This document shows, in pieces, positions 1 to 64,000 of a stretch of 64,000 bases of DNA. The notes below the pieces were generated by a model. The model did no database searches. It was not told where the DNA came from and was given only the letters and a program-made list of their open reading frames with translations. How positions within the stretch are numbered: the first letter of the stretch is position 1; every line of letters begins with the position of its first letter. The position numbers were made by a program, and so were the translations under genes. This DNA comes from Anaerolineaceae bacterium (GTDB lineage: Bacteria > Chloroflexota > Anaerolineae > Aggregatilineales > Phototrophicaceae): the NCBI GenBank assembly GCA_002699585.1, contig PABP01000009.1, forward strand, positions 419,750 to 483,749, written 5' to 3'.

Positions 1-540
1 ATGCGGCATGTCCAGTTCCAGGTTTTGACGCACAATATCAAAGATGCTGGCATAGCTGTGGGGGAGTCGCTCTGCCTCACTCAATTTGAGCTTCTTAACC
101 GTTGCTTCAATCGTGGTGACGTCGCCTTCAATTTCGGTGAAGTTGCCATAGGGCAGTTCATCCAGCACGATTTCCGCGCCGTCGAGTTCATAGGTGGTGC
201 GGTATTTTTCGTAGGCCATGAACGGAAAATAGCCCAGGCGGTCCAGAATAAGGTCCATCATATCGTAATCATCGACCTCAACCTCGAATTCTTCGCGGCT
301 GATGATGCCATTTTCAACGACACCTGGCCCTTTGTACGTCAATAATGTGCGCACATCCTGGCGTAGCCGCACGACAATACCCTGCGGTGTCAGCCCATGT
401 TCATGATCTTCGTAGCGAACGTTGCGTTCAAACACGCGCTCAGATACGAGCTTTGCGCCATTGGCTTCTAGTACCTCGACGATGGATTTGAGATTGGGCG
501 TGTGCAGTTTGACTTCGGTCTCTTGTTTGCTTGTTGTCAT
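1..540 (-). CDS. CYTH-domain protein (class IV adenylyl cyclase / triphosphatase-like), truncated by window start; N-terminus MTTSKQETEVKL carries the ExExK CYTH signature
   Basis: Reverse-strand translation from ATG (complement of 538-540) is open to position 1. The ExExK motif and acidic C-terminal pattern are typical of CYTH. The listed + strand ORF 1..345 is antisense to it. Confidence 0.5.
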   Translation of the reverse strand, partial: MTTSKQETEVKLHTPNLKSIVEVLEANGAKLVSERVFERNVRYEDHEHGLTPQGIVVRLRQDVRTLLTYKGPGVVENGIISREEFEVEVDDYDMMDLILDRLGYFPFMAYEKYRTTYELDGAEIVLDELPYGNFTEIEGDVTTIEATVKKLKLSEAERLPHSYASIFDIVRQNLELDMPH

Positions 541-583
541 CGGTTATGTACTCGCTACAGTAAATTTGACAGTAAAGGGTCCG

Positions 584-1093
584 CTATTTCTTGATTCGCT
601 TGATGGCTTCCGGCAGATAGGCATCAATGGCGTTGACCAGGGCGCTGTATGGCATCGGAGGTGTGACAGGCGTCATGATGACACTGTGGACGTATTGTGC
701 TGCGCCGCGCTCCAACTGCCATAGCAAGTTGACATGCGGCGACATATCGCGCTGGTGATACAAGCCATCAAAGTGTACACGATGCAATACGTCACAGAAA
801 TGCTCATATCGGTCATCTGCAACCGAATAATGTAAAGGTTTCTGCTCAAACAAGCCCTCGTACAGACAATCCAGTGTGGTCTGTTGGGCGCTGTGGATGA
901 GCGTGGCGATACTGTTATGGGCGCTACCATCGCCGTAATAGCAGATAATGCGGTGTACGCTGTGCATACCGGGCTGCCGCAGCAGCGTCCGCAGGGATGA
1001 CTGTCCGGTGCGTTCTTGCACCCCATACATGGCCGCTTCCAGTCGCTCAATGCTGACCGGGCTGCGGTCTTTGCCTCGGTCAGTGCTCATCAA
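584..1093 (-). CDS. hypothetical protein (169 aa)
   Basis: Complete ORF overlapping the ADH stop by 4 nt. No motif recognised. Confidence 0.4.
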   Translation of the reverse strand: MMSTDRGKDRSPVSIERLEAAMYGVQERTGQSSLRTLLRQPGMHSVHRIICYYGDGSAHNSIATLIHSAQQTTLDCLYEGLFEQKPLHYSVADDRYEHFCDVLHRVHFDGLYHQRDMSPHVNLLWQLERGAAQYVHSVIMTPVTPPMPYSALVNAIDAYLPEAIKRIKK

Positions 1094-2124
1094 GCATCAA
1101 TCGTCAGCACAACTTTGCCATCCACCGCGTTGTCCTCCAACAGGGCCTGGGCCTGCCGTGCTTCCTGCAATGGGAACGTCTCACCGATGACCGCCTTTAG
1201 GCGGCCTGCGTACAGCAAATCCATCACCTGGGCATAGTCCCGATGCGTGCCCATCGTGCTGCCGATCAGGCTGATGTGCTTGGCGAACAACTGCGCCACG
1301 TTGATCTCGACCTTGTAGCCCGTTGTGCCGCCGACGATCAGCACGCGTCCGCCGATTTTGGTGCTGCGAATGCTATCGTTGAGCGTGGCCGCGCCGACAT
1401 TATCGACCACCACATCAACGCCAGCTTTGTCGGTCAGCTTATAAAGCTCACGCGACCACTCTGGCGTTTCTTCCCGGTTGATAGTGATATCTGCGCCCAG
1501 GTCTTTGGCGATCTGGCATTTTTCCGCGTTGCTGCCGACGGCATATACAGTCGCCCCGGCCAGCTTGGCGATTTGGATGCTCATGCTGTTGACGCCACCC
1601 GCAGAGCCGACCACCAGCACGCTTTCGCCAGCCTGCAACCCGCCGCGTGTGATCAGCGAGTGCCACGCTGTCACGCCCACTAGCCCGCTTGCCGCTACAT
1701 CCTCAAACGGGAATCCATCTGGGATACGGTACAGATTACCAGCAGGGACAATCGCGTATTCACGGGCGCTGCCGGGGTAATCCTCACCCAAAATGCCGAC
1801 CTGCTTGCCCTGGTTTTCGTAACGGCCTTCTGGTTGTGCCGCGGCATAAATCGTCGGGTTGATGCCGACTGCATCGCCGACTTGCCACTCGGTTACATCT
1901 GGCCCGACTGCATCAACGATACCCGCGCCATCACTGCCTATCGGGTGCGGGAAGTCGAGTTCCAGGCCTTTCCAGCCGCGCCGCACGAACAAATCCAGCC
2001 GATTAAGCGCCGCTGCTTTCATACGGACACGGGCTTCACCGAATCCCGGTTCCGGTATTGGTAAATCTTCAACATATTGAATGACATCCAGGTCGCCGTG
2101 TGCGCTGAGGACGGCTGCTCTCAT
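1090..2124 (-). CDS. zinc-type alcohol dehydrogenase / quinone oxidoreductase (MDR superfamily)
   Basis: 344 aa with GroES-like N-terminus and Rossmann motif VVGSAGGVNSMSIQIAKLAGA, typical of MDR/Qor. Confidence 0.85.
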   Translation of the reverse strand: MRAAVLSAHGDLDVIQYVEDLPIPEPGFGEARVRMKAAALNRLDLFVRRGWKGLELDFPHPIGSDGAGIVDAVGPDVTEWQVGDAVGINPTIYAAAQPEGRYENQGKQVGILGEDYPGSAREYAIVPAGNLYRIPDGFPFEDVAASGLVGVTAWHSLITRGGLQAGESVLVVGSAGGVNSMSIQIAKLAGATVYAVGSNAEKCQIAKDLGADITINREETPEWSRELYKLTDKAGVDVVVDNVGAATLNDSIRSTKIGGRVLIVGGTTGYKVEINVAQLFAKHISLIGSTMGTHRDYAQVMDLLYAGRLKAVIGETFPLQEARQAQALLEDNAVDGKVVLTIDA

Positions 2125-2230
2125 AGGGGGAACTCCAATGCGTGGTGGTGGTCAGTGCTTTCTATATCTCATCGCATACATATTGCCATCTGCTAGGCAT
2201 GTTCACTATTATAGCATTACTTACTTGGCA

Positions 2231-2824
2231 ATGGATGGAGCCGGATTGATCCAACTTCTGGCCCAGGGAGCAGACATGGAGCAATGGAAGACGCTTTCTC
2301 GTAAAGAGGTTTTGCAATATGGTCGATTTCTGACGGTCGAGGAGCATGTTGTCGAGCTGCCTGATGGCACGCGCATTGAGGATTGGACGTGGGTAGATAC
2401 GCCGGATTTTATCAATGCGATTGTGATCGATGAAGCCGGACTGTTCCTCATGTTTCGGCAGGTGAAATACGCTGTTGATGGCACCACACTGGCTCCTGTT
2501 GGCGGCTACATCGAACCTGGGGAAGATCCGCTGGTGGCCGCCAAACGCGAAGTGCTGGAAGAAATCGGCTACGAAGCCGACCACTGGGTTTCGCTGGGAT
2601 CGTATGTATGTGATGCCAATCGCGGCGCAGGAACAGGCTATCTCTACCTGGCGACGGGCGCGCGTTATGTCGCTGAACCCAACAGTGATGATCTTGAAGA
2701 ACAGGAATTGCTGCATCTAACCAAAGACGAGGTGCGTCGGCAGTTGCTAAAGGGTGCATTCAAAGTCATGCCCTGGTCGGCAGCGGTGGCGATGGCTCTG
2801 CTTTACCTCGATACAGCAGAATAG
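2231..2824 (+). CDS. NUDIX hydrolase (ADP-ribose pyrophosphatase-like)
   Basis: Nudix box GGYIEPGEDPLVAAKREVLEEIGYEA. The ORF runs from 2081, but that N-terminal extension overlaps the convergent ADH, so a start at M51 (2231) is more likely. Confidence 0.8.
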   Translation: MDGAGLIQLLAQGADMEQWKTLSRKEVLQYGRFLTVEEHVVELPDGTRIEDWTWVDTPDFINAIVIDEAGLFLMFRQVKYAVDGTTLAPVGGYIEPGEDPLVAAKREVLEEIGYEADHWVSLGSYVCDANRGAGTGYLYLATGARYVAEPNSDDLEEQELLHLTKDEVRRQLLKGAFKVMPWSAAVAMALLYLDTAE

Positions 2825-2834
2825 GGAAATTGTG

Positions 2835-3233
2835 ATGAAAATTAATCACCTGGCGGTTGTGGTCCACAGTGTAGACGAGGCTCTTACGTTTTGGCGCGAT
2901 GCCCTTGGTTTGCCCTTTGATGGCGTCGAAGATGTGCCTGACGAAGCCGTAAAAATCGGCTTTCTGGACGTGGATGGTGTGCATATCGAATTGCTGGAGC
3001 CAACCACAGACGACAGCGGCGTGGCCAAGTATCTGGATAAGCGCGGACCAGGGATGCATCACCTGTGCCTGGAAGTCGATGATCTGAATATGGCAATGGC
3101 TGAGTTAGAGGCTAAAGGGGTACAGCTCATTTATGAGATGCCACGCACCCGCGACAATGGCCGCCGCTATACCTTCATACATCCCAAAAGCACGGGCGGT
3201 GTCATGATCGAGTTGTACGAAGCACGCGAATAG
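2835..3233 (+). CDS. methylmalonyl-CoA epimerase / glyoxalase-family (VOC) protein
   Basis: MKINHLAVVV...GPGMHHLCLEVDD...GGVMIELYE matches the VOC/MCE family. Start at M28 of the listed ORF, with a GGGAAA RBS. Confidence 0.75.
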   Translation: MKINHLAVVVHSVDEALTFWRDALGLPFDGVEDVPDEAVKIGFLDVDGVHIELLEPTTDDSGVAKYLDKRGPGMHHLCLEVDDLNMAMAELEAKGVQLIYEMPRTRDNGRRYTFIHPKSTGGVMIELYEARE

Positions 3234-3314
3234 TTGGCTTGTTGTGTCGGGCTTTGCCCTTTATGCTTAATAGAACCTGTCACTCAAAAGTTGTTTTCCA
3301 AAGAGGGGATACTC

Positions 3315-4493
3315 ATGCGTTTTCGCATTTTATTACTGGCTGTCGTGGCCCTGTTCGTTGTGCCCGTCATCAGCGCCCAGACTTGTGAAAGCCTGGTAGC
3401 TGATGCCTTGCAGGCCATTTCCGATAGCTGCGCCACCACCGAGCGCAATCAGGCATGTTATGGCAATAACGAGGTTGATGTGCAGCCGCAGCCGACTGTC
3501 ACTGATCCGGTTGTTTTTGACGCTCCCGGCGACACAACCGCCGTTGATAATATCCAGACGCTGAGTCTGTATCCGCTGGATTTGGACACTCAGAATTGGG
3601 GAATTTCCCTGCTGCGCGTACAGGCCAGTGTGCCGGATACGCTGCCGGGGTCAAACGTGACGTTTTTGCTGTTTGGCGATGCCGAACTGAGCAATCCATC
3701 GGGCACGATGGATGCCGTCTATTTCCGTAGTGGCATTGGCGCGCCGGAATGTGCGGATGCCCCGGATGGCGTGCTCATCCAGACGCCGGAGGGCGTCGGC
3801 GAGGTGTCGTTTACGCTTAACAATGTCCAGATTCAACTGGGGTCAACGGCTTACTTGCAAGCAGAAGCTGAAGATGGCCTGACGTTCAATCTGCTGGAAG
3901 GCGATGCTACTTTGATCGCTGACGACAGTGAACAGATTATCGAAGGCGGGCAATTCGTCACGATTCCGCTGGATGAAAACCTCGATGCCAGCGGCCCGCC
4001 GACCGAACCCGAACCCATCGACTTTGATACGTTGCCCAATTTGCCCATATCGGTCCTGCCCATCGACATCAGCGACCAGTTACCAGACGACGAAAATACC
4101 TCATCCGAGGCGATCATTCCGTTATCTGGCAACTGGATTTACACGCGCGGCGATGTTGAACTCAGCGCCGGATGCCCACCCATGATGGCCAATATGCTCA
4201 GTTCATCCACACCCATTACCGAATCGGCTTTCGTCGATTTTGGTGGCCAACCCTTTGACTTCCAGACCTTCCTGACGGAAAACTCAGAAGGGGGCTTGCC
4301 GCCGGGTGAATTCATTAATGTGGATGCCAATACCTTCCAATGGACCATGAGCGAAGACGGTGGCTCGTTTATCTATGAGTTGGCTGTTATCAGCGAAACG
4401 CGGCTCGAAGGCTATTTCCTGATGGACATCAATGCCGAGGGCGTATCCTGCACCATCCGCATGCCATTTGAAGTCGAGCACGCGGGCGGTTAG
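3315..4493 (+). CDS. secreted hypothetical protein with Cys-containing N-terminal module
   Basis: Signal peptide MRFRILLLAVVALFVVPVISAQ. N-terminal motif AQTCESL...CATTERNQACYGN is shared with the next gene. Confidence 0.6.
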   Translation: MRFRILLLAVVALFVVPVISAQTCESLVADALQAISDSCATTERNQACYGNNEVDVQPQPTVTDPVVFDAPGDTTAVDNIQTLSLYPLDLDTQNWGISLLRVQASVPDTLPGSNVTFLLFGDAELSNPSGTMDAVYFRSGIGAPECADAPDGVLIQTPEGVGEVSFTLNNVQIQLGSTAYLQAEAEDGLTFNLLEGDATLIADDSEQIIEGGQFVTIPLDENLDASGPPTEPEPIDFDTLPNLPISVLPIDISDQLPDDENTSSEAIIPLSGNWIYTRGDVELSAGCPPMMANMLSSSTPITESAFVDFGGQPFDFQTFLTENSEGGLPPGEFINVDANTFQWTMSEDGGSFIYELAVISETRLEGYFLMDINAEGVSCTIRMPFEVEHAGG

Positions 4494-4590
4494 TTCAAGC
4501 GGGTGTTCAAGAACGTGTATATGGATACAAAACGCCTCTGGCCTGTGGTAAGGTAGCGGCGTTTTCTGTTTGATAGATGGAGCGTGTGAC

Positions 4591-5940
4591 GTGCGCATTT
4601 TCGGATTTTTGTTTGCGATTTTACTGCTGGGCGTTGGCGTCATTGCCGCCCAGGAAACAGCTTGTTCACTGACCCAGCAGGCGACTGTTGCCGAGGCGGC
4701 GGGTTGGTGCGCTGACCTGGCCGTTGGCGAGTTGTGCTATGGTGATGCGGGCGTCAACGTGCTCGATAACGAAGGTGAATTGCTAGAGGGTGGTCTTGCT
4801 GGGGATCGCGTTTCGCTGGTGGACATCAGCCAGGTGGAAACGCTCATCCGTGATACCGCTTATGGCCTTGCTTTGCTCCAGGCGCAAACTCTCGGGGCGA
4901 ACAATGCCAGTTCCCAGACGTTGACATTGGCTGTGCTTGGGGCAGCTACCCTGGTCAACGAAGCTCCTGACACGTCTGACTATCTGTATGCAGCCATTGT
5001 TCCCGCCCAGGGGGCCAATATTCGTTCTGGCCCCGGTGAACAGTTCCGTCTGCTGACATCGCGCAGCCAGAACAACACCGTTCTGCTGACAGGTCGTGCG
5101 TCGGATGGCCTGTGGCTGCGGCTGCAATTGGCAGATGGTAGCGCCGGATGGATTGTCGCTGGTGCTGTTCTTGCCGATACCAGTGCCCTGCCAACCGTTA
5201 CCGTCGATGACCCTGCGCCAGCGCTGTACTACGATGATTTCGCTGCTTTTTCGGTATCGGTCGATGAAGAAGCGTCCGCTTGTGAAGATGGTATCCCCTC
5301 CGGTGTGCTGGTACAGGTCGTACAGCCGACGGATAGCACCCGTATCCAGATTGACGACCTCGTCGTCGATTTTGAGGGAACGTTGTTTATCAGCCAAACA
5401 CAGGGCCAGCTTTTCATCAATGCGGTGGATGGCGAGGCGGTTGTAACGACCGTCGATGGCCTTTCAGTGGATATCGCTCCCAGCCAATCGGTGATTGTCC
5501 AGGCTGGCGAGGAAGGCGACGTGTTCACCGATCTGATGTCCTATGATTATGCTGTGCTGTCGCGGTTGCCCATGACCCTGCTGCCGGACATCAGCTTTGT
5601 CGCCCTGGACCTAAGCCAGTTTATTACGCCAGCCCCTCCAGGCGAGGGTAGCGCCATAGCCGATATGCTAGCGACTGATCCCTGCCGCATCACGACCGGC
5701 CCCGGTGGTGCCAATCTGCGCGTTGGTCCTGGCACTGACTATCCGATTCGTGGCGTGATGCAGCAGCGCGAAAGTGCTGATGTCTCAGGTCGCGCAGTCG
5801 GTACGGATGGCGCGACATGGTGGCAAATCGCGCCCTATCTATGGATCAGCGGCAATACGACGGTTACGGGCGGTGAGTGCGTCACTGTGCCGACCGTTCC
5901 AGTGCCGCCGTTGCGCAGTCAACCGGAGTCAGAAGAGTAG
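4591..5940 (+). CDS. secreted protein with paralogous N-terminal module and two SH3b-like domains
   Basis: GTG start (GGAG 10 nt upstream) followed by signal peptide RIFGFLFAILLLGVGVIAAQ. SH3b-like segments GANIRSGPGEQFRLL...GLWLRLQLADGSAGWI and GANLRVGPGTDYPIRG...TWWQIAP. Confidence 0.55.
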   Translation: MRIFGFLFAILLLGVGVIAAQETACSLTQQATVAEAAGWCADLAVGELCYGDAGVNVLDNEGELLEGGLAGDRVSLVDISQVETLIRDTAYGLALLQAQTLGANNASSQTLTLAVLGAATLVNEAPDTSDYLYAAIVPAQGANIRSGPGEQFRLLTSRSQNNTVLLTGRASDGLWLRLQLADGSAGWIVAGAVLADTSALPTVTVDDPAPALYYDDFAAFSVSVDEEASACEDGIPSGVLVQVVQPTDSTRIQIDDLVVDFEGTLFISQTQGQLFINAVDGEAVVTTVDGLSVDIAPSQSVIVQAGEEGDVFTDLMSYDYAVLSRLPMTLLPDISFVALDLSQFITPAPPGEGSAIADMLATDPCRITTGPGGANLRVGPGTDYPIRGVMQQRESADVSGRAVGTDGATWWQIAPYLWISGNTTVTGGECVTVPTVPVPPLRSQPESEE

Positions 5941-6066
5941 CTAATTTTGCCTGTCCCAAGTGTGCTATAAGCACTGGCGGCAATGCCCTATAATAGAATC
6001 CTATTGTAAGATGGTTCGACATCTGCCTATCTTCAAACTATGAACATGTGACGTATTTGAAAAGGA

Positions 6067-6477
6067 ATGGATGCTATGGTGGCATTAGAAGGATATGGAC
6101 TCAAGACAACTGTCGACGCGGACTTCGATACCACAATGGAGCAGGTCGTCGCGGCTTTAAAAGAGCAGGGCTTTGGTGTATTGACCGAGATTGATGTCAA
6201 AGCGACCCTGAAAACCAAGCTCGACGTCGATATGCACCGTTATCAGATTTTGGGGGCTTGCAACCCGCCCCTGGCCCACAAAGCCTTGTCGTCAGACCCG
6301 GCGATTGGCTTGCTGCTACCCTGCAATGTGGTCGTCTATGAAGATGCCGAGGCCGGCAACACGGTCGTGATGGCCATCGACCCCATGACGATGGTCCAGC
6401 TCAGTGATAGCGCTGTGATGTGCGAAGTCGCGGAAGTCGCCCGTGAGAAGCTAGAGAAGGCCCTCGCCACGCTGTAA
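6067..6477 (+). CDS. DUF302-domain protein
   Basis: 136 aa; GFGVLTEIDVKATLKTKL...YQILGACNP...PCNVVVYE pattern typical of DUF302. Confidence 0.7.
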   Translation: MDAMVALEGYGLKTTVDADFDTTMEQVVAALKEQGFGVLTEIDVKATLKTKLDVDMHRYQILGACNPPLAHKALSSDPAIGLLLPCNVVVYEDAEAGNTVVMAIDPMTMVQLSDSAVMCEVAEVAREKLEKALATL

Positions 6478-6515
6478 CCGCCAATACCCACCCATTTGAA
6501 CCCCTTTTGAAGAAA

Positions 6516-6540
6516 GGCACGTCCAGAACGTGTCTTTTTT
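6516..6540 (+). terminator. rho-independent terminator after the DUF302 gene
   Basis: GGCACG-TCCAGAA-CGTGTC stem (one G-U) followed by TTTTTT. Confidence 0.5.
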
Positions 6541-6564
6541 CATGCCGTAAGAATGACATTTCTG

Positions 6565-6593
6565 TTGACGTCATATACCCATAGGGGTATATT
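6565..6593 (+). promoter_or_regulatory. sigma70-like promoter (TTGACG-17-TATATT) overlapped by CsoR-type operator ATACCC-ATAG-GGGTAT
   Basis: Perfect 6-bp inverted arms at 6575-6590 overlapping the -10. Resembles the B. subtilis copZA CsoR operator (TACCC-N-GGGTA core), quoted from memory. Confidence 0.5.
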
Positions 6594-6624
6594 GAAAGCA
6601 TGTTCAATCCAGTCGGGAAAACTC

Positions 6625-6939
6625 ATGGAAATCACTGAAAAATCGACAGGGCATTGTTGTTCCGCAGTTGGCGACCGTTGCGACTATAACAAGCAAACAC
6701 TCAACCGGATTCGGCGACTCAAAGGCCAGTTATCCTCATTAGAAGCGATGATCGAAGCCGACGAAGGCTCGTGCGAGGAGCGGGTTGTCCGTGCGCGGAC
6801 CGTAGAGAAGGGCATGGCCAGCCTGATTCGTCATCTGGTGTCCTGCTATATGGAAAATACGGCGCGTCACGAGATGCAGACCGACCCTGACAAAGTGATT
6901 GACGATATGTCACGCATCATTGAACTGCTCAATAAATAA
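6625..6939 (+). CDS. csoR: CsoR/RcnR-family copper-sensing transcriptional repressor
   Basis: NRIRRLKGQLSSLEAMIEADEGSCEE...HLVSCY carries the Cys/His/Cys ligands of CsoR. Sits directly upstream of copA. Confidence 0.8.
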   Translation: MEITEKSTGHCCSAVGDRCDYNKQTLNRIRRLKGQLSSLEAMIEADEGSCEERVVRARTVEKGMASLIRHLVSCYMENTARHEMQTDPDKVIDDMSRIIELLNK

Positions 6940-6978
6940 GTTCTTCCGCTGTCCACAGCTAAGAAAGAAGGCGTCACT

Positions 6979-9480
6979 ATGACAACGACGCAAATTAATC
7001 TACCCATCACAGGCATGACCTGTGCCATGTGCGAGAAAAATGTCAACCGCGCGTTATCGCGTACCGACGGCGTGGCCGAGGTCCAGCTCAATCTGGCGAC
7101 CGATAAGGCGCTGGTCAACTTTGATAAATCCACGACTGATTTACAGTCGCTCATTAAATCAGTGGAAGCCGCGGGGTATGGTGTGGCGACCGCGTCCATC
7201 GACCTGCCCATCACGGGCATGACCTGCGCCATGTGCGAGAAAAATGTCTCGCGTGCGCTCAATAAGCCCGATGGCGTCATTGACGTGCAGGTCAACCTCG
7301 CGACAGAACGTGCCCATGTCACCTATGTTCCCGGCGTGGTTCGTCGTAGTGACCTGATTAAAGCGGTTGAAGCGGCGGGCTATGGTGTCGTCGATACGGA
7401 AAATGTTGAATTGCCAGAAGATGCCGAAGCTGCTGCCCGTGCTGCTGAAATTGAGCGTCAACGGCGCTTGGTCATCATCGGCGCGATTTTCACCATCCCG
7501 CTGGTGATTCTCAGCATGACGCGTCACTTTATGCACCAGATTCCCATCATCATGCAAACTGTGCCCTGGCTGGCCGACAACGCCTGGCTGTTCATCTTTG
7601 GCGCGATGGCCACCCCGGTCTATGTCATCCTTGGACGCCAGTACATCACCGGCGCGATCAAGTCCGTTCGGAACGGTACGGCTAACATGGACGTGCTGGT
7701 CGCCCTGGGGTCGTCTGCTGCTTATCTGTATGGGCTGGTCGTGTTGCTGGGGATTGTCTTTAGCTTCAGCGATGTTGTCGGCACGGATGACTACTTCGAG
7801 TCCTCGGCGGTGATCCTGACGCTGATTACGCTGGGTAAACTGCTGGAAGCGCGTGCCAAAGGCCACACCAGCGATGCCATCAAGAAGCTGATGGACCTGG
7901 CGCCCAAGAAAGCCATTCTGCTGCGCGATGGCCAGGAGCAGGAAATCGCCGTAGATGATGTCGTTCCCGGTGACCACCTGGTTGTTCGGCCAGGGGCCAA
8001 TGTGCCTGTCGATGCTGTCGTGGTCGAAGGCCGTTCCAGTGTGGATGAAGCCATGCTGACGGGCGAGAGCATGCCGGTCAATAAAACAGTAGGCGCGGAT
8101 GTCATCGGCGGGACGGTCAACAAGCAGGGTCGCCTGATTATCGAAGCCTCGCGTGTTGGCTCGGAGACCGCTCTCGCACAGATTATCCGTTTGGTGGAGC
8201 AGGCCCAGGGGTCGAAGGCACCTATCCAGCGTATCGCGGATCGTGTGTCATCCTACTTTGTGCCAGCCGTGCTCGTCCTGGCCGTGATTACTTTCCTGGG
8301 TTGGTTGCTGATTGGCCAGATTGGCCTGCCGACAGCCACGCTGCACGCTATCGCCGTGCTGGTGATCGCCTGCCCGTGTGCGCTCGGCTTGGCCACCCCG
8401 ACGGCCATCATGGTCGGGATGGGGCGTGGCGCTGAAATGGGCATTCTGTTCCGTAACAGCGAAGCCCTGGAAAATGCCCATCGCCTGAATGCGATTGCCC
8501 TCGACAAAACCGGGACGATCACGCAGGGCCAGCCGCAGGTGACGCAGGTCGTCAGCGAAGGGTTATCCAAAGATGAGCTGCTGCACTTGGCGGCATCGGT
8601 GGAACGTGCCAGTGAGCACCCCTTAGCTGAGGCCATCGTCCAGGCAGCCAAACATCTGACTCTGGCTCAGCCTCAGAAATTTGAGTCGGTCGCAGGCAAC
8701 GGTGTCCAAGCCCTGGTGGAGGATCGCCAGGTTTTGGTCGGCAGCCCGCGTTTCATGCAGGAAAGCCAGATTGACCTGGAGACGCTTGCGAAGACCATCA
8801 CAGGCGTACAGGACCAGGCCCAAACAGCGGTCGTCGTCGCAGTCGATGGCATCGCCCAGGGTGTGATAGGCATCGCCGATACGATCAAAGCCACGTCACG
8901 GCAGGCCATCGCTGATTTGCAGGCGCTCGGTCTGGAAGTGGTCATGCTGACAGGCGACAACGAGAAAACGGCCAAGTCGATTGCGGCCCAGGTGGGCATC
9001 ACCAGCGTCGTCTCGGAAGTGGTACCCGGTGAAAAAGTGCAGGCGGTTCAGCGGTTGCAGACCGATGAACGTCGCGTGGGTATGGTCGGTGATGGCATCA
9101 ACGATGCCCCGGCCCTGGCCCAGGCTGATGTCGGCATCGCCATTGGTACTGGCACCGACATCGCTATTGAAGCCAGCGATGTGACGCTCATGGGTGGCGA
9201 CTTGGCAGGCGTCCCGCGTGCGATTGCCCTCAGCAAGGCGACCATGCGCACCATCTACCAGAATCTGTTCTGGGCGTTTATCTACAACCTCATTCTAGTC
9301 CCGGTAGCGATGTCCGGCAACCTCATCCCGATGTTCGCCGCAGGTGCGATGGCCTTCTCATCAGTCTTCGTTGTGACAAATTCTCTGAGACTGAGAGGTT
9401 CATCGTTACCGCTTGCTCAGGATTCCGCTCCAGATAGTGTTCAATCGTCTCGTGCTGCTTCATCGGCACCTGCGGCTTAG
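6979..9480 (+). CDS. copA: copper-translocating P1B-type ATPase with two N-terminal HMA domains
   Basis: Two [14 protein letters not shown] motifs, TM CPC motif [22 protein letters not shown]. The ORF tail after NSLRLR (about 9405-9480) is encoded antisense to the recombinase gene and is probably not native. Confidence 0.95.
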
Positions 9481-11632
9481 TCACTTTGAAATCCTTTCCT
9501 CGGAGCTGGGTGATCTTATTACGGATTTTCGCCCAGCTTCGATGAGGTAGAGCGGCACACAGTTCGAGCTGTTCTGCGCCTTCATTCAGCATAGATTCCA
9601 GCATTTCGATTTCATCCTCAACCCAACGGGAACCAGCTTTTCTTGGGTGCTTCCATCCCGTTTTCTCCATTCTTTCGACATAATCGGCATATGTTTCCTC
9701 ATCACGTATTGGTTTGGGTGATATGTGAAACGAGCGCTTGCCGACGATCTCATAGGCTTTGATGCGAATTGCGCGCCAATTACGATTGGGTAGGGCCGCT
9801 GATATTTCTTCCTGTGTCGCTTTTTGTTCAATCAGTTCTTGTAGTGTTTCAACTTCCACAGGAAGCCATAGCGTCCATGTCTTTGCCGACCAGGGAAGCA
9901 CAAAATCATCGACGCTTTCATCTCGCCAGTAGATTTCAACATCAGCTACGCGGTATTTCTCTGTTTGTGTAACGACAATTCGTTCGATGAATACTTGCGC
10001 AACTGCTCGTCTCTCGATCAAACCCATTTGATCCCAGTTTTGCAGAACATTCTCTGCCTTCTGCGCTAGCGCGATTAGAGATTCTTGTTGATCGATGCGC
10101 TGCTCTAGATCGTTGAGTTTTCGCTCAAGTCGCGATTTTTCCTGTTCGTGTTCGGCGAATTGGCGTTCAAGTGCTTGTGCCATTGATTGTGACTGCACAT
10201 AGGAGAAGTTATCGAGTAATGCGGTCATCTTCTGTTCGACAGAAGTAAGCTGATGTTGGAGCATCCGACCTTCCTTGTCGAAGTCATCGCCAGCAGATGT
10301 GAGGACATCTTCCCATACCTGATGGTCAAAGGTCGCCTGAAGTTTAGCAAAAAGCATCTCGTTGATGATTCGATCGAAATAATCACTTCGTCTTGACCAT
10401 AGGTGCTGTTGATTATCGGCACTGTCAGAATAGTTGACGGTATAAGCGTACATTTGCATTCCAACCGTCCAGGAGGCGGTCGCGCCACACCAGGTCTCTT
10501 CGTGATAGCTTCCCACCAGTCCGAGATATATCGGTTCGTCGACGTGTCGTTTTTTCTTCTTGGTTGAATGACGCCGCCCTAATCTGGGTGCATAGCTCTC
10601 GTTAGGTGTGCCGTCTAGGTTGTAGGGCGAAATGTAGTTGAATGCGTGATAGAAAAGATCTTCAGTGACAATCGCCGGATGGTTATTCCACTGAACAACG
10701 CGATCTTTGAATACCCAGTGTCCAAGATACACGGCGTTGGACAGCATGTTTTGTAGGGCAAGCGAACCTACCATGTAGATTCCACCACGCTTGAGCATCC
10801 GCATTGGCTTTGCCCAGGAGAAGCCGGGTGGTATTTCACGCATCAGTTCAGGGTTGTCGAAATCGGGAAAGTGCGGGCCATTATCGTGTAGATAACGCAA
10901 CGTCCCACGCTGGTTGCCACCGAGCATCACGAACGTTTCGAATATCTTTACAACAACTTCAGCACATGGTTCAAAAGGCTGATACTTGCGCCAGTTAGGA
11001 TTGGGGATGCCACTTGGTAGGGATTTACGATCATCGACCATGTAACCGAGGTTGATGTTGCCACCCATCCACAACCCCTGCATTAGCATTCGCTCTTTAG
11101 CGGCGTAAAGTCGCCCACGAACATAAGAATTCAGAAAATCGGCGGCTTGCTCCGCTCGCATACGAAATAGTAAGCGATGGTAGGGGCCTTCGTGTTTATC
11201 TGCGAAGTTGTATTTGAAATAGGGAGTCAATACGCGGATATCATTCTTGACACAAGCATCAAGAAATACATTGACTTGAATCTGTGTTTCATCACGGAAC
11301 AGTCGATCTTCTGCCTGCACGGCAACTGCGCCTATCTGACGGGTGAGCATCAGATCGAACAGGCGGCTCATTCCTTCACGTTCGTCGATGCTCTTTGCGC
11401 CGCTCACGCCTTCGTCTTCGTCAATCAGGACGACATCCTCTTGCTGCCATCCAAGTGACATAACATATCGCGGTAGATCAATCTGCTGCATGTCAGTTGA
11501 AATGTTGCCTACCTGCTTCATGGAGGACTGCCGATAGTAGACGGCAATTGAGCGGTCTGTAGGCAGCATCCCAGGTTGCACAGGCGACGAGTCATCGCTG
11601 CGCTGTGGCTTGTACTTCTTAGCGCCAGGCAT
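9323..11632 (-). CDS. large serine recombinase (integrase), 769 aa, island 1
   Basis: N-terminal resolvase motif [11 protein letters not shown] (catalytic Ser), recombinase and zinc-ribbon/coiled-coil regions, C-terminal duplicated module [18 protein letters not shown] / [18 protein letters not shown]. Paralog of 22509-24572. Confidence 0.9.
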
Positions 11633-11671
11633 GTGGTAAAATCCTTGTGGTCTAGATTATCGGTCTGGACT

Positions 11672-11710
11672 GAAGCCGGGTGTCAGTTTCCTAGGCCGTC
11701 GCCCGGCTTC
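11672..11710. repeat. 9-bp perfect inverted repeat GAAGCCGGG...CCCGGCTTC with 21-nt loop between Xis-like gene and LSR1
   Basis: Read directly from sequence. Inner CCTAGG palindrome. Confidence 0.4.
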
Positions 11711-11751
11711 TTACATCACTGGTCTTGACCAGTGCCTCCATCTTGAGGCAG

Positions 11752-11961
11752 TTATGCCTCCTCCTCATTGTGGCTCGACTTTCTGCGGCGGTTGGGTCTG
11801 CCTGCTTCGATCCACGCTTCTACATCCTCGCGTTTGATAATCCAATTGCGTCCTACTCGTTGTGCCGCAAGAAAACCTGCTTCAATCGCTCGACGTATTG
11901 TGTCGTCATGGCATCCCGCGATTTCGGCTGCTTTCGTCGGGCTGATTAACTCCTCGCTCAT
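11752..11961 (-). CDS. excisionase-family HTH DNA-binding protein (candidate Xis/RDF)
   Basis: MSEELISPTKAAEIAGCHDDTIRRAIEAGFLAAQRVGRNWIIKREDVEAWI matches the HTH_17/AlpA-Xis pattern. Adjacent to LSR1. Confidence 0.65.
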   Translation of the reverse strand: MSEELISPTKAAEIAGCHDDTIRRAIEAGFLAAQRVGRNWIIKREDVEAWIEAGRPNRRRKSSHNEEEA

Positions 11962-12824
11962 ATAAACTCCAGTTAATTCTATTGTACGGGATAATCCGCA
12001 CATTGGCAATGAGGCTATGAGTAGAGTCTACTGCGAGTGATGTAATCTCACGAATTTTTTGATTTCTCTTCCAGATGCTCTTGTTTAAGTGGCACACTCG
12101 ATTGAATGTAGGCATTGATCAGCAACCGATAAGCATTGACCAGATCGAATCTTTTGTTCGCTTTATTTGTTCGGTTCCGTCTTATGATTTGTAATTCTTG
12201 ATCCTGCACTTGGCTCAACTGGTGATCCTCCTGAATGTGTGCTGTAGTGATTGGTAACTTGCCTTAGAAAATGACAGACAAGATGGGATGTGTCACATTC
12301 AACTGCTGGAAAAGCCCTTGGGTTGATTCCTGCTCAACCGATGTTAATCGATGGCCAGGAACATGGTTGGCTTCGACAGGGGGTTCATGTGACTCAGGTA
12401 GTGAAATTATGCTACTCATTGCGTTTCCTCTTGTTTTACGCATGAATCGAGCTTATCACAGCGGCTATACGGTTTTTTGGAAATATCCAATTTTGTCCTG
12501 GCAATTGTCAGATTTTGCAAAGCAAAAATTCACTCAGCCATGTTTCATGAACAGATTCGGATCTTTATCGAAATTGAAGTGCGCTTGTTGTACGCTGATG
12601 TTCTCGAGGTAGAAAAACGGGTAGAGGTAATGCTGAGGTTTACAGTCGTGGACCGCAGGCTTTCCTCCATATATGTTTTCTAGTAACTCCTTGTTGAACT
12701 GTATGAATGTTGCAATCGATGATGACGAATTCATCAAGCGCTGGAGCAATGAAGATGTAACCGAGTCTGAGCTGACTTACTGTTTGGTTCAGATATACAT
12801 TGTTAATGAATCGAAGGAACTGAT

Positions 12825-14906
12825 ATGACCGATATTCAAGAAGCACTGCGACAATTCGATCTTGAAGCGCATCGCGAGTATTTCGAGACAGGCGACCGTG
12901 AACGCGCTCAGATGTTGGAACATTTTCCGCTCGAACGCTGGCCGACGATGACGCTTGAGGAATATGCGCTGGGACAAAGCCGCCCAAACGAAGATGTGTA
13001 CTGCTGGTGGCTGGAGTTCGGCACAAAGAATCTCGTCAACATTGGCGGTGCAACTGCCATCAAGCACATGATTTTTTATCACAGCGACGGCTACTGGAAG
13101 CACCTCAGCGCCTATCCCGACAAGGATACAGCCTGGGAAGCCATTCACGGCGAGTTTGTACGGCTGTTTGAACTCGCGGAAGCTCAGAATTGGGAGCAAA
13201 TGGACGCTGAAGACCTGTTCAACCGGGGCAGTCGCACGAAATTGAAATCGCTGTACCTCTATTATCCCCACCACATTATCCCCATCGTGGCTCCGCAGCA
13301 CATGAAACACTTTTTGATGCTGCTTGGTGATGATGAAGCTGATTTGAAGGGGCTTTCATCGATACTTCTGAACCGCCGCTTGCAGCAGAAATTACACACT
13401 TTCCCCGAAGCTCAGCAGTTTTCGACTCGCGAACTGATGCGGTGTTTATATGAGTGGGATGATCCACGCAAGGACGACACCATCACGACCTATTCTCAGA
13501 AGAGGCAGGATGATGTTCCACCCGACGAGCAGAAGCCATCCGATCTTTTTCTATCTATCGCTGATGCGCTCGAACGCAAAGGGCAAGTCATCCTTCATGG
13601 TCCACCGGGGACGGGGAAAACCTACCAAGCGCTGCGTTTTGCTGAATGGTGGTTGGCACGTTCTAACGGACGTACGCTCGATGATCTCACAGCGCGTCAA
13701 ACGCCACGTCGAGTCTGGTGGGTTGTGGCGAATCCCAAACAGTGGCATTGGGATGATCTGTTCACGGATGGCAGCGTTGAGTACAAGTATGGTCGCCTGA
13801 AGCGCAATTATCCACTGGTTCAGCCCGGTGATCTGGTGGTCGGGTATCTGGCCGCACCCGACAAGCGTATCTATGCGCTGGCGCGAGTGACCGAAGGGTT
13901 ACACGGTAAAGACGGTGATCCACGAATCACGCTTGCGCCTGTTCATCGAATCGAAAATGGCCTGACCTATGCGGAACTGACTGAAGATTCAACACTCAAT
14001 CAATCCGAGCCAATCTACAATCGCTGTCAGGGCACGCTGTTTAAGCTGGAAGAACGTGAAGCGGACTACCTGTTGAGTTTGCTCGCCGAGCGAGACCCGA
14101 AAATCGAGGACTACATCGACCAATCCGGGACTCAGGCAGATACGCAGAATCAACTGACGCTGGTCACGTTCCATCCATCGTACAGTTATGAAGACTTCAT
14201 TGAGGGCTTTCGCCCACAAGATACAGGTGAAGGGCTGCGCTTGCGGTTGGCGGACGGTCTTTTCAAAACTGTCTGCGCCACAGCCCGCGCAAACCCGGAA
14301 CGCAAATATCTCGTTCTTGTTGACGAGATCAATCGTGCGAATCTGGCAAAGGTGTTTGGTGAAATCATCACACTGCTGGAGCGCGACAAACGCGGTGTTC
14401 CGGTGGTACTGCCCCAGAGTAAAGAGCCGTTCAGCGTGCCGAAAAACGTTTACATGTTGGGCACGATGAATACATCGGATCGCAGTATTCGACTGATGGA
14501 TGCAGCCCTGCGGCGGCGTTTTGGCTTCATTGAAGTGATGCCCGATCTTACTCTCCTGCGTGGGGCGCAGATCGACGGTGTACTCGATCTCTATGATTTC
14601 CTGATGGTGCTGAACACGCGGGTCAGCCGCACACAGGGACGCGAAAAGCAAATCGGGCATTCGTTCTTCCTGGAAGATGGTCAACCGATCAGCGATGGCT
14701 CGGAATTTGCCCGGCGTTTCCGTCAGGAAGTCCTGCCACTGCTACAAGAATACTGTTATGACGATTATGGGGAACTGGCGGAGTACATCGGGGTCGATCT
14801 GGTCGATGTAGAAAATGCCGTGTTGCGGGCAGACCTGTTGCACGATGATGAGAAACTTGTATCGGCCCTGTCCGAGTTCACGTCAGCACCAGCAGGAACA
14901 GCATAA
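12825..14906 (+). CDS. mcrB: McrB-family GTPase (type IV restriction) with EVE/PUA-like insertion in the GTPase domain
   Basis: Walker A ILHGPPGTGKT, McrB signature FHPSYSYEDFIEGFRP, LVLVDEINRANLAKVFGEIITLLE, MLGTMNTSDRSI. About 150 extra aa between Walker A and the SYSYEDF motif contain WWVVANPKQW...GDLVVGYLAAPDKRIYALARV, which looks EVE-like. Confidence 0.85.
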   Translation: MTDIQEALRQFDLEAHREYFETGDRERAQMLEHFPLERWPTMTLEEYALGQSRPNEDVYCWWLEFGTKNLVNIGGATAIKHMIFYHSDGYWKHLSAYPDKDTAWEAIHGEFVRLFELAEAQNWEQMDAEDLFNRGSRTKLKSLYLYYPHHIIPIVAPQHMKHFLMLLGDDEADLKGLSSILLNRRLQQKLHTFPEAQQFSTRELMRCLYEWDDPRKDDTITTYSQKRQDDVPPDEQKPSDLFLSIADALERKGQVILHGPPGTGKTYQALRFAEWWLARSNGRTLDDLTARQTPRRVWWVVANPKQWHWDDLFTDGSVEYKYGRLKRNYPLVQPGDLVVGYLAAPDKRIYALARVTEGLHGKDGDPRITLAPVHRIENGLTYAELTEDSTLNQSEPIYNRCQGTLFKLEEREADYLLSLLAERDPKIEDYIDQSGTQADTQNQLTLVTFHPSYSYEDFIEGFRPQDTGEGLRLRLADGLFKTVCATARANPERKYLVLVDEINRANLAKVFGEIITLLERDKRGVPVVLPQSKEPFSVPKNVYMLGTMNTSDRSIRLMDAALRRRFGFIEVMPDLTLLRGAQIDGVLDLYDFLMVLNTRVSRTQGREKQIGHSFFLEDGQPISDGSEFARRFRQEVLPLLQEYCYDDYGELAEYIGVDLVDVENAVLRADLLHDDEKLVSALSEFTSAPAGTA

Positions 14907-16180
14907 TGCCGACTGTAGAATTGCAGGAGTGGGGAGATACCTTCCTGCCGAATGTCGTGCTATCCTCAGGTGATCGACGACTGGCACAAACCTTGCAGGG
15001 CGTTGAAATCCGTGAGATGCGCGATGGCTTGTACATCAAAGCATCATCCCGGATTGGTGTTGTGCGATTTGAAGCGTTTGTATTGCGTATCCGCCCGAAG
15101 CTGACCAACATTGATGTCATGCGAATGCTGCTCGTTGCTGGTGGTTTAAATCGCTTAAAACGATACCGTGCGACACGTGATTATGAACTGCGTGATACGA
15201 ATATGTCGTTGTTTGATCTCGTCGCGTTATTGCTGGCAGACACCTGTACGGTTATTGCCAGAGATGGTTTACTGCGCGGCTATGTCGTCGAGGAATATGA
15301 TCTACCAGTTGTGCGTGGTCGGCTGCGGTTCACCGATCAGATTCGACGGCGTTACGGGCAGGTGAACCGGCTGGAGTGTCGCTTTGATGATCATCATGCC
15401 AATGTCGTTGAAAATCGCATTCTGCACACTGCGCTTGCGCTATGCCGTCGCTATGTTCAGCATCCTCACGTTAGAAATCGAATTCAACGGCTGTTGGATA
15501 CTTTCGCCGCTGTCAGTCAACCACTTGACCAGAACTGGCGGACTGTGCAAGCCGATATGGCTTATAACCGGCTCAACTCACGTTACAAAGAAGCACACAC
15601 ACTTGCCTGGATCATCATGGCTGGATTGAACATCGAGGATCTATTGGCAGCAGGCTGTTCACGCGGGTTTGCATTTTTGCTGGATATGAATCCATTATTC
15701 GAGAAGTTCATGGAAATACTTATCCGACACATTTTGCGGAATGACTCCATCGCGGTTCAAGCGCAGTTGACAGCCACGGGTCACATCTGGGATGCTGAAC
15801 GCAATCAAACCTACAAGCGTCTTCGTCCTGATCTATTGCTAACCAATTTGGATTGTCTCAGTTTGGCAATCGATGCCAAGTACAAGCGATACGACGCAAA
15901 GAAGCTACATGAGAGCGACATCTACCAGACGTTCCTGTACACTTATGCTTTTCGCAGTGCCGACGTTGATATGCTGCCATCGGCACTGATTGTGTATCCC
16001 TCCGACATGCCATCTACCGGAATGACCCGTCTGCATATCCGCGACAGTCGAGGTACAGTGCAAGCACGATTGCACGCCTTTGGCGTAGACATTCCCTCGA
16101 TGCTCGATGAACTATTTGATGACACAGTACAAAAATCTACCTCGGTGTTGCGGGAGGCTATCAGGTATCTGCTGACTTAG
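14906..16180 (+). CDS. mcrC: McrC-family PD-(D/E)xK nuclease subunit
   Basis: Start overlaps the mcrB stop (TAATG). C-terminal RPDLLL...IDAKYKRYD nuclease motif. Confidence 0.75.
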   Translation: MPTVELQEWGDTFLPNVVLSSGDRRLAQTLQGVEIREMRDGLYIKASSRIGVVRFEAFVLRIRPKLTNIDVMRMLLVAGGLNRLKRYRATRDYELRDTNMSLFDLVALLLADTCTVIARDGLLRGYVVEEYDLPVVRGRLRFTDQIRRRYGQVNRLECRFDDHHANVVENRILHTALALCRRYVQHPHVRNRIQRLLDTFAAVSQPLDQNWRTVQADMAYNRLNSRYKEAHTLAWIIMAGLNIEDLLAAGCSRGFAFLLDMNPLFEKFMEILIRHILRNDSIAVQAQLTATGHIWDAERNQTYKRLRPDLLLTNLDCLSLAIDAKYKRYDAKKLHESDIYQTFLYTYAFRSADVDMLPSALIVYPSDMPSTGMTRLHIRDSRGTVQARLHAFGVDIPSMLDELFDDTVQKSTSVLREAIRYLLT

Positions 16181-16282
16181 TGAAATAGGTTTAGAGCTAC
16201 AGTTTCAACCTAAGCGAAGCAAAAAAACAGCTGGCGAACGTGCCTGCTCACACTTTCACCAGCCGATGTGAAGTCATCGAAA

Positions 16283-17179
16283 TCAAAAAGAGACAGCCCG
16301 TCCATAGGCTGTCTCAAGGCGTTTCAACGCTGCGCGTCGGTAGCGCGTCACTGTTCGTCGCTCGTTCTCACAGGTGACGAAATGCCGTACTTTTGCTTGT
16401 GTCGATAACGTATACAGTGCGGCTAAGGCCAGCGGACGATCCTCATAGTGCGTCACTACCTCTAGATACGGCGCGATCTCACCGTTATCGAAACGTTCGC
16501 GCCAGGTGCGCCGCTTTTCGGGTTTGTACTCTGCTAGCAGCGTCTGCAACCGCTCCTGGATCTGATCCAACCGTGCATATACCGACGACTGCGGCAGATT
16601 GTGCGCATTGATCGTCTGCAACGGCTTAGCATCCGTCGTGAGGATATAAAGCGCGACTAAACCAGTGATGTCATCAGCATAGTGCTGGGCAATAGTCGTG
16701 ATCGCTCGCTCGATGTCGAACTGAACATCGATCCGGGTAGCGAAGCCTGCCCAGCGTTCTTTAGCATCCCAGAGCTGCAAACGTGAATCATCACCGTGCA
16801 CACCGTATTCATCAACATCCATGCCAGTATTCGCCTGGATGTCGGCGAAAAAATTGTAACGCTCTTGCTTATCGACAATCACCATGCAGCTACAGACTGC
16901 GATCGCTCGCCAGACCGTGCGCGTCAGAGCATCACACGCCAACAGTTCTGGTTCGTCGGTCAGCTTGAGCCAGAGCTTCATCAGCCCGGTCTGCACGCTG
17001 TCGGGAATGTCCTGTCCGAACACGCCGAAGCGCGTGATCTTCTTCGCCATCAGTGGCCCTATACGCTCAGCAATGGCGTCAAAGGTCATTGCACCGCCCC
17101 AACCGGTGGGATAGGTTGCGATTTTCGGAAACGGCTTGATCTGACTACGAATCTTGCTGCGGAATGTTGATTCGGACAT
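16283..17179 (-). CDS. sigma-70/ECF-like protein (region 2 and region 4 like), island 1
   Basis: DIPDSVQTGLMKLWLKL resembles ECF region 2.2. LVALYILTT...LPQSSVYARLDQIQERL resembles region 4. Paralog at 28360-29253. Confidence 0.45.
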   Translation of the reverse strand: MSESTFRSKIRSQIKPFPKIATYPTGWGGAMTFDAIAERIGPLMAKKITRFGVFGQDIPDSVQTGLMKLWLKLTDEPELLACDALTRTVWRAIAVCSCMVIVDKQERYNFFADIQANTGMDVDEYGVHGDDSRLQLWDAKERWAGFATRIDVQFDIERAITTIAQHYADDITGLVALYILTTDAKPLQTINAHNLPQSSVYARLDQIQERLQTLLAEYKPEKRRTWRERFDNGEIAPYLEVVTHYEDRPLALAALYTLSTQAKVRHFVTCENERRTVTRYRRAALKRLETAYGRAVSF

Positions 17180-17370
17180 GACGAAACCTCCTCGTCACAC
17201 TGCTGGAACCGCCAGCACGGTCGAGCACAACGCTCCCTGATGCGGGACAACGCAAAAGGGGGGACCGTCAAGCAATCCGATTGAGGATAGGCGGGTGGTT
17301 CGGCAGTCCCGCCGGAATGGTGGTACTGGCGTACCGACCCGTCGGTGCTTGATGGTGGGTGTCCCTTGCG
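17180..17370 (-). promoter_or_regulatory. conserved structured leader/upstream region of sigma-like gene (homologous to 29254-29490)
   Basis: Shared blocks CATGACGAAACCTCCTCGTCA, GAGCACAACGCTC, GGCGGGTGGTTCGGCAGTCCCGCC (stem with compensatory change in the other copy). Confidence 0.4.
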
Positions 17371-17496
17371 TTGTAAAATTGCCGCGAAACGTTGTGCGAG
17401 GAGGAAGAGCATCCAGATCATTGATCGATCGTGCAGAACGCGAGCAAGTCAACAGAGTACAATGAATGAAGGTATCGGTAGGTGATGTGAGGTTTA

Positions 17497-19749
17497 TTGA
17501 TGCGAAAGATTGTGTTTATAGGACTTCTTTTGCTAATAACGGTTGTTCCCGTGCAGGCAGTGGACGGGGAAAACCGCCTGCGTATCCCGAGTGCGGAGGA
17601 GTATCTACGTGAAATACTTGAGTTACTTGCACTATCTCCAGATGATCACGGGATTCTTGAAGCAGAGTTAATCACACGTTACGCCGATGAAATTGGACAG
17701 CAGGATTATGATCTTGTTGATATGGCGTACAGGTTTTTTAAGGAAGAATATCTGCAAAACGAAATGGAATCATTCTGGCTTCAGGCTCGTGTTGCAGCAT
17801 GGCTGAAATCTCAACAAATTGACCTCGACGTGGCGACGGCGTTTGAATTTGACGATGTGCAGATTCCGGTAACTGCTCTTGACCTGAACAATGATGGTCA
17901 GGATGAGTGGATTCTGGACTTTCAACAGAACATATTTCAGGGTTATGTCGTCGTTCGCCGAGACGAAAACGAGTCTTATCAAGTGGTTTCAACACCTTTG
18001 CCATTCGAACTATATCAAGGATTGCCGTTTGTGCAGGAAGGCGTAACAAAAGCCCGGTGGAACATCGAATACTTTGGAGATGTTACTGGAGATGGACAGC
18101 CTGAACTTGTTGTGCTCTATACATTTCAAAACGACGACTATGAAAATACGGGACTGAGCGGGCGTTATTATATTTTAACCTGGAGAGCAGATTCACTGGT
18201 CGATGTTGGTGGAGAAGCATTCTCATTTCGACTTCAAAACTTAGGCACAACTTGGGAATGGACAGAGGCAGATGCCAGTACGGCCTTAGATCTCAAGCAA
18301 ATCCGCGAAATGCGGGATAACTGGGATTGCCACTGGGAGCAGACAACGGTTTTCAGTTGGGATGGCAGCGCATTTACCGAAGCCCAGATTGAAGAATATT
18401 TCCCGGAAACTGCAAGTTGTTACTTGAGGTTAGCTGAAAACGCCATGCGAGCGAAGGATTATGATGGCGCGATCATGAACTATCGCCATGTAGTGCGACT
18501 AGACTCTCCGGGTGGTATAAACTGGGTAGGGGATTATGCCGCTATTCGATTGGCAATTGCGCTTATTCTAAACGGCGAAGAAGAGCGCGGTATTGAGATT
18601 CTTCGTTCGCAACAGAACGAAAGAGAGACATTCCGCAGCTTGCCTGAATTGATCAATGCGCTCCTGGACGCCTATGACGAGAATCCTACCTCCGTCGGCG
18701 TTTGCCTCGCCGCATATGACTTTTTTTGGCTCAACTCCTATTATGTTTGGGATGAGACGTCTTTGGAAGTTGGACGCACTGTGGACAACCTTATCTATGG
18801 ACGGGGAATGTACATACCACCTCCAGCCAGTCCTGTAGGTGCGGGGTGCGATGCTCCGTCACTGATTGAGGATATTCTGGATGAATACACGTTCACGACT
18901 CAATCTACGCTAGTTGAACAATTAGAGTCATTGGGCATTCCCTGGGATTCCGTATTCTATGACGACTTAAATGGAGATGATATTGACGATTGGATTGTCG
19001 GTATTTCTGCCATCAATATGCCACCTGTGTTCTTTCTGTCGGACGGGGCGGTGTATAGCGTTTCGCGCCCAGCACTTTCTCCACTTCATGAACCAGACGA
19101 ATTTAACCAGTTGTTCACTTTCCAATTGCCAGATGATGCGGGTGTCGCCTTACTCCGTACAAACTATGTCCAGCCCCACAGACAGATCCATGCTGGTTAT
19201 GGAATAGGCGGTGGCCCGGGCGAGTGCTCGGCATCAGGCCGCGTTAGCATATGGCGTCTCGATCAAAGCACCTTAATCCCGATTTTCTCGTCTTTACTTT
19301 GTGAGGAGATTGAAACTCAGGCGGTTGTCGATGATATGGCAATTGTATCGCACGTATATGGTTGGGAATTTAGTGATCGGATTCATAATTATGTTCCGGT
19401 TGAATTTGTCTGGAACGCGGTAAATCAGGCATATGAACTAACATCAACGTCCGAGACAGCTTTGGTGCCACTCCCCTCTGAGAGATCGGTGCCCCCGCCT
19501 TATCAGCAATACCGTGGGGAAAATCTCTTCTTACAGCATGAATACGAACGGATCATCGATTACCAACAGAAGGCGATAACAGAGATACCAGACATATCCG
19601 ATCCCGTCCTTCTGAGATGGCGATATCTGGCGGCCCTCACACTCGAAGTGCTTGATCGCCCTGCTGAAGCGCTGGCGGAATACATTGCTATCTACGAAGC
19701 CGCGCCGGACTCCGTCTGGGGAACGCTTGCCTCACTTCACGTCGAGTGA
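17497..19749 (+). CDS. secreted protein with FG-GAP/VCBS-like DxNGDG repeats and TPR-like segments; lower GC than backbone
   Basis: Signal peptide MMRKIVFIGLLLLITVVPVQA. Repeats DLNNDGQDEW, DVTGDGQPEL, DLNGDDIDDW. Confidence 0.55.
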   Translation: MMRKIVFIGLLLLITVVPVQAVDGENRLRIPSAEEYLREILELLALSPDDHGILEAELITRYADEIGQQDYDLVDMAYRFFKEEYLQNEMESFWLQARVAAWLKSQQIDLDVATAFEFDDVQIPVTALDLNNDGQDEWILDFQQNIFQGYVVVRRDENESYQVVSTPLPFELYQGLPFVQEGVTKARWNIEYFGDVTGDGQPELVVLYTFQNDDYENTGLSGRYYILTWRADSLVDVGGEAFSFRLQNLGTTWEWTEADASTALDLKQIREMRDNWDCHWEQTTVFSWDGSAFTEAQIEEYFPETASCYLRLAENAMRAKDYDGAIMNYRHVVRLDSPGGINWVGDYAAIRLAIALILNGEEERGIEILRSQQNERETFRSLPELINALLDAYDENPTSVGVCLAAYDFFWLNSYYVWDETSLEVGRTVDNLIYGRGMYIPPPASPVGAGCDAPSLIEDILDEYTFTTQSTLVEQLESLGIPWDSVFYDDLNGDDIDDWIVGISAINMPPVFFLSDGAVYSVSRPALSPLHEPDEFNQLFTFQLPDDAGVALLRTNYVQPHRQIHAGYGIGGGPGECSASGRVSIWRLDQSTLIPIFSSLLCEEIETQAVVDDMAIVSHVYGWEFSDRIHNYVPVEFVWNAVNQAYELTSTSETALVPLPSERSVPPPYQQYRGENLFLQHEYERIIDYQQKAITEIPDISDPVLLRWRYLAALTLEVLDRPAEALAEYIAIYEAAPDSVWGTLASLHVE

Positions 19750-19975
19750 TGGACAGCAAGTAATACGGTAAAGCGGGCGCATCGTGTAATACACAGCTTG
19801 CTGGTGAGGAAACTGATTCAGCCATCAGGACGGAATTGATGCTGGTTGAATGTTAGGCTGAAGTTCGCCACACGCTGCTCACTGAACTATTTCAGAATCG
19901 CATCCTGCGCCATGAACCATGTAAACTGAACACTCATGCTGCTACCCATTGTGACACCTCCAGATTGATCTGTGT

Positions 19976-20452
19976 TTACACTTTATTTGACAAAGCGCTC
20001 CACCTGCAAAGATGGTCAGGATAAATCGAGTGCATGAGGCGATGAGAACGCAGCGGCAGGGAGGTGGATAGTGTAGCGAACGTCAAACCCTTCCGATAAT
20101 CGGCTGAGCGGTCACGGACCACGATTTCAACTTCAAGATGGGCTGCAAACCAGGTCTGGATGTCCTCTGCCAGACTACCGTTCACCCGTTCGACCACCCG
20201 CCTCGTTTCCTGATCAATCATCATGCTCCCGTAGCGATGTCCTTTGCGGATTGCCCAGTCATCCAAGCTCACCACCCGTGGACAAGTATCGTTGACAAGC
20301 GCTGTTTGTTTCACGATCCGCAAGATCGTGTCACCACTGGTGATGATCTGAAAACAGCGGAAGATGCGTCGCGCACTCTCTGCGCTGACTTCAAAGCCAA
20401 CCCGACGCATGACCTGCGTCAACCGTTCAGTCCGCCGAGCATAGGGCGACAA
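19976..20452 (-). pseudogene. ISL3-family transposase internal fragment
   Basis: VVSLDDWAIRKGHRYGSMMIDQETRR matches the ISL3 DDE-region motif (VLGVDDFAxRKGHxYxTV). Lacks N- and C-terminal parts. Confidence 0.6.
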
Positions 20453-20695
20453 CCAGTCGGGAAACCGTTCAGCATAAAGTGCGGAAGTTCCAAAATTTCG
20501 GTGATTCGTAAAAAATCAGTTCGCTTTGTGGTATACGAACATTTGTGCTATATACTAGAGAGATAAAGCGTCAGAGAAGGGACGAAGTTATGCCGACAAT
20601 CACCATTGGTGCAAAAGTCGTCGGGCAGAAACGCCCGCTGTTTACAGACTACTGCTTTCCACTGTTACCCGATGTTATGGCATTACCCCGATAAG

Positions 20696-22482
20696 ATGGT
20701 TCTTCCGCACTTTGATGTTGTTGGCGAACCCCTGTTTAGGTTTAAAAAGGTCTATACTGGTAGAAAAACGGGGTGCGTAGAGAATTAAGGGGGATGCTCA
20801 TGTCACTGCCAAAACAAGCGATTGAATCGGTGCCCGAAGACACGGCACAAGTTGCTCGGAAAGCATTTCCAAAGGGCAATCCGTATATCCAGATACGTGA
20901 TCAGTTGGGCACGATTTACACCGATGAGATTTTCGCGGATTTGTATCCGCCTGATGGTCACCCCGCGATCCGTCCCTGGCGACTAGCGCTGGTCACGGTG
21001 ATGCAATTTGCTGAAAATCTGACGGATCGTCAGGCAGCTGACGCAGTACGGGACCGTATCGCCTGGAAGTATGCCCTGAGTTTGTCGTTAACGGATGCCG
21101 GCTTCGACTATTCGGTGCTAAGTGAATTTCGTCAACGCCTGTTGGATCATGATGCTGCACAGCAATTACTCGATGTGATGCTGAAACAATTTTCTGAGCA
21201 GGGTTGGCTGAAAACACGTGGTAAGCAACGCACGGACTCGACGCACATTTTGGCGGCCATTCGACGACTCAACCAACTGGAATTGGTACATGAAACGTTG
21301 CGTCACGCGCTCAATGAATTGGCTGCTGAAGCGCCAGCGTGGCTCAGGCAACGGGTCACTGCGGATTGGTTCGATAGCTACAGCCAGCGCACGAGCAACT
21401 ACCTGCTCCCGAAGAAAGATGCTGAGCGTAAAGCCTGGGGGAACGGGTCGGGCAGGATGGTCTTTATTTGCTGGAGCAGGATTATGCGGGGGGTCATCAT
21501 CCGGAACTGGCGCAATTACCTGCTGTAGAAATGTTGCGACAGGTATGGATGCAGCATTTTTATCAGCTTGAAGAGCAAGTTTGTCTGTGTGAGAAACGCG
21601 ATCAGCCGCCTGCGTCACGCCTGATCACCTTATCTTCTTATGATCCCCAAGCGCGATGTAGCGCCAAGCGCAACGTCACCTGGGACGGCTACAAAGTGCA
21701 TTTGACTGAGACCTGTGATGACGACACACCCAATCTGATTACCAACCATGAAATGCGTCCATCCACCGAACCGGATCATGATGCCACGGAGGTTATTCAT
21801 GACCATCTGGTGGTCAATGGTTACGCACCCAGAGAACATTTTGTGGATCAGGGGTATATGTCGATCGATCATGTGGTTCAACAGGCTCAGGACGGTATTG
21901 ATTTGATGGGTGCGGTTCCCGATGACAATAGCTGGCAGGCTCGCCATGGTGGTTATGATAGTCGCCAATTTGTTGTCGACTGGGACAATGAACAGGCTGT
22001 TTGTCCACAAGGGCACGACAGTTGCAGTTGGTCATTGGCACAAACACGCTCGCAGCGTCCAGTCGTGAAGATCAAGTTTCGACATCGAGATTGTGCCCCA
22101 TGTCCTGCGCTGAACTTATGCGCCAACAATCATGAGAAACGGCGCACCTTGACCATTCTTGCGCCGCAGACTCTTTACGAGGCCCAGCAAGTAGCCCGTC
22201 AACGGCAGCAAACCACGAACTTCAAAACAGCATGTCACGTCCGTGCAGGTGTGGAAGGAACCGTGTCGCAAGCAGCCCATGCTCTTGGCGCACGGCGATC
22301 ACGCTACCGAGGCATGGACAAAACCCATCTCCAGCATCTGGGCGTTGCTGCGGCTATTAATCTGTTACGCATCGTCAATTGGCTGGATGATGTCCCGCCT
22401 TCCAAAACACCTCAATCGCGTTTTGCGCAGCTGGCCGCCTGATGAAGGGTTCGCCAAAAACATCAAAGTGCGGAAGAACCAT
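20696..22482 (+). mobile_element. IS1182-family insertion sequence with 38-bp imperfect terminal inverted repeats (36/38)
   Basis: IRL 20696-20733 ATGGTTCTTCCGCACTTTGATGTTGTTGGCGAACCCCT. IRR 22445-22482 is its reverse complement with 2 mismatches. Confidence 0.8.
20800..22442 (+). pseudogene. IS1182-family DDE transposase split by a frameshift in a G5 run (21437-21441)
   Basis: Frame 1 gives ...KDAERKAWGNG. A frame shifted by 1 nt continues GERVGQDGLYLLEQDYAGG..., so a single ORF is restored by a 1-nt shift at GCCTGGGGGAAC. Confidence 0.7.
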
Positions 22483-22508
22483 TAAATTAGGGTATTGCCA
22501 GATCTAAC

Positions 22509-24572
22509 TTATGCCGAAACCCAATGGGGAGATAGGCATGTATCAGTAGAGGGATAACTCAACATGGGTTGTTGCACAACACCCACCAACACCCCTTCAT
22601 CCTCGGCGGTGGTCGCAGCAGCTTCCGACGCTGCTTCCTCAGAATCTTCCCATTTCGTATCACGCGGATACTTCTTCTCGCCGCTATACGACTTCCACCA
22701 ACCTTTGCCGTAGTGATAGCGCATCCGCTGGGTGAGTGCCCGCCACGGATAGTCCGGGAAGGCTCGCAGGATGTCTATCTGGTCGGCATCAGCGTCGAAC
22801 ATGGCCTTCAGCCGGTCGAGGTCTTCCTCATCCCAGAAGTAGCCGATGCTGCGATGTGTCGTGCTTTCGGTCGTGGTCGAGCCGTCACGCCAGTGGACGA
22901 TGGTGATCTTGGTATGGCGGGTCACCTTCGAAATGTTTGCGTAGGACGCGAACGCCTCGAACAACTCACGCCGTTCCTGACGCGGGACATCCTCCCAGCG
23001 GTCGATGACGGTTTCCAGCACGGGTTTGGCATCGGCAAGGTTGACCTGCTTGCGTTCACCCGACTTCAACCGCGACCATTCCGCCTGCAATGACTCAAGC
23101 TCCAACTCCAGCGAGCGATAACGAGCCTCTGCCCGTTCGACCATCTCTGGATGGCTCAGGGTAGCTAGACTGCTAATGAGGTTGTCTTTCGACGCTTCCG
23201 CCTGACGGATGGCTGCTTCCAGCCGCCGGACTTCGGCATGATCGCCGTCTTCCATCGTCGCCAGGGCTGCCTGCCACGTCGCTTCGTCGATGGTTGTCGC
23301 CTTCAGCCGTTGCAACAACATCCGGTCGATAATGGCATCCACGATGAAGCACTTGATGTTCCAGACATTCGACCGCTCGTACTCGTAAAGTTGATACTGG
23401 TACTTCTCAGCCGATGTGTTCCACACCGTCGCTAAACGGTGATGGGGATCGTCTGGCAGGTCATCCGAGTAGAGCAGGTTGCTGTAGGTCGGTGGGTCTT
23501 CATTGCGGTCGGCTTTGTTGTGCCGCGTCCAGGGACGGTAGGGCACGTAGTCGGCGTTGGGATTGCCATAGAAGTCAGCAGGGGAGATGCGGTTGAAGGC
23601 ATATAGAAAGAGGTCATTCGGGATGATCGCCTCGTGGTTGTGCCACTCGACAATCACGCCCTGGTGAATCCAGTGTCCGATGTAAGCCACATTGATGAGC
23701 ATCCCTTGCAAACCGCTGTAGGACGGCGTGAGACCACCGGTGTGCTTCGAGCGACGCTTGAGGTGATCCGTCACTTTGAATCCATCGGGCATGTCCTCTG
23801 CCGTCAGGTCAGGGAAGTACGGACCGTGCTGCTCGATCTGCCGCCACGTTTGCTTTAGATTGCCCTCGTTCTCACGGAATAACTCGAAGTACGCCAGCAC
23901 CACATCGGCGTAGAGGTCGAAACGGCTGTACTTGCGCCACTCCGGGTTGCGACTGCCATCGGGCAGCTTCTCCCGCATATCAACCATGAAGCCGGGCGTG
24001 ATCTTGCGTCCCGCCCACATGCCACGCTCCTTGCGCCAGTGACGTGCTTTCACTAACCGACCCCGCACATGGTAGTCGATGTAATCGGCGGCACGCTGTG
24101 CCTGGTCGCGGAACATCTGCATGTGATAGCGACCCTGGGTTGGGTGTGCAAAGTCATAGACAAACGTCGGTGTGAGCACCAGCACGTTGTTGCGGCGGCA
24201 GGCATCAATGAAGATGTTCGGCTCGATCTGCGTCATATCGCGGAAGAAGCGATCCATATCCTGAGCCGCCACCAACCCGATCTCGCCGTTCTCGATCTGG
24301 CGATAGAGCAGGGACATGCCCGGACGCTCACTAATCTTCTTCTGTCCGCTGATACCTGCATCCATGTCGATCATGTTGATTTGTTCACGCTGCCAGCCCT
24401 GTGCGATGAGGTGTTCCACCATATCCACCGTTTGCAGGGTAGTGGAGATGTTGCCGATTTGTCCCTCCGAGGACTGCCGGTAGTAGACCGAAACAGGTTT
24501 GCCGAGTGGCAGGGGTTGTGCCCTATACGGATCAATCGACGCGGTTTCAGGGCGTTTGAGTGTTCTGACCAT
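22509..24572 (-). CDS. large serine recombinase (integrase), 687 aa, island 2
   Basis: SVYYRQSSEGQ catalytic motif. Collinear similarity to LSR1 (GNISTxxQ, QGWQxE, GxSGxKxIxEREGMSxL...). AAGGAGG RBS. Confidence 0.9.
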   Translation of the reverse strand: MVRTLKRPETASIDPYRAQPLPLGKPVSVYYRQSSEGQIGNISTTLQTVDMVEHLIAQGWQREQINMIDMDAGISGQKKISERPGMSLLYRQIENGEIGLVAAQDMDRFFRDMTQIEPNIFIDACRRNNVLVLTPTFVYDFAHPTQGRYHMQMFRDQAQRAADYIDYHVRGRLVKARHWRKERGMWAGRKITPGFMVDMREKLPDGSRNPEWRKYSRFDLYADVVLAYFELFRENEGNLKQTWRQIEQHGPYFPDLTAEDMPDGFKVTDHLKRRSKHTGGLTPSYSGLQGMLINVAYIGHWIHQGVIVEWHNHEAIIPNDLFLYAFNRISPADFYGNPNADYVPYRPWTRHNKADRNEDPPTYSNLLYSDDLPDDPHHRLATVWNTSAEKYQYQLYEYERSNVWNIKCFIVDAIIDRMLLQRLKATTIDEATWQAALATMEDGDHAEVRRLEAAIRQAEASKDNLISSLATLSHPEMVERAEARYRSLELELESLQAEWSRLKSGERKQVNLADAKPVLETVIDRWEDVPRQERRELFEAFASYANISKVTRHTKITIVHWRDGSTTTESTTHRSIGYFWDEEDLDRLKAMFDADADQIDILRAFPDYPWRALTQRMRYHYGKGWWKSYSGEKKYPRDTKWEDSEEAASEAAATTAEDEGVLVGVVQQPMLSYPSTDTCLSPHWVSA

Positions 24573-24692
24573 AATTTGTCCTACCTCCTTTCATCTGAAT
24601 GAAAAACGCCCTGCTTATGCGAGTGCCCATACGGTTGCATGGGGTGCAGAAGCAAGGCGCAGAATGTTCTCGGTAATGAGGTACAATGCGTC

Positions 24693-24899
24693 TTAGCCCT
24701 GCGACGTGCTACGATCACTCGCCGGGTCAGGCAGGTCGTCGAGCGGGAACTCGTCGGCCTGTCGTCGATTATGTCCGTTTGACTTGTCCTCATGATACTC
24801 TCTTTTCGGTAGGCGTGCAACGATCCTGAGCAGGGTGCGTGAGATAGTCTCCAGGTTCACCCCCTCGCTGGTCTGTGAGTCGCGGTTCTTGACTTCCAA
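24693..24899 (-). CDS. possible small DNA-binding protein (degenerate Xis-like?)
   Basis: Position is analogous to the Xis-like gene of island 1. Only weak HTH-like segment LETISRTLLRIVARL. Confidence 0.2.
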   Translation of the reverse strand: MEVKNRDSQTSEGVNLETISRTLLRIVARLPKREYHEDKSNGHNRRQADEFPLDDLPDPASDRSTSQG

Positions 24900-24936
24900 T
24901 TGGTTGATCCCTCATCTGTTTTATCTGGTTTTACCC

Positions 24937-25092
24937 ATACACTCAGCGTAGCAAACCACCACACCCCTCAGACTGAAATTTTCCAGTTTGGGATGCGAAA
25001 AATTTCAAAATGGCGAAATTCGGTGGAATCGGGTGCTTGACAGGTCGTGCATCGGGCTTTTCCGGTGACTGACTGATACACTCAGCTTAGCA
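24937..25092 (+). repeat. two ~60-bp imperfect direct repeats (ATACACTCAGCKTAGCA ... TGAAATTYTYCAGTTT) 139 bp apart in the LSR2-MTase intergenic region
   Basis: Read from sequence at 24937-24998 and 25076-25135. Confidence 0.5.
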
Positions 25093-25190
25093 GATGGGGG
25101 AGGTGCGACCCGTGAAATTCTTCAGTTTTGCGCCAGCAGTATTACGGCGGGGCGAAGCAGTTTTTCAGGCTCGAAGCGATAGGATGAAAA

Positions 25191-26699
25191 TCAGGGTTTT
25201 TTCCAGATGGTAATGCTTTTACGCAGGGCTTCTCGTCCAAAACGTCCCATCTGCTGACTGCTGTTCCCCTTGCGCTGCGGCAGAATATAGACCTTCTCAG
25301 GACTGAAACCGAGGTCTTCAGCGATGGACGTGGTAAGCAGGTCGACGGGAATGATCTCACCGCCATAGCGAACATTATCGTTGACGAAAGCGATACGTGC
25401 GTCACATCTTGCCGTTCTGAGGATTTCGGCAAACACAAAGGTTAGTTCGATGAAATACCCCTCAACCATCGGCAGTATACCCCGGTTGTTGATCTCACCC
25501 CGTTCCCAACGGATTTGTAGTGCCTCATTGATCTCTTTGAATACGGGATTGCTCAAAACTGTTTGCAGGATATGCTCAAAACGCTCAGATTGTCCCAGTG
25601 AACGGTAATGAGCACGAAGCTCATCGACTTTCGAGTTATGTTCAACCGTGCAGGATAGTTGCTCCTGGCGAAGTTTACGAATGCCTTCCTCGCCTGCTCC
25701 GAGATAGGCAATCTCAAGGGCGTAGGTGCGCGTATAATCGTAACGATTGCAGTACGGTGGTGATGTGATGACACCCGCAAATTGATCTGCTTCCAGCGTG
25801 GGCAATACCTTCAGACTACTTCCCTGAAGAAGTTGCTGGCTGCTTCCAGTGACTTGCTGCTGTTGGATAATCTCAATGTCCTCGATGACGGTAAACATTG
25901 CGGCAAGTAGGGCTTCCTTAACGGTAGGGAGGTCGCCTTTGTGCATTCCCTTGATGGGTAATTTGCCATTTTCCTCGCGCTTGCGATTGCGAGCCTGCAC
26001 TTTTTCTGCTCGGCGATCCCACCGAAGGTATTGTCCATCTTTGCGCGTGTAGCTGACTTCCTCCAGGATACTGGTTAGAAGCAGGCGAAGCAGTATCTTT
26101 GTTGATCCACTGAAATCGGACTGCTCGACCCAATCCGTGTAGTACATCAATGCGCTTTCCTCTTCTTCAGGAAACGCAGTCTGCGTAATCACAAGATGGG
26201 GAAAAGAACGTGAGGCTTTGCCCGGTTCACTCAATTTGATTTGCTGATAAATGTCGCGCAACTCAGCCACATCATAGTTAAATACATGTGACTTTGCCCG
26301 CCAGGTCAGGTGGCAATTCGGCAGGATTTCGACTCCCACAGCACTAATGCCCCGACTCTTTGCTACCAGTAGTGTTGTGCCTGATCCGTTGAACGGTTCC
26401 AGTAGCGTATCACATGGCTTGATGTCAAACTCATCAATGAGACGATCCACCAGTTCAGCGGAAAAGCCCTCCCTGTATTTGATCCAGCTATGGAGCAGTT
26501 GTCCCTTATTGCCCTGAAAGCTGACCGTTCGGCGGTCAAACTTGTCCGTCTCTTCAAATAAATCCCGGTAACGCTCTTCTAGTGCTAGTCTTGCGGTTTC
26601 ATCGGCGACACCATCATGTGAGAATGAATCACGGACGACAGCCTGGCCTGATGAAAATGGTGTCAACTGGTCATCATTGAATAAGGGTAATTGTTTCAC
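25191..26699 (-). CDS. DNA amino-methyltransferase (N6-A or N4-C), motif I then motif IV
   Basis: LLEPFNGSGTTLLVA (FxGxG, AdoMet binding) and VITSPPYCNRYDY (SPPY catalytic motif). Confidence 0.8.
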   Translation of the reverse strand: MKQLPLFNDDQLTPFSSGQAVVRDSFSHDGVADETARLALEERYRDLFEETDKFDRRTVSFQGNKGQLLHSWIKYREGFSAELVDRLIDEFDIKPCDTLLEPFNGSGTTLLVAKSRGISAVGVEILPNCHLTWRAKSHVFNYDVAELRDIYQQIKLSEPGKASRSFPHLVITQTAFPEEEESALMYYTDWVEQSDFSGSTKILLRLLLTSILEEVSYTRKDGQYLRWDRRAEKVQARNRKREENGKLPIKGMHKGDLPTVKEALLAAMFTVIEDIEIIQQQQVTGSSQQLLQGSSLKVLPTLEADQFAGVITSPPYCNRYDYTRTYALEIAYLGAGEEGIRKLRQEQLSCTVEHNSKVDELRAHYRSLGQSERFEHILQTVLSNPVFKEINEALQIRWERGEINNRGILPMVEGYFIELTFVFAEILRTARCDARIAFVNDNVRYGGEIIPVDLLTTSIAEDLGFSPEKVYILPQRKGNSSQQMGRFGREALRKSITIWKKP

Positions 26700-27931
26700 G
26701 TTGGGTTTCCAGTTTCATCTAACGTCATTTCAAAGAACGCTACCATCTGATTCAAGAAATCCTGCTGCATAGCGGGATCGTTAGCGATTTTTGTCAGATT
26801 ATGGACACTCGCCAACTTTCCCTGTTGTAACCAGAGTGCGGCTTCCTGTGCGACGCGATCTACGAGGATTGTTGCCATAAACGAAAGTTGCGGTATCGGA
26901 CGATGTGTCTTTTCAGCAGCATCGATCATGCGGTTGAACGCCTGCGTCGCTGTCTTCCAATGTTCATCTGAACCAGCCGGGTCTGCACCGCCTTTCAATT
27001 CAGCAGCCCAGGGAAAAGTATCAGACGGTATTTCGGTGATGAGATCGGGGCCAATTCGATAGCGTCGCTTCGTTTCCTCATTATGCCAGTACATCTGACG
27101 ATTGAGCAGCACACTGTTGCCGTTCGTCAGGTTGATCTGTCGATAGACAATCCGTTGGTCTTCGAGATCCGAGAGCAGGGTAGCCACTTCCTGTTCAGAG
27201 CGTCCTTGTAGTTCCACTTTCTGAATCTTCCCGTTATCGTTTTCATCCTCGTCTTCGAGAACGATGCGCCCCTTGACCTTGAAGATGATGCTTTTTAACT
27301 TTTGAAGGCGATGTAAATGGAGCACGATGGGCGAAATCACCGAAATATAGGCCAGTCGTCCAACCTCATTACGCCAACCACCGTCCAGACTCGCGCCAAT
27401 GTTGATGTACACCATTTCCAGATGACGCCGCTGCCCATATAGTCCAGTTTCCATAACCAGTGCGCTGGTAATCTTGTTGAGATGCTGAGCGATGGCCTGA
27501 GCCTTGTCTACACCGAGCGGCATACTGATCTCGTGTTGCGTCGTGTCTAATCCGATGTTGTTCATCACCTTGTTTGAGATCATTGCGACATTACGATAGT
27601 AGAGTACGAGGCGAGGCTCTCGCACGAGATCACCTGGTAAACAGAAATAGTAGGGATACGGAACAGGTGGATCATGGGCATCAAGCGTATCGATTGCAGT
27701 GGGGGAAATACCAGCAGCCTCGGCGCGTTCACGCCAGAGTTCCATATCATATTCTCTACCAAGTTGCTCAATGTCTTGGACAATGCCATCAACATCCAGC
27801 GCCGAGAGGTTCTTCAGGAAAAAGAGACCCCGGCGCACCGAGTTTTCACGAACTGCCTGAAGGATTTCCTCCTGTGTGCTTGCGTATTGGGTGTAGTCGT
27901 CTTGTTGCGATGCATTGGGTTGATCGGTCAT
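26696..27931 (-). CDS. putative restriction endonuclease partner of the methyltransferase (unassigned fold)
   Basis: ATGA start/stop overlap with the MTase gene suggests translational coupling. No recognisable family. Start taken at MTDQPNAS (the ORF extends to 27991). Confidence 0.35.
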   Translation of the reverse strand: MTDQPNASQQDDYTQYASTQEEILQAVRENSVRRGLFFLKNLSALDVDGIVQDIEQLGREYDMELWRERAEAAGISPTAIDTLDAHDPPVPYPYYFCLPGDLVREPRLVLYYRNVAMISNKVMNNIGLDTTQHEISMPLGVDKAQAIAQHLNKITSALVMETGLYGQRRHLEMVYINIGASLDGGWRNEVGRLAYISVISPIVLHLHRLQKLKSIIFKVKGRIVLEDEDENDNGKIQKVELQGRSEQEVATLLSDLEDQRIVYRQINLTNGNSVLLNRQMYWHNEETKRRYRIGPDLITEIPSDTFPWAAELKGGADPAGSDEHWKTATQAFNRMIDAAEKTHRPIPQLSFMATILVDRVAQEAALWLQQGKLASVHNLTKIANDPAMQQDFLNQMVAFFEMTLDETGNPT

Positions 27932-28025
27932 AAATTCTTCTACAAGGGCTGTTGCTGAATAAATAAGGTTCTGTTTCCTATCATAGCACAAAGATTTTCA
28001 AGCATTCGAGGACTTATGCCCCAGC

Positions 28026-28260
28026 GTCACAACCGTCACAGGTCGAAATCAGCTACATGAAGATTGTTTTTTGTGCGGTATGTGATTTTTGCAAAATGTG
28101 TAGCAGTAACCGTCTCAGCTTGTGACGCTGTGACACCTGTGACGGATGCTGTTGGTCAATCGATTTTGTCGGGATTTTGCAGGTCAAAACACGGGGAATC
28201 GCATCATGTTTCGTAGCTACCATGCCCGGATTTTTGATTCGCCAACAACATCTGTGACGG
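28026..28260. repeat. GTCACA-rich repeat cluster A (GTCACAACCGTCACAGG forward; TGTGACGCTGTGACACCTGTGACGG and TGTGACGG reverse)
   Basis: The 17-mer GTCACAACCGTCACAGG recurs exactly at 39645-39661. The 16-mer CGTCACAGGTGTCACA recurs, inverted, at 39635-39650. Confidence 0.6.
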
Positions 28261-28359
28261 CGACCGGCTCGAAGCAAAAAAACAGCTGGTGAACGTGCCT
28301 GCTCAACACGCTTACCAGCCGGAGAAACAAAAACGGCTGCCCTTGTCGAGAGCAGCCGT

Positions 28360-29253
28360 CTAAGCGACACAACAGTATGCGATGGCGAGTTTCTTCTTGA
28401 TCTTCTTCCGGTAGTAGAAGATCATCTTGTGTTCTTTCTCGTCGCGGGCGAACTTCTTCACCTTTGCCTTGGTGGTCAGCGTGTAAATCGCAAACAGTGC
28501 CAGTGGACGATCCGAGTAGTGTTCGACCACCTGGAGATACGGTTCGATCTCGCCTGCATCGAGTCGTTCCTGCCAGGTGCGTGGCTGGATCATCGGCTCG
28601 TACTCCTTCAGGATGCGCTGAAGCCGGTGCTTGATCGCTGTCATACGCTCGTAGACCATCGAGTGCGCCAGATTATGCGCTTCCAGTGCCGCCTTCGAGT
28701 CAACACTGGTCGTCAGGATGTAGAGCGCGACCAGTTCCTTAATGTCGTCAGCGTATTCTTCGGCAATGGCGTGGATCGCGTCGGTAATGTCCAGCCGGAA
28801 GTCAATCTTCGTTGCCCACGGTGCCCAGCGTTCCGAGGACTTCTGCCAGGCGGTGGGGGATGAGTAGCCCGGAATGCCGTACTCGTCCACGTCCAGCGCC
28901 AGCTCACCTTCGATATCAGTGAAGGGGAGATACTTCTTGTTTTGCTTCTGAAGCGTGGTGGACTTGCTGATCGCCAACGCACGCCACATCGCCCCAAAGA
29001 TACCGACATCTGCCAGCAAGTTCGGGTCTTCGACCAGTCGCATCCACAGACGCATCAGCCCGGTCTGGATGCTGTCGGGGATATCCTGGCCATAGTTGCC
29101 AAAACGCTTCAGTTTGTTCGCCATCATCGGCGACAGGCACTCTGCGATCTCCTCGAAGGTGAGGTCGCCACCCCAGCCTGTCGGATAGCGCGGCGTGTGC
29201 GGAAATGGCTCGATGGACTCACGGATTTTGCTACGGGTTGTTGCTTCAGACAT
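28360..29253 (-). CDS. sigma-70/ECF-like protein, island 2 paralog
   Basis: Collinear with 16283-17179 (PTGWGG, GQDIPDSxQTGLMxLW, LVALYILTT...). Confidence 0.45.
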   Translation of the reverse strand: MSEATTRSKIRESIEPFPHTPRYPTGWGGDLTFEEIAECLSPMMANKLKRFGNYGQDIPDSIQTGLMRLWMRLVEDPNLLADVGIFGAMWRALAISKSTTLQKQNKKYLPFTDIEGELALDVDEYGIPGYSSPTAWQKSSERWAPWATKIDFRLDITDAIHAIAEEYADDIKELVALYILTTSVDSKAALEAHNLAHSMVYERMTAIKHRLQRILKEYEPMIQPRTWQERLDAGEIEPYLQVVEHYSDRPLALFAIYTLTTKAKVKKFARDEKEHKMIFYYRKKIKKKLAIAYCCVA

Positions 29254-29490
29254 GACGAAACCTCCTCGTCAAACCGGAAATCCGTCCGGCTGGCGGCTGA
29301 GCACAACGCTCAACCTGCCGGGGACGGCGCAGAGGAGGGGACCTGTCAAACAAAAAAGCCGACCAGATTGGTCAGCTTCTCATGATTTCAATTTGTGGTC
29401 GGCTTTTTAGGCGGATGGTTCGGTGGTCCCGTCCGCAGGATGGTACCAGCGTATCAGCCGCCGGTGTTTGATGGGGTGGATGCCCGCGCC
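29254..29490 (-). promoter_or_regulatory. conserved leader of sigma-like gene carrying an extra intrinsic-terminator hairpin (29353-29410)
   Basis: AAAAAAGCCGACCA...TGGTCGGCTTTTT, with a U-run on the gene (minus) strand. This hairpin is absent from the island-1 copy. Confidence 0.4.
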
Positions 29491-29608
29491 GTATGATCGC
29501 CGCGCGGCGGTGTGCGAACTTCAATTATTCTATGCAATAAACTTGTCTGAATTGACCTGGGGATGCTAATATTCATTAAAGGTAAAGTGAGCTAGAAGTA
29601 GGTTTTAG

Positions 29609-31156
29609 ATGGGCAATGGGACTATAGCCCTTGGAATTGATCTGGGCACAACAAATTCTGTTGTTGCTGTCGTAAATGAGCAGGGTGTGCCTGAGGTTAT
29701 ACCCAATAGTGAGGGTGAGCGATTGACTCCTTCATCTGTTCATTTTGATGGTGACAATATTGTAGTAGGACAATTTGCGAGAGATGCGCTGAGAGTTGAT
29801 CCAGACAATGTAGTTATGTTCGTCAAAAGACAGATCGGCAATCCGACTTGGCATGTGCAATATGATGGGAAGGAACATACTGCGATTGATGTTTCGGCTT
29901 TGATTCTTGAGAAACTCAGAAAGGATGCGGAACAGGCATTGAATATGTCCATCAATTATGCTGTCATCACTGTTCCAGCTGATTTTGATGATGCGCGACG
30001 ACGTGCAACAGAAACAGCAGCTACGATCGCGGGAATGAAAGTCCTGTGTTTAATCAATGAGCCTACGGCTGCTGCGATCGCGTTTGGCGCTAATCGTAAA
30101 GGTGATAAGAAAACTGTACTCGTTTACGACCTAGGTGGTGGTACCTTTGATGTTACTTTGATGATGATTGAAGGTGATAAGATTCGTGTTCTTGCTACAG
30201 AAGGCCAGCAACTTTTAGGTGGAAAAGATTTTGACGACCTGATTATCAAATATGCTGTCCAGGCATTCCAAGCTGAGCATGGCTTCGATCCAACAGCAGA
30301 AGAATATGTCGCAGCAGAATTGAGAGAACAAGCCGAAAAAGCCAAACGTGAGTTAAGTAAACGCAGCAGCACGATCCTTGTCATTGGGGCAAAGGGTAGG
30401 ACAACACGGACCTCGCTCACAAAAGAACAACTGGATGAGTTTATTTCATCAAAAGTAGATAATACTTTTATTCATATTCGAAATGTTCTAGAACATAGCA
30501 AACTTGCTCCAGAAGATGTTGATCAGGTTATACTTGTTGGCGGGTCAACACGTTTGCGGATTGTGCGCGAAAAATTAGCCGAGTTTTTTGGAAAAGACCC
30601 CGATGCTTCTATCAACCCAGATGAAGCTGTAGCACTTGGAGCAGCTATTGTCGCCGCTCGTGAATTAGCTGAAATAGAACCCGAGGCACTTTCAGAAACT
30701 GTACATGAGGTTGTTGGCGGATTACAGGTATCTGATGTGCTTTCTCATTCGTTGGGAATAGGCACCTTCGTACCCGGTACGAACCGTCCCTTCAATTCCA
30801 TTATGCTAGCTCGAAATACTCCCATCCCAAAAGAAGAATCCAGGATATTTCCAACTACCACGGCCAACCAAACGGCAATTAAGATAACTATATATCAGGG
30901 CGAATTTGATGATCCATCACTGTGTAATCCTGTGGGCGAATTTTTGCTTAAAGGCTTACCCCCAAACAGACCGGTAGGGAAAAAAGTTCGCATAACGATA
31001 TCTTGTAATACAAATGGGATGGTCGAGGTTCAAGCCACAGATATTGAGACCGGCTTGCAGGCCGAGACTGTAGTTAACTATAGTCAAGGATTGTCTCAGG
31101 ACGAAATCGCTGACAAGCAGAGCTGGCTGAAAAAGAAGACGAAGACCATCCTCTAG
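29609..31156 (+). CDS. Hsp70-family ATPase lacking the C-terminal helical lid (HscC-like)
   Basis: IDLGTTNSVVAV, DLGGGTFDVTLM, VILVGGSTRLRIVREKLAEFFGKDPDASINPDEAVALGAAIVAA. SBD-beta present, ends at 515 aa. Confidence 0.9.
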   Translation: MGNGTIALGIDLGTTNSVVAVVNEQGVPEVIPNSEGERLTPSSVHFDGDNIVVGQFARDALRVDPDNVVMFVKRQIGNPTWHVQYDGKEHTAIDVSALILEKLRKDAEQALNMSINYAVITVPADFDDARRRATETAATIAGMKVLCLINEPTAAAIAFGANRKGDKKTVLVYDLGGGTFDVTLMMIEGDKIRVLATEGQQLLGGKDFDDLIIKYAVQAFQAEHGFDPTAEEYVAAELREQAEKAKRELSKRSSTILVIGAKGRTTRTSLTKEQLDEFISSKVDNTFIHIRNVLEHSKLAPEDVDQVILVGGSTRLRIVREKLAEFFGKDPDASINPDEAVALGAAIVAARELAEIEPEALSETVHEVVGGLQVSDVLSHSLGIGTFVPGTNRPFNSIMLARNTPIPKEESRIFPTTTANQTAIKITIYQGEFDDPSLCNPVGEFLLKGLPPNRPVGKKVRITISCNTNGMVEVQATDIETGLQAETVVNYSQGLSQDEIADKQSWLKKKTKTIL

Positions 31157-31349
31157 GTGACAAATGTCATTGTTTATTAGGTTTCTGGCTGCATCCAATT
31201 CATGACAAAAAATCGTCCTAAAAACTTTGCTAGGATGCGATTCTCATATTATATTTATCTTGTGGGTTACTCTTGCGTGTGTACCGTAAGGCACATCAAG
31301 AATAGAAAGATGTGTTAACATGTAAAGAATTAGAATTAAGGCTACAAAG

Positions 31350-32651
31350 ATGCCCAACAATCGCCATCTAATCATTGACGAAGAACTGGTTCGTCCGCAA
31401 CAGCTTCTTGATAGAGGTTGGCCCATACCTGGTTTGGGGGGGAAACATCGGGTCGATCAAGGATGGTGCGCTGTCATCACGGTCGGTGGTGCTTATGAAG
31501 AGACTCTCGAACCCGGATTTTACGATATCAGCAAGTATCCTCGCCAGGATGTTCAGGCAATTCATGTCGATAAACGTCTCAAGCAGCTCACAGTAGCAAC
31601 TACACGCGAGTTCACGATCGCACGTCCCTTCCCCGTAGAAGTCGATCTTACACTGTCAGTAGAATATCGCGTCTCTGATCCCAGACGAGTAGCAGTCGAA
31701 ATTGAAAGCCCATTGACCAGCCTCTATGATCGTGTCCTTCAGGCGGTCAGAGGTGCAGTTGTGCATGTCGATTATGAGGAGTTTCGTACACAAGGGGAAC
31801 GGCTCGCACAGATCACGCTGGATCGGCTAAAAGCAATGCGCCTGCCAGATGTATTGGGGATCGACATCTTCAACGTTTTGGTTACGACCATCAAAGGAGC
31901 GGGTGAAGTCGCCAAGCGCATCCAGCATGAATGGGAGACTTTGCGCGATTGGCAGATGAACGCTCACATGGTGCAGAATTCGCAGATTACGCCACAATGG
32001 ATGGCAGTCAATGCGCCTGAACTCTACCAACAACTGATGGCAAATAATCATGAAGTGCGAATGGCTTTGATTGATATGGGACTTCTCGGACCTCAGGGCT
32101 TTCTCAATCAACCCGCTAATGCAAGCGGGACATTCGATGTCCAAAGTTTTATGAATACTTTGCCACCGGGCATGACATCTCCACAAGGACAAGTATTTTC
32201 CCCTTATGGACAGAACCAACCATCATTCCAACAGCAACCGCCACAGCTACAACAGCCAGCACAGACTCAGCATACACATGGCGTTGCACAACCGCAACAG
32301 AGTACTGATCCACTCGCACGTATTCGCGAAGAAGTAGAGTATCTTAAAAAACTCTCGAATGTCGTGGTGAAAGCTGAGGCATGTGAAGGTGAGGATGGCC
32401 TGCCTGACGGGACTTACATTCTTACTGTTCAGTTGAAAAGAACAGCAGATACCCCAGTTGTACTTGTGATTTATTGTCCAGAGGGGTTTCCCGATACAGC
32501 ACCTGAGGCAAGTGTGTTCTTCAGCGATGATGAAGCGGTGTTAAACGATCCTTCACAAGGGAAACCCTTCCAGTCGGGAGTCATGAGGAGATGGGCACCA
32601 TCCAACTATATTGTCGAAATTGCGCGTGAAGTGCGCGAGTTCTATGGATAG
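31350..32651 (+). CDS. SPFH/band-7 (flotillin/stomatin-like) domain protein with Q/P-rich linker and C-terminal possible E2/UEV-like domain
   Basis: GWCAVITVGGAYEETLEPGFYDI...VEYRVSDPRRVAVEIESPLTSLYDRVLQAVRGAV...LGIDIFNVLVTTIK follows the SPFH pattern. C-terminal VVLVIYCPEGFPDTAPEASVFF resembles the E2/UEV fold signature. Confidence 0.55.
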   Translation: MPNNRHLIIDEELVRPQQLLDRGWPIPGLGGKHRVDQGWCAVITVGGAYEETLEPGFYDISKYPRQDVQAIHVDKRLKQLTVATTREFTIARPFPVEVDLTLSVEYRVSDPRRVAVEIESPLTSLYDRVLQAVRGAVVHVDYEEFRTQGERLAQITLDRLKAMRLPDVLGIDIFNVLVTTIKGAGEVAKRIQHEWETLRDWQMNAHMVQNSQITPQWMAVNAPELYQQLMANNHEVRMALIDMGLLGPQGFLNQPANASGTFDVQSFMNTLPPGMTSPQGQVFSPYGQNQPSFQQQPPQLQQPAQTQHTHGVAQPQQSTDPLARIREEVEYLKKLSNVVVKAEACEGEDGLPDGTYILTVQLKRTADTPVVLVIYCPEGFPDTAPEASVFFSDDEAVLNDPSQGKPFQSGVMRRWAPSNYIVEIAREVREFYG

Positions 32652-32664
32652 GTGGTGATCGATC

Positions 32665-33426
32665 ATGAGTTTGGAACCCAATTACTATGATGTTCTGAAA
32701 ATACCACGCCATGCAACAGATCAGGAAGTAGAAGTCGCATTTCATGAACTATCAGATCAGTTAAAATCACTGGTGTCAACTGGGAGTGAGTTCGAAAGTG
32801 CTGAAGCAAGTCAACAACTTCAATTGGTTGATGATGCTTATCAGACGCTTCAAGGTGAAATACGGCGCAAGCAGTACGATTCTCAGCTTGATGGCTCGGA
32901 CCCTGACGTGCTGACGCCTGAATTAAGTATCGACAAAGCCCGAAAACAAACTGCAATCACAACTACGCCATCTCAAAATAGAACAGCCTACTGTGCAAGC
33001 TGTGGTGCTCATCTGCCTGAGAAAAGCATGGTCTGCATGAATTGTGGGGCAAGAGCACCTCAACTTGTTACATCCGAGATGCAGTGCCCATATTGCCGTA
33101 GTCAAGTCCCAGCAGGAAGCATGACATGCCTAACTTGCGGAGAGCAGGTTAGCCGTTTATGTCCTCAGTGTGGAGAGGCTATAGCATTAGGTGAAATAAT
33201 TTGTGGGCGATGTGGTACAAATATTCAGGACTATGACCGACGCCGATTTGGACAAGCAGAAATTATAAAACGTGAATTTGATAAGGAACGTGCAGAAGAT
33301 GCAGTTCGTGTGGAGAGTCAGCGGAGAATTCTCGCTTCACTTGATAAACAGGCAAGAGAATTCTGGTTTGTGGTAATTGGCTTAATAATTTTAACTATAA
33401 TTATCTTGTCGATGACCAATGGATAA
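32665..33426 (+). CDS. membrane-anchored multi-zinc-ribbon protein with degenerate J-domain-like N-terminus (no HPD)
   Basis: NYYDVLKIPRHATDQEVEVAFHEL... then five CxxC pairs and a C-terminal TM helix FWFVVIGLIILTIIILSM. Confidence 0.5.
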   Translation: MSLEPNYYDVLKIPRHATDQEVEVAFHELSDQLKSLVSTGSEFESAEASQQLQLVDDAYQTLQGEIRRKQYDSQLDGSDPDVLTPELSIDKARKQTAITTTPSQNRTAYCASCGAHLPEKSMVCMNCGARAPQLVTSEMQCPYCRSQVPAGSMTCLTCGEQVSRLCPQCGEAIALGEIICGRCGTNIQDYDRRRFGQAEIIKREFDKERAEDAVRVESQRRILASLDKQAREFWFVVIGLIILTIIILSMTNG

Positions 33427-34057
33427 AATTGATCACACCCATGCTGAAGCTCGCTGGCAATGCATTGACTGCGGATATGAGAATGTAACTGGTACAGATT
33501 CTTGCTCGGTTTGTGGCAGTCCAAAGCAGATTAACTGCTTGAATTGTAGATCACTCATTGATGCAGGGACAATCGTTTGTCCAACATGCGGCATAGACAT
33601 TACAAAGTATTCTTCTGCTTATGAACATTTGACAGCTAATTTCGTACTTGAAGTTGATGCTGATCGTGAAAAGTGGAAACAAAGTCAAGATGAACGAGTT
33701 GAACGTGAAATTGCATCTTCTTACGCGAACGCAAAACGTAGGACAGTACAAGCCCTTGTGCTATTTGGCGTCCTATTCGTAATTTTGATGACACTCTTCG
33801 TTGTTCGGCAAATAAGGGAACAAGAAAAGCAGGCAATGTTGTCGCGAGAATATGAAGCCGCTGCGAACTGTTTAGGAGAACACGACTACAACTGCGCTCG
33901 CGACCACTTACGTTATGTGCTGTCTGTTGAACCTGACTATCGCGATGCTTCAGAACTTCTAGAAGTCGTATACAACGATTGGATTGGTGAAGCGACTAGG
34001 CAGGGAGACATAGGGCTTGTCATCTCACTATTGGCTGAACGGACATTTTGGGATTAG
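33419..34057 (+). CDS. zinc-ribbon membrane protein with C-terminal TPR-like region
   Basis: WQCIDCGY...CSVCGS...CLNCRS...CPTCG. TM helix ALVLFGVLFVILMTLFVV. Confidence 0.5.
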   Translation: MDKIDHTHAEARWQCIDCGYENVTGTDSCSVCGSPKQINCLNCRSLIDAGTIVCPTCGIDITKYSSAYEHLTANFVLEVDADREKWKQSQDERVEREIASSYANAKRRTVQALVLFGVLFVILMTLFVVRQIREQEKQAMLSREYEAAANCLGEHDYNCARDHLRYVLSVEPDYRDASELLEVVYNDWIGEATRQGDIGLVISLLAERTFWD

Positions 34058-34089
34058 GAAAAGACTAAAGCAAGGGAAAGGAGATCCCC

Positions 34090-35079
34090 ATGCAGCAAAC
34101 ACAAAACTACTATGAAGTTCTACAGGTGGATCAAACCGCCGGAATGAATGAAATCGAGGAGGCATATCGTCGAGAATACAACAAGTGGTCTAAACTGATC
34201 AATCATCATGACCCTGATATGCAGGACAGCGCTCGAAAGAACCTGCGCCTTATCGAGGCTGCCAAAACAACATTGCTGGACGCATCTAAACGGTCTGAAC
34301 ATGACAGTGCGTTGGCATCAGGGCTTTATGATGAATCGGCGAAGCCAAATCTAACTGCTGTGGCGGGTATGCCCGTGATGACTCCACCGCCACCTCAGAA
34401 ATCATCCAAGAAGGAATCACCAACACTCAAGAATGCGTGGGAATGCACTGATTGTGATACCGTAAACTCTCCCGGTACGATGTATTGTATTTCCTGTGGT
34501 ACTCAACTAGGGAAGAACTGTCCAGAGTGTGGACACACACTTCCTGTCAGTGCCGAGTTCTGCACGAACTGTGGTGTCAATTTCCAGCAACGTGAGTGGG
34601 AGATTGAGCAAGATCAAATTGCAGCAGAGAAAGCAGCACGGCAACAGATGCAGAATTATTTCCAGTATGTACGCTCAATCCCGATGCATCGCCACAAAAA
34701 GGTCAGAGAAGAACTGGAAGCACATCCTGAGTACTCGCAGACAAGCGAAGCCATCAATTTGTATGAAGCGGCAAAACAAGAAGGGTCAAAGTGGACTTGG
34801 ACTCTTATTGGTATTTCAGCCGCTATTTCGGCATTTGCCGGGCTTGTTTTGGGCAGTACTGGACGTAATCCTGATGGGGGTTCAGGTTTGCTATTCGGTG
34901 CAGTGCTTGGAGCAATTGGTGGGGCGATATTTGGTCACTGGTGGGGTGGCAAGTGGGGAGGTGAGAGTGGACAGCCTCTAGATGCTATTCTCGCTGTCTT
35001 GACAGGGCCATTTCTGCTCGTCTTTGGTATTTTCATTCTTGTAATTGTTGGTTTTGTGATGTTTGCTGCTGGGGGATAA
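34090..35079 (+). CDS. J-domain-like / zinc-ribbon membrane protein with glycine-zipper C-terminal TM region
   Basis: NYYEVLQVDQTAGMNEIEEAYRREYNKWSKLINHHDPDMQ (HxDPD in place of HPD). CxxC pairs. GxxxG-rich TM helices. Confidence 0.5.
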   Translation: MQQTQNYYEVLQVDQTAGMNEIEEAYRREYNKWSKLINHHDPDMQDSARKNLRLIEAAKTTLLDASKRSEHDSALASGLYDESAKPNLTAVAGMPVMTPPPPQKSSKKESPTLKNAWECTDCDTVNSPGTMYCISCGTQLGKNCPECGHTLPVSAEFCTNCGVNFQQREWEIEQDQIAAEKAARQQMQNYFQYVRSIPMHRHKKVREELEAHPEYSQTSEAINLYEAAKQEGSKWTWTLIGISAAISAFAGLVLGSTGRNPDGGSGLLFGAVLGAIGGAIFGHWWGGKWGGESGQPLDAILAVLTGPFLLVFGIFILVIVGFVMFAAGG

Positions 35080-35085
35080 ATCTGT

Positions 35086-35640
35086 TTGGAGGTAGAACTC
35101 AAGATTAGTAGATCTACATTGAGCAGGTTGATCGTGCTTGGTTCCGTCTTACTGCTCAATATCGGAATTCTGACGTTGGGCAGCCGTCTAGAGGAAAACT
35201 CTGGTGCCAGCTATGGGGGGTTGTTTGTTCTGGCTTTCCTATTTAACTCAACTGTGTTGCTACCCTCCCCAATCCTTACCATAGTTGGCGCGATGAGTTT
35301 GTCTTTGCCTCCCTTGTGGGTTGGGTTAGTCGCTGGGGTTGGCTCTACACTGGGTGAGCTTGTAGGCTATACGGCTGGAGCAAGTGGAAGAGAGTTAGTT
35401 GATGGGCATGTAGGAGAGAGGCTGCGTAGTTTGATTGAACGTGGAGGAGGAGCAACCGTTTTTCTTGCAGCATTTACACCGGGGCCAGTATTCGACTTTG
35501 TTGGCATTGCAGCAGGGGCATTACGTTTTCCGCTAGGTCGATTTATCTTCTTCTGCGGGATGGGAAAGATACTAAAAATGATTTTATTTGCTTATTTAGG
35601 CGAAAGACTATTTTCAACTTTGTTGGAGTTTATCAAATAG
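35086..35640 (+). CDS. DedA/VTT (SNARE-associated, TVP38/TMEM64) family membrane protein
   Basis: Polytopic with GY...G motif region VGSTLGELVGYTAGASGRELV...FTPGPVFDFVGIAAGALRFPLGRF. Confidence 0.65.
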   Translation: MEVELKISRSTLSRLIVLGSVLLLNIGILTLGSRLEENSGASYGGLFVLAFLFNSTVLLPSPILTIVGAMSLSLPPLWVGLVAGVGSTLGELVGYTAGASGRELVDGHVGERLRSLIERGGGATVFLAAFTPGPVFDFVGIAAGALRFPLGRFIFFCGMGKILKMILFAYLGERLFSTLLEFIK

Positions 35641-35644
35641 AAAG

Positions 35645-35905
35645 GTGATCGACATGGCACGCTTTGAATACATGATGGTACAAGTACCTCCGACAATTCC
35701 GAAGTCGAAAGGAGCGAGCGGCAGCGAGGCTGCATCCTATTTGCAGTCGATAGTAAACGAACATGCTACAAAAGGCTGGGAGTTCTATCGAGTTGATTCA
35801 ATTGGAGTTGTTTCCGATCCAGGTTGTTTAGGAGCTTTGCTTGGGCAGAAACAAACCATTATCGAGTATTATGTAGTCACCTTCCGTAAACAACAAGGCG
35901 GATAG
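35645..35905 (+). CDS. DUF4177-like small protein
   Basis: FEYMMVQV...VNEHATKGWEFYRVDSIGV pattern. Confidence 0.4.
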   Translation: MIDMARFEYMMVQVPPTIPKSKGASGSEAASYLQSIVNEHATKGWEFYRVDSIGVVSDPGCLGALLGQKQTIIEYYVVTFRKQQGG

Positions 35906-35993
35906 CAACGAAGCTAACTTTGGCTTGCAGATGTTTGATGGGGGTTGGTACTTCACCAGCCCCAGTAGTTATTGATTAATAGTCGGGGGACCG

Positions 35994-38915
35994 ATGAAGA
36001 TTCCCTATATTTATATCTCAGACCGAGAATTGATTCGTGTCCCTGTTGAATATGATAATCAACAAGGTGTGCGATATGAAGACGTTGGCGGTGAACACGC
36101 AATTTGGATTGCTCGCGTTCCTTTTTTGCCAAGCTTTATGTCTGACGACTTCACACGGCTAGGCAAAGAACGAATAAGAATTATTGTACGGCGACAGTAT
36201 CGCTTTATTTATGATCTATCTCGATCCCGAGAAAATCAGGCAACATTCGAATTACGTTTTGTATCCACGCCAAACCCCATACCTGGGCAACCCAACGCCA
36301 TTGATATGGTGTTTTTAGGTAAAGTGTTCTCACGCCGCCATCGTGGTGGTTTTACCGAAGCCGTCGCACTATGGGATAAGTTTGCTGCAAATTTCCCACT
36401 TGAGGATCCCTTTAATTACCCTCTGGAACCTGTCTCTGAAGAACGATTTCAGCATTTTTATCAGCCTTTTGAGTTCAATACGCTCACTAAGGATAATATT
36501 CTCGAATTACGCAAGTATGAGGACATGCCCGTAACACCTGGAGGAGAGCTTGGACGCCAAGCCCGCAAGGGTGATTATATCGTTCATCCATTTGTACCCA
36601 GCACTGATTTCAACCCTATGGGACGATTCTTTGAGGCATTGGCTGTTCAGCAGCAGAAATGCTTTGCTTCGATTAGTTTGCGTCCGACCTCTCTGTTCCC
36701 ACAGGAGATACAGAATGTCAGTTTCCAGATAGGACAATTTCGCAAAGATGCGGCAGAGAATGATGAGGCGACAGAAGAATATATTCGGACTCGTTCGATC
36801 ATTGGATTGAAGGTCTATCAGCGATTAATGATGGAACGTGAGCACTTGCTTATGGTCCGCGTTCACGTCGTGGGTGAAAATCACGCACCTTATGCTGTGG
36901 CGGAAGCACTTGGCTCGGAGATGATGGATAATGGTCGTAACGAATATCCTACACAATGGAACAACGTTCAACCATCTACACCAAATGAACTTGAATCTGC
37001 TATACATAACTTGCGATGGCTAGAACACGATCTGTGGGGAGAGACTAAAGCTGTTCCACAGCTGGAACGTCTCAGGTATCTTGCTAGCGCATCTGAAGCG
37101 TCCGGAGCCTTCCGACTTCCTGTTCCTTCCGAAAGTGGATACATGCCAGGTGTACTTGTAAAGAGTGAGCCGTTTGTAGCACCGGCTGATTATCTCGAAA
37201 GTGACTCTGATGAAACAATTGATACAAGTGAAGCCAGATCAGAAGGGAATATTGATCTTGGCTATATATACCATCGCGGAAAATCGACCGCACAGAAATT
37301 CACAATTCCAGTAAGCGATTTTACTCGTCACACGTTGATTGCGGGATCGACAGGAGCGGGTAAGACGACCACCATAATGAGCATTCTAGCGCAAATGTGG
37401 AGTAAACATCGTATTCCATTTATGGTCCTGTATCCTATTGACAAAACTGATTATCGTGAACTGCGCCATTTCGGTGATTTGAAAGAAAATCTTTTAGTGT
37501 TTTCGTTGGGTGACGAAACAACTTCGCCTTTTCGGTTCAATCCATTCGAAGTACCAGAAGGAATGCTCCTCAAAACTCATCTGAGTCGCTTGATGAGGGT
37601 TTTTTCTGCTGCCTTTAGTCTGATGGATCCGCTACCCATGATCTATCGCGATGCCCTACGACGAGTGTATCGAAATCTTGGTTGGAACCCAGTCATTGAT
37701 CGCGGACAACCGGGCAGACAATATCCGGTCATGAGTGAGTTTCATTCCACAATCGATGAGATTACGAATGAGTTGAATTATGGTCGAGAAGTTCAGGATA
37801 ATGTACGACAGGCTTCTGTTATTCGCATCGGCGATCTCCTAGAAAATGCTGGTTATGTTGTCAATGTTCGTGAATCAATGCCCATATCGAGAATAATGCA
37901 ATATCCAACAGTGATGGAAATTGGTCGAGTTGGATCAATGGCTGATACAGCTCTTCTAATGGGCTTCCTTTTAATGCGTTTGGCAGGTGAGATTGAAAGA
38001 AATCCACGTCCCAGACATATGCCACATATCACAGTTGTCGAAGAAGCGCACAGATTGATGTCAGAAGTCTCGACAAATGGACAAGAAACAGGAGATCCGA
38101 GAAGTAGTGCTGGTGAGGATTTCAGTAATATACTTGCAGAGGTGCGCGGCTTTGGCGAAGGAATCATTATCGCCGAACAAATTCCGACTTTGCTGGTCAA
38201 AGGCGCGATTGGAAACACGTATATAAAGGTAATGCACTGGTTAGAAGATGTTCCCAGTTATGAGCTGTTTTCAAATGTTATGAATCTGAACGATCAGCAG
38301 CGTGAGTATGCTCGTACCTTGCAGGCAGGTCATGCCATTGTTCGTAGCCCTTTTGGACGCCCAGTTCACATCAAGATTCCAAGAATTACGGAACAACAAG
38401 CTGATAACTCTGACAAAGCTATTGCAGAACACATGGCCGAGCAACGTACTAAACTGGACATTAGAGCATCCAACATCATTGAATGGACTTCATCGATTTC
38501 AGCTAACACCGAAATCCGTAAGTTGCAGCTAGTTACGGTACAGAAGGCCGTTTCTGCTCGGATTTTGGATGCACCAATGCAGACTTGTGCTCACTGTATT
38601 CCATTGCTCAGCGAAGGAAAATGTCCTTATCGAAGTCAAGCCAAGCCGATGGTAGATTCCAAGGAATTCGCAAAGTGGGCTGAGTTGATTGATCTCACTA
38701 GTGAATTAGAAGATCCTCCAGCACGTTGGACAAACCTCTCTCAAATAGGGCGGAGGCTATTCGGAAAGGGAAATCCGGGGCAGTTTTACTGCTTACTGGC
38801 GCATCTAGCGGATCGTGCACAAAAGCTGGCGAGGGATGATGCTTCTAGTTTTGAAATGCGGTATCAACGTTATAGAAATATTTTAAACGATTTCCAGACT
38901 AACTATGAAAGGTAA
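35994..38915 (+). CDS. HerA/FtsK-superfamily (DUF87-like) ATPase, 973 aa, with large unique N-terminal region and C-terminal Cys cluster
   Basis: Walker A LIAGSTGAGKTTTIMSIL, Walker B-like ITVVEEAHRLM, FGEGIIIAEQIPT. CAHCIPLLSEGKCPY near the C-terminus. Confidence 0.8.
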   Translation: MKIPYIYISDRELIRVPVEYDNQQGVRYEDVGGEHAIWIARVPFLPSFMSDDFTRLGKERIRIIVRRQYRFIYDLSRSRENQATFELRFVSTPNPIPGQPNAIDMVFLGKVFSRRHRGGFTEAVALWDKFAANFPLEDPFNYPLEPVSEERFQHFYQPFEFNTLTKDNILELRKYEDMPVTPGGELGRQARKGDYIVHPFVPSTDFNPMGRFFEALAVQQQKCFASISLRPTSLFPQEIQNVSFQIGQFRKDAAENDEATEEYIRTRSIIGLKVYQRLMMEREHLLMVRVHVVGENHAPYAVAEALGSEMMDNGRNEYPTQWNNVQPSTPNELESAIHNLRWLEHDLWGETKAVPQLERLRYLASASEASGAFRLPVPSESGYMPGVLVKSEPFVAPADYLESDSDETIDTSEARSEGNIDLGYIYHRGKSTAQKFTIPVSDFTRHTLIAGSTGAGKTTTIMSILAQMWSKHRIPFMVLYPIDKTDYRELRHFGDLKENLLVFSLGDETTSPFRFNPFEVPEGMLLKTHLSRLMRVFSAAFSLMDPLPMIYRDALRRVYRNLGWNPVIDRGQPGRQYPVMSEFHSTIDEITNELNYGREVQDNVRQASVIRIGDLLENAGYVVNVRESMPISRIMQYPTVMEIGRVGSMADTALLMGFLLMRLAGEIERNPRPRHMPHITVVEEAHRLMSEVSTNGQETGDPRSSAGEDFSNILAEVRGFGEGIIIAEQIPTLLVKGAIGNTYIKVMHWLEDVPSYELFSNVMNLNDQQREYARTLQAGHAIVRSPFGRPVHIKIPRITEQQADNSDKAIAEHMAEQRTKLDIRASNIIEWTSSISANTEIRKLQLVTVQKAVSARILDAPMQTCAHCIPLLSEGKCPYRSQAKPMVDSKEFAKWAELIDLTSELEDPPARWTNLSQIGRRLFGKGNPGQFYCLLAHLADRAQKLARDDASSFEMRYQRYRNILNDFQTNYER

Positions 38916-38923
38916 ATGGGATC

Positions 38924-39235
38924 ATGTTCGAAAGGCCCAGATTTCGTCCAGAGCATGAACTGAGAAAAGAAGATAACGACAATCCCCAGCCATCTAGTTC
39001 TTCGGATGTAGACTTATCAGGGAATTTCGTGGAGCGTAAACGCGACCCAAGTGACGACGTGGGATCTGATACACCTGTTTCACAATATGACCAAACCGAT
39101 GAACATATAGAGAATCCTGATTTAACTTGGACGGACGAAGATGAGTCGTTATTTGATGAAGTTCAGAAGCTACGTTCCGAACAAGCGCAAGATATCAAAG
39201 AGGATGCGGATGCCCTTGATGATAAGTTCAAATAA
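38924..39235 (+). CDS. small acidic low-complexity protein with DLTWTDEDESLFDEV motif
   Basis: Starts 9 nt after the HerA-like stop. Paralog of the next gene. Confidence 0.45.
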   Translation: MFERPRFRPEHELRKEDNDNPQPSSSSDVDLSGNFVERKRDPSDDVGSDTPVSQYDQTDEHIENPDLTWTDEDESLFDEVQKLRSEQAQDIKEDADALDDKFK

Positions 39236-39272
39236 ATAAAAAGACATTTAGCCCGCAAGGTGAGAAATTGCT

Positions 39273-39605
39273 ATGAGCGATTGGCGTAAGGCAGCAAAAA
39301 TCGGGTTGACCGCTGCGGACATGTGGTGGCAAATCAATGGACATCCATTAGGAGAATTGCCTGATGCATATTCACATCTTGAAAGTCAGCAGCACGATCA
39401 AAATACAGCCCAAATGACCGAACTTAGAGATGCTATTCAGAGTGAAAGTGATCGTCCAGCCGAGTATCGAGATTATGAAGATGAATCGGGTGACCACATT
39501 GATACTGTAGATTTGAGCTTTACCGATGAGGATGAGGCTCTCTTTGCCGAAGTTGAAGCGGCTATTGAAGATCAAAGCTCTTTGTCTGAACAAAAAGATG
39601 AGTGA
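39273..39605 (+). CDS. small acidic protein paralog with DLSFTDEDEALFAEV motif
   Basis: Shares the TDEDExLFxEV C-terminal motif with the preceding gene. Confidence 0.45.
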   Translation: MSDWRKAAKIGLTAADMWWQINGHPLGELPDAYSHLESQQHDQNTAQMTELRDAIQSESDRPAEYRDYEDESGDHIDTVDLSFTDEDEALFAEVEAAIEDQSSLSEQKDE

Positions 39606-39634
39606 GCTTAGGGCGCAATAATGTAATGTTCGAA

Positions 39635-39733
39635 GCGTCACAGGTGTCACAACCGTCACAGGCACAAAGAGCGTGCCTGTGATTGCTTTTTGCGGTCTAT
39701 TTGGTCTGCGTCTCAGGTGTCACAGCCGTCACA
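39635..39733. repeat. GTCACA-rich repeat cluster B (CGTCACAGGTGTCACAACCGTCACAGG and GTCACAGCCGTCACAG)
   Basis: The first block is non-coding. The second overlaps the last codons of the Rep gene (encoding DCDGCDT). Confidence 0.6.
39656..39691 (+). terminator. rho-independent terminator of the Hsp70-HerA operon
   Basis: CACAGGCAC-AAAGAGC-GTGCCTGTG 9-bp stem followed by ATTGCTTTTTG. Confidence 0.65.
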
Positions 39734-42688
39734 GTCCAGAATCTCGGACTTGAGTTGCCATAATCGCACTCTACCGCCTCTAACCCTGCGCTGAACCGTC
39801 AGATTGAGGTTTCCAGGCAACAAGAAACCATCCTCCTTGAGCATCTTGCCGATGACATTGGCACCGAAGTTAAGCGGCTGGACGTGGTTCACAGCCTTGA
39901 GTGCGATCTCCGGCAGCAGGTAGACGAAGTTGTCGTCCTTATAGCCAACTACCGTTACACCGGGCGGGTACTCACGCGGATTGCGCATGTCATCGTCAAT
40001 GACCGCCTGCCCACCGGCGAGCAGCTGACCCAGGATGTCCAGAAAGACCTGACTGGCAAGCTCCTGGCGCAGATTTTGTACGGTCTCCACGATGCTGTCC
40101 TGCCACGTCGGGAGCAGATAGTCCTCCTCCATCTCCGCGACAAACTTCGAGAGCATCTGGAAAACCGTCACCAGCACTGCCCAGTTCTTCACGGCGCGGT
40201 CGTGTGCGTTCGATTTGCCGAGCTGCGCGGTTACTTTGGCGTTGTAACCGATCACGTTCTGACTGAAGCGGCTGGCAAGTTCAGCTTTGAAGTCACCATC
40301 ATCGAGCTGGCGTGCCACCCATGATGCAAAGTGGGCAGTGAAACCGGGCAGCTTATCGCGCAGCGCCTCAGCTTCGGCGAGTGCCTTACCCTGCGGATCA
40401 CGGTGCTTCCAGGGTGGGATTTCGAGTGCCATCATGCGCGAGGACACCGACATCTCGCCTTCCAGGCTGGTTTCACCAGTGGAGAGGATCAATCCCCGGC
40501 ACGGGCGAGACGTTTGCAGCTTGGCATCCCGTGTCAGCCGACCGCGACCGAGGTTACGCGAGTATCCCTGCAAGAAACGGGTGAACGTGCGGGTGTCGGC
40601 GTAGATGTCTTTGTAATCGTCCACCCAGTAAAGCGCGTCCGCCAACGGATAACCGAGCATCTCGACGGTGTTGATGGTGACGCCCCACTGCGCAGGCGGC
40701 GTATCACGGCTGAACTGTCCATAGAAGCTGCTCAACAGCGATGCGATTTCCGATTTGCCGCTACCCGATGTGCCGACCAGATGGATGGCTGGCCGCGTCG
40801 CCGACGGCGGGAAAAAGCGCTGGATCACCGGCAGTAGCGCGAAAGCAATCAGCGAGGGTGCCAGATTCGACGGCAGTACCTTTGCCACTGCATCAAATGC
40901 CCGCAGACTTTCGTCCCAACTGACCGCCTGCAAGCCGTAGTCGCGGAGGCGCTGGTCGAGTTCGACCGATGGTGGTTCCGCCAGCTTGCCCTTTGCGGTG
41001 ATGCAATCTTCAGGGGAGACATAGACCCATCTGCCGTCGATCTGCTTCCAGCCCATGAAGTTGTAGTGGCGATGGGTCGGAAACTCGCCCGACAGATGCA
41101 CGATGGCGGGAACCAGGTGCTTCGACATGCCTGCCCGAACGACGTACTGCGCTCCGGCGTTGGCTCCGATGAAGCGGCGCAGCGCGACATCATCGACGAA
41201 TACCTCACCGGGCACTTCCAGCTTTTTGGTCGATGATCCCCGCTGCAATTCGATGGTCGTGACGTGCGCTTCCTTGCCGTCATCATCAACCTGGCAGGTC
41301 TGATAAAGTGCGGTGGCTGCCCAATCGGTGACGGTACGCTCGGTCGTACCGCGATACGTCTCCTTGCGATAAACAATCTTGCCGTCCAGCAACAGATAGC
41401 TCTCGGTATCGACATATTCCTGCTGCCGCTGGCGCTCGATTGACTTCCGTTTCTCCCGGTACAGCTTGTCGATGTCACTGATTTTCAGTCCATCACCAGT
41501 GATTGCTTTGAACTTCTCGCGCTGTTCGGCCCATTCAACCGCATTGAGAGAGGCGCAAGCCTCCACCGCTTCGATGATCTCGGCGGTGGATGGTCTTTCA
41601 ACCGATTTCTGCCGCGTGTCGTAGCGATCCACCAGTTGGCTGACGTACGCCTCCGCGACTTGCCGTCGCGACTGAATCGCCTCGCGTGGCGGCTGGCTGA
41701 ACGCACTGGCGATAGTGGCGCGTGCCTCTTTCTCGCGTGCGGTGGCATTCTCACTACCATCTCCATCAGCCATGTAGCGACTGACCAGTTCTCGTTCTGC
41801 ATCGGACTGGCTGTAACCCGCATCACGTAACTGGCAGGCGGCGGCGAACAGTTCATGATTGCGGTTGCCATTGACTGCACCGGACGAAAGATAGCTCTCG
41901 GTACGCGGTGGTATTGGCGCGTTTCCATCGAGTGTCACGACATTGAGGTTGCCTATGCGTTCCACTTTCGGTCGCGGCTTGACTTCCAGCCAATCGAAGC
42001 ATTCCAACGGGTAGCGCCGATCCGGATGCCATTCCGTGATCTGAACCGCTGCGCCGTCGCGGTCAGGCTTGGTGTTGATGCTGCCCGGCAAGCGCATCAC
42101 GGATGCCACCGATTTCACATAGCCCTCGTCACCACCGAGTGCCGTGAATACGCCCTGCATCACGCGCCCGATTTTCTGCTTGTTTTCCTCGTCGAGTGAT
42201 AGCGGCTCATCGAGCAGCCAGTAGCCGTGCCAGCCGCCTCCGCTGGACACTACAATAGAAGGAGGCGTATCGAAGCCTTTTAGTCTTTCCAGATCGCGTT
42301 CCCTATTTTCCTCCGGGCCGTCGATGTCAATCCAGAGCGCGGGCAACAGTGCTGCCGATGCCGCGTTACCTTTCTTACCCGAACGGAGGCAGGGTGCGAA
42401 GTACACGCCATAGCCCTCGCCGTTGAGCGTATCTGCCTGCTTCAGCACGGCGTCGCGCTGTTTCTCGTTCCCGATTTGCGTCCAGAGGGCACGGACTTCG
42501 CCCGTTACCGGATGGATGCAGCGCAGTTCCAACCATAAATCAGCGGGGGCGTTTGGATATAGCGCAGAGAGAAAAGTGTCTCTGCCCGCGTTTTCGTCGT
42601 TGGTCGATTCGTGTTTCTGTGTCATACTATTTGTATTCCTTATGATGTACACAGGGGCTTGGGGTGAAACGTTTGGTCGCGATCTCAC
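39713..42688 (-). CDS. replication protein: archaeo-eukaryotic Prim-Pol domain fused to D5-like SF3 helicase/P-loop NTPase
   Basis: GVYFAPCL, ALWIDIDGP, SGGGWHGYWLL, RLPGSINTK (Prim-Pol). Walker A LVGTSGSGKSEI and YWVDDYKD. Confidence 0.85.
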   Translation of the reverse strand: MRSRPNVSPQAPVYIIRNTNSMTQKHESTNDENAGRDTFLSALYPNAPADLWLELRCIHPVTGEVRALWTQIGNEKQRDAVLKQADTLNGEGYGVYFAPCLRSGKKGNAASAALLPALWIDIDGPEENRERDLERLKGFDTPPSIVVSSGGGWHGYWLLDEPLSLDEENKQKIGRVMQGVFTALGGDEGYVKSVASVMRLPGSINTKPDRDGAAVQITEWHPDRRYPLECFDWLEVKPRPKVERIGNLNVVTLDGNAPIPPRTESYLSSGAVNGNRNHELFAAACQLRDAGYSQSDAERELVSRYMADGDGSENATAREKEARATIASAFSQPPREAIQSRRQVAEAYVSQLVDRYDTRQKSVERPSTAEIIEAVEACASLNAVEWAEQREKFKAITGDGLKISDIDKLYREKRKSIERQRQQEYVDTESYLLLDGKIVYRKETYRGTTERTVTDWAATALYQTCQVDDDGKEAHVTTIELQRGSSTKKLEVPGEVFVDDVALRRFIGANAGAQYVVRAGMSKHLVPAIVHLSGEFPTHRHYNFMGWKQIDGRWVYVSPEDCITAKGKLAEPPSVELDQRLRDYGLQAVSWDESLRAFDAVAKVLPSNLAPSLIAFALLPVIQRFFPPSATRPAIHLVGTSGSGKSEIASLLSSFYGQFSRDTPPAQWGVTINTVEMLGYPLADALYWVDDYKDIYADTRTFTRFLQGYSRNLGRGRLTRDAKLQTSRPCRGLILSTGETSLEGEMSVSSRMMALEIPPWKHRDPQGKALAEAEALRDKLPGFTAHFASWVARQLDDGDFKAELASRFSQNVIGYNAKVTAQLGKSNAHDRAVKNWAVLVTVFQMLSKFVAEMEEDYLLPTWQDSIVETVQNLRQELASQVFLDILGQLLAGGQAVIDDDMRNPREYPPGVTVVGYKDDNFVYLLPEIALKAVNHVQPLNFGANVIGKMLKEDGFLLPGNLNLTVQRRVRGGRVRLWQLKSEILDCDGCDT

Positions 42689-42712
42689 CTTCAGCTCCTG
42701 TGTGCGTTATGG

Positions 42713-43624
42713 TCAAAAGTCAATCGTCGGACGCAGTTCTTCATCACGCTGGATGTTTTTTGCGTCTGCTTGCAGTCGTTCCTTCATGTATTCAGCGGCT
42801 CTCTCCGCTTCACTGTGTTCCAGACCAGGCATGAGTGGACGGAATTGCAGTTTCAAACGTCCCTCCCGATCCTCAAACCAACCATAAAAGCCTGCCGCGC
42901 TGGTATTCTCATCCGTACGACGGATACCTGCCCAGACCGGATCACCACCCCACATACCATGCGCTTCCTCTATAATGGCAATCTGTTCCTGTTGCTCACG
43001 GATTGTCGCGAGTTCGTCGTAACGCTGTTCCCAGTCGCGTCCTGCATATCTGTCCATAAGCTCTGCCATCTGCTCCTGCGTGATGTCGTGTAGCAGGTCG
43101 ATATGATTGACCTCCCGATTACGCGAAAAATATAGCGGTTTGCGTCGTCCCTCATCGGCATCGTAGTAGGTTCCAGGCAGGACAACATGCGTATGCGGAT
43201 CATGCTGATTGGGCGATTCTTCCCCATCGGTATTTCGGTGATGCGTGACATATGAATATTCAACGCCTGTATCAATCCCACGTGCATCAAAGAAACCTTC
43301 AACGGTGCGCTCAGTCAATTGCTTTACAAATGCCTCACGCTCCTCATGGGGAACCATGCGAATCAGGTCGGGATTCGGATTCACAACAAGGCTGAACAGC
43401 AGAACATGATCGCTCTGGTAGCCCTCGCAGGTATTGGCAATCTGTGTCACGGATTTGCCCATGCCGTGATCGACCCAGCGTTCCACGCCACTGACCTGCG
43501 GCACATAGTCGTCGCGGCTGTCACGGTAGGTCAGATAGCTGAGCAGGTTCTTCATCCGCCGCGCCTCGTTCTGCGTCGGCTTCTTGTACTTCACATTGGT
43601 CACGCACATCTGCTTTCTGTCCAT
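42713..43624 (-). CDS. putative relaxase / mobilisation nuclease
   Basis: HHRNTDGEESPNQHDPHTHVVLPG three-His motif (HxDxxxPHxHvv) plus N-terminal Tyr-containing region. Confidence 0.45.
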   Translation of the reverse strand: MDRKQMCVTNVKYKKPTQNEARRMKNLLSYLTYRDSRDDYVPQVSGVERWVDHGMGKSVTQIANTCEGYQSDHVLLFSLVVNPNPDLIRMVPHEEREAFVKQLTERTVEGFFDARGIDTGVEYSYVTHHRNTDGEESPNQHDPHTHVVLPGTYYDADEGRRKPLYFSRNREVNHIDLLHDITQEQMAELMDRYAGRDWEQRYDELATIREQQEQIAIIEEAHGMWGGDPVWAGIRRTDENTSAAGFYGWFEDREGRLKLQFRPLMPGLEHSEAERAAEYMKERLQADAKNIQRDEELRPTIDF

Positions 43625-43627
43625 GTC

Positions 43628-43957
43628 CTACGCTCCCCGCCGTTTTTTGAAAAAAGCAACCAGCTTTTCCAGCAGATCGTTCTGTTGTTGCAGTAGATGG
43701 CTCTGCTGCCCAAGCTGCTCCTCAACGGCATCCAGCCTTCCTTCGAGCTTGCGGGTAATCGCCGCTCGCGTACCGGGGATGTCGTCGTGGTGGCTCAGAT
43801 ACAGATTGAGCGCATCCCTGATGAGATCGGTCTTGTGCTGCATCTTGCCGTCGCGGGCACGGACCCGCAGAATCTCCTCGACCCGGCGCATCTGCTCCAG
43901 CGTGAAGCCGACCGAGATTCGTTCGGAATAGCCGTCGCGCCGCTTACGTTTGCTCAT
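43628..43957 (-). CDS. ribbon-helix-helix mobilisation accessory protein (MobC-like)
   Basis: GFTLEQMRRVEEIL RHH beta-strand/helix pattern. Directly upstream of the relaxase. Confidence 0.55.
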   Translation of the reverse strand: MSKRKRRDGYSERISVGFTLEQMRRVEEILRVRARDGKMQHKTDLIRDALNLYLSHHDDIPGTRAAITRKLEGRLDAVEEQLGQQSHLLQQQNDLLEKLVAFFKKRRGA

Positions 43958-44264
43958 GGGCTGCCTCCTCGATCTTCGCTTTCAAACTCGGTGTAGGACG
44001 GAAGCGACCGTACACCCGGCGCAGGCGACCGTGTTGGGCGAGTGCGCCACCGGCGGTCATGTCCTGCACCTCAATGCTCAACCGCCCGATGTCAGGCAGG
44101 ACGACTTCGCCGCCGTTGATGAGTTCCTCTGACCAGACTTCCAGAAGTAGTTCGACTACTTCACTCACATCACGTCGCGTCTGGTGAGGCAGTCGTCTGG
44201 CGACCTTTGCAATCACGTCTCGGTGATACACCTTGCGCTCCTTCGCTTCGTTTTGTCTTTTCAT
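43944..44264 (-). CDS. HU/IHF-family DNA-bending protein
   Basis: GEVVLPDIGRLSIEVQDM...GRFRPTPSLK arm motif. Confidence 0.75.
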   Translation of the reverse strand: MKRQNEAKERKVYHRDVIAKVARRLPHQTRRDVSEVVELLLEVWSEELINGGEVVLPDIGRLSIEVQDMTAGGALAQHGRLRRVYGRFRPTPSLKAKIEEAAHEQT

Positions 44265-44592
44265 CAGCCTGCAAGACAGGCTGATTTGTTGCTTATCTAA
44301 GCAACATCTCCATCAACCGCGAAAACTATCGCGGGTGTGATCTGTCGGGCTGGTAGACTAGTTCGACAGGTGCGGTGTGTGCCTAACACCGCCGCACCGG
44401 GTGCAAGCGCGAAACGGCGCTGCACCAAGCCCCTCTGGCGTTGAAGAGCCAGCATATTTAGCTGGCTTAGGGCTGAGGGGGAATATATCCCATTGAACCT
44501 GACGGTTCTCCCCTCTGCCCGTACCCTGTTGGGACAAGCCCAACAGGGATGGATTGCGCCAGCAGTCCATATCGTCGGACACGTTGAAAGGG
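44265..44592. promoter_or_regulatory. inverted-repeat-rich intergenic region upstream of ihf-mobC-relaxase (candidate oriT/promoter)
   Basis: IRs CAGCCTG-caaga-CAGGCTG (44265-44283), TGTTGCTTA-tc-TAAGCAACA (44287-44306), CCCTGTTGGG-acaag-CCCAACAGGG (44524-44548). Confidence 0.3.
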
Positions 44593-45012
44593 CTACCATG
44601 TGGCACGCTTCATGCGCCGTGTCCGACGTTCGCTCTCAGCATCCGTTAGGGCTGGATCATCCTGGACAACCACCTGCGGCGATGCTCTCGGTGGGTTCTG
44701 TCCTACAGCAATGGGTTGAACATTGTTTGCTACATGCTGAATGACTCGTTCCAGATAGGCAGGCATATCATTCAATGCGTCTTTGATCCACAGCGTATCG
44801 CGGCGCACTTCCATCAGTTCCGGCAGGTCAATGATCGGCACTTTTGGTTTACGTCGGACACCCAACTGATCGCGGATAAGATCACGCATAGCATCACTGC
44901 GTTCTCCTTCTTCAATGCCTTCCCACCAGTCGAGAATATCTTGATCGCTATCGTAATAGGCTTTGAAGGCAATCAGTTTAAAAGCGCGTTTGCTCTTTTT
45001 CTTCTTCGGCAT
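44593..45012 (-). CDS. possible ParR-like partition adaptor (basic N-terminus MPKKKKSKRAF)
   Basis: Sits immediately downstream of the ParM-like gene, as in parMRC loci. No family motif confirmed. Confidence 0.3.
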   Translation of the reverse strand: MPKKKKSKRAFKLIAFKAYYDSDQDILDWWEGIEEGERSDAMRDLIRDQLGVRRKPKVPIIDLPELMEVRRDTLWIKDALNDMPAYLERVIQHVANNVQPIAVGQNPPRASPQVVVQDDPALTDAESERRTRRMKRATW

Positions 45013-45082
45013 AAGTCCTCCTTCTATAGGGGTTTTACGCGGTATACACTTCGGGCATACTCGGTAAAACCCCCGTTCAGAA

Positions 45083-46156
45083 CTAATCTTCGCGCTGGGC
45101 AAAGTTGGCGTAGTAGAGATAACCTCTGGCATTTGCCATCTGTGCCTGCGGGACTAATTTCGTTTGCGGATAGGCTTCAACCACCTGCTCATAGACCAGT
45201 TCTGCACCACCGCCTGATAAATAAATGACATCGACAGTCGTCCCGTGTTGCCACTTTTCACTCATCAAACCGAGTGTTGCACTGCGGAGAGGGGAGAGCG
45301 CATCTTCAACCTCACGGCTGTAATCCACAGGCGTACCACTGGCAGTGAAAATTCCCGTTCTCAAAACCTGTTCAACGATTTTGTAGGGCATCTTCTCACG
45401 GTAATCTCGTTCCAGCATGGTGCTGATTCTTTCCTGCGCGGTATACACTCCACCTTCAATACTGCCGCTTTCTGAATCGACAAACTCACCATCGTCATCC
45501 AGTGCAATATCGACTGTGTACGTCCCCACATCCACAATACCCGTCCGCATATAGGTGTGATGCACATTGATGTTTCCATCTGGCGTTAACATCTGGCTAT
45601 ACCCTGTACCATATGGCTGGGGCATTACTCTCACTTCAGTGACATTGGCGATGACCTCACACACATCAGTCTCGATAAGATGCTGACCGAGCAGAGCTTC
45701 TTTGAGTTCATTGGCATCTCGCATGTGATCCACAGGCAAGCCCGAACTCAGTCGCAGATGCACGACATCCCGACCCCACACCCCTTGAACCAACTTGCCA
45801 ATCGCCACTTTTGCCAGACGCAGGCGAAAGGCATTACCCATCCGTTTTTCGTTGGCAGTCCGTCCGCGCAGGCGCAGTAATTCACCAGGTGGAAGCTGTG
45901 CCAATGCCAGATCGCCCACAAACCATTCCCCCTCATCGTCTGTAATCTGGTCGCCCGGATACTTCTGCTGGATAGTTTCCTGCTGGAATTTGATTTCACG
46001 GGCATGACCCATCACTGAGGGGAATCCGAATGAGTTGTGATCGGTGACGACTTTCACCACGCCATAACCAATATCCAGCCCGACGGTCAGAACGCCATTG
46101 CCGTTGAGGACAGAGGTGTTTTCTTGTTGCTTCTTCTTCTTTGTTTGCTTTGCCAT
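45083..46156 (-). CDS. ParM/StbA-like actin-fold plasmid segregation ATPase
   Basis: VGLDIGYGVVK (phosphate 1), IVDVGTYTVDIA (phosphate 2), VIYLSGGGAEL. Start at MAKQTKKKK with GGAGA RBS. Confidence 0.75.
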   Translation of the reverse strand: MAKQTKKKKQQENTSVLNGNGVLTVGLDIGYGVVKVVTDHNSFGFPSVMGHAREIKFQQETIQQKYPGDQITDDEGEWFVGDLALAQLPPGELLRLRGRTANEKRMGNAFRLRLAKVAIGKLVQGVWGRDVVHLRLSSGLPVDHMRDANELKEALLGQHLIETDVCEVIANVTEVRVMPQPYGTGYSQMLTPDGNINVHHTYMRTGIVDVGTYTVDIALDDDGEFVDSESGSIEGGVYTAQERISTMLERDYREKMPYKIVEQVLRTGIFTASGTPVDYSREVEDALSPLRSATLGLMSEKWQHGTTVDVIYLSGGGAELVYEQVVEAYPQTKLVPQAQMANARGYLYYANFAQRED

Positions 46157-46724
46157 TGTGCTTTCTATCTCCATATCTAAGGCAGAAGTCTCAGTCATTG
46201 GACTGATCTTCCAGATGTGCAAAACGCGACGCGAACGAACCATTGAAGGCACGCGCTACGTCGCCTAAGTCAAACGGCATAACTACTTGTTGAGTTGGTG
46301 ATGTATCAGTACATGAATATCTGCCTCTTAGTTGTGTTGGTAGAGCCATAGAAGCTCTTAAAATATCATAGAGGCTCACCTCACCAGATCGGATGCAATC
46401 AGGAATCTTCATGTCGATCTTCCTCTTTCGCCGAATCAGATGGGTTTGGTAGATATGTGGATTGATTATCGCGGGGACTGTCACGTGGAAAATTTGTTTC
46501 GCGTGCCGATAGAGAAGGTAAAATCGTAGTAGGTTTGAGTACCGCGAGGTTCAGGCGGCGGAGACGATGGGGTTTCTTATTTTGGGGAACTTGTGGTGAC
46601 CAACAGTCTCCGCCTGCGCGGCAAGAAAATCGTGGGTGATACGCCCTCGGCAGCCACATCGAATGAACTTCAACCTGCTTCGGCTGGTGCTGGCGACTAA
46701 CCGTAATTCCTATATAACAAACGC

Positions 46725-46753
46725 AAAGAGGCGCACGCACTGCGCCTCTTTTT
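46725..46753. terminator. bidirectional hairpin terminator AAAGAGGCGC-acgcact-GCGCCTCTTTTT near the right edge of the accessory region
   Basis: Read from sequence. Confidence 0.55.
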
Positions 46754-46817
46754 GTGTTCCAAATTATTTTATAGGCACTGTAGCCAGGAGTTGATGTTAA
46801 TATGAATTATTGCAATA

Positions 46818-47513
46818 TTGATTCATTTTGGTATCGAAGGATTAATAATGTCAGACAAGGAAGTTCAACAGATAGTTGATTATTGCAACGCAAACCTAAA
46901 TTTGGATGATATACAGCGTGCTGCCGAATATGGTTATCCATATCTTGCGTTGTGCGTCATTGATACCATATTCTCGATTGGTGCCCACTATAATTCAACA
47001 ACAAATACTGTAAATAGATTTAGATCATATATTGGTGATCCACCTTCTTTTTCTATACAGGATTTGTTCAATCTATATCAACAAGAAAAGATAGAAGGTA
47101 TGGCTACCCGAGTCTACGAAAACAAACAGCGAACATCAACAAAAAATGGCATATTGAAGGCTGAAGCCGTTCTAAGAGTTGTTGAATTACTCCTCAGATA
47201 CGATGTGGAAAATACTCAGGACATGGAACGTCTCTATGATGATGCGCAATTTGAGGCTGATTTCAAGCAGATTCCTGGGCAGGGCAGTGGTATATCTTTG
47301 AATTATTTTTACATGCTGACCGGGCACGAAAACAAGATCAAGCATGACCGGATGGTGGTTCGTTTCTTGGAGACATGCCTTGGGCGAAGCATAGACCCTG
47401 CGGAAGGCCCACGTCTGTTAATTCAGAGCTGCGAATTACTTAAAGCGCATTACCCTGAATTGACTCCAAGAAGTCTGGATCATGAAATTTGGAAATTTCA
47501 GCGCCAACAATAA
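46818..47513 (+). CDS. hypothetical protein in a strongly AT-rich segment (about 35% GC)
   Basis: Composition contrasts with the flanks. No motif recognised. Confidence 0.5.
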   Translation: MIHFGIEGLIMSDKEVQQIVDYCNANLNLDDIQRAAEYGYPYLALCVIDTIFSIGAHYNSTTNTVNRFRSYIGDPPSFSIQDLFNLYQQEKIEGMATRVYENKQRTSTKNGILKAEAVLRVVELLLRYDVENTQDMERLYDDAQFEADFKQIPGQGSGISLNYFYMLTGHENKIKHDRMVVRFLETCLGRSIDPAEGPRLLIQSCELLKAHYPELTPRSLDHEIWKFQRQQ

Positions 47514-47626
47514 TCTCATCCAATAAGAATGCAAAAATGCCCAATGATTTATATGGCTGACAAATTCTTAGCGAAAGAGGCGCCTAATCCGCGCCTTTTT
47601 CGCACTTATGCGGATGTTGCTCTGGC

Positions 47627-48637
47627 CTAATCAGTGGGATGAATAGCTACTACCCGTGATCCAATCGCTGACAGCTTTTCGGACAGGTTTTGCAGCATGG
47701 CCTTGTCAGCATATGTGCCGACAATCGCCCCACCGGAACCTGCAAATTTGGCACTCGCGCCACAGGCTCGCGCCGTTTCGATCATGTCCACCTGCCACTT
47801 TGGCAATTTCGCTATCCGCTGCCGGGTATCGAAATTGGTGTCAATCAGTTCGGCTAAGTGGGGCATATCGTTGGCGAGGATGGCGTCACGGCCATCTTCC
47901 GCGAACTGCGCAAACTGCTGCATGGCATCCACCACTTCTTGCTCGCCGCGATTAAACCGCCCGCGAATATCATTGTGGAAAATCTCTGTGGGTTCGCCCA
48001 ACTGCGTGTGGTAGGCAATGTACAGCGGTAAATCCGGTGCCCACTGCAAGCGCTCGTAATGGTAATGCTTGATGCCATTCATAATCTGCGCCTGCGATTC
48101 GTCAAAATCCATGTAGACCATGCCCTCATAGGCCTGGATCACACGATCCTGTAACCCTGCGGAGATGCCGAGTTCATCAGACTCCACTGACAGCACAAAC
48201 GAGGGCTGAATTTCCAGCGGCATGTCGACCTCGTAGAAGGCCATCAGGCTGCGCAGCATCGCCGTGATGATCGAGCTAGACCCGGCAAGGCCGACCTGTC
48301 GCGGAATATGGCTTTCATAACGAACAGAGAAATTCTGCGAATGAAGTTGAATATCCTGCGCATTGCAGTAGTCCACAAAGCGCTTGATGGTCGCTTTTAT
48401 CAACCGAATGCCGCCGTAGTAGCCATGCGACGAGACATCGTCTGCCAGGTCATAAATCGACCGGAAGCGCCCGTGATCGTATTGCGAAGGGAGAATTTCC
48501 AGGGTGTGCCAGTCGTACATGGTCACTTCCGACCAGAAATCCTTGACGCTCACGGAAATGGTTTTGCCGTTATAGCCATCTGACGGATTCCCCAGCAGGC
48601 CGGCCCGTGCATAGGCCCGTTTTCGGATGATACGCAT
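47627..48637 (-). CDS. GHMP-family sugar kinase
   Basis: LLGNPSDGY and GLAGSSSIITA motifs. Confidence 0.8.
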   Translation of the reverse strand: MRIIRKRAYARAGLLGNPSDGYNGKTISVSVKDFWSEVTMYDWHTLEILPSQYDHGRFRSIYDLADDVSSHGYYGGIRLIKATIKRFVDYCNAQDIQLHSQNFSVRYESHIPRQVGLAGSSSIITAMLRSLMAFYEVDMPLEIQPSFVLSVESDELGISAGLQDRVIQAYEGMVYMDFDESQAQIMNGIKHYHYERLQWAPDLPLYIAYHTQLGEPTEIFHNDIRGRFNRGEQEVVDAMQQFAQFAEDGRDAILANDMPHLAELIDTNFDTRQRIAKLPKWQVDMIETARACGASAKFAGSGGAIVGTYADKAMLQNLSEKLSAIGSRVVAIHPTD

Positions 48638-49515
48638 TACGATTCGCCTTTGAGCAGGTCACTAACATACTTGTGGAGGTCTTCACCATAAGTGGGGTCC
48701 GCCAGGGCAAACTCAATGAACGCGCGATAATAAGACGGGTAGCTGCCAATATCGAAGCGACGTTCTTCGTCTGTGAGCCGTACCCCATAAACGCGATGGC
48801 CGTCCTCAATCAGCAGCCGAACGGCATCCGTCAACTGGATTTCACCACCTGCGCCTGGTTGTGTACGCTGTAACGCCTCAAATATGATTGGATTGAAGAT
48901 ATAGCGAGCCGCCACCGCCAACTGGCTGGGCGCATCTTCGACGGTTGGCTTCTCCACGATGTCCGCTAGCTCGAAGACATCACCCTCGCTCTTAGGAGCA
49001 GCAATCCCATAACGATAGACCTCTTCTCTGGGGACTGTCTCGAAAGCGATCACAGCGGCGCACTCGTTCTCATCAAAGCAGGCCTGCATACGCGATAACA
49101 GTTTCGAATCACCACCCTTGATGATCGAATCACCGAGGGCAACGACAAAGGGTTGGCCTGATGTGAAGTCACTGGCGCACTGCACTGCATGACCCAGACC
49201 AAGCAGTTGCCGCTGACGGGTGAAATAGTATTTCACAGGGACATAATCAAGCTGCAACTCCGCGAGCGCGTCTTCTTTCCCACGTTCCCGCAGCATACTG
49301 ACCAGCGACTCATTGAGGTCGAAGTAATTTTCAATGGATGTCTTGCTAGCACCTGTGATGAATAATATTTGATCGACCCCGTTTTCGATCAGCTCTTCAA
49401 CGATATGATGCACAACGGGTTTGCGCCCAACAGCTAACATTTCCTTGGGCTTTGATTTGGTCAAGGGTAACAAGCGGGTACCCAGTCCGGCGACTGGTAC
49501 GACAGCAATACTCAT
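48637..49515 (-). CDS. UTP-glucose-1-phosphate uridylyltransferase-like sugar-1-P nucleotidyltransferase
   Basis: VVPVAGLGTRLLPLTKSKPKEML. Start at MSIAVV with upstream GGA-rich region. Confidence 0.8.
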   Translation of the reverse strand: MSIAVVPVAGLGTRLLPLTKSKPKEMLAVGRKPVVHHIVEELIENGVDQILFITGASKTSIENYFDLNESLVSMLRERGKEDALAELQLDYVPVKYYFTRQRQLLGLGHAVQCASDFTSGQPFVVALGDSIIKGGDSKLLSRMQACFDENECAAVIAFETVPREEVYRYGIAAPKSEGDVFELADIVEKPTVEDAPSQLAVAARYIFNPIIFEALQRTQPGAGGEIQLTDAVRLLIEDGHRVYGVRLTDEERRFDIGSYPSYYRAFIEFALADPTYGEDLHKYVSDLLKGES

Positions 49516-49818
49516 GAATGTGCCTATCCTTTTAGTACGGTATTCAATGGTTCCCGTATATAGTACCACCGGGATCGTGAAATTCAGTTCGTCAGAGTGA
49601 AAACGCATGTTGTGATTAAATCGTGAGACATGCATAGATGAACCTGTTTTCATGTCTGAATGCTACTTTATGCAATCTCAGAAATTATACCCTGCTTGCG
49701 TGCAATGCGGTATGCGGGCATCCTATGGGGGCTACCTGTATATTTTTTGTATTCCAGAAGCGCATTAAGTACGATTTGCAGCAACAAACTGTTGCTCGCT
49801 TAGTTTGAGGGAACCAAC

Positions 49819-50781
49819 ATGAGGATTACGAAGGATATGCTCAATGAGGGCCTTAAAGATGCCTATTGGCCAAGCAAAGCTGTCGGATTCATGCTAAGTC
49901 ACGCCTGGACTGTTAAGTTGATAGATCGTGTTGGCGCAAGGACAAAGGGTGCTGATATTGATGGGTTACACTGCGAAGAGACTTACGTTCCCAGTTGCAG
50001 CGGTGGCCCTGATATTCGCGTCAGGATATATAAACCCTTGGATTCACCCCAGATGTTGCCTGGTATGCTATATATTCATGGGGGTGGCTATATGTTGGGA
50101 ACGCCTGAGTCTTTCGCCGATGTCATAAAGAAGTTTATTGCAGCTAAACCTTGTGTTATTCTGGCGCCCGACTACCGAAAAGCGATGGATGCACCTTATC
50201 CCGCGGCATTCAACGACTGCTACGACACCCTATTGTGGATGAATGAACATGCTGACAAACTTGGCATTATTCCTGATAGTTTTATCGTAGCTGGGCATAG
50301 TGCAGGCGGCGGACTTACGGCGGCAGTGACGCTAAAGGCAACGGATACCCAGGATGTTAACATCGCTTTCCAGATGCCTGTTTATCCCATGATTGATGAT
50401 CGTGGCGCGACTGCATCTTCTCTTTCCAACGCACCCGTCTGGAATTCAAAATCGAACAAATTGGGATGGCGTCTATATCTGAGAGATTTACTAAAAGATG
50501 GCGTTGAGATTCCGGCCTATGCGGCACCTGCGCGTGCCACAGACTACTCCCGCCTTCCTCCAACGATTACTTTTGTCGGTGACCTGGAGCCGTTCAGAGA
50601 TGAGACAATCGCATACGTTGAAAATATCAAGAAAGCAGGCATTCCTGTCGAGTTTGAGCTTTACGAAGGCTGTTTTCATGGATTTGATAGTGTCGTAACC
50701 CAGGCGGAGATCAGCATTAAGGCATGGGATTTCTTATTGTCTAAATACAATGCTTTTGTCGATAAATACGTTTACGCCTAA
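49819..50781 (+). CDS. alpha/beta-hydrolase fold esterase (HSL-like)
   Basis: HGGGY oxyanion motif and GHSAGG nucleophile elbow. Confidence 0.8.
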   Translation: MRITKDMLNEGLKDAYWPSKAVGFMLSHAWTVKLIDRVGARTKGADIDGLHCEETYVPSCSGGPDIRVRIYKPLDSPQMLPGMLYIHGGGYMLGTPESFADVIKKFIAAKPCVILAPDYRKAMDAPYPAAFNDCYDTLLWMNEHADKLGIIPDSFIVAGHSAGGGLTAAVTLKATDTQDVNIAFQMPVYPMIDDRGATASSLSNAPVWNSKSNKLGWRLYLRDLLKDGVEIPAYAAPARATDYSRLPPTITFVGDLEPFRDETIAYVENIKKAGIPVEFELYEGCFHGFDSVVTQAEISIKAWDFLLSKYNAFVDKYVYA

Positions 50782-50894
50782 GGTTTGGACCAACGGGTAC
50801 TTCTCCATTTGCTTGGCTTCGTCCCATTTCTCTCTCATCCTTGTGGCATGGCTATGTTATCATCGTGCGGTGATTAACAAATGTGAGCAGATAA

Positions 50895-52412
50895 ATGGCC
50901 TATTACTACGATCAACCCTCTCGTACGTTCAGTGAGTACTTGTTAATTCCCAGATATTCGTCGGCAGAGTGTGTGCCTACGAATGTGTCGCTGAAAACAC
51001 CCCTGGTCAAGTTCAAACAAGGTGAAACACCCGCCCTGACATTAAACACCCCGTTGGTTTCCGCGATCATGCAGTCGGTGTCCAATGATACGATGGCGAT
51101 TGCCCTGGCGCGTGAGGGCGGTTTGTCCTTTATTTACTGCTCCCAGCCCATTGAGCGCCAAGCGGAGATGGTACGCCGTGTGAAAAGCTACAAAGCGGGC
51201 TTCGTCGTCACGGATTCAGCCGTGCATGCCGACAACACCCTGGCGGACATCCTGGCACTTAAAGAAAAGACCGGACATTCGACGGTTGCGGTCACTGAGG
51301 ATGGCACGTCCACAGGTAAGTTCATCGGGATCATCACCAGCCGCGATTATCGCGTCAGCCGCATGGAACCCAATACCAAAGTATCCAGCTTCATGACCCC
51401 GCTGGAAAAGATCATCTATGCCAGAGATGGCATCACCCTGAGCGAGGCCAACGACATCATTTGGGACCACAAAATCAATGTGTTGCCTATCGTTGATGAA
51501 CAGCAGCGCCTGGTGTCATTCGTGTTCCGCAAAGACTACGACGTGCATAAGGCCAATGTCAATGAACTGCTGGATAACTCCAAACGCTATCTGGTCGGCG
51601 CAGGCGTCAACACACGCGATTATGAACAGCGTATTCCGGAGTTGGTTGAAGCGGGCGTCGATGTCTTGTGCATTGACTCCTCAGAAGGCTTTACCGAATG
51701 GCAGAAGCGCACATTAGCATTCGTCCGAGACCAGTATGGCGACGATGTGAAAATTGGCGCAGGCAATGTGGTCGATCGTGATGGCTTCCGCTTTTTGGCA
51801 GAGGCCGGTGCAGATTTCATCAAGGTTGGCATCGGTGGTGGCGCCATTTGCATCACCCGCGAAGCCAAGGGTATCGGGCGCGGGCAGGCAACTGCCGTGA
51901 TTGAAGTCGCTAAAGCCCGTGATGAGTATTTTGAGGAAACGGGCATCTACATCCCGATCTGCTCGGATGGCGGTATCGTCCATGACTATCAGGTTTCGCT
52001 GGCGTTGGCGATGGGCAGCGATTTCTGCATGTTAGGTCGCTACTTCGCGCGCTTTGATGAAAGCCCCTCTAATAAAGTGGTCGTCAATGGCAATTACATG
52101 AAAGAATACTGGGGTGAGGGCAGTGCCCGCGCGCGTAACTGGCAGCGGTACGATTCAGGTGGAGATGCCAAACTCTCGTTTGAGGAAGGTGTTGATTCCT
52201 ATGTGCCCTATGCCGGTAGCCTGCGCGATAACCTCGCTATTACACTAAGCAAGGTCAAGTCGGCGATGTGTAACTGTGGTAGCCTCAGTATCCAAGAATT
52301 CCAGGATAATGCGCATCTGACGCTGGTGTCTTCGGTTAGCATTGTCGAAGGGGGTGCCCACAACGTCCTGGTGCGCGATCAGCAGGTCAGCTCTACGTCA
52401 TCTGGCTCGTAA
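50895..52412 (+). CDS. IMP dehydrogenase-family protein with CBS pair
   Basis: N-terminal [11 protein letters not shown], catalytic loop [12 protein letters not shown]. Confidence 0.75.
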
Positions 52413-52453
52413 TCCATACGGCGTAAGCACTTCCTGCAAATTCAGCACAATCC

Positions 52454-52481
52454 AAAAGAGGCACTGATAATGTGCCTCTTT
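52454..52481. terminator. bidirectional terminator AAAAGAGGCAC-tgataat-GTGCCTCTTT
   Basis: Perfect 10-bp stem between convergent genes. Confidence 0.6.
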
Positions 52482-52502
52482 GTGTTTTAGGAATCGGGCA
52501 AA

Positions 52503-54221
52503 TCAGGCCAACTCAGCAATCAGAATTTCGAACGGCGACAGGTTTATGCTTGCAGACGTATCGACCGTATGGGACCGCATTTCTGTGGAAAACAGCACAT
52601 GCGCCGTTTTCTCATCGCGATCAAGCTCAATCTGCTGGTTCACTTCCGAGAAGTTAAGGGCAACTAGGCATGTCTGATTAACCTCTGTCCTTTGCCTGAG
52701 AAAGATCAGACAGTCGGTATTTTCAGCATCAAGGACCTGATAATCGCCAGTGTTCAATGCCGGGGTTGCCTGCCTCAGTTGGATCACCGCCCGGTAGAAA
52801 CTAAGCAGCGAAGTTGGATCGTCGATCTGATCGGCAACGTTGATGCCCGTCTCATGATTGGGATGAATAGGTAGCCAGGTGGTACTCCCTGATGGACTGA
52901 AACCAGCTTCCGGGCTGCTGTTCCATTGCATGGGCGTGCGACAGCGGTCGCGTGTCGCCAGGAGCGCCGCTTCCGTGGCTTCATCGGCTGTTTTACCGAG
53001 TTTCTGCGTCATGCGCTGGTATAGATTGAGTGCCGCCGTATCACGAATCTCGTCCATGCTCGTGAGCTTTAAATCGACCATGCCGATTTCTTCGCCATAA
53101 TACAGGAACGGCGTGCCCTTCAATGTTAGCATCAGGGCCGCATGCAGACGTGCCAGGGCTGCGTCATGCTGACCGTCCCCATAGCGCGTCCATACACGGG
53201 AGGCATCATGGTTGTTGAGCGTGTTGCAGGGCCATGCCTCGTCAGGCAGATCGGTTAGGCGCAATGTCTGGTTGGCGCGGATACCCATTGGCGTCAATCG
53301 TTTAAGCCGCATCAATGGGAAATTGAAGACCAGATGCAGTTCATCATCGCCGGAACCATGAAACGTGACATCTTCATCTTCACCCACAAGGATGCGATCA
53401 CCAGGATATTGGTCGATTAACGTGCGCAGTTCTTTCAAAAGCGCATGGAGTCCCGGTCGTTTCACTTGGTATTCCATAAGGTGATAGTAATCGGCTGTTT
53501 CGAGTGAGTTCGGGTCGGGGATCTCATCAAATGACAGCGGAAAAGTGTGATCCGGTATGTCCAGGTCTTCATATATGGTTGCAACGGCATCCAGTCGAAA
53601 ACCATCGACGCCCATGTCCAACCAGAATCGTACAGCGTCCCACATCGCCGCTTTGACTTCAGGATTGCGCCAGTTGAGGTCCGGTTGCTCTTTGAGGAAA
53701 GCATGGTAATAGTATTGCTCAGTTACGGCATCGTATTCCCAGGCTGATCCCCCAAAAATCGATGCCCAGTTGTTGGGTGCACTGCCATTTTTGCCATCAT
53801 GCCAGATGTACCAGTCCCGTTTGGGGTTGTCTCGGCTGGAACGTGATTCCTGAAACCAGGGATGCTGATCCGAACTGTGGTTGAGGACCAGGTCGAGAAT
53901 CACCCGAATATCGCGCGCATGGGCTTCATCCAGGAACATTTTGAAATCCGCCAGTGTGCCATATTCTGGTGCGACATCTTCATAATCGGAGATGTCATAA
54001 CCGCAGTCAATATATGGTGAGGGAAAATGCGGAGATAACCAGATTCCGCCGATACCGAGATCGCGCAGATGGTCGAGTTTGCTGATGATGCCCTGAAAAT
54101 CACCGATGCCATCCCCATTGCCATCTGCAAAACTACGCGGGTAAATCTGATAGAAGACGGCCCGCTGCCACCATTTGATTTCAGTCAATGTCTTTTTCCT
54201 TGCAGTCGATGTCAGTCCCAT
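52503..54221 (-). CDS. GH13 alpha-glucosidase / oligo-1,6-glucosidase-like
   Basis: FYQIYPRSFADGNGDGIGD, GIGGIWLSP, DLVLNHSS. Confidence 0.9.
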   Translation of the reverse strand: MGLTSTARKKTLTEIKWWQRAVFYQIYPRSFADGNGDGIGDFQGIISKLDHLRDLGIGGIWLSPHFPSPYIDCGYDISDYEDVAPEYGTLADFKMFLDEAHARDIRVILDLVLNHSSDQHPWFQESRSSRDNPKRDWYIWHDGKNGSAPNNWASIFGGSAWEYDAVTEQYYYHAFLKEQPDLNWRNPEVKAAMWDAVRFWLDMGVDGFRLDAVATIYEDLDIPDHTFPLSFDEIPDPNSLETADYYHLMEYQVKRPGLHALLKELRTLIDQYPGDRILVGEDEDVTFHGSGDDELHLVFNFPLMRLKRLTPMGIRANQTLRLTDLPDEAWPCNTLNNHDASRVWTRYGDGQHDAALARLHAALMLTLKGTPFLYYGEEIGMVDLKLTSMDEIRDTAALNLYQRMTQKLGKTADEATEAALLATRDRCRTPMQWNSSPEAGFSPSGSTTWLPIHPNHETGINVADQIDDPTSLLSFYRAVIQLRQATPALNTGDYQVLDAENTDCLIFLRQRTEVNQTCLVALNFSEVNQQIELDRDEKTAHVLFSTEMRSHTVDTSASINLSPFEILIAELA

Positions 54222-54407
54222 ATACCGACGAGATTATAGCAGGTTCATCATCATTGGCAGGGTGTAAGACTAACTGTGGTGAATCTCCAATTCCCTCGGC
54301 ATCACGCTAGCAAATGAACGCAGGTATAAGGATTCGCTTTGTTGGCGTAAGATACCCTGTGTCTGGTTCCATCAAATAAGCTCCAACCCAAATATGGAGA
54401 GAACTAA

Positions 54408-54818
54408 ATGAACGACTTTAATGCCCGTATTATCAAGGAATTCCGTGCCAATGAGGGTGTAGTTGGCGGCCCTTTTGAAGGTGCAACCTTGCTCCTGCTG
54501 CATACAACTGGCGCAAAAAGTGGCAAGGAACGGGTCAATCCGCTCATGTATTTCAAAGAGGGGGATCGCTATGTGATTATCGCATCCAAAGCTGGTGCGG
54601 ATTCCCATCCTGATTGGTACTACAACGTAAAGGCCAATCCTGATGTGTCCATTGAAGTGGGCACAGAGCAGTTGGATGCACAGGCATCCATAGCGCCGGA
54701 ACCGGACCGTACCCAACTTTATGAAAAGATGGAGTCGATTAGTAGTGCCTTCACGGAGTATAAAAACAAAGCCTCGCGCGTCATCCCGGTTGTGACCTTG
54801 ACGCCTACATCGTCATAG
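54408..54818 (+). CDS. deazaflavin (F420)-dependent nitroreductase-family protein (DUF385/PNPOx-like)
   Basis: GATLLLLHTTGAKSGKERVNPLMYF...VIIASKAGADSHPDWYYNVKANP. Confidence 0.8.
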   Translation: MNDFNARIIKEFRANEGVVGGPFEGATLLLLHTTGAKSGKERVNPLMYFKEGDRYVIIASKAGADSHPDWYYNVKANPDVSIEVGTEQLDAQASIAPEPDRTQLYEKMESISSAFTEYKNKASRVIPVVTLTPTSS

Positions 54819-54844
54819 TTAGATTGCTATCATGAAGTTTTTAA

Positions 54845-54871
54845 GGGGCGCGTAAACTGCGCCTCTTTTTA
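54845..54871 (+). terminator. rho-independent terminator
   Basis: GGCGC-gtaaact-GCGCC followed by TCTTTTT. Confidence 0.5.
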
Positions 54872-55017
54872 CATCGAATTGTTTTTGGGATCGGAGTGGG
54901 GCATTCCTTGGCTATTCTGTCCTAGTCCTGAATCAGCAAATTTACTGACTGACAAAAAGATCTTCATTGATTACCCTTGGAAGTAACGATATTCATCCCA
55001 CGCGAACAAGGTGATCC

Positions 55018-56022
55018 ATGACAGACTCAACACAGACACGTTCCCGCAGAGGTTGCTGGATGACAGGTATAGCTGTTTTGCTTGTACCTATCCTGCTGAT
55101 TATCCTCGTCAGTCAATTTACGCCCATTCTCAATATCTGGTTGGTTCGTACGCTCATCAGCAGGGTGACCTATGGCGAACCCGATAACATGGATGAAATC
55201 AGGCGCAATATCACCGCTGTGTCTGATCTTACCTATGGCACGGAACCCAACAGCGACCTCGATATTTACTATCCCACAGATGCGCAAACACCTTTACCTG
55301 TTGTCGTCTATATACATGGTGGCGGCTTTATCGGTGGCGATAAATCGGCGGTGCAACCCTTCGCTATGGCCATCGCCAATGAGGGCTATCTGGTTGCCAA
55401 TATTAATTATGGGTTTGCCCCGGAGCAGCCTTATCCGACCGCTGTCACGCAGGTTAACCAGGCGCTCGCCTATGTTGACGAGCAGATTGCAGACTATGGT
55501 GGCGATAGCGACAGGCTGTTTATTGCAGGGAATTCTGCTGGCGCACAGTTGACGAGTCAGGTAGCTGCCCTCATCACGAACGAGAGCTTTGCCACGCAGA
55601 TGGATCTACAGCCGACTATCACGCCGGAGCAACTTAAGGGTGTTGTGCTTATCAATGGCATATACAACATGCAGACCCTGCGCGAAACAGGGTTTCCCAA
55701 TATCGGACAGTTTATGTGGGCCTACACGGGCGCGCGTGAATTTGAAACGTATCACCGATTGAATGAAATTTCCACGATTGAGCATGTCACAGCCGACTAT
55801 CCGCCTGTATTCATCACTGCTGGCGACATTGACCCCTTGCAATCACAAACATTGGCGATGATCGACGAGCTGAATGACAATGATATTGATGTGACCTCGG
55901 CCTTATTTACCGATCAAAATATGGGTTTGGACCATGATTTCATCCTCAATTTGGATCAACCAACCAGCGAAGCGACTTTTCGCCAGTTGATGGAGTTCCT
56001 CAACCAGCGCGCGAATAATTGA
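55018..56022 (+). CDS. alpha/beta-hydrolase fold esterase
   Basis: VYIHGGGF and IAGNSAGAQL. Confidence 0.8.
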   Translation: MTDSTQTRSRRGCWMTGIAVLLVPILLIILVSQFTPILNIWLVRTLISRVTYGEPDNMDEIRRNITAVSDLTYGTEPNSDLDIYYPTDAQTPLPVVVYIHGGGFIGGDKSAVQPFAMAIANEGYLVANINYGFAPEQPYPTAVTQVNQALAYVDEQIADYGGDSDRLFIAGNSAGAQLTSQVAALITNESFATQMDLQPTITPEQLKGVVLINGIYNMQTLRETGFPNIGQFMWAYTGAREFETYHRLNEISTIEHVTADYPPVFITAGDIDPLQSQTLAMIDELNDNDIDVTSALFTDQNMGLDHDFILNLDQPTSEATFRQLMEFLNQRANN

Positions 56023-56041
56023 TGTGCTGAAAAATAAAAGC

Positions 56042-56068
56042 AAAATGGCCCCAATTTGGGGCCATTTT
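56042..56068. terminator. bidirectional terminator AAAATGGCCCC-aatt-TGGGGCCATTTT
   Basis: Perfect hairpin between convergent genes. Confidence 0.65.
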
Positions 56069-56086
56069 CTTGCAGATCAGACGTAT

Positions 56087-56995
56087 TTAGTTATTTGGCC
56101 ATTGTGCCCAGTTGGAGCAGTGGCTACCGACATCACGGCCCTGCAGTTCGCGCAGTGTACCGCCATAGATAGCGTTCATGCTGGCGCGTGGGTTTGCGAC
56201 CAGGGAGCCATCTGAACGTGTACCAATATTGCCGAAGTGGGCTGCACTCAGCCCATGACCAACTTCGTGAATCGCAACAGTTGGTAGGTCAAAGACGCGC
56301 GGGCCACTCGGTTGTGCGCCTTCGACGCCGTTGTCAGCCCACTCGTATTGATCGTTGTAGTAGATTTCACGCAGGGCAGCGTCGACCTTCCCGTTGTTAT
56401 CAATGTCAGTCAGATTGCCATTGGCATCGGTCCAGAATAGGGTGTAGGTCACACCAAGTGTGCTGGTCCCTGGTGGGAAGATAGAGCTTACGCCTAAGAA
56501 ACCAATCTGGGTGACATCAGCCTGGACCAGACCGATATCGAGTACGCCTGTACTGAAGAAGTTGGCAACCAGGCCGGGTGATGAAGGATTCACGCTATTC
56601 TCAGTCAGGGTAAGGCCAGAGCATTGGAGGCGTTCCCAAACCCGGAAGGACTCCCCAAACCAGGATAACTGATTGGTCAGGTTGACATCACTTGATTGGA
56701 AGCCGGTCTTCACGCCATAGCTGATGCCCGGAACGGTATCCCATGCTGCACGCGGATCGTTGTAGACGAAGTCATGTGCCAGTTGACCATTGCCCAGATC
56801 ACTACGGAAATAGGTGATGCCACCTGCTTCGCCACTTGCCGGGTCGGTGATGTACTGGGCATAACCGAGCACAACCGTATGACCACTGTAGTCTTGTGCT
56901 TGCACCTGAGTGTTGACCACTGAGAAGCCCAATACGGCTACCAGTGCCACAGCCACCAGCAGTGCTAGTCTAAATTTGGTATTCATTTGTTTCAC
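56087..56995 (-). CDS. secreted zinc metalloprotease (metzincin/matrixin-like)
   Basis: Signal peptide. AIHEVGHGLSAAH (HExxHxxGxxH). Confidence 0.7.
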   Translation of the reverse strand: MKQMNTKFRLALLVAVALVAVLGFSVVNTQVQAQDYSGHTVVLGYAQYITDPASGEAGGITYFRSDLGNGQLAHDFVYNDPRAAWDTVPGISYGVKTGFQSSDVNLTNQLSWFGESFRVWERLQCSGLTLTENSVNPSSPGLVANFFSTGVLDIGLVQADVTQIGFLGVSSIFPPGTSTLGVTYTLFWTDANGNLTDIDNNGKVDAALREIYYNDQYEWADNGVEGAQPSGPRVFDLPTVAIHEVGHGLSAAHFGNIGTRSDGSLVANPRASMNAIYGGTLRELQGRDVGSHCSNWAQWPNN

Positions 56996-57325
56996 TCCCG
57001 TAAAAAAACCAACGACATAATTTTCTTCTGATATTGCCTACAGAGCGGTATCAGAGAGCTGAGTATGGCATAAGTCTCAAATTATGCCAAGAAATGTTAG
57101 ACAATTGATCATATTTATGTATGAGCGTTAATAATAGTTCATATTCGTAGGGAATATCCTAAATTTCATTTTTATGCTAGCTCAATAAAAGAGCCTCAAT
57201 TGTGAAAAAATACGCTTATTAGGGTTGGTTTATATACGCGTGCCTACTACTTGACGTATACAAACAAATGTTCTATTCTGGATGTAATTCAAGTTCCCAT
57301 ACAACCTGTTCCCATATAAGAGGAT

Positions 57326-58443
57326 ATGCATATGAGCGAAGTCCGTGTTCTCGTTGGTACAAGCAAGGGCGCTTTTATCCTGCGGTCGGATGAAAAGCGT
57401 AAGGACTGGACAGTCGATGGCCCGCACTTCCCAGGGTGGGAGGTGTATCATATGACAGGCACACCCAGCGACCCCAATCGGCTGTATGTCTCGCAGTCTG
57501 GCGGTTGGTTCGGCCAAGTGATCCAGCGCTCCGATGATGCCGGAAAAACCTGGGAAGCCGTTAGTAACGAGTTTGTTTACGATGGCGAAACGGGTACGCA
57601 TCAGTGGTACGATGGATCGCAACATCCCTGGGAATTCACCCGCGTATGGCATCTGGAACCCTCCCCAACCGACCCCGATTCAATCTATGCAGGCGTGGAA
57701 GATGCTGCGTTGTTCCATTCGGCGGATGGTGGCAAAAGCTGGCAGGAGCTTCCGGGTCTGCGTAAGGTCAAAGGCGATTTGTGGCAACCGGGAGCGGGGG
57801 GTATGTGCCTGCACACGATTGTCCTCAGCCCCGATAACCCCAATCGCATGGTGGTCGCCATTTCTGCGGCGGGGGCCTTCCGTACTGATGACGGCGGCCA
57901 GACCTGGATGCCCATCAATGAGAGTCTGAAGTCGGACTACGAACTGCCTGATGCCGAAGCAGAGGTTGGTCATTGTGTGCACAGCATCAACATGCACCCC
58001 TCGAACCCTGATATCCTGTTTATGCAAAAGCACTGGGACGTCATGCGCTCCGATAATGCTGGTGACTCCTGGTACGAAGTCAGCGGCAATTTGCCCAGCG
58101 ACTTTGGCTTTCCGATTGTCGTGCATGCCCATGAACCCAACACCATCTATGTCGTGCCGATTGAGAGTGACTCGCATCACTTCCCGCCGGAGGGCAAACT
58201 GCGCGTGTATCGCAGTCGGACGGGGGGTAACGAGTGGGAAGCCCTGACCCATGGTCTGCCGCAAAGCGACTGTTACGTCAATGTGCTGCGGAATGCCATG
58301 TGTGTGGATTCACTCGACTCGTGTGGTATCTACTTCGGGACCACGGGCGGGCAGGTCTATGTCTCTGCGGATTCCGGCGATAACTGGATGCCCATCGTCC
58401 ATGATTTGCCGCGTGTGCTGTCGGTTGAGGTACAGGTAGTCCC

Positions 58444-58447
<4 letters not shown>
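57326..58447 (+). CDS. BNR/Asp-box repeat beta-propeller protein
   Basis: [45 protein letters not shown]. Confidence 0.7.
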
Positions 58448-58740
<293 letters not shown>

Positions 58741-58973
58741 TTCATAAAACTTTTTAGGTGCATATCGTTCTGCATGTATTGTGATTCATAAACGGGTAGC
58801 TATCAATACGGTAGCTGCCCATTTTCTTTTTTATCGGTGATGAACGGATGAGGCCAAGATGGATGTTACCAAATTATGCTGAATCTCATCATAAAATCTA
58901 TAAAATATTGCAAAAATGCAGTTTATTCTATATATTTACGTAGATTTTTCACTTTTCGCATTGGAATGTTGAT

Positions 58974-60101
58974 ATGCGTCCCAGAATCCCCACCCAACCG
59001 CCCAGGCCGGAAGTCCAGGCGAAAATGCAGGAACGCGCCCAGCGGTTGACCAAACGCCAATATGTGCGTTTCGCATTCTACAAAGTCGATCCCCTTTGGC
59101 GTCGTCTGCCTGCCGACGAACAGGCCGAGCAAAAACAAGAACTCATTGATGTGATACGCACGTTCAATCGGCGGATGCTGCTGCGCCCCTACAGTCTGAT
59201 GGGCACACGCGCCGATGCCGAACTGCTGCTGTGGCAGATTTCAGAAGACCCACAGCCGTTCCGGGAATTGGCAAGCGCCATCATGCGTACGCGCATGGGT
59301 GCTTACCTCAATATGGCTTATTCCTACTTTTCCCAGACAAAACGCTCGCTTTACGAAATTCGTACGGCGGGTGTGGACGATGAGGACGAAGAAGAGCGTC
59401 TCGTCCTGGACCCAACCGAGGCCAAATACCTGTTTGTCTATCCTTTCATCAAAACGCGCGAGTGGTATCAGCTATCGCAGCATGCACGCCAGGGCATGAT
59501 GGACGAGCATATTGAAGTCGGTCGTAAATACCCCTCGGTGCGCCTGAACACGACATACAGCTTTGGCATTGATGATTACGAGTTCATCGTCGCCTTTGAA
59601 ACAGACGAACCCTCTGATTTCCTTGATCTGGTGCAGGAGTTGCGCGAATCGACAGTCAGCATGTATACCTTGCAGGATACGCCGCTGTTCACTTGCATCA
59701 ACATGCGCCTCGACGAAGCCCTCGACGCGCTGGGTGGTCCGCCGATTGCGGAAGCTATCGTTCCTGGCGAAGAGCGCGAAGTCTGGCTAGAAGTCTGCCC
59801 GTTGGATGAACTCGGACCTGGCGAAACCAAAACGGTCTTCCTGGAAGGCAAAATGGTTGGCTTGTTCAATGTCAACGGCGTGCTGTTCGCCCTGAACAAT
59901 CGCTGCTCGCATGCGCGTGGTCCACTCAGTGAAGGCCAGGTGGATGCCGATGAATGCAGCGTTACCTGTCCCTGGCACTATGGCAAATTCGATCTGGCCA
60001 CAGGTCAGCCGCTGGATGGCGTCGTCAATAAGCCCGTTGATACTTACCGCGTTGAAATTCGTGACGGCATGATCCATGTCGGCACGACGGTTACATACTA
60101 A
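58974..60101 (+). CDS. coproheme decarboxylase (HemQ/ChdC, chlorite-dismutase family) fused to a C-terminal Rieske [2Fe-2S] domain
   Basis: Chlorite-dismutase family body. Rieske motifs CSHARGPL and CPWHYGKF in the last ~100 aa. Confidence 0.75.
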   Translation: MRPRIPTQPPRPEVQAKMQERAQRLTKRQYVRFAFYKVDPLWRRLPADEQAEQKQELIDVIRTFNRRMLLRPYSLMGTRADAELLLWQISEDPQPFRELASAIMRTRMGAYLNMAYSYFSQTKRSLYEIRTAGVDDEDEEERLVLDPTEAKYLFVYPFIKTREWYQLSQHARQGMMDEHIEVGRKYPSVRLNTTYSFGIDDYEFIVAFETDEPSDFLDLVQELRESTVSMYTLQDTPLFTCINMRLDEALDALGGPPIAEAIVPGEEREVWLEVCPLDELGPGETKTVFLEGKMVGLFNVNGVLFALNNRCSHARGPLSEGQVDADECSVTCPWHYGKFDLATGQPLDGVVNKPVDTYRVEIRDGMIHVGTTVTY

Positions 60102-60116
60102 GAAGGTGATTTCAAT

Positions 60117-61166
60117 ATGACTGTTTTTGGGGCACCGACTGCCGACGCGCCGTTGTTCGACGAGCAGGCCCACGACTACGACGCTATTCTGGTGATGTCT
60201 TTCGGCGGGCCAGAAGGCCAGGATGATGTGATTCCGTTCCTGCAAAAAGTCGCTGGTGGCCGCAACATCCCGGTAGAACGCCTGGAAGAAGTCGCGGTGC
60301 ATTATCGTGATTTTGGTGGCGTCAGCCCGATTAACGCCCAGAACCGCGCCCTCATCGCCGCACTGCAAGATGAACTCAAGGTGCACGATCTCAATTTGCC
60401 TGTCTACTTTGGCAATCGTAACTGGCATCCCTTCATTGAAGATACGATCCGCCAGATGCGTGACGATGGCGTCAAACGCGCTTTGGCCTTCTTCACATCG
60501 GCCTTTAGCTCGTATTCCGGCTGTCGCCAATACCGTGAGGACATCATCCGCGCCAGTGAATCCGTCGAAGGTGCGCCCATCTTCGATAAGTTGCGCGTGT
60601 TTTACAACCATCCCGGTTTTATCAACCCCATGATCGAAAACACGCAGGCCGCGCTTGACCAGTTCCCTGAAGGCGAGCGTGATGCTGTGCATTTGGTGTT
60701 TACAGCCCACAGCATCCCGATGGGCATGGCGCGTAACAGCGATTACGTCGCCCAGCTAGAAGAAGCCTGCCGTCTGGTTGCGAAGGGCGTGGGCCGTGAT
60801 GACTTCCGCCTGGTGTATCAGAGCCGCAGTGGCCCGCCACATGTGCCCTGGCTGGAACCGGACATCTGCGATTATCTGCGGGAAATCGGCGAGCAGGGCA
60901 TCAAGCAAGTGGTCATGGTCCCGATTGGCTTCATCTCCGATCATATGGAAGTGATGTTTGACCTGGATACGGAAGCCATGCAAACTGCCGACGAAATCGG
61001 CATGACGCTCGTCCGTGCGGCGACCGTCGGCACACACCCGGCATTCATCAGCATGATTCGTGAACTAATTTTAGAGCGCATGTCGGAAAATCCGCAGCGG
61101 TTGGCATTGGGTGAGCGTGGTCCTAACCATGACATCTGCCCGGTGGACTGTTGTCTTATGCGCTAA
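60117..61166 (+). CDS. hemH: ferrochelatase (coproporphyrin ferrochelatase type)
   Basis: 349 aa. Typical ferrochelatase layout with VMSFGGPEG N-terminus. Confidence 0.85.
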   Translation: MTVFGAPTADAPLFDEQAHDYDAILVMSFGGPEGQDDVIPFLQKVAGGRNIPVERLEEVAVHYRDFGGVSPINAQNRALIAALQDELKVHDLNLPVYFGNRNWHPFIEDTIRQMRDDGVKRALAFFTSAFSSYSGCRQYREDIIRASESVEGAPIFDKLRVFYNHPGFINPMIENTQAALDQFPEGERDAVHLVFTAHSIPMGMARNSDYVAQLEEACRLVAKGVGRDDFRLVYQSRSGPPHVPWLEPDICDYLREIGEQGIKQVVMVPIGFISDHMEVMFDLDTEAMQTADEIGMTLVRAATVGTHPAFISMIRELILERMSENPQRLALGERGPNHDICPVDCCLMR

Positions 61167-61315
61167 CAAAACAGGCTGCTAAATTCGTGACAAATAGCAG
61201 TGATGGTATGACAACCATCATTACCGTGCCTCGGTGGGATTGGTTACGATTGCTGCGTACTGCACACAGAATTATGTAGTTTTACGCGAATTATGCAGAT
61301 TTTGAGAGGGAAATC

Positions 61316-62431
61316 ATGAGCTATCCAGCGCCGAGGCTCGTCTTCTGGGAAACGACTGCCGGATGTAACTTACGCTGCATCCACTGTCGCCGGGTGACAT
61401 TGGCCGACCAATTGACACCACAAGACCTGACGACCGAAGAGTCGTTCCAGTTGATTGACCAGATCCGGGAAACCGGACGGCCTGTTTTTGTACTTTCCGG
61501 TGGTGAGCCGCTGTTCCGGCCTGATATTTACGACATCGCCGAATATGCGACCGAAGCTGGTCTGCCTGTCGCTATGGCGACCAACGGCACACTCATCGAC
61601 GATGCTGTCGCCGAGCGCATCAAGGCCAGTGGTGTTAAGCGCGTGAGCATTTCTTTCGATGGGGCCGATGCCGCCACCCACGATATGTTCCGTGGCCTGC
61701 CTGGTTCCTTCGAAGCAGCCATTCGTGGCTTTAAGGCGCTGCGCAAAGTTGGCCTGCCCGTGCAGATCAATACCACTGTCGCCAATCACAATAAAACTCA
61801 GCTAGAGAGCATGTTGCAACTGGCCAAAGATCTGGATGCGGTAGGCCTGCACCTGTTCCTGCTGGTCCCGGTAGGCTGTGGCGTAGAAATTGCTGAAGAT
61901 CAGATGATTAGTGCCGCCGAATACGAGCAGGTGCTCAACTGGCTGTACGATACCGAGCAATCCGAGCCGGATTTGCAGCTTAAGGCGACCTGCGCGCCGC
62001 ATTACTTCCGCGTGATGCGCACTCGCCGCGCTGAAGAGCGCCGTAGTGGTGTTGCTCGTGAATTGCCCGCCAGCCATGATCGCCAGCTCAACGGCCATCC
62101 GCATGGCCAGATGCACGCCGCGACCAAAGGCTGTTTGGCCGGGACAGGCGTGACCTTTATCTCGCATCGTGGGGAAGTCTTCCCCTGTGGTTACTTACCT
62201 GTGGAAGCGGGCCATGTGCGTAAGCAGGCATTCGGCGACATCTGGCAGAACAGCCCGCTGTTCGCTGAACTGCGCGACCCGGACCTACTCGGTGGCAAGT
62301 GTGGCGTATGTCACTTTAAGTCGCTGTGCAGTGGCTGCCGTGCCCGTGCCTATGGCATGACGGGTGATTACCTTGCAGAAGAACCCTTCTGCGCCTATCA
62401 ACCGGAGACGCGCGAAGTCGTCTTGTCATAG
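61316..62431 (+). CDS. radical SAM protein with SPASM/twitch C-terminal Cys cluster (AhbD/NirJ-like)
   Basis: CNLRCIHC radical SAM motif. C-terminal CGVCHFKSLCSGCRARAY. Confidence 0.8.
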   Translation: MSYPAPRLVFWETTAGCNLRCIHCRRVTLADQLTPQDLTTEESFQLIDQIRETGRPVFVLSGGEPLFRPDIYDIAEYATEAGLPVAMATNGTLIDDAVAERIKASGVKRVSISFDGADAATHDMFRGLPGSFEAAIRGFKALRKVGLPVQINTTVANHNKTQLESMLQLAKDLDAVGLHLFLLVPVGCGVEIAEDQMISAAEYEQVLNWLYDTEQSEPDLQLKATCAPHYFRVMRTRRAEERRSGVARELPASHDRQLNGHPHGQMHAATKGCLAGTGVTFISHRGEVFPCGYLPVEAGHVRKQAFGDIWQNSPLFAELRDPDLLGGKCGVCHFKSLCSGCRARAYGMTGDYLAEEPFCAYQPETREVVLS

Positions 62432-62475
62432 AACCTGTTATTTTGTCATAAACCAATGTCGTTGGGAATGAACCT

Positions 62476-63831
62476 GTGACGATTGTACTTGTCGGACTCA
62501 ACCACCGAACTGCATCGGTTGAGCTACGTGAAAAAATGGCCCTTACGCCCTACGGGGTAGGCGTGGCCCTTGACCAGTTGAGAGATCATGTCCAAGAGGG
62601 CATGATCCTTTCTACGTGTAACCGCCTGGAGATCTATGCCCTGGTCGAGGGTGTTGATGCTGCCTTATCTGAGCTAGATGCCTTCATGGCTGATCTGCAT
62701 GATATGTCCAAGGATCAGATGCAGCCGCATCTCTATCATAAGCGTGGCCAGGATGCCATCCGTCACCTGATGCGTGTCGCCGCGGGCCTGGATTCTATGA
62801 TCCTGGGCGAGCCGCAAATCCTGGGGCAAGTGACCCAGGCCTTTGGCGAAGCCCAGGCAAGCAGCTTAACTGGCCCGATACTATCAAACCTGGCGGCGCG
62901 CGCTATCCATGCGGGTAAACGTGCCCGCGCAGAAACCGAAATCAGCCGTTATACGACCTCGGTCAGCCATGCTGGGGCGATCCTGGCGCTTGACCATGTG
63001 CATGCTGAATCGCCCAATATCCTGATTATGGGTGCGGGCGAAATGGCCCGCTTGGCGGCCAAATCGCTGGCACACCGTGACGGTATCAACCTGGCCTGCC
63101 TCAACCGGACCCTTAGCCGTGCCCAATCGCTGGCCCAGGAACTGGATGCTATCACCATGGACTGGCATCAGCTTGAAGAAGGCCTCGTGTGGGCCGATGC
63201 GGTTATCTGCGCGACGGGTGCGCCGCATACGGTCATCCATGCGGATATTGTGCAGCGGTCGCAAGCCCAACGCGCCGACCGTCCGCTGGCTTTCGTGGAT
63301 ATTGCTGTGCCGCGTGATGTCGAAGTGGCTGTCGAGGACATTCCCGGCGTACTGCGCTTCGATATTGATGATTTGAACTCGATTGTCGATAGCAACACGG
63401 CTCATCGTGAATCCGCCATCCCCCAGGTAGAAGCCATTCTCGAAGAAGAGAACAGCATCTATTATGAGTGGTATCACAGCCGCGCCGTAACGCCCGTGAT
63501 TAAGGACTTGCGCCGTTGGGCGGTGGATGTCGCCCAGATGGAAGTCGACCAGGCCCTCAACAAGCTGGGTGATGTCGATGACCACACGACCGAAGTCGTC
63601 AATCGGTTGGCCCATCGCCTTGTGAACAAGCTACTGCATAAGCCAACTGTGCGCTTACGTGGTCAGGCGGCAGAGAGCAACGGGCATTGTTATGCTCAGG
63701 CGGTGTCTGACCTGTTTGGGCTTGATGCGAGCAGTACCCAACCTGGGGTTCAAACGGATCAGCATGATCACCATGTACGCGAATGGGTGCAGGCTAGCGC
63801 GCAAAACGGGAATGGACACTATGAAGAGTAA
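62476..63831 (+). CDS. hemA: glutamyl-tRNA reductase
   Basis: GTG start. VGLNHRTASVELRE...STCNRLEIY. Confidence 0.9.
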   Translation: MTIVLVGLNHRTASVELREKMALTPYGVGVALDQLRDHVQEGMILSTCNRLEIYALVEGVDAALSELDAFMADLHDMSKDQMQPHLYHKRGQDAIRHLMRVAAGLDSMILGEPQILGQVTQAFGEAQASSLTGPILSNLAARAIHAGKRARAETEISRYTTSVSHAGAILALDHVHAESPNILIMGAGEMARLAAKSLAHRDGINLACLNRTLSRAQSLAQELDAITMDWHQLEEGLVWADAVICATGAPHTVIHADIVQRSQAQRADRPLAFVDIAVPRDVEVAVEDIPGVLRFDIDDLNSIVDSNTAHRESAIPQVEAILEEENSIYYEWYHSRAVTPVIKDLRRWAVDVAQMEVDQALNKLGDVDDHTTEVVNRLAHRLVNKLLHKPTVRLRGQAAESNGHCYAQAVSDLFGLDASSTQPGVQTDQHDHHVREWVQASAQNGNGHYEE

Positions 63832-64000
63832 CATCGTCAAATTGGGCACGCGCGGCTCTCAATTAGCACGCTGGCAGACCGATCACGTCGCCTCTTTGTT
63901 GTGCGGCGCTTTCCCAGATCTTAAGATAAGGCAAGTGGTTATCTCCACACGCGGCGACCAGGTCTTGGATACGCCGCTGCCACTGGTTGGCGGCAAGGGC
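63821..64000 (+). CDS. hemC: hydroxymethylbilane synthase (porphobilinogen deaminase), 5' part only
   Basis: MKSNIVKLGTRGSQLARWQT. Overlaps the hemA stop. Truncated by window end. Confidence 0.8.
   Translation, partial: MKSNIVKLGTRGSQLARWQTDHVASLLCGAFPDLKIRQVVISTRGDQVLDTPLPLVGGKG

Follow-up and report, generated by a model that had tools for sequence, protein, structure and literature searches.

Results

A recombinase gene converges on the 3' end of copA

The DNA analysed here, referred to as the window, is a stretch of 64,000 nucleotides from an Anaerolineaceae bacterium (contig PABP01000009.1). It contains an open reading frame at 6979..9480 on the forward strand which specifies a protein of 833 aa with Pfam matches to HMA (twice), E1-E2_ATPase and Hydrolase, identifying it as the copper P-type ATPase CopA, and copA together with its upstream genes DUF302 and CsoR is collinear with the relatives L001 and L032. 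On the opposite strand a recombinase gene, LSR1, runs towards copA. The features at this end of the locus are as follows:

6979-9372, forward strand: host-encoded part of copA, a Cu+ P-type ATPase gene, up to the crossover
9373-9374: central (crossover) dinucleotide GT of attL1, putative position, bracketed to 9370-9377
9375-9480, forward strand: element-borne surrogate 3' end of copA, specifying (V)TNSLRLRG, a 26-aa tail and a stop codon
9323-11632, reverse strand: LSR1, a large serine recombinase of 769 aa (Pfam Resolvase and Recombinase)
11752-12009, reverse strand: HTH_17 (excisionase-type) gene directly upstream of LSR1 (Pfam E 6e-12)

The two convergent reading frames share 158 bp (9323-9480), as a sequence-only reading of this DNA had pointed out, and no statistical treatment of this overlap is necessary as both frames read across one and the same recombination junction.

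Pfam assigns residues 29-176 of LSR1 to Resolvase (E 3.5e-9), with the nucleophile Ser motif being present, and residues 224-330 to Recombinase PF07508 (E 5e-10). The AF2 model of LSR1 (mean pLDDT 82) shows a helix at residues 149-184 which is followed by a mixed alpha/beta domain, and Foldseek searches with this model matched the catalytic domains of TP901-1, Sin and gamma-delta resolvase, as well as full-length serine integrases (9dxf, 9iu2 Bxb1, 9tep PhiC31 and 4kis) over approximately 600-650 columns with E values from 1e-17 to 1e-7. No Pfam match to Zn_ribbon_recom was obtained in LSR1 even at E<=5, and residues 360-580 contain a single Cys; in the model, beta strands at 373-415 and 549-579 flank a long helical hairpin at 437-535, and the zinc-ribbon/coiled-coil fold is probably present in LSR1 without the zinc ligands. 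LSR1 is predicted to be active as a recombinase, and the element would be excisable. The HTH_17 gene has an identical location and orientation in L002, L004, L005, L007 and the P0142 contig, and in L009 such a gene is located nearby on the opposite strand; its product is a candidate directionality factor or regulator.

The native end of copA is displaced to the far side of an island

Searches by tblastn with native CopA tails located a second copA end far downstream, at the right boundary of an element designated E1:

46312-46595: right-terminal segment of E1, ending in the left arm of attP1 (~46564-46595)
46593-46700, forward strand: displaced native copA 3' end, 35 residues and stop codon, host DNA from ~46596
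46596-46597: central dinucleotide GT of attR1, placed tentatively by the same reasoning as for attL
46725-46751, forward strand: native copA intrinsic terminator, a stem of 11 bp (6 G-C pairs) with a T-run after it

At 46593-46622 a further copy of the end of the CopA helix is present in host-type codons (ACC AAC AGT CTC CGC CTG CGC GGC, with CGC used twice) and is contiguous with the native tail. The native terminator now lies 37 kb from its gene, and nothing comparable to it follows the stop codon of the hybrid copA at 9480. Synteny with the relative L001 breaks at ~9393 and is picked up again at 46591. The displacement of both native end and terminator to 46593-46751 confirms the earlier proposal that an LSR-bearing mobile element lies in the 3' end of copA, and comparison with uninterrupted relatives, which that proposal had envisaged, bears it out: copA alleles without an interruption exist in close relatives (P0003/L032), and when position 9372 is spliced to 46596 the restored CopA end is collinear with the uninterrupted CopA P0003. 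The end of copA is thus the integration target. L001, the closest relative without LSR1, was considered as a clean empty site and rejected, as in this genome copA is followed by an esterase gene and then by a second copA-tail remnant, and a search for an empty-site allele of the same strain found none.

Recurrence of the arrangement in other genomes

Genes of the LSR1 family converge on and overlap copA in 7/7 other loci inspected, and those family members that are located at copA are diverse, with identity down to about 57%. Hybrid tails, of two verified types, were found in 42/120 of the closest CopA cluster representatives. The cargo enclosed between the two ends is different in every genome and comprises McrBC, Wadjet, WD40, type III CRISPR or MobA/TraG; by annotation, the related islands carry Wadjet JetABCD and type III CRISPR, while LSR2 islands elsewhere carry DISARM and MmeI-type systems.

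That such tails are present in 35% of the closest CopA cluster representatives, and that a recombinase is located at the same place every time, might be taken to mean that the CopA of this clade naturally has a tail of the SSLPLAQD... type, with a resident or domesticated recombinase convergent to it and no recent insertion. Such an arrangement does not account for the complete native tail and terminator that are stranded 37 kb downstream, for the native tail that two other genomes likewise have at the distal end of their island, for cargo that changes from genome to genome, or for close relatives with an uninterrupted copA, and we find it scarcely credible. Orthologues carrying the extension, which had been named as a ground for doubting an insertion, do exist at first sight, but all such loci inspected have a recombinase beside copA.

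The crossover point and the origin of the helix-end codons

The crossover was placed by inverted symmetry combined with a base-by-base assignment of host or element origin at attL and attR. Codon origin at the two junctions maps it to ~9373-9374, rather than to 9400-9480 as had been suggested for the left junction, and the crossover would correspond, within FVVTNS, to the GT of the second Val codon; the GT at 9370-9371 may be a second candidate. With a crossover at ~9373-9374 the island supplies the last 8-9 residues of the helix and the 26-residue tail.

At attL, NSLRLRG is specified by AAT TCT CTG AGA CTG AGA GGT, in which AGA is used twice; the part of copA before the junction has 34 Arg codons, and none of them is AGA, AGG or CGA. 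The same DNA as this surrogate end is conserved at attL of L002, L004, L005 and L007, and the V-F-V-V codons in front of it vary among those loci, as host DNA would. Judged by codon usage and conservation, the helix-end codons at attL come from the element and not from the host.

An opposing explanation attributes the entire last helix of CopA to the host, places the junction at 9400-9480, and regards the tail of one of the two reading frames as chance read-through. The geometry of the reading frames fits such an explanation, the tails of LSRs do vary by chance, and the copA alignment with L001 continues to 9393, albeit that the latter is due to shared amino-acid coding and not to shared origin. 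This explanation is rendered highly improbable by attR, where the second copy of the helix end in host codons is joined to the native tail, and by the attL copy, which employs the AGA codon that is absent from host copA and is conserved with the element instead of the host.

The element origin of the helix end also defines the composition of LSR1, of which residues 1-753 are encoded by the element, while host copA, read in antisense (9323-9373), supplies residues 754-769 and the stop codon. Conservation among LSR1 homologues extends to ..N[LYS]S, after which both their length and their sequence differ. The notion that one reading frame had been extended by chance holds for the tail of LSR1, which differs in length and sequence from host to host, but not for the CopA extension, which is element-borne and recurs among the 42/120 representatives mentioned above. 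Similarly, the last ~27 codons of LSR1 had been taken as antisense to host TM8; this is correct for the last 16, but the preceding 9 are antisense to the element's replica of the helix. LSR1 homologues ending in ..SPH or ..PPH directly before the stop were considered as free (attP) forms and rejected, as P0141 and P0142 also overlap copA.

The hybrid CopA protein

When CopA was compared to solved CopA structures, homology was found to end at LRLRG, with 26 residues remaining beyond this point; Legionella CopA (3rfu) ends 3 residues past it, LpCopA being practically tail-less. The 26-residue extension, which is the reverse strand of LSR1 codons ~718-745, is therefore an appendage, in agreement with the earlier view that the CopA tail is non-native, and it is probably irrelevant. 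The surrogate 3' end is in frame with the host part of copA, as is characteristic of a target-restoring element, and the final helix of CopA is kept intact because the element brings this in-frame replacement for the severed part. The hybrid CopA would still be functional, for which the end of structural homology at LRLRG, the lack of a tail in LpCopA and the wide occurrence of the hybrid form speak indirectly.

Further information on the selective forces acting on the overlap came from the four available attL sequences (n=4 for this codon-position test). In the tail region the second position of CopA codons, equivalent to the wobble position of LSR1, accounts for 11/20 variable sites, and across the NSLRLR codons 1/6 CopA residues is variable as compared to 3/6 LSR1 residues. 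The retention of CopA residues while LSR1 residues change suggests a protein-level constraint in the CopA frame. In LSR1 the NSLRLR stretch corresponds to a disordered tail (residues 745-769, pLDDT<50).

Reconstruction of attP and attB

The right arm of attP1 comprises ~32 nt (9375-9406) within the surrogate copA end, and its counterpart on the left, ..GCGGCGGAGACGATGG..TTTCT.ATTT.G.GGAA.TT, is a conserved mirror image of it. A conserved left arm with a remnant of the copA tail after it is also present at three more attR sites (L013, L012 and L042). The attP arms reconstructed for two genomes match at 17/32 and 20/32 positions, where 8 would be expected, offset 0 being the best centre, and the symmetry on the GT amounts to 15/30 and 18/30 in these genomes as compared to <=12-14 at other centres; the left arm of L012 is degenerate (symmetry 7/32), and the attB arms are weakly symmetric (9-10/32). 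Between attL and attR just the core and coding-imposed similarity are shared, with no long direct repeats. When metagenome and viral contigs were scanned for the attP junction (GGAAYTTGTGGTGASWAATTC), 8 unrelated matches, 1 further attR (L042) and no excised form were obtained.

The right arms of P and B have 15-20/32 bases in common, and half-sites in the attP and attB of LSRs are often related, which is what would be observed if the helix codons existed solely as an attP-right mimic of attB-right for LSR1 binding, with CopA function being unselected. The two arms encode the same 8 residues, yet their codons differ at 6/8 positions, and substitutions in the element copy keep the CopA residues (NSL[RK]L[RK]) and change those of LSR1. 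Mimicry as the sole explanation is therefore unlikely, albeit that DNA mimicry and a protein constraint in the CopA frame are not mutually exclusive and can both hold.

The island consists of two nested elements

The insert at about 9375-46595 is a composite integrative island of 37.2 kb, in which one element, E2 (23.8 kb), is nested inside another, E1 (about 13.5 kb). The remaining features of the island are:

12825-16180, forward strand: E1 cargo, McrB-like AAA_5/EVE protein and McrC, type IV restriction (Pfam AAA_5, EVE and McrBC, E 2e-50; PADLOC)
20773-22442, forward strand: insertion sequence within E1, transposase split over two frames (Pfam DUF772 and DDE_Tnp_1_6)
22538-22548: left 11-bp core ATGTATCAGTA, left junction of E2
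22509-24572, reverse strand: LSR2, a large serine recombinase of 687 aa (Pfam Resolvase)
25191-27991, reverse strand: E2 cargo, type II methyltransferase and BsoBI-like restriction endonuclease (Pfam; PADLOC MTase_II E 2e-160, REase_II)
35994-38915: HerA/FtsK-like ATPase, part of a plasmid-like module with the ParM-like gene
39713-42688: DUF927 protein, part of the same module
45083-46252, reverse strand: ParM-like actin gene at the right end of E2 (Pfam ALP_N, MreB-like_C)
46301-46311: right 11-bp core ATGTATCAGTA, right junction of E2

E1 contributes LSR1, the HTH_17 gene, McrBC and the insertion sequence, and its right end is at 46595 and not near the second recombinase gene, where the first island had been assumed to end. 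E2 contributes LSR2, which is 34% identical to LSR1 (BLASTP), the restriction-modification system, and the HerA/FtsK-like, DUF927 and ParM-like genes. On the basis of its cargo, McrBC and a type II R-M pair, the island would be classed as a defence island.

The 11-bp core ATGTATCAGTA has exactly two occurrences in the window as compared to 0.01 expected. Similarity among LSR2 homologues stops at 22543, at the left core, and the last ~11 codons of LSR2 lie beyond E2, in E1. The right end of E2 was found from comparisons of ParM loci: homologues of the ParM-like gene (67-97% identity) are present in 22 loci, where the shared DNA ends at one point, ..GGTGATGTATCAG, and similarity on the ParM side (about 20 loci) stops at 46311, after which three different flank classes are found. 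Searching for the LSR2 arm in inverted orientation, as a marker of the right boundary of E2, gave chance-level matches alone, an alignment of the 560 nt upstream of all ParM homologues was uninformative because their start offsets differ, and an Rfam scan of 9-47 kb yielded nothing at gathering thresholds. Members of the LSR2 family usually lie directly beside a 626-aa gene whose function is unknown (L006, L008). Typical E2 loci are without the 46312-46595 segment, which is common only to copA-associated composites, being whole in L013, partial in L012 and also present in L042.

Both recombinase genes point in the same direction, each at the left end of its block, and the order LSR1-cargo-LSR2 recurs in 4 genomes, which would be in keeping with tandem accretion, where E1 (9.4-22.5 kb) and E2 (22.5-46.6 kb) sit side by side at copA and the junction at 46.6 kb belongs to E2. 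The boundary between E1 and E2 is however devoid of a copA fragment or a conserved LSR1 left arm, and the flanks at the E1/LSR2 boundary agree only between the window and L002, for about 22 nt. The core repeat brackets E2 at 22538 and 46301, and the 284 bp between the right end of E2 and the copA tail, which are missing from typical E2 loci and conserved in copA-associated ones, terminate in an arm that is the symmetric counterpart of the right arm of LSR1, while the LSR2 family otherwise targets the 626-aa gene and not copA. Tandem accretion is for these reasons very unlikely, and nesting of E2 in E1 is preferred.

Discussion

We consider it very probable that LSR1 inserted the nested E1 and E2 island in the codons for the last TM helix of copA, bringing with it an in-frame surrogate end. 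[quoted passage not shown] The opposite strand of LSR1 would thereby give copA a replacement helix end in the element's codons together with a tail, and the native copA end and terminator would be pushed to the far side of the island (46593-46751). LSR1 would in turn swap its free-element C-terminal sequence past attP for 16 copA-antisense residues, and E2 would have integrated via LSR2 at a landing site near the right end of E1. In the free element the LSR1 frame would continue through attP for ~66 residues (PQVPQNKKPHRLRRLNLAVLKP...), part of which is conserved in a second genome (PQIPRNEKSHRLRRLNLAVLN). It seems quite unlikely to us that the location of attP within the gene for the recombinase, on the other side of a copper-regulated gene's strand, is a regulatory device and not an accident; if this were so, the free and integrated states would make different recombinases, copper-induced transcription of copA, whose terminator is removed by integration, would read antisense through LSR1, and the stability or excision of the island would be coupled to integration state and copper stress.

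The insertion of an element with repair of the gene end is known in principle, and the copA case is an unusually well-resolved and widespread one. In E. coli, phage 21 and e14 carry an alternative in-frame 3' end for icd, which thereby continues to function, and leave the native end as a remnant. The copA element similarly carries a substitute 3' end, with the native remnant at the other junction; unlike in phage 21 and e14, which employ tyrosine integrases and longer identity, the surrogate copA end is antisense to the recombinase gene. SCCmec and other SCC elements (CcrAB/CcrC) insert in the last codons of rlmH (orfX), where the frame is kept, and form composites at one hotspot. As with SCC, the copA island is a composite, serine-recombinase island with variable cargo in the last codons of its target gene. 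In contrast to SCC tandem arrays at a regenerated attB, E2 uses a separate landing site inside E1, and the recombinase of this second element is from a different family with its own usual target (for related SCC context, see PMC10581047). The serine integrase of Bxb1 integrates into the 3' end of groEL1, and lysogens have a GroEL1-linked biofilm defect (PMC1470463). The two systems have in common an LSR, short att sites, a non-palindromic central dinucleotide and an altered host C-terminus in a conserved housekeeping gene; unlike Bxb1, the copA element rebuilds the severed helix end, its attP is inside LSR1's own coding region, and the island is defence- or plasmid-like and not a phage. In mycobacteriophage BPs and its relatives, which have integration-dependent immunity, attP is located inside the repressor gene and integration alters the C-terminus of the element protein (PMC4557955). 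The copA element likewise has attP in a coding region and a changed C-terminus in an element-encoded protein; the affected protein is however the recombinase itself, as compared to a repressor, whose shortening has a demonstrated regulatory role, and a tyrosine recombinase as the integrase, in BPs. In the parts considered here of the census of Durrant et al., which is described as built largely from isolate genomes, site-specific clades of diverse LSRs target one conserved gene cluster and share one conserved site in a coding sequence (PMC10083194); copA is not among the targets exemplified in those parts, and the LSR1 clade derives from Chloroflexota MAGs. A search of the literature for LSRs that target copA found nothing specific.

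The present analysis provides a mapped set of attB, attP, attL and attR for a previously uncharacterised Chloroflexota LSR clade with one conserved natural target, and a second recombinase that has its landing site within the first element. Such sets of att sites and LSRs are raw material for new genome-engineering integrases. The findings also carry a warning for annotation, as about a third of the closest database CopAs are hybrids in which the last ~35 residues are derived from a mobile element. For the Chloroflexota, copA emerges as a hotspot for the exchange of defence systems, including McrBC, Wadjet, CRISPR and R-M.

Overlap of copA and the recombinase gene

The copper P-type ATPase gene copA and the large serine recombinase gene LSR1 are convergent and have 158 bp in common:

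6979-9480, plus strand, CopA ORF of 833 aa; Pfam matches to two HMA domains, E1-E2_ATPase and Hydrolase, denoting a Cu+ P-type ATPase
9323-11632, minus strand, LSR1 ORF of 769 aa; Pfam matches to Resolvase and Recombinase, denoting a serine recombinase

Database entries from a MAG labelled Anaerolineaceae bacterium are 100% identical to CopA and to LSR1. The CopA C-terminus is homologous to solved CopA structures only up to the last 26 residues, and Legionella CopA ends three residues past the point where structural homology stops. The overlap coordinates, the Pfam assignments and this structural limit bear out the sequence-only reading that the CopA tail is non-native, the last 26 residues being an appendage antisense to the recombinase.

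The displaced end of copA

Using C-terminal peptides of relatives with differing tails as tblastn probes, a second copy of the copA helix-end 10-residue peptide was located at 46593, and it runs on into KKIVGDTPSAATSNELQPASAGAGD and a stop codon. The tail found there is collinear with that of P0003, an uninterrupted CopA which is 78% identical and has the same upstream genes, and it is followed by a terminator, while nothing comparable was found after the present copA stop codon:

46725-46751, strong intrinsic terminator with an 11-bp stem, 25 bases beyond the displaced copA end

DNA synteny with L001, the locus of the closest relative without the recombinase (CopA 91% identical), extends up to ~9393 and resumes from exactly 46591. 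The displaced native tail, the terminator and this break and resumption of synteny indicate that copA is split by a 37.2-kb insertion.

Position of the crossover

The copA-side junction (attL) and the far junction (attR) both encode the helix-end peptide, with differing codons: GTT GTG ACA AAT TCT CTG AGA CTG AGA GGT at attL and GTG GTG ACC AAC AGT CTC CGC CTG CGC GGC at attR. As AGA, AGG and CGA account for none of the 34 Arg codons in the host part of copA, the attL copy is foreign, and host DNA is represented by the attR copy, which continues directly into the native tail. The foreign codons AAT TC[TC] [CT]TG A[GA]A [CT]TG AGA also occur at attL of four other genomes, where the preceding V-F-V-V codons are freely variable, and the sequence to the left of GTGGTGA at attR is not copA-like (GGGGAACTT). 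Base-by-base assignment to host or element brackets the crossover to 9370-9377. Three further right junctions were compared, namely L013 (from the genome of locus L005), L012 (on the contig of locus L007) and L042, and in all three a conserved left arm, ..GCGGCGGAGACGATGG..TTTCT.ATTT.G.GGAA.TT, precedes a copA-tail remnant. The element site attP, reconstructed from the left and right arms, has imperfect inverted symmetry (17/32 arm matches in the window and 20/32 in the L013/L005 genome, with 8 expected), and both arms contain a distal ACGATG and a proximal GAA.TT equidistant from the centre. The symmetry score has a single peak, centred on GT at 9373-9374 / 46596-46597, which is our best estimate of the central dinucleotide. 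Together with the base-origin bracket, this peak shifts the left junction by 30-100 bp from the 9400-9480 interval in which it had been placed by the sequence-only reading.

Consequences for CopA and LSR1

On this mapping, CopA is host-encoded through the first Val of VV, the remaining helix end and the tail being supplied by the element, and LSR1 is element-encoded over residues 1-753, its last 16 residues being read from copA antisense. The C-termini of LSR1 homologues are conserved to ..N[LYS]S and thereafter vary in length and sequence by host. In an AlphaFold model of LSR1 (98-sequence alignment, mean pLDDT 82), C-terminal disorder is confined to residues 745-769, exactly the residues encoded opposite the surrogate helix end together with those derived from the host. 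In a comparison of four attL sequences, the NSLRLR stretch varies at 1/6 CopA residues and at 3/6 of the opposite LSR1 residues, and of the 20 variable sites farther into the tail, 11 are at CopA codon position 2, the LSR1 wobble position. In this small sample of four, these patterns argue that the CopA tail is incidental to LSR1 coding, and they suggest constraint on the helix end in the CopA frame.

Foldseek aligned ~600-650 columns of the LSR1 model with full-length serine integrases, the matches including Bxb1, PhiC31 and recent integrase-RDF complexes (E 1e-17 to 1e-11) as well as the A118-type LSR-DNA complex 4kis (E 2e-7). LSR1 has no zinc-ribbon Pfam match and lacks the usual cysteines, and the modelled protein seems to keep the zinc-ribbon fold without its ligands. 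Some ~190 additional C-terminal residues are modelled as two three-helix bundles. A ~45-residue three-helix unit, W..E[ED]..L..L....Q.EI.AALP.R.W.AIR.K, is present in two copies after the integrase core of LSR1 (~585-712; ORF 9323-11632, minus strand) and in one copy in the second recombinase, LSR2; weak Foldseek matches to SNAPc suggest that these units are Myb/SANT-like DNA-binding repeats.

Recurrence at copA and probable fossil junctions

In every other locus inspected (L002/L003, L004, L005, L007, L009 and the P0142 contig) an LSR1 homologue (62-88% identity) is convergent with copA and overlaps it, by 56 to 164 bp. The cargo varies per island: McrBC in the window, Wadjet JetABCD in L002 and L007, WD40 proteins in L005, type III CRISPR in the P0142 contig and MobA/TraG in L009. 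Hybrid tails of the window type occur in 28 of the 120 closest CopA cluster representatives and those of the L005 type in 14, with a few more representing apparent further variants. The alternative that orthologous copA genes naturally carry the extension is therefore only superficially supported: the extension is present in orthologues, but those orthologues carry the island too.

L001 was rejected as a clean empty site, as copA is followed there by an esterase gene and, beyond it, by another tail remnant. This L001 region (12353-13809), with a different copA tail (GKKIDRTASHGNEQSAMKTVQQVG) and a complete second remnant (FVVMNSLRLRDKKIGGGSPSTATLNELQPAQVGAGD), has the appearance of a relic left by an older insertion at this position; the window homologue of the esterase lies 3 kb past attR (49819-50781). 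In L012, a second, degenerate copy of the right-terminal segment of the outer element (E1) plus left arm, at 558-696 and ~640 bp past attR1, suggests a fossil junction of an earlier island. All seven contigs with the uninterrupted P0003 allele are under 10 kb, and two of them (L032 and L033) end within ~20 nt past the copA stop, as if assemblies break at a variable site there. No excised circle came to light, nor an empty site from the same strain; the scan for the attP pattern gave chance matches and one extra attR only. Together, these observations point to the copA end as a long-used hotspot with fossil junctions.

Nested architecture of the island

The island comprises E1 (LSR1, an HTH gene and McrBC) and a second element, E2, which carries restriction-modification genes and the following:

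22509-24572, LSR2, 34% identical to LSR1
45083-46252, ParM-like protein at the right end of E2

In the window, L002, L005 and L007, LSR2 comes after the E1 cargo; members of its family normally adjoin a 626-aa gene of unknown function at its 3' end and bring their own defence cargo (L006, L008). LSR2 homologue similarity stops directly after ..CTGTACTG. A query of the genome collection with the ParM-like protein gave 22 loci, and in all those aligned over the right boundary of E2 the shared DNA ends at ..GGTGATGTATCAG, beyond which they run into three unrelated flank classes. Within the window, the exact 11-mer ATGTATCAGTA occurs only at 22538 and 46301 (0.01 expected). These similarity limits and the repeated 11-mer place E2 at 22549-46311 (~23.8 kb), inside E1. 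The 284 bp that separate E2 from the copA tail (46312-46595) are common only to other copA-associated composites and terminate in the LSR1 left arm, and this segment is E1's own right end. Tandem accretion of E1 and E2, at first favoured, was dropped because the E1/E2 boundary has neither a copA fragment nor a conserved LSR1 arm.

In L006/L008 (10001-13865) the LSR2 family is usually convergent with, and overlaps, the 3' end of the conserved 626-aa gene, which has no Pfam domain. The cargo there is an MmeI-type R-M system and SNF2/PLD helicase in L006, and DISARM DrmE, PLD and a PIN toxin-antitoxin pair in L008. A 91%-identical LSR2 gene occurs in two contexts, at the 626-aa gene (L006) and within E1 (L002). 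Removal of E2, joining 46300-46415 to 22510-22548 (both minus strand), would restore a small minus-strand ORF, MKIPDCIRSGEVSLYDILRASMALPTQLRGRYSCTDTCLSPHWVSA, which terminates in ..SCTD, similar to the ..CTD of LSR2 proteins; from this likeness, the E2 landing site in E1 may have originated as the end of an LSR2-type gene. In E1, an IS-type transposase divided between two frames (DUF772, then DDE_Tnp_1_6) directly adjoins the left E2 junction (20773-22442); at the corresponding position, L005 carries another IS (DUF4277).

Other cargo

Paralogous ORFs of ~297 aa, 51% identical, lie at 16283-17430 (E1) and 28360-29517 (E2), with no match in Pfam or PADLOC. Each is preceded by a conserved ~200-nt leader, found also upstream of a 296-aa ORF in L007 (306-1460); the 29-kb and L007 copies contain a hairpin and T-run, and the leader had no Rfam match at gathering thresholds. 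A same-strand run in E2 (29609-35640) encodes an Hsp70-like ATPase, an SPFH/Band 7 protein, two small proteins, a DnaJ-domain zinc-ribbon protein and a 184-aa ORF; none of these matches PADLOC, and the run, lying in an island rich in defence genes, may form a chaperone-like module as yet uncharacterised.

Relation to known systems

SCCmec in rlmH and phage 21/e14 in icd repair the gene they enter, and the copA case follows the same pattern. It is also in line with Bxb1 in groEL1 (PMC1470463) and with site-specific LSR clades that have one conserved target (PMC10083194). In integration-dependent immunity, attP lies in a coding gene and integration changes the C-terminus of the protein (PMC4557955), whereas here the altered protein is the recombinase LSR1 itself. 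The principle of an island entering and repairing a gene end is already known, and the mapped copA case is a further example, useful for its set of mapped sites and for its nested landing site.

Follow-up and report, generated by a model that had tools for sequence, protein, structure and literature searches.

An EVE domain inside the AAA+ fold of McrB in a two-gene mcrBC operon of an Anaerolineaceae bacterium

Among modification-dependent restriction systems McrBC is the archetype, and interchangeable N-terminal add-ons is what its readers are usually taken to be. Characterised EVE domains are PUA-like readers that flip a modified cytosine into an aromatic pocket. In McrBC of E. coli K-12 (EcoKMcrBC), the reader is an N-terminal DUF3578 domain located outside the GTPase. 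In prokaryotes, no partner is fused to an EVE-superfamily domain more often than the McrB GTPase (Bell et al. 2020, PMC7641849). N-terminal EVE-McrB fusions and the YTH-McrB of Thermococcus gammatolerans (TgMcrB) carry such a reader, and in TgMcrB the density of the N-terminal YTH domains decorates the outside of the hexamer edges (Niu et al. 2020, PMC7680126). The restriction enzyme VcaM4I is a single-chain, NTP-independent EVE-HNH endonuclease; its N-terminal EVE domain is a base-flipping 5mC/5hmC reader (PMC7897488) with the pocket residues P24, W82, and Y130.

Two other systems are relevant for comparison. CnuB of Type I-A CoCoNuT systems (Bell et al. 2024, PMC11090510) is a McrB-family GTPase with an insert inside the GTPase domain; this helical insert separates Walker B from the NxD motif, and coiled coils mark the NxD clade to which it belongs. 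A second system, PD-T4-1 (Vassallo et al. 2022), combines an N-terminal domain of roughly 210 aa with a nuclease in one protein. The main text of that article does not treat it, and the nuclease class, PD-(D/E)XK, is given according to two later papers.

The locus described here was found in a stretch of 64,000 nucleotides from an Anaerolineaceae bacterium (contig PABP01000009.1), referred to below as the window. It resembles E. coli K-12 McrBC in the two-gene operon, a core that is about 40% identical with the Walker A and B motifs, NxxD, and the lid domain, and the PD-(D/E)xK motif of McrC. It differs from E. coli in having another N-terminal domain and an EVE domain within the loop that joins α1 to β2 in McrB. 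This embedded EVE sets the locus apart from characterised McrBC systems, where readers are placed in front of the GTPase. Like the TgMcrB and N-terminal EVE-McrB proteins, the window McrB joins an EVE-superfamily domain to the GTPase, and the domain is likewise expected at the hexamer rim. With CnuB it shares the presence of an insert in the GTPase domain, but the window McrB is an NxxD-clade protein, and what it carries, between Walker A and β2, is a globular EVE. A CoCoNuT assignment (CnuB/CnuC) was rejected, the signature being NxxD and not NxD; no coiled coil was seen in the full-length model. Literature searches turned up no explicit description of an EVE domain between Walker A and β2. 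The sole mention found is one generic sentence on McrB GTPase domains in section 6 of Bell et al. 2024 (PMC11090510), which alludes to the layout; the text of the supplements of that article mentions neither EVE nor inserts.

The mcrBC operon and the split AAA+ core

The first gene of the operon encodes a McrB GTPase in which Walker A, Walker B, and NxxD are all intact (Table 1). An earlier note, made from the sequence alone, had read this ORF as McrB, and the motifs, the PDB matches, and the fold all agree with that. McrB sequences in the PDB match the protein with E-value 7e-48 (phmmer). Foldseek with the full-length model finds McrB of T. gammatolerans and E. coli (6ut5 and 6hz4, about 1e-15), and the matches span the insert. 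PF28529 (McrB_lid) is recorded for exactly this protein. The NxxD region reads MNTSDRS at residues 548-554, and N549 and D552 are invariant across the family. The NCBIfam McrB profile matches with E-value 3.8e-46 and a score of 157.8 bits, under the equivalog cut-off of 637 (E. coli); thus the protein is a McrB homologue rather than an equivalog.

Table 1. Features of the mcrBC operon (positions within the window; residues are those of the encoded protein)
Feature	Position	Strand	Basis
mcrB, McrB-family AAA+ GTPase, 693 aa	12825..14906	+	ORF and profile matches; end coordinate takes in the stop codon
N-terminal, mostly helical domain, residues 1 to about 215	12825..13469	+	model pLDDT, PADLOC PD-T4-1 match
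AAA+ first segment (α0, β1, Walker A, α1), residues about 236-282	13530..13670	+	alignment, model
Walker A GPPGTGKT, residues 259-266	13599-13622	+	motif position
Inserted module (EVE between two flexible linkers), residues 283-442	13671..14150	+	
EVE fold core, residues 297-434	13713-14126	+	
Rest of the GTPase (β2, Walker B, NxxD, McrB lid domain)	14151..14903	+	EcMcrB alignment, motifs
β2 FHPSYSYEDF, residues 449-458	14169-14198	+	motif position
Walker B VLVDEINR, residues 497-504	14313-14336	+	motif position
NxxD signature N-T-S-D, residues 549-552	14469-14480	+	motif position
mcrC, McrC nuclease subunit, 424 aa	14906..16180	+	Pfam PF10117, NCBIfam McrC
PD-(D/E)xK motif of McrC, D309...D323-A-K325	15830-15880	+	motif position

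As the earlier note stated, mcrC follows with a TAATG overlap and has a D-x-K motif (D323-A-K325); the two genes share 1 nt at the junction GCATAATGCC. The product of mcrC matches the Pfam McrBC profile PF10117 over its full length (1-318 of 318, E-value 2.3e-50) and the NCBIfam McrC profile with E-value 2.7e-28. McrC is encoded directly downstream in nearly every related locus long enough to show the neighbour. A scan of positions 11900-16400 for promoters and terminators gave counts no higher than in shuffled sequence.

The AAA+ domain of the window McrB is not contiguous. Pfam AAA_5 matches it in two separate stretches about 160 aa apart, and the distance from Walker A to the FH of β2 is 182 residues. 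The gap had been noticed before and put at about 175 residues; it is indeed far above the canonical one, although the figure itself needed correction. The distance from Walker A to β2 is 23-30 aa in canonical McrBs. From Walker A to FH there are about 23 residues in E. coli McrB (by alignment), 24 in sister McrBs with an upstream EVE, and 30 in a close relative that lacks the insert (P0029, see below). In the phmmer search against PDB sequences, residues 246-272 align with residues 17-43 of TgMcrB and residues 433-487 with residues 46-101. This agreement on both sides means that the register between Walker A and β2 is correct and that about 160 aa are extra. Against E. coli McrB, the first AAA+ segment aligns to EcMcrB 23-54, and the remainder of the GTPase to EcMcrB 64-284 (E-value 5e-44). 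The extra stretch thus separates the Walker A helix, α1, from strand β2. In the full-length model β1 (254-259) and α1 (265-281) have pLDDT about 91, and the same β1-α1...β2 core stays intact. The split AAA+ domain defines a variant of McrB and does not remove the protein from the McrB family.

The earlier note also had a separate N-terminal domain of roughly 250 aa besides the insert. Such a domain is real and is modelled at pLDDT about 95, its end being at about residue 215. Its identity across the family is 30-60%. Residues 3-212 match positions 9-214 of the 383 positions of the PADLOC PD-T4-1 profile (E-value 1.3e-21), i.e., the non-nuclease half only; the nuclease half is missing from the window McrB. 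While PD-T4-1 joins the domain to a PD-(D/E)XK nuclease, here it is joined to the McrB GTPase. We considered the window McrB as a PD-T4-1 member and rejected this: a domain common to both does not make a membership. Searches with 16 members of the domain gave no Pfam match at E ≤ 1. There was no match to PDB sequences at E ≤ 10, and no match in the PDB fold search was attributable to this domain. It is probably a DNA-targeting module.

The embedded EVE domain

The Pfam EVE profile PF01878 (positions 2-144 of 145) matches residues 297-418 with E-value 3.1e-5 and 24.4 bits against the gathering score of 23. For the window protein alone the score is thus barely over the threshold, and a precomputed record of exactly this protein lists no EVE domain. 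Relatives score 33-37 bits with PF01878, and the family profile matches solved EVE proteins, namely 2gbs (5.7e-8), 1zce, and 2ar1. The EVE match of the insert exceeds chance. Structure prediction gives the insert a separate EVE β-barrel (βαβαββββ), supported by two independent structure-comparison methods. Among its nearest neighbours in structure are the two DNA-bound EVE readers, THYN1 and VcaM4I. An EVE/PUA-like domain inside the AAA+ fold, between Walker A and SYSYEDF, is what the earlier note had proposed; Pfam, alignment, and model confirm it, and both strings quoted there, WWVVANPKQW and NYPLVQPGDLVVGYLAAPDKRIYALARVTEG, are present in the protein. An intein or a mobile intron was dropped as an explanation of the insert, since it is an EVE barrel by the two structure comparisons and is conserved as protein.

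The insert includes near-invariant motifs across the family. Its best conserved residues make up the classic EVE motifs: WW.VANP in β1, an aromatic residue at the W26 position, GDLV.GY, and QG[ST]LF in the last strand. The column of W26 of 2eve is always Y or F in the family (Y320 in the window). Y82 of 2eve, which is W82 in VcaM4I, aligns with a variable column that contains H360 in the window protein. The dN/dS ratio is 0.039 for the insert and 0.040 for the GTPase core, i.e., purifying selection constrains the two equally strongly. Both linkers (289-292 and 434-440) have low pLDDT. They are poorly conserved and vary in length, the N-terminal one being about 12 aa longer in 850-aa forms. Low pLDDT and poor conservation favour a flexible tether over rigid coupling.

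Distribution, relatives, and origin of the inserted layout

A survey of McrB homologues detected the same insertion point in 55 species-level genomes, without exception MAGs, which represent at least 10 phyla; clustered at 50% identity, proteins of this layout make up at least 59 clusters. The spacing from Walker A to β2 is 177-197 aa in nearly all of the best 120 homologues. The exact window protein is present on 6 contigs; a few related MAG loci are frameshifted. The layout is therefore common to a widespread group of uncultured bacteria. The architecture, regarded as unusual in the earlier note, is unusual compared with characterised McrBs but is not unique.

The best non-inserted matches to a profile of the insert are McrBs of normal spacing in which an EVE domain precedes Walker A by 35-45 aa. 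Those upstream-EVE sisters share DUF8426 and a related GTPase core with inserted forms; P0203, P0208, and P0225 are examples of the DUF8426-EVE-McrB order. Sister and inserted proteins are similar in length and show 30-35% identity with common motifs in EVE and 38-41% in the GTPase core, but EVE and the β1/P-loop/α1 segment stand in opposite order in the two. DUF8426 has been lost in the lineage of the window protein. Alignment of DUF8426 with EVE by hhalign gave a probability of 18% and extended no further than a short GD-LVV motif.

What is missing from P0029 is precisely the stretch of residues 283-442, where its junction reads GATEYDAE; its flanks are 56% and 75% identical to the window protein. 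It belongs to an intact mcrBC operon and is the nearest neighbour of the window protein in the core tree. The EVE module has been cleanly lost in P0029. All of 100 neighbor-joining bootstraps recover the inserted group as monophyletic, and 74 of the 100 place the upstream-EVE forms as a paraphyletic group around it; the tree used for polarity was a neighbor-joining tree with one distant outgroup rebuilt from an alignment print-out. The upstream-EVE sister form, the monophyly of the inserted group, and the clean-loss relative are new in this analysis.

The position of EVE upstream of Walker A in the sisters, the monophyly, and the clean loss suggest that the inserted layout most likely arose once, with EVE exchanged with the roughly 45-aa β1/P-loop/α1 segment. 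A swap of domain order describes this better than a foreign insertion, because the EVE domains most closely related to the inserted one are those found directly upstream of Walker A in sister McrBs. No intermediate of the rearrangement, which would have EVE at both places or two copies of the P-loop segment, was detected in 270 proteins. We infer the direction and the mechanism of the swap.

Proposed function and its alternatives

We consider it probable that, taken jointly, the operon is a two-gene Type IV McrBC cassette with the embedded EVE, tethered at the rim, as a reader, and that this layout had a single origin by swap. McrB would be a hexameric GTP-driven motor with two candidate target-recognition modules, the N-terminal domain and the embedded EVE, and McrC would be the PD-(D/E)xK nuclease. 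The GTPase core folds around EVE, which is encoded in the α1-β2 loop. The barrel, on two flexible linkers, is expected at the outer rim of the ring, near the place of the N-terminal reader domains of TgMcrB; in the standard ASCE topology, the starts of β1 and β2 are at the same edge of the sheet. At the rim EVE would most likely do the job of an N-terminal EVE or YTH reader by binding modified bases and bringing the motor-nuclease to foreign DNA that is modified. The swap would have taken place in an ancestor whose EVE immediately preceded the GTPase, after which the layout spread over many phyla, and the EVE module could later be cleanly lost. The N-terminal domain may be the main reader of the system, because the P0029 system exists without the EVE module. 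As a second candidate reader, common to PD-T4-1, this domain deserves study.

The same architecture could also serve as an allosteric sensor, in which a flipped modified base at EVE is mechanically transmitted to the nucleotide site and gates GTP hydrolysis or translocation. With EVE between the P-loop helix and β2, a signal to the nucleotide site is conceivable. The insertion comes directly after the Walker A helix, and two attachment points confine EVE more than an N-terminal tether would. The layout has been kept under strong purifying selection in at least 10 phyla; such retention means that it is at least not deleterious. If this were true, recognising the target would itself license GTP hydrolysis or translocation, a built-in substrate checkpoint beyond the reach of N-terminal readers; the clade would then be a natural working segment swap across the P-loop and might offer a template for engineering sensor domains into AAA+ motors. 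However, linkers of low pLDDT, poor conservation, and variable length are typical of flexible tethers, sister McrBs work with this EVE subtype placed outside the fold, and in P0029 the module is gone without other change to the flanks. In addition, GTPase stimulation in E. coli McrBC comes from McrC, and in vitro studies treat DNA binding and hydrolysis as separable (Niu et al. 2020). We regard such a sensor as unlikely.

A distinctly unlikely alternative is that EVE is degenerate and works as a structural or oligomerisation module, recognition being left to the N-terminal PD-T4-1-like domain and, in the longer forms, DUF8426. The borderline Pfam EVE score and the variability of one canonical pocket position speak for it. 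So do P0029, which does without EVE but retains the N-terminal domain and McrC, and the fact that the N-terminal domain is the part common to a validated anti-T4 nuclease. On the other hand, the most conserved residues of the insert fall in the classic EVE motifs, its dN/dS matches that of the catalytic core, and DNA-bound EVE readers are among its closest structural neighbours. Finally, a modest single-sequence Pfam score and frameshifts in some MAG loci could raise the suspicion of an artefact, i.e., mis-assembly, a gene fusion by frameshift, or a lineage-specific loop that resembles EVE by chance. That is refuted by the same continuous frame in independent assemblies (the 6 contigs, the 55 genomes, and dozens of the 50%-identity clusters) and by the two structure-comparison methods, and we assign it practically no weight. 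The rim-tethered reader is our preferred reading.

Whichever role EVE has, the clade shows that a whole reader domain can sit inside an AAA+ fold after the P-loop helix and be kept under strong selection across many phyla. Sisters with EVE outside the fold and the precise loss in P0029 are natural controls, which allow a clean comparison of how reader placement affects specificity, the DNA path, and GTPase control. A flat domain listing of an inserted form reads "EVE, AAA_5" and mimics an ordinary N-terminal fusion; therefore surveys of McrB architectures miscount inserted forms unless the split AAA+ match is checked. Two further layouts were each seen in one of the 270 proteins: a tandem EVE-EVE-GTPase (P0174) and an inserted EVE that is itself split (P0237).

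An EVE domain within the McrB GTPase

The earlier note had proposed that an EVE/PUA-like domain lies inside the GTPase domain of McrB; this observation is confirmed overall and its interpretation is supported. The ORF was found at exactly 12825..14906 of the + strand, with an AAGGA ribosome-binding site 8 nt 5' of its ATG, and mcrC starts within the stop codon of mcrB (GCATAATGCC). The spacing argument of the note also holds: Walker A and FH are separated by 182 residues, with the register set by phmmer against the PDB sequences of solved McrBs. Residues 246-272 (GQVILHGPPGTGKTYQALRF) align to TgMcrB 17-43, and residues 433-487 (…LTLVTFHPSYSYEDFIEGFRP…) align to TgMcrB 46-101; the E. coli McrB counterparts of these blocks are 23-54 and then 64 onward. 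Thus the solved McrBs have about 3-10 residues where the window McrB has about 160. The Pfam AAA_5 match is divided into two stretches, the best being residues 441-566 against profile positions 25-139, and several P-loop families of Pfam match residues 245-280 only. The mcrC product is a full-length McrC match (PF10117, E 2.3e-50) and carries D309...D323-A-K325. Since the GTPase and nuclease motifs are intact, the system should, judging from its sequence, be a working McrBC.

Features of the mcrBC locus and its surroundings (window positions unless residues are indicated)
Feature	Location	Details
mcrB	12825..14906 (+)	ORF, 693 aa
N-terminal domain	12825-13469	McrB residues 1-215; well folded, pLDDT about 95
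Walker A	residues 259-266	McrB
FHPSYSYEDF	residues 449-458	McrB
Walker B	residues 497-504	McrB
NxxD signature	residues 549-552	McrB
mcrC	14906..16180	ORF, 424 aa
Large serine recombinases	9323..11632 and 22509..24572	34% identity to each other
52-bp sequence, one per module	16215-16265 and 28270-28321	90% conserved
Paralogous unknown genes	16283..17179 and 28360..29253	about 298 aa; 51% identity
N6_N4 methylase	25191..26699	cargo of second module
BsoBI-like endonuclease	26696..27991	cargo of second module
ISL3 transposase fragment	19976..20452	
IS5-like transposase, DUF772 ORF	20773..21528	first of two ORFs
IS5-like transposase, DDE_Tnp_1_6 ORF	21468..22442	second of two ORFs

Structural modelling identifies the insert as an EVE domain. 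Pfam EVE (PF01878) matches residues 297-418 over positions 2-144 of the 145 in the profile (E 3.1e-5; 24.4 bits, the gathering score being 23). Residues 276-445 were modelled with AlphaFold2 using 24 homologous segments; the mean pLDDT is 81.5 (about 90 in the core), and the order of elements is β-α-β-α-β-β-β…β-α. The first 12 Foldseek matches of this model in the PDB are all EVE-family structures, the best being 2ar1 (E 2e-8, TM 0.72); the matches after it include 2g2x, 2eve, 2gbs, 1zce, 2p5d, VcaM4I, PH1033, and THYN1 with 5mC DNA, and ASCH and YTH structures rank below them. When built from the insert family alone, a profile matches 2gbs at just E 0.034. With the domains of the sister clade included (McrBs with EVE just before Walker A), the broader profile reaches 2gbs at 5.7e-8, 1zce at 5.1e-7, and 2ar1 at 2.4e-6, and its top five matches are all EVE structures.

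The full-length model (pLDDT 87.2) places β1 at 254-259, α1 at 265-281, EVE elements at 297-434, and β2 at 444-448; pLDDT is below 50 just at 289-292 and 434-440, both flanking the EVE, and in the C-terminal tail. McrB chains align with this model across the insert (e.g., 436 columns against the 285-residue 6hz4_E, TM 0.72), and EVE structures are recovered as separate Foldseek matches.

The N-terminal domain is conserved across the whole McrB clade. A Pfam family, a PDB sequence match, and a PDB fold match were sought for it, and none was found. Its match to PD-T4-1 (E 1.3e-21) covers the half of that protein without the nuclease. PD-T4-1 acts against T4 as a single protein and has a PD-(D/E)XK nuclease; the N-terminal domain is therefore a second candidate reader in the window McrB and a candidate new DNA-reader domain.

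Distribution and origin of the inserted layout

More than 1,500 homologues match the full-length protein at E ≤ 1e-10, and Walker A is 177-197 residues from the β2 motif in nearly all of the 120 best. The motifs WW.VANP..W.W, GR…NY, GDLV.GY, SEP, and QGTLF.L are near-invariant in the insert. When one genome per species was scanned, the insert was present in 55 genomes, every one a MAG, and the closest is an Anaerolineaceae MAG with a 96% identical insert. The phyla concerned are, among others, Chloroflexota, Acidobacteriota, Gemmatimonadota, Planctomycetota, Latescibacterota, and Rokubacteria; the insert also occurs in Actinomycetota, Bacteroidota, Bacillota, Verrucomicrobiota, and Gammaproteobacteria. 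In nearly all loci the N-terminal domain, the Walker A block, the insert, and the rest of the GTPase follow each other in a single reading frame, with McrC directly downstream. The exact window McrB is recorded on six contigs. In comparison with the closest orthologue, the insert has a dN/dS of 0.039; the value is 0.040 for the part of the GTPase that follows the insert and 0.087 for the N-terminal domain. The embedded-EVE McrB is a genuine, selected, widespread, and essentially undescribed architecture variant.

In six MAG loci (L029, L033, L049, L050, L052, and L054) the mcrB homologue is split into two to four reading frames; these could be pseudogenes or sequencing errors of long-read assemblies. 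In the homologue P0237 the inserted EVE is itself interrupted by a further ~85 aa (EVE matches 162-234 and 319-390).

A search of 1.84 billion cluster representatives with the insert profile matched 889 clusters at E ≤ 1e-3 (490 at E ≤ 1e-10). Among the best 150 of the 889, the order Walker A, EVE, β2 is found in 59, and 9 more are consistent fragments; in about 48 the EVE ends 35-45 aa before Walker A, and the distance from Walker A to β2 is a normal 24 aa. Segment-wise BLAST showed that the two groups are composed of the same building blocks, namely DUF8426 (PF28530), this EVE subtype, and a related GTPase core; many members also have the N-terminal domain. Between the groups, the EVE aligns end to end at 30-35% identity with common motifs, and the GTPase core is 38-41% identical. 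Their sole difference is the order of the EVE and the β1/P-loop/α1 segment.

In neighbor-joining trees of the GTPase core, rooted with an E. coli McrB sequence rebuilt from the phmmer alignment, the inserted group is monophyletic (100/100 bootstraps), and the upstream-EVE group is paraphyletic around it (74/100). The most economical reading is that one local rearrangement in a DUF8426-EVE-GTPase ancestor gave the inserted layout. A possible route would be duplication of the EVE-plus-P-loop segment with subsequent loss of the outer copies; an intermediate was sought among 270 proteins, and none was found. In most members of the clade (about 850 aa; e.g., P0023, L059 5001-7550) the N-terminal domain is separated from the GTPase by an extra ~160-aa domain, DUF8426, which has since been lost in the 693-aa lineage of the window. 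The hhalign probability for DUF8426 against EVE is 18%. The homologue P0174 carries a tandem pair of EVE domains before its GTPase, like S. aureus PcdA.

The inserted group includes P0029 (534 aa), a relative without the insert that is 56% identical to residues 1-282 and 75% identical to residues 443-686 of the window McrB; the comparison sets the insert limits at residues 283-442. Its junction reads …RFARWWLTQSEG-GATEYD-AEQLTMVTFHPSYSYEDF…, with 30 residues from Walker A to FH. It retains both the N-terminal domain and McrC; its mcrB-mcrC operon is intact (L056 6001-8912, on a 1.13-Mb contig) and is located in a defence island with an adjoining type II R-M system (BsuBI/PstI-type) and a resolvase. 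Since the window McrB is its nearest neighbour in the core tree, P0029 is most simply explained by a secondary, precise loss of the EVE module, and the GTPase thus stays McrB without the EVE.

Reader placement and known McrB systems

In the ASCE fold, one edge of the sheet holds the starts of both β1 and β2. From this topology, a reader before β1 and a reader in the α1-β2 loop would sit at neighbouring positions, which would explain the tolerance of the swap. Both EVE-flanking linkers are modelled with low confidence, poorly conserved, and variable in length, which makes a flexible tether likelier than rigid coupling of the EVE to the P-loop. In VcaM4I, the EVE of the restriction enzyme flips 5mC or 5hmC into a hydrophobic pocket (PMC7897488). 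The position of 2eve W26 is always aromatic in the insert family (Y320 in the window McrB), and that of 2eve Y82 and VcaM4I W82 is variable (H360). Among McrB fusions, those with EVE-superfamily readers are the commonest (PMC7641849), and in TgMcrB the density of the N-terminal YTH domains lies along the outer edges of the hexamer (PMC7680126).

The window system belongs to the NxxD clade of McrBC and, lacking the NxD motif and coiled coils, is not a CoCoNuT. Bell et al. 2024 mention inserts in McrB GTPase domains in general terms (section 6) and took them out before tree building, naming no site, fold, or clade; the single insertion detailed there, in Type I-A CoCoNuTs, is a helical one that separates Walker B from NxD, and the text supplements mention neither EVE nor inserts (PMC11090510). 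In PcdA and other EVE-McrBs the EVE is N-terminal, whereas here it lies between Walker A and β2. An explicit description of this position was not found in the literature searched, the coverage of which is incomplete. NCBI names some family members "EVE domain-containing protein", and flat Pfam listings (DUF8426, EVE, AAA_5, McrB_lid) hide the internal position of the EVE. The component parts, the McrBC system, and GTPase insertions in general terms are already known; new here are the swap in domain order with respect to the sister McrBs and the existence of natural loss forms. The EVE placement, its single origin, and these natural controls make it testable whether reader placement matters for an AAA+ restriction motor.

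Genomic context

DNA similarity to the closest relatives spans the mcrB start to the mcrC stop (window about 12815-16160), so the mcrBC cassette is the conserved unit. It is flanked by a large serine recombinase and an HTH_17 gene on one side and by the 298-aa gene on the other. A second, similarly built module lies 6 kb downstream; the two span 9323-17179 and 22509-29253, the cargo being mcrBC in the first and a BsoBI-like type II R-M system in the second. Searches of Pfam and NCBIfam with the ~298-aa paralogues gave no match. The order of recombinase, mcrBC, and 298-aa gene recurs in L002, an Aggregatilineales MAG locus. The modules look like a family of recombinase-bearing mobile elements with exchangeable defence cargo.

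The type II R-M pair (25191-27991, with an N4/N6-family methylase) and the Type IV mcrBC are 9 kb apart; any methylation that this enzyme puts on host DNA would have to be tolerated by the McrBC readers, which would constrain their specificity. Between the two defence modules, a 750-aa ORF (17497-19749) with a hydrophobic N-terminus has no match in Pfam. An IS5-like element occupies 20678-22500, with 54-bp inverted repeats at its two ends (20678-20731 and 22447-22500, 87%).

Follow-up and report, generated by a model that had tools for sequence, protein, structure and literature searches.

Two islands in the Anaerolineaceae DNA analysed here (64,000 nucleotides, referred to as the window; positions are counted from its first letter) share a common layout, in which cargo genes and a large serine recombinase gene are accompanied by three conserved parts: (i) a non-coding element, U, (ii) a gene, X, encoding a divergent sigma-70/ECF-like protein, and (iii) a short element, D. 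U has a covariation-supported fold on the strand opposite X, and sigma-70-type promoter boxes lie in the 3' arm of that fold. Because the folded strand resembles an open promoter aimed at X, our preferred interpretation of U is a promoter for X that works on single-stranded DNA, comparable to Frpo/ssi or sso elements. We give this reading a probability of about 45%, and propose that each copy of U, X and D, in that order, forms one three-part module. The features concerned are the following.

Island 1, read on the minus strand: U 17226–17400, X-A 17179–16283, D 16265–16215, McrB-like/McrC 12825–16180 (plus strand), recombinase 11632–9323.
9323–11632, minus strand: large serine recombinase of island 1 (Pfam Resolvase and Recombinase).
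12825–16180, plus strand: island 1 cargo, McrB-like/McrC (Pfam AAA_5/EVE, McrBC).
16215–16265, minus strand: D copy A, intrinsic terminator of X; a 12-bp hairpin, then U7, on the gene strand.
16283–17179, minus strand: gene X copy A, 298-aa divergent sigma-70/ECF-like protein (ORF call and comparison).
17180–17225, minus strand: probable short mRNA leader of X copy A; two hairpins, GCUGGCGGUUCCAGC and then GACGA-GGAGGUU-UCGUC, the second of which displays the Shine-Dalgarno sequence (alignment).
17226–17400, plus strand: U copy A, strand-specific multi-helix fold; helix P1 pairs 17226–17232 with 17390–17396, and a purine-rich tail runs to ~17409 (nhmmer match 17223–17400; consensus fold, covariation).
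17349–17379, plus strand: sigma-70-type promoter boxes in the 3' arm of U-A; -35 TTGATG at 17349–17354, 19-nt spacer, -10 TAAAAT at 17374–17379.
Island 2, read on the minus strand: U 29302–29518, X-B 29253–28360, D 28322–28270, BsoBI-like endonuclease and methyltransferase 27991–25191, recombinase 24572–22509.
22509–24572, minus strand: large serine recombinase of island 2 (Pfam).
25191–27991, minus strand: island 2 cargo, methyltransferase and BsoBI-like endonuclease (Pfam).
28270–28322, minus strand: D copy B, intrinsic terminator of X.
28360–29253, minus strand: gene X copy B, 297 aa (ORF call and comparison).
29254–29301, minus strand: probable short mRNA leader of X copy B (alignment).
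29302–29518, plus strand: U copy B; P1 pairs 29302–29308 with 29508–29514 (nhmmer match 29299–29517).
29351–29409, no strand assigned: P3a, a variable arm of U-B; a G+C-rich hairpin between an A-run and a T-run, resembling a bidirectional terminator.
29468–29497, plus strand: promoter boxes in U-B; TTGATG, 18-nt spacer, TATGAT (also found independently by a promoter scan).

The two X genes are paralogs, as the initial annotation of this DNA had proposed: 150 of 293 aligned residues are identical (51%, E 1e-107). Its description of their products as sigma-70/ECF-like stands as far as fold and distant homology are concerned, and falls short of the Sigma70_r2 Pfam cut-off in an HMM search. X-A gave no match to Sigma70_r2, X-B reached 13.7 bits (cut-off 24, E 0.057), and searches of Pfam, PHROGs, NCBIfam and PADLOC returned no significant family for X; the PDB sequence profile reached ECF sigma factors at E values of only 0.3–0.5. 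Weak Sigma70_r2 matches were obtained for 7 of 28 family members (best E 7e-4), and four longer homologues (P0062, P0053, P0063 and P0043) exceed the cut-off, at 26.7–32.5 bits. The AlphaFold2 model of X (pLDDT 74) contains predicted sigma-2 and sigma-4 domain folds, and a Foldseek search with this model ranked sigma factors at the top, below significance. Given the Foldseek ranking, the longer relatives that pass Sigma70_r2 and the weak matches of other members, it is reasonable to call X sigma-like at the level of (modelled) fold and distant homology. X is a putative sigma factor.

X differs from ECF (group 4) sigma factors in several respects: it is ~300 aa long with a third helical domain, it scores below the Pfam cut-offs, and no anti-sigma gene lies nearby. 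Its family is also small (37 clusters at 90% identity, 156 representatives at 50%), has no Pfam domain, and is confined to Anaerolineae/Chloroflexota metagenome bins. The comparison drew on 42 related loci, and no target promoter motif for X was identified in the elements.

Immediately downstream of X lies D. The ~50-bp block that the initial annotation had noted after both stop codons is indeed conserved (16215–16265 versus 28270–28321, 90% identity over 52 nt), and its hairpin and T-run recur in ~30 loci. Stem length ranges from 8 to 19 bp with compensatory changes, while the U-run and the basal stem pairs (GGCUGG/CCAGCC) persist. On the gene strand D directly follows the X stop codon, and it separates X from the cargo; it is a Rho-independent terminator of X, and marks the point at which variable cargo starts. 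A small RNA and a recombination site were both considered for D and rejected in favour of a plain terminator, since only the hairpin and T-run are kept while stem length varies.

The regions upstream of X are homologous too, as had been suggested: those of the two islands share two blocks of 73–76% identity, with a 42-nt insertion between the blocks in island 2, and both contain the motif CATGACGAAACCTCCTCGTCA. Further homologues exist. U and D blocks flank X in ~30 loci of other Anaerolineae/Chloroflexota assemblies, and nucleotide identity of the upstream block reaches 85% where the proteins are only 35% identical; judged from sequence comparison, this conservation is far beyond chance. U is 175–220 nt long, and nhmmer recovered every copy and no additional ones. 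It adjoins X in 31 of the 32 loci that have upstream sequence; in the exception, L001, homology begins at an internal copy of GTTGTGC. Conservation stops abruptly at the outer edge of U, CTCGCAC. In two pairs of loci (L017/L019 and L018/L026) U is identical within the pair and the flanks differ from ~7 nt beyond. We also considered that U might be an invertible segment between inverted 8-mers (GCACAACG); this was ruled out because all of the ~31 loci show one orientation.

A consensus structure was obtained by aligning 21 non-redundant copies of U with MAFFT (alignment A5) and folding the plus strand with RNAalifold. It comprises 44 pairs in seven helices, with 97.5% of cells paired and both sides changed in 20 of the 44 pairs. 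Double changes occupy 103 cells against 30 in shuffles, none of 500 shuffles reaches the observed values, and slid controls are 28–51% paired. The fold is branched, with a three-way junction and an apical hairpin that is long and conserved; U is most conserved in apical helices 5 and 6. The apical loops are mostly GNA triloops, 14 of 21 being C(GCA)G, C(GAA)G or G(GAA)C, and such GAA/GCA triloops form very stable DNA mini-hairpins. One arm varies: the G+C-rich P3a variant, with covarying stems and retained A and T runs, is present in 11 of the 21 sequences, and U-A has a short hairpin (17277–17288) in its place. A further helix at the outer end, in which the purine tail would pair with the antisense of the Shine-Dalgarno region, was left out of the fold because it is weak on both strands. 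Neither U nor D has a match in Rfam, either at the gathering score across the whole window or with E values up to 10 at both loci.

These data change the structural claim made in the initial annotation, which had described a compensatory hairpin (GGCGG/CCGCC in island 1, GCGGA/TCCGC in island 2) and taken it as a sign of conserved structure rather than drift. The varying columns of that stem in alignment A5, 175 and 192, combine as GC 7, AC 5, GT 5 and AT 3 (n = 21) and do not covary with each other; rather, each covaries with a different partner (175:248, GC 12/AU 7; 192:213, CG 13/UA 8). A conserved, covarying structure is thus present, but it is larger than the proposed stem, differently paired, and on the other strand.

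Since Watson-Crick covariation is equal on both strands, the strand to which the fold belongs is decided by wobble pairs. Among the consensus pairs of U, 101 cells are G·U/G·T when the plus strand is considered; for the gene strand, these pairs yield 122 mismatches and 2 wobbles. Alternations of the plus-strand type are seen at 189:216, 178:245 and 287:298 (U·G with U-A) and at 180:242 (G-C with G·U). Consensus energy is -40.2 kcal/mol for the plus strand of the window and -25.07 for the gene strand (RNAalifold), and on the gene strand the apical helices fragment into pieces of 2–4 bp. All 21 sequences fold better on the plus strand, by ~20 kcal/mol with RNA parameters, and U is more stable there by 9–11 kcal/mol with DNA parameters (U-A: -49.1 kcal/mol, z -5.8, versus -40.5 for the other strand; U-B: -61.8 kcal/mol, z -5.9, versus -51.0). 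The G+T content of the plus strand is high, and once composition is controlled the strands differ in z-score by only about 1–1.6. Because the fold belongs to the strand opposite X, U is not an ordinary mRNA leader. The suggestion that the upstream regions are cis-regulatory leaders accordingly shrinks to the last ~45 nt before the ATG, the only leader-like part, the main structure being on the strand antisense to X. These ~45 nt, with two small hairpins and G·U pairs on the gene strand, fit a short mRNA leader; helix 266–269:281–284 has gene-strand G·U (GU 15) and compensatory UA 9/CG 6. No sigma-70-like promoter for X was found on the gene strand.

The plus strand of U does contain one. At a single aligned position, 17 of the 21 sequences match TTGACA-N16–19-TATAAT at 9 or more of 12 bases and the remaining four score 8/12; the sequences are related, so that 17/21 does not stand for 17 independent events. 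No other match of at least 9/12 occurs in the U region on either strand, where shuffles lead one to expect ~0.95 per strand in total. The columns of the -10 box read T in 19/21, A in 21/21, any base, A in 18/21, A in 15/21 and T in 21/21, which is the known conservation profile of the sigma-70 -10 hexamer. The position of the boxes within the fold is also specific. The -35 box (TTGAYR) is base-paired within helix 3, and the spacer of 17–19 nt is mostly paired. In the -10 box (TANNNT), T-12 (column 282) pairs with column 82 to close helix 2, columns 283–286 are unpaired, and the bases from A-11 on fall within an internal loop that faces a variable stretch of 13–15 nt; T-7 is predicted to pair in a small hairpin, P7, beyond which helix P1 provides a downstream duplex. 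X, on the minus strand and directly 5' of the base of the hairpin, has the folded strand as its template. Because the boxes sit on the 3' arm, a transcript started there would continue into X. In duplex DNA the boxes would read outward, and four of five inspected neighbouring genes point outward.

A distant clade retains part of this arrangement. X homologues of ~22% identity are located behind an RNase H gene and preceded by a diverged U-like block, in which the abrupt start is retained and the equivalent strand folds better. At the homologous helix edge there is again a -10-like hexamer (TATCAT, TACAAT), without a good -35 box at a distance of 17–19 nt.

The genomic context is that of a mobile element. 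Eight other loci (L003, L009, L013, L014, L022, L023, L034 and L037) have the same order, X–cargo–recombinase, with 0.5–9.6 kb of cargo between X and the recombinase. Most of the cargo that was inspected belongs to restriction-modification or to other defence systems (PstI-like, type IIG, methyltransferases plus a PLD nuclease, Gabija-like). Two loci, L039 and L040, carry U and X with no recombinase within 10 kb. In L039, U-X follows a block of ParM-like, HU-like and DUF927 genes, and U adjoins backbone genes; the DUF927 gene and three copies of the iteron-like repeat TGTGAAGGTTGTGAAACCTGTGAA lie directly beside U. The same gene block is present in the window at 39.7–46.3 kb, beside an FtsK/HerA/TrwB-like ATPase gene, and the repeats recur 3' of the DUF927 gene of the window. 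Because U-X also occurs without a recombinase, beside a backbone block that is found in the window, the islands appear to belong to a larger integrative element of plasmid- or ICE-like type. No match to U or X was found in IMG/VR viral contigs or in PLSDB (blastn of U against 72,556 plasmids), so a phage or known-plasmid origin is not supported; a literature search for links between serine recombinases and non-coding RNAs returned nothing relevant. The block upstream of the recombinase gene was examined as a possible second strand-specific element and rejected: its two strands do not differ in this respect (35 versus 33 G·U), and it resembles an ordinary leader plus a terminator.

Under the single-stranded-DNA promoter reading, folding of U would be confined to the X template strand in single-stranded form. 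From there, host RNA polymerase would transcribe the 5' arm of U, exit at the hairpin base, and enter the X leader and gene. Expression of X would be limited to periods when the mobile element exists as a single strand, following transfer or in the course of rolling-circle replication, and U would fall silent once the DNA is duplex; U might also prime complementary-strand synthesis. We infer that the folded molecule is DNA rather than RNA, and that polymerase uses it. The single-stranded stage through which the element would pass is an assumption, since no relaxase, oriT or rolling-circle Rep protein was recognised; a multi-hairpin region at 44270–44600 is a candidate oriT. The FtsK/HerA/TrwB-like ATPase, DUF927 protein and ParM-like protein, which point to a plasmid- or ICE-like backbone, are context that counts in favour of the promoter reading. 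Several observations count against it. G·U/G·T pairs make up 11% of paired cells and wobble pair 193:212 is invariant, which is at least as typical of RNA as of DNA, and the conserved apical helices 5 and 6 have no role in a simple promoter model. The predicted pairing of T-7 in P7, the distant clade without a good -35 box, the outward reading in duplex DNA, the small strand difference in z-score under composition control, the relatedness of the 21 sequences and the lack of similarity to PLSDB plasmids weigh in the same direction.

Known systems provide precedents. The minus-strand origin of filamentous phages is a comparable single-stranded structure that recruits RNA polymerase. In Frpo, -35 and -10 boxes are rebuilt when the DNA folds into a stem-loop; early genes are expressed from the transferred strand until second-strand synthesis converts the promoter to duplex and shuts it off (PMC9849209, PMC11541004). 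U resembles the Frpo/ssi elements of F and ColIb-P9 in that it is a non-coding segment of a few hundred nt, folds on one strand with -35 and -10 boxes, lies on the template of the downstream gene, and is part of a mobile element. It differs in that (i) it shares no sequence similarity with them (the PLSDB search above), (ii) its host is a member of the Anaerolineae rather than an enterobacterium, (iii) its fold is branched and supported by covariation, (iv) the gene downstream is sigma-like rather than ssb, psiB or anti-defence, and (v) its element has no known oriT or relaxase. The sso elements, for their part, work in one orientation and only as single strands, on which they attract RNA polymerase (PMC4595007). 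Like the sso of rolling-circle plasmids and sso1 of ICEBs1, U is an orientation-specific multi-hairpin structure, with single-strand activity and RNA polymerase recruitment in its case predicted; unlike them, it is fixed in front of X, whereas sso elements make a short primer and are untied to a particular gene. For the variable arm, a parallel exists in Tn916, in which an insulating terminator near the edge of the element blocks read-in transcription from the host (PMC11658703). The P3a arm, in the 11 copies that have it, resembles this terminator and in duplex DNA would terminate read-in transcription toward X; it differs in being at the same time a structural arm of the U fold, replaced by a short hairpin in other copies.

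The same fold could belong to an RNA. The main rival explanation, less likely though by no means negligible, is that U is the gene for a new structured non-coding RNA on the plus strand, divergent from or antisense to X, which would act either as a 6S-like open-promoter mimic binding RNA polymerase or as a partner or regulator of X. U is like 6S RNA in its length (~180–220 nt), closing helix, large internal bubble and open-promoter-like shape; it is unlike 6S RNA in having real -35 and -10 boxes, a branched fold and no promoter or terminator of its own. Indeed, the only promoter-like site on the plus strand is inside the 3' arm, with none upstream of the structure, no terminator follows U, and in 11 of 21 sequences a terminator-like hairpin and T-run would fall in the middle of the RNA. 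No Rfam model matches, that of 6S included, at E values up to 10, the loops are GNA triloops rather than GNRA or UNCG tetraloops, and the sigma-70 profile of the -10 columns would be left as a coincidence. For the more specific idea, a stable plus-strand RNA paired with X as an open-promoter mimic or as a guide or tether for RNA polymerase, the odds are long. An RNA on the other strand, namely a long 5' leader of the X mRNA with riboswitch-like or attenuator-type cis-regulation, is very improbable. The location of U upstream of X agrees with it, as do the embedded terminator-like hairpin and U-run of the same 11 sequences, a CU-rich outer end that could pair with the Shine-Dalgarno region, and a few terminal pairs with gene-strand G·U (36:223 and 49:210). 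These last have alternative Watson-Crick partners one register away, and core helices read on the gene strand carry A·C mismatches (e.g., 99:118, AC in 21/21; 95:122, CA in 12) at a consensus energy of -25 versus -40 kcal/mol. The leader has no Rfam match either, and no conserved promoter precedes U, because conservation stops at CTCGCAC.

Two further explanations keep U as DNA. That it is mainly a single-strand origin or priming site, at which RNA polymerase or the DUF927 primase-helicase makes a primer and X expression is secondary, is a minor possibility. The evidence for a folded single strand and for a promoter applies to it equally, sso function rests on structure more than on sequence (PMC4595007), and both the TGTGAAGGTTGTGAAACCTGTGAA repeats and DUF927 gene beside U in L039, with the same repeats in the window, and the pairing of X in distant relatives with RNase H, an enzyme that processes RNA primers, agree with it. 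The fixed distance and orientation of U relative to X in 31 of 32 loci point instead to X expression as the selected function; U-X is fixed also in L040, which has no replication genes nearby, and no rolling-circle Rep was found. A priming role is in any case compatible with the single-stranded-DNA promoter reading, since Frpo does both. The initial annotation had offered another role, in which the conserved blocks are the element-derived halves of attachment sites for the large serine recombinases. Such a role would account for the sharp outer edge of U, with flanks diverging ~7 nt beyond it in L017/L019 and L018/L026, and for the start of L001 homology at the internal GTTGTGC. We nevertheless find it scarcely credible: half-sites of 20–25 bp cannot explain 44 covarying pairs across 175–220 nt, D is a terminator internal to the island, U-X is found abutting other backbone genes with no recombinase within 10 kb, and the two recombinases of the window are only 34% identical although their U ends are near-identical.

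To our knowledge, experimental evidence for single-stranded-DNA promoters comes from a few enterobacterial plasmids, other cases being predictions from sequence similarity. If the promoter reading of U is correct, U would represent a family outside the proteobacteria, with a fold supported by covariation and a -10 box held in a pre-formed bubble. Because U is wired to a sigma-like factor, a simple circuit is suggested: the single-stranded state, at entry or during replication, would trigger a transcription programme private to these recombinase-borne elements, with their cargo of restriction and other defence genes. If the folded molecule is instead RNA, U would define an RNA family that is new, well supported and not represented in Rfam, with tight linkage to a family of uncharacterised sigma-like proteins; and if that RNA is paired with X, the two would form a new class of sigma-associated RNA that reprograms host transcription for the element.

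Among the related loci that carry X (the sigma-70/ECF-like gene), the sole X copy without U, the structured block upstream of X, lies in L001 (1209-1508). Homology between L001 and the other loci starts exactly at GTTGTGCTC. Helix P1, the closing helix of the U fold, is formed by this 8-mer, and GTTGTGCTC is its internal copy; a recombination breakpoint may lie at GTTGTGCTC in L001. When L032-L034 are compared with window positions 17180-17420, nucleotide identity across U is 85%, while X protein identity is only 35%. The disparity would fit very strong constraint on U or, alternatively, the exchange of U between lineages. At window 17401-17409, and at the corresponding site in most loci, 8-10 purine-rich nt (plus-strand sequence GAGAGRGRA) form a tail to U, beyond which conservation stops. 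The tail is similar to the Shine-Dalgarno region of X, and complementary to the antisense of that region.

Distant X homologues with about 22% identity occur in an operon with an RNase H gene of 133 aa (L041 7507-8993; L042 2149-3615). A diverged, U-like block precedes the operon in both loci. Among the genes nearby in L041 are those for an ImmA-like peptidase that carries an HTH domain, for a DUF4411 protein, and for a TIR protein. Other relatives are longer, at 484-669 aa (P0043, P0047, P0048, P0051, P0053, P0058). Their X-like region is C-terminal, the X profile matches several stretches of each, and some have an additional Sigma70_r2 match in the N-terminal part; these longer proteins may have arisen by tandem duplication of sigma-like modules.

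The large serine recombinase genes have features of their own. A conserved small ORF of ~80 aa lies 5' of the island-2-type recombinases (window 24573-24900, minus strand; L003, L009, L013, L014, L022, L023, L034, L037). Between this ORF and the recombinase start codon is a conserved, structured leader, which shows no strand asymmetry and ends, immediately 5' of the start codon, in a terminator-like hairpin. The island-1 recombinase does not have the small ORF and leader block. Recombinase ORFs point outward from the element, and each runs into the 3' end of a host gene encoded on the opposite strand (window 9323-9480; L003, L022):

Host genes overlapped by recombinase ORFs
Window 9323-9480, opposite strand: heavy-metal P-type ATPase
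Downstream of the L003 and L022 recombinases, opposite strand: helicase-like

These overlaps suggest that the element inserts into gene ends. Near the island-2 recombinase, an IS element and a transposase fragment lie side by side:

IS element and transposase fragment near island 2
Window 20678-22500: IS element with a DUF772 + DDE_Tnp_1_6 transposase
Window 19976-20452: ISL3-type transposase fragment, beside the IS element

The IS element has inverted ends of 54 bp (20678-20731 and 22447-22500), and lies 9 nt away from where the island-2 recombinase gene stops.

Past island 2 (window 29609-46252), the genes fall into three groups:

Gene groups beyond island 2
Group 1, plus strand: Hsp70, SPFH/Band-7, DnaJ-zinc-ribbon (two copies), VTT
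Group 2: FtsK/HerA/TrwB-like ATPase, 973 aa
Group 3, minus strand: DUF927, HU-like, ParM-like genes

An iteron-like triple repeat, TGTGAC-NN-TTGTGAC-NN-CTGTGAC, was found at several positions:

Iteron-like repeats
Window 39637-39660 and about 39708-39734: adjoining the DUF927 gene
L039 9504-9750: three direct plus inverted copies, in the DUF927-to-U interval
L006, L012, L023, L037: degenerate copies after D (the X terminator block), at the D/cargo junction

The repeat may be a replication-origin or regulator binding site. In addition, a run of ~330 nt (window 44270-44600, minus strand) contains at least eight hairpins, with the HU-like gene on one side and a gene for a 139-aa protein on the other. 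A folding scan identified this run as the most stable fold within window 8-48 kb, and it is kept, with compensatory changes, in two further loci (L039 4700-4990; L003 10776-10900). Its possible roles are those of an oriT, a priming site, or a backbone non-coding RNA.

The DUF927/HU-like/ParM-like block is found again in two other loci: it adjoins U-X in L039, whereas in L003 it follows the recombinase. Therefore, both islands seem to be parts of a single composite integrative element of roughly 37 kb.

Follow-up and report, generated by a model that had tools for sequence, protein, structure and literature searches.

Phased GTCACA/TGTGAC repeats at a primase-helicase gene of an Anaerolineae mobile element: a probable Rep-binding replication origin parted by 11.5 kb of cargo

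The window, i.e., the 64-kb stretch of Anaerolineaceae DNA analyzed here, carries a primase-helicase gene (rep) and, upstream of it, a conserved backbone that includes a gene for a ParM-like actin-family ATPase (ALP_N, E 7e-20; PHROG partition protein, E 2e-47; Table 1). Rep has more than 300 homologues. Its Met22 is invariant, and the true start is likely this codon at position 42625, giving a protein of 970 aa. The neighbouring cargo operon encodes Hsp70, SPFH, DnaJ-zinc-ribbon (two copies), zinc-ribbon, VTT and DUF4177 proteins, a 973-aa HerA/FtsK-like ATPase and two small ORFs. No known system was recognized in it by PADLOC, with just the ATPase matching the HerA and mad8 models, and homologues of the Hsp70 operon were present in none of the related elements described below. 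The sigma-like module next to it is 85–92% identical at the nucleotide level to modules of two relatives (L087 and L088), with the identity ending at 28271–28274. A Sigma70_r2 match was obtained for 9 of 28 members of the 297-aa family, and the best fold matches of the protein were ECF sigma factors, all weak.

Two repeat clusters are found at this locus. As originally predicted, cluster A lies between restriction-modification genes and the 297-aa sigma-like gene, and cluster B, at the stop codon of rep, encodes the end of Rep (...EILDCDGCDT*), the last codons being repeats. The operon terminator, which had been placed beside cluster B, was located between the two halves of that cluster.

Table 1. 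Features of the locus in window coordinates.
Feature	Position	Strand	Remarks
Iteron set S4	28026..28040	-	two direct units TGTGAC ggt TGTGAC
A/T-rich spacer with conserved A-tract	28041..28111	.	rep strand ...TTTTGCAAAAATCACATACCGCACAAAAAAC...
Iteron set S3	28112..28143	+	three units inverted relative to rep and one head-to-head unit
Inserted cargo, 11.5 kb	28144..39636	.	parts S2 from S3; absent here in 47/56 relatives
Solitary TGTGAC unit	28253..28258	+	within 130-bp stretch between sigma-like module and S3
Sigma-like module	28271..29519	-	non-coding leader, 297-aa gene, two intrinsic terminators
Intrinsic terminators of the module	28331-28361 and 28276-28322	-	
297-aa sigma-like gene	28360-29253	-	
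Conserved non-coding leader of the module	29254-29519	-	
Cargo operon	29609..39605	+	Pfam
Iteron set S2	39637..39660	-	three perfect units TGTGAC ggt TGTGAC acc TGTGAC
Terminator-like hairpin and T-run	39655..39683	+	in S1-S2 spacer; serves cargo operon
Iteron set S1	39710..39733	-	three rep-strand units TGTGAC ggc TGTGAC acc TGAGAC
rep, primase-helicase	39713..42688	-	DUF927 and PriCT_1 (Pfam); PHROG primase families
Codons of Rep residues 944-982	39743..39859	-	recognition helix end and beta-hairpin wing NLTVQRRVRGGRVRLWQLK
Conserved backbone upstream of rep	42713..46252	-	303-aa, HU-like, 100-aa ORF, 179-aa, ParM-like actin-family ATPase

The repeat units were located by exact search in the window. 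The 17-mer GTCACAACCGTCACAGG occurs at 28026, as first reported, and a second time at 39646 rather than 39645. The 16-mer CGTCACAGGTGTCACA and its inverted copy are likewise both present, at 39636 (not 39635) and 28129 (not 28128), respectively. TGTGACGCTGTGACACCTG does start at 28121 and TGTGACGG at 28253, the latter with a second copy at 28138. GTCACA-N3-GTCACA with at most one mismatch was found six times vs. 0.38 times expected, a count reached in 0 of 100 shuffles, and all six matches are confined to two 120-bp stretches, clusters A and B; CGTCACAG occurred 8 times vs. 2.3 expected. Since the bare hexamer GTCACA was not enriched in the window (31 observed vs. 38.7 expected), the signal lies in the 9/8-bp phased arrays. 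The predicted period of about 9 bp was confirmed, with a single 8-bp step in set S3.

Set S1 overlaps the final rep codons (CDGCDT) and the stop codon, and S2 follows at an offset of 73 bp, the canonical value. The stem of the hairpin in the S1-S2 spacer includes the innermost S2 unit. Because the closest relative (L084) has the same hairpin, it predates this particular cargo; homology with L084 stops at 39634, 3 nt beyond S2. The head-to-head unit of S3 is GTCTCA (28112–28117), and the S3 23-mer GTCACAggtGTCACAgcGTCACA is identical in two relatives (L050 and L052). The spacer between S3 and S4, which lie about 100 bp apart as in the relatives, is a candidate DNA-unwinding region, with an A+T content of 60% over 28041–28120 (head-to-head unit included) vs. 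48.5% for the whole window. The solitary unit may be a leftover of another S3 set.

The same arrays were found in related elements, of which 56 were scorable, all from Anaerolineae or Aggregatilineales genomes. In 47 of them, the four sets are packed into about 270 bp at the 3' end of rep, in the order S1, S2, S3, an A-tract spacer of about 80 bp and S4, spanning -35 to about +230 from the rep stop codon with 9/8-bp phasing. Canonical S1 comprises three direct units in the last rep codons (at -35/-26/-18 relative to the stop codon, equivalent to S1 of the window), S2 three direct units that usually sit within the rep terminator hairpin, S3 three inverted units and one head-to-head unit, and S4 two or three direct units. 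The window agrees with the relatives in S1-S2 spacing, S3-S4 spacing and every orientation. This one layout is built from several hexamers (TGTGAC, TGAGAC, TGTGAA, GGTGAC, GTGGAG, TGGGGA/C and TGGCAC), which vary between Rep subfamilies. An A5-7 tract occupies a fixed position in the S3-S4 spacer with every iteron type, and the A+T content of this spacer averages 55% vs. 45% for the loci, a modest enrichment. DnaA boxes or other host-factor sites general across the family were not found. Phased pairs were absent from the remainder of the window, and in the 20-kb flanks of 60 related loci they almost never occurred away from the 3' end of rep. The refuting checks named in the original prediction thus spoke for a specific element. 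Co-resident elements shared the iteron type in 9 of 48 pairs vs. 13.2 expected (P = 0.08), a weak trend. In one relative (L082), chromosomal genes adjoin the actin-like gene.

In the window, the cargo is placed between S2 and S3. Therefore, cluster B is S1 plus S2 and cluster A is S3, spacer and S4: the clusters are the two halves of one array, which is contiguous and complete in cargo-free relatives. As a description, the original prediction of about 11.6 kb of bracketed cargo is right, the block being an insert by comparison with the 47 relatives. The clusters, however, do not correspond to each other as the two ends of a cassette would. The GC content of the insert is 45–47% vs. 55–59% on the rep side. 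The S2-S3 spacer is a recurrent cargo slot of the family: the junction is intact at 47 loci and split by 0.2–9.4 kb at 9, with cargo of other kinds in this place in at least nine relatives. One slot contains a complete type III-A CRISPR-Cas operon (L014), and the cargo that begins directly after S2 is of another kind in two close relatives (L084 and L085). The 297-aa gene is atypical within the slot, since in relatives it is always located after S4.

That the clusters are site-specific recombination sites (cassette or attachment sites) for insertion and excision of the 11.5 kb block, as had also been proposed, is very unlikely. In favour of this reading, the block between the clusters stands out in its composition, the cargo at this position differs even where the Reps are 91–94% identical, the breakpoint is no more than 3 nt away from the last S2 unit, and a large serine recombinase gene is located 3.5 kb past cluster A. 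However, an empty site should show a single recombined site, whereas the 47 cargo-free loci keep all four sets, and the two flanks are unlike each other (three direct units in S2 vs. three inverted plus one in S3). No recombinase gene was found within the insert, homologues of this serine recombinase occur near rep in just 3 of 80 loci, on the other side, and the junctions in L019 showed no target-site duplication. Moreover, the repeat type follows the Rep winged helix, not any recombinase, and homologous recombination between conserved flanks, swapping cargo, would explain the pattern equally well.

The link to Rep was localized to residues 944–982, a part of the C-terminal winged-helix domain that co-varies with the iteron type. 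Identity in this segment separated same-type from different-type pairs with an AUC of 0.96, which is not a probability, since the co-variation test was built on related sequences. Other Rep segments reached 0.58–0.77 and four other backbone proteins 0.52–0.59. In L002 (TGTGAC) and L003 (TGAGAC), Rep is 94–97% identical over residues 380–943 vs. 74% over 944–982, and the change TVQRR..L to STQKR..F goes with TGTGAC to TGAGAC on two different backbones. The last 165 residues were modelled by AlphaFold (pLDDT 77.7) as a winged helix, with the co-varying segment forming the wing. The best PDB match of this model was the SaPIbov1 Rep initiator-helicase (8tch; E 1.7e-4, probability 1.0), followed by matches to SCCmec Cch (5dgk) and a DNA-bound oriT winged-helix protein. 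The resemblance to the iteron-binding domain of a SaPI Rep is one of modelled fold only, and a sequence profile revealed no solved relative. Among the functions first considered for the repeats, Rep-binding iterons are favoured by this domain, by the co-variation of hexamer and wing and by the family-wide position of the arrays.

It is very unlikely that the repeats are operators through which the sigma-like 297-aa, HU-like or 303-aa protein would control transcription at the rep end as well as the restriction-modification genes. In favour of this reading, ribbon-helix-helix or winged-helix repressors typically bind short phased repeats in both orientations, the restriction endonuclease gene starts 35–95 bp downstream of cluster A, according to the start codon chosen, and S2 overlaps terminator hairpins. 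However, the sigma-like protein is argued against as the regulator because a 97% identical protein occurs in L087 with unrelated TGGGGAC repeats. None of the 303-aa, HU-like, 179-aa and actin-like proteins follows the repeat type (AUC 0.52–0.59), and the genes downstream of S4 change from locus to locus while the array remains attached to rep.

A parC-like centromere of the ParM-like partition system, bound by an adaptor such as the 179-aa product, is hardly probable either. Type II centromeres do consist of short phased repeats in arrays, the actin-like ATPase belongs to the backbone, and no other repeat array was found adjoining its gene. However, the arrays lie 5.4 kb from that gene, attached to the rep stop codon, whereas a centromere is expected upstream of the partition operon. 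The repeat type is tracked by neither the actin-like (AUC 0.59) nor the 179-aa protein (AUC 0.57), and the 179-aa protein of the window is 93% identical to that of L003, whose repeats are TGAGAC.

Although a single matching 16- or 17-mer is no extreme rarity in 64 kb (shuffles gave about 0.25 direct and about 1 inverted 16-mer pairs), chance or a generic genome-wide repeat, an outcome the original prediction had allowed for, is refuted with near certainty by the excess of phased pairs and by arrays at the same rep-adjoining position in dozens of genomes.

The clusters are thus quite probably the halves of one Rep-binding replication origin, which would belong to an uncharacterised, integrated and plasmid-like mobile element that is widespread in Anaerolineae. 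The TGTGAC units would be bound by the C-terminal winged helix of the adjacent 970-aa Rep. By analogy to SaPI origins, Rep hexamers may form on sets S3 and S4, which face in opposite directions, and open the A/T-rich spacer that separates these two sets, while S1 and S2 may provide an auxiliary Rep-loading or copy-control site. Entry of the 11.5 kb cargo into the S2-S3 spacer would have split the origin into clusters B and A. We infer that the split origin still functions; an origin cut by 11.5 kb might, however, be inactive, and the element of the window could be a decaying, non-replicating copy. Rep could also regulate its own expression via the units, which is compatible with an origin and no rival to it.

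Several known systems share parts of this arrangement. Iteron plasmids such as RK2, R6K, pPS10 and P1 have Rep-binding repeat arrays beside an A/T-rich unwinding region, and extra iteron clusters for copy control or action at a distance. The family described here likewise has Rep-adjacent arrays and an A/T-rich spacer; however, the plasmid Reps are small winged-helix initiators recruiting a host helicase, and their iterons measure 17–22 bp, in contrast to 6-bp cores at 9-bp phase. SCCmec Cch shares the DUF927 helicase core (Pfam) and the C-terminal fold match. Cch and its primase partner are separately encoded, and we know of no described iteron array for Cch, whereas Rep of the window has a fused primase and an evident array. 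The alpha protein of satellite phage P4 combines, like Rep, primase, SF3 helicase and C-terminal winged helix in a single polypeptide (PMC2777425). Its primase is of the DnaG/Toprim type, whereas Rep has PriCT_1 and weak RepB_primase signatures. The origin of P4 is bipartite (ori plus crr): one short iteron reportedly forms two clusters, in both orientations and kilobases apart, and alpha binds both. Separated clusters are normal in P4, whereas in the family of the window the contiguous form is the norm and cargo causes the split. ORF904 of the Sulfolobus plasmid pRN1 is also a primase, SF3 helicase and winged-helix Rep, with a relocatable origin directly 3' of its gene, by the rep terminator (PMC4234260); that origin is a 100-nt stem-loop without iterons.

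The closest parallel is SaPI replication (PriRep5, SaPIbov1 Rep), which relies on a self-loading initiator-helicase that is primase-fused in SaPI5. In SaPIs, the C-terminal winged helix of Rep binds 6–12 penta- or hexanucleotide iterons that directly follow rep on its 3' side; the centre is AT-rich, with at least two iterons per side in opposite directions, and Rep and iteron specificities vary between islands (PMC9371898). Each of these traits has a likely counterpart here, and the modelled Rep C-terminus is closest to 8tch. In contrast to SaPIs, the element belongs to a Chloroflexota host, shows no detectable sequence similarity and has no phage-satellite features in the regions seen. Its family has four sets instead of two, one of them inside the rep coding sequence, with the direct-repeat pair S1/S2 separable from the S3/S4 core, and the element has a partition gene of the ParM-like type, with cargo lying inside the origin. 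Thus, the locus is best read as an iteron origin of the SaPI kind that includes a slot for cargo.

The repeats that the original prediction had placed in two clusters were present as described, except that its coordinates in cluster B were one base off. GTCACAACCGTCACAGG starts at 28026 and 39646, and CGTCACAGGTGTCACA at 39636, with a reverse-complemented copy starting at 28129; the starts of TGTGACGCTGTGACACCTG and TGTGACGG are 28121 and 28253, respectively. The special feature behind the claimed period of about 9 bp was found to be arrays phased at 9/8 bp rather than the bare hexamer GTCACA, which was not enriched in the window (31 found vs. 38.7 expected). GTCACA-N3-GTCACA with up to one mismatch was found six times, as compared to 0.38 expected; all six matches were confined to clusters A and B, and none of 100 shuffles reached six. 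Eleven TGTGAC and two TGAGAC units were counted in the window (6–13 units in relatives), the first ones in the last 35 nt of rep. As anticipated, cluster B in part codes for the last residues of Rep, the C-terminus ...EILDCDGCDT* being encoded by the repeats themselves. Likewise, a CRISPR array had been rightly dismissed, as it needs regular repeats of 25–40 nt with unique spacers of like length, and the units are 6-nt cores with a 9-bp period in sets of two to four.

Features of the window. Signed positions in the last column refer to the rep stop codon in the canonical form of related loci.
Feature	Position	Strand	Remark
McrBC	12825-16180	+	
Sigma-like paralogue 1	16283-17179	-	298 aa
IS fragments	20000-22400		
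Large serine recombinase	22509-24572	-	
Methyltransferase and BsoBI-like endonuclease	25191-27931	-	
Cluster A	28026-28143		
Iteron set S4 (cluster A)	28026-28040		about 100 bp from S3, canonical orientation; canonically two or three direct units, about +213 to +230
Spacer between S3 and S4			canonically about 80 bp
Iteron set S3 (cluster A)	28112-28143		canonical orientation; canonically three inverted units, about +110 to +126, then one head-to-head unit
Sigma-like paralogue 2	28360-29253	-	297 aa
Hsp70, SPFH, DnaJ-zinc-ribbon, VTT, HerA-like operon	29609-39605	+	
Cluster B	39637-39733		
Iteron set S2 (cluster B)	39637-39660		canonical 73-bp offset from S1; canonically three direct units, about +38 to +55, mostly within the rep terminator hairpin
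Iteron set S1 (cluster B)	39710-39733		canonically three direct units, -35/-26/-18, within the coding sequence
Rep (PriCT_1, DUF927, primase PHROGs)	39713-42688	-	
303-aa protein, HU-like protein, 179-aa protein, ParM-like actin-family ATPase	42713-46252	-	
Ordinary chromosomal genes	from about 47600		
Non-coding leader element	29254-29519 and 17180-17404	-	window copies
Long hairpin and T7 terminator	28276-28322 and 16221-16265	-	3' of both sigma-like paralogues

More than 300 homologues of Rep, the putative primase-helicase encoded beside cluster B, were found, all in Anaerolineae, Aggregatilineales or Chloroflexota assemblies. Eighty genomic loci (L numbers) were compared together with their flanks, many of them from metagenome-assembled genomes, which are possibly chimeric. 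Since there are often several loci per genome, some of them inside megabase contigs, the elements are integrated. A backbone conserved over the loci consists of genes for actin-like, 179-aa, HU-like and 303-aa proteins, rep and the repeat region. In its canonical form, the repeat region comprises four iteron sets, S1 to S4, in about 270 bp at the rep 3' end, and the window arrays agree with this layout unit for unit. As cluster B corresponds to S1 and S2, and cluster A to S3, spacer and S4, each cluster is a different half of a single array, with 28144-39636 as an insert. Thus, the claim that the clusters bracket a cargo held with regard to the insert, but the clusters are not its equivalent ends.

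The hexamer varies by Rep subfamily (TGTGAC, TGAGAC, TGTGAA, GGTGAC, GTGGAG, TGGGGA/C, TGGCAC), while the layout is constant. A 23-mer of window S3 is identical in L050 and L052. The S3–S4 spacer is modestly enriched in A+T, with 60% vs. 48.5% overall in the window and on average 55% vs. 45% in relatives, and has an A5-7 tract at a fixed position in every iteron type. A DnaA box in this spacer is not family-wide; it was found in four closely related loci only, and the window has none.

Departures from the canonical set order were observed in the TGGGGAC subfamily (L087, contig Ga0256668_1001977; L010; L033), where rep has no iteron set in its coding end and is followed by three inverted units and, after an A-rich spacer, by two groups of three direct units with a spacer between them. 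In L001, whose Rep is 92% identical, homology to the window ends just past S1, at 39706, with unrelated DNA beyond; S2 was probably lost or shifted by an insertion. Single assemblies hold up to four or five family elements, e.g., JACKCH01 (L004, L019, L067 and L070). Co-resident elements are mostly of different iteron type (same-type pairs 9 of 48 vs. 13.2 ± 2.8 expected, P = 0.08), a non-significant trend that hints at diversification driven by incompatibility.

When related loci were compared at the 28.0-39.7 kb segment, as the original prediction had proposed, the junction between S2 and S3 was intact in 47 of 56 scorable loci and split in nine, with S3/S4 displaced by 0.2–9.4 kb. This S2–S3 slot holds a complete type III-A CRISPR-Cas operon in L014 (Cas10, Csm2-5, Cas6 and a Csx-type regulator), a predicted 107-aa protein with three predicted proteins of 239–325 aa in L008, single large ORFs without Pfam match in L002 and L062, and a 202-aa ORF in L019. 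Extra DNA lies between the rep terminator T-run and S3 in L019 and L015, and no target duplication was visible at these two insertions. By Rep, the closest relatives are L084 (94% identical) and L085 (91%); both have kept S1 and S2, after which other genes follow, and L084 ceases to be homologous to the window at 39634, three bases beyond S2.

The window insert is a mosaic. Its sigma-like module (28271-29353/29515) shares 85–92% DNA identity with L087 and L088, and a counterpart of the Hsp70 operon was absent from all 80+ related loci. The 130 bp between this module and S3 (28144-28273) contain one solitary unit and gave no informative match by short-BLAST. As the sigma-like gene always follows S4 in relatives, its position inside the slot is unusual; the canonical place is taken by paralogue 1, further downstream. 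A metagenome scan for intact TGTGAC-type origins yielded two more family members, L089 and L093, but no locus related closely enough for the S3-side junction of the insert to be defined.

Three options had been offered for the repeats, and the data argued for Rep-binding iterons and against the other two. Site-specific recombination sites of a cassette would suit the bracketed cargo, but the flanks are not equivalent (S2 vs. S3), empty relatives keep all four sets where a single site would be expected, and the insert contains no recombinase. The second of these, operators of a transcription regulator, was addressed by a co-variation test, in which the pairwise identity of each protein segment was used to separate same-type from different-type locus pairs. 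Rep residues 944-982 gave an AUC of 0.96, as compared to 0.58–0.77 for the other Rep segments and 0.52–0.59 for the 303-aa, HU-like, 179-aa and actin-like proteins; since the compared sequences are related, these figures are descriptive and not probabilities. Only Rep co-varied with repeat type among the proteins compared, which argues against operators. Separately, the sigma-like protein was rejected as repeat binder, as a 97% identical copy occurs in L087, whose repeats are TGGGGAC. Rep autoregulation or transcription termination through S1/S2 may occur and is compatible with an iteron origin. A type II partition centromere (ParMRC), to be sought near the actin-like gene, is argued against by the 5.4 kb between this gene and the arrays and by AUC values of 0.57–0.59 for the 179-aa and actin-like proteins; no centromere-like array was found upstream of the actin-like gene. 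Chance was excluded by the shuffle statistics.

The co-variation signal favouring Rep-binding iterons is not a trivial translation of the repeats, since the codons overlapping S1 come only after residues 944-982. L002 (TGTGAC) and L003 (TGAGAC) share 94–97% identity over residues 380-943 vs. 74% in 944-982, and NLTVQRR..RLW occurs with TGTGAC and NLSTQKR..RFW with TGAGAC on two different backbones. The window Rep is about 94% identical to those of L036 and L075 and differs exactly in 944-982 and in iteron type. From these comparisons, we infer that Rep would bind its cognate iterons and melt the origin, and that replication would start there.

An SF3/AAA+ helicase core was recognized in Rep by Pfam DUF927 (E 4.2e-5, 23.8 bits vs. 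cut-off 22.6), with an invariant Walker motif GTSGSGKSE. Primase PHROG families matched residues 76-295 (E 7.6e-12 to 3.7e-13), PriCT_1 scored 19.0 bits, under its cut-off of 21.1, and RepB_primase matched weakly in a homologue. Rep itself gave no match to Toprim or DnaG, its only primase-type matches being PriCT_1 and the primase PHROGs. AlphaFold modelled the last 165 residues (pLDDT 77.7) as a helical chain that finishes with two helices and a beta-hairpin; the modelled hairpin coincides with the co-varying segment, and the six residues at the very end are disordered. Foldseek against the PDB returned the SaPIbov1 initiator-helicase 8tch as top match (E 1.7e-4, probability 1.0), followed by a winged-helix oriT-binding protein and also SCCmec Cch 5dgk. 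[quoted passage not shown] Since S1 is translated, the acidic tail is dictated by the iteron. The tail is predicted to be disordered.

The gene map of the window was derived from Pfam, PHROGs and PADLOC scans. GC content is 45–47% in the Hsp70 operon vs. 55–59% on the rep side. The PHROGs scan of the backbone proteins returned partition, HU-like and primase families only, and Rfam gave no family in the whole window; the segment 29200-29650 was also without match when E values up to 1 were admitted. A 31-nt similarity between 22529 and 46292 was rejected as attachment sites, since 74% identity with an 11-nt core is at chance level. The low-GC Hsp70 operon, divergent from the sigma-like gene, encodes Hsp70, SPFH, two DnaJ-double-zinc-ribbon proteins, a zinc-ribbon protein, a VTT membrane protein, DUF4177, a 973-aa HerA/FtsK-like ATPase and two small ORFs. 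PADLOC on ten cargo proteins found no known defence system, with generic HerA and mad8 matches only. Since the slot elsewhere holds a type III-A CRISPR-Cas operon, the Hsp70-HerA operon is, by position only, a candidate conflict system. In relatives, many conflict genes are found in the cargo that follows the origin downstream (L082:13201-19881, L087:1628-7863, L019:13916-19120), including TIR-NB-ARC-TPR and TIR-STAND-WD40 proteins with EAD8 domains as well as MmeI-like and other large type IIG-like methyltransferase fusions; the corresponding window regions hold the BsoBI-like restriction-modification pair and McrBC.

The sigma-like gene is immediately preceded by a conserved non-coding element of about 110–265 nt, which also occurs in L002, L004, L006, L012, L070, L081, L088 and about 20 more loci. 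Its DNA is 70–89% identical in at least 29 loci, with sigma-like proteins only about 35% identical. An "85-aa ORF" at 17195-17452, next to the sigma-like gene, is probably this leader and no gene. The leader hairpin shows compensatory changes in 22 aligned copies (CG/UA 12:10, AU/GC 13:9, UA/CG 13:9), with 36 double-change cells vs. 13.8 ± 3.5 in shuffles and 0–3 in slid controls. The element, which has no Rfam match, is a candidate structured leader RNA. The terminators of the two sigma-like paralogues share a core 97% identical over 36 nt, the proteins being only 51% identical, and form the end of the module common to the window, L087 and L088.

Based on the fit to the SaPI description and the comparisons with pRN1 and P4, the core of the origin would lie in cluster A, cluster B would serve Rep as an auxiliary site at the end of its gene, and the cargo would occupy a tolerated gap between the two. 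It appears unlikely that the origin has a dedicated cargo slot and fires via Rep looping, with the Hsp70-HerA operon as an undescribed conflict system. If so, the short S2–S3 spacer would be the site at which modules for defence or conflict are acquired and exchanged, e.g., the CRISPR-Cas operon of L014 and the Hsp70/DnaJ/SPFH/HerA-like operon of the window. Rep on S1/S2 and on S3/S4 would bridge the halves over at least 11.5 kb, and the cargo would lie at the site of highest copy number within the Rep-held loop, so that replication of the element would be coupled to cargo dosage or expression; the operon would be identified as a conflict system by its position.

The probable replication module has thus been identified for a mobile-element family common in Anaerolineae and Aggregatilineales. 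The family offers a natural specificity experiment, in which a one-base iteron change (TGTGAC to TGAGAC) goes with a few residues of the predicted wing (TVQRR..L to STQKR..F). The origin cargo slot may serve as a pointer to new defence-type systems, including the operon of the window. For annotation, the repeats are best explained as ordinary iterons, and caution is advised against calling them cassette ends.

Known plasmids and phages gave distant partial Rep matches only (24–30% identity), IMG/VR viral contigs gave one weak partial match, and a literature search returned no paper tying DUF927 to Anaerolineae. P4 has two iteron clusters, ori and crr, which are separated by kilobases; in comparison, the clusters are 11.5 kb apart in the window, 0.2–9.4 kb apart in nine relatives and contiguous in 47. 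P4 alpha has the same layout of primase, SF3 helicase and winged helix as predicted for the Anaerolineae Rep, but no match to a DnaG/Toprim primase, as expected from alpha, was found in the latter. In pRN1, the origin is located 3' of the primase-helicase gene. In SaPIs, the C-terminal winged helix of Rep recognises penta- or hexanucleotide iterons, and the origins have six to twelve iterons directly downstream of rep, with an AT-rich centre and at least two iterons per side in opposite directions (PMC9371898). S3, spacer and S4 fit this type, as oppositely oriented sets flank an A/T-rich centre, and the count of short iterons in the window and their place 3' of rep agree. A sequence-profile search of the PDB with the Anaerolineae Rep returned no solved relative and no Rep, SaPI Rep included; thus, it is supported that the protein works like SaPI Rep, not that it belongs to the same family. 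An unrelated AT-rich element on AT-rich metagenome contigs (L090:1590-1920, L091, L092, L094) carries TGTGAC/GTCACA triplets, alternating inverted, direct, inverted and direct, directly 3' of a 425-aa DUF5906/VapE-like SF3 helicase ORF, and represents an independent occurrence of this hexamer and layout beside a helicase-type Rep. The proposed origin of the window is of an already known kind, i.e., an iteron origin beside a primase-helicase with a winged-helix domain; its variant features are the four-set layout with one set within the rep reading frame, the modular swapping of wing and iteron, and the recurrent cargo slot within the origin.
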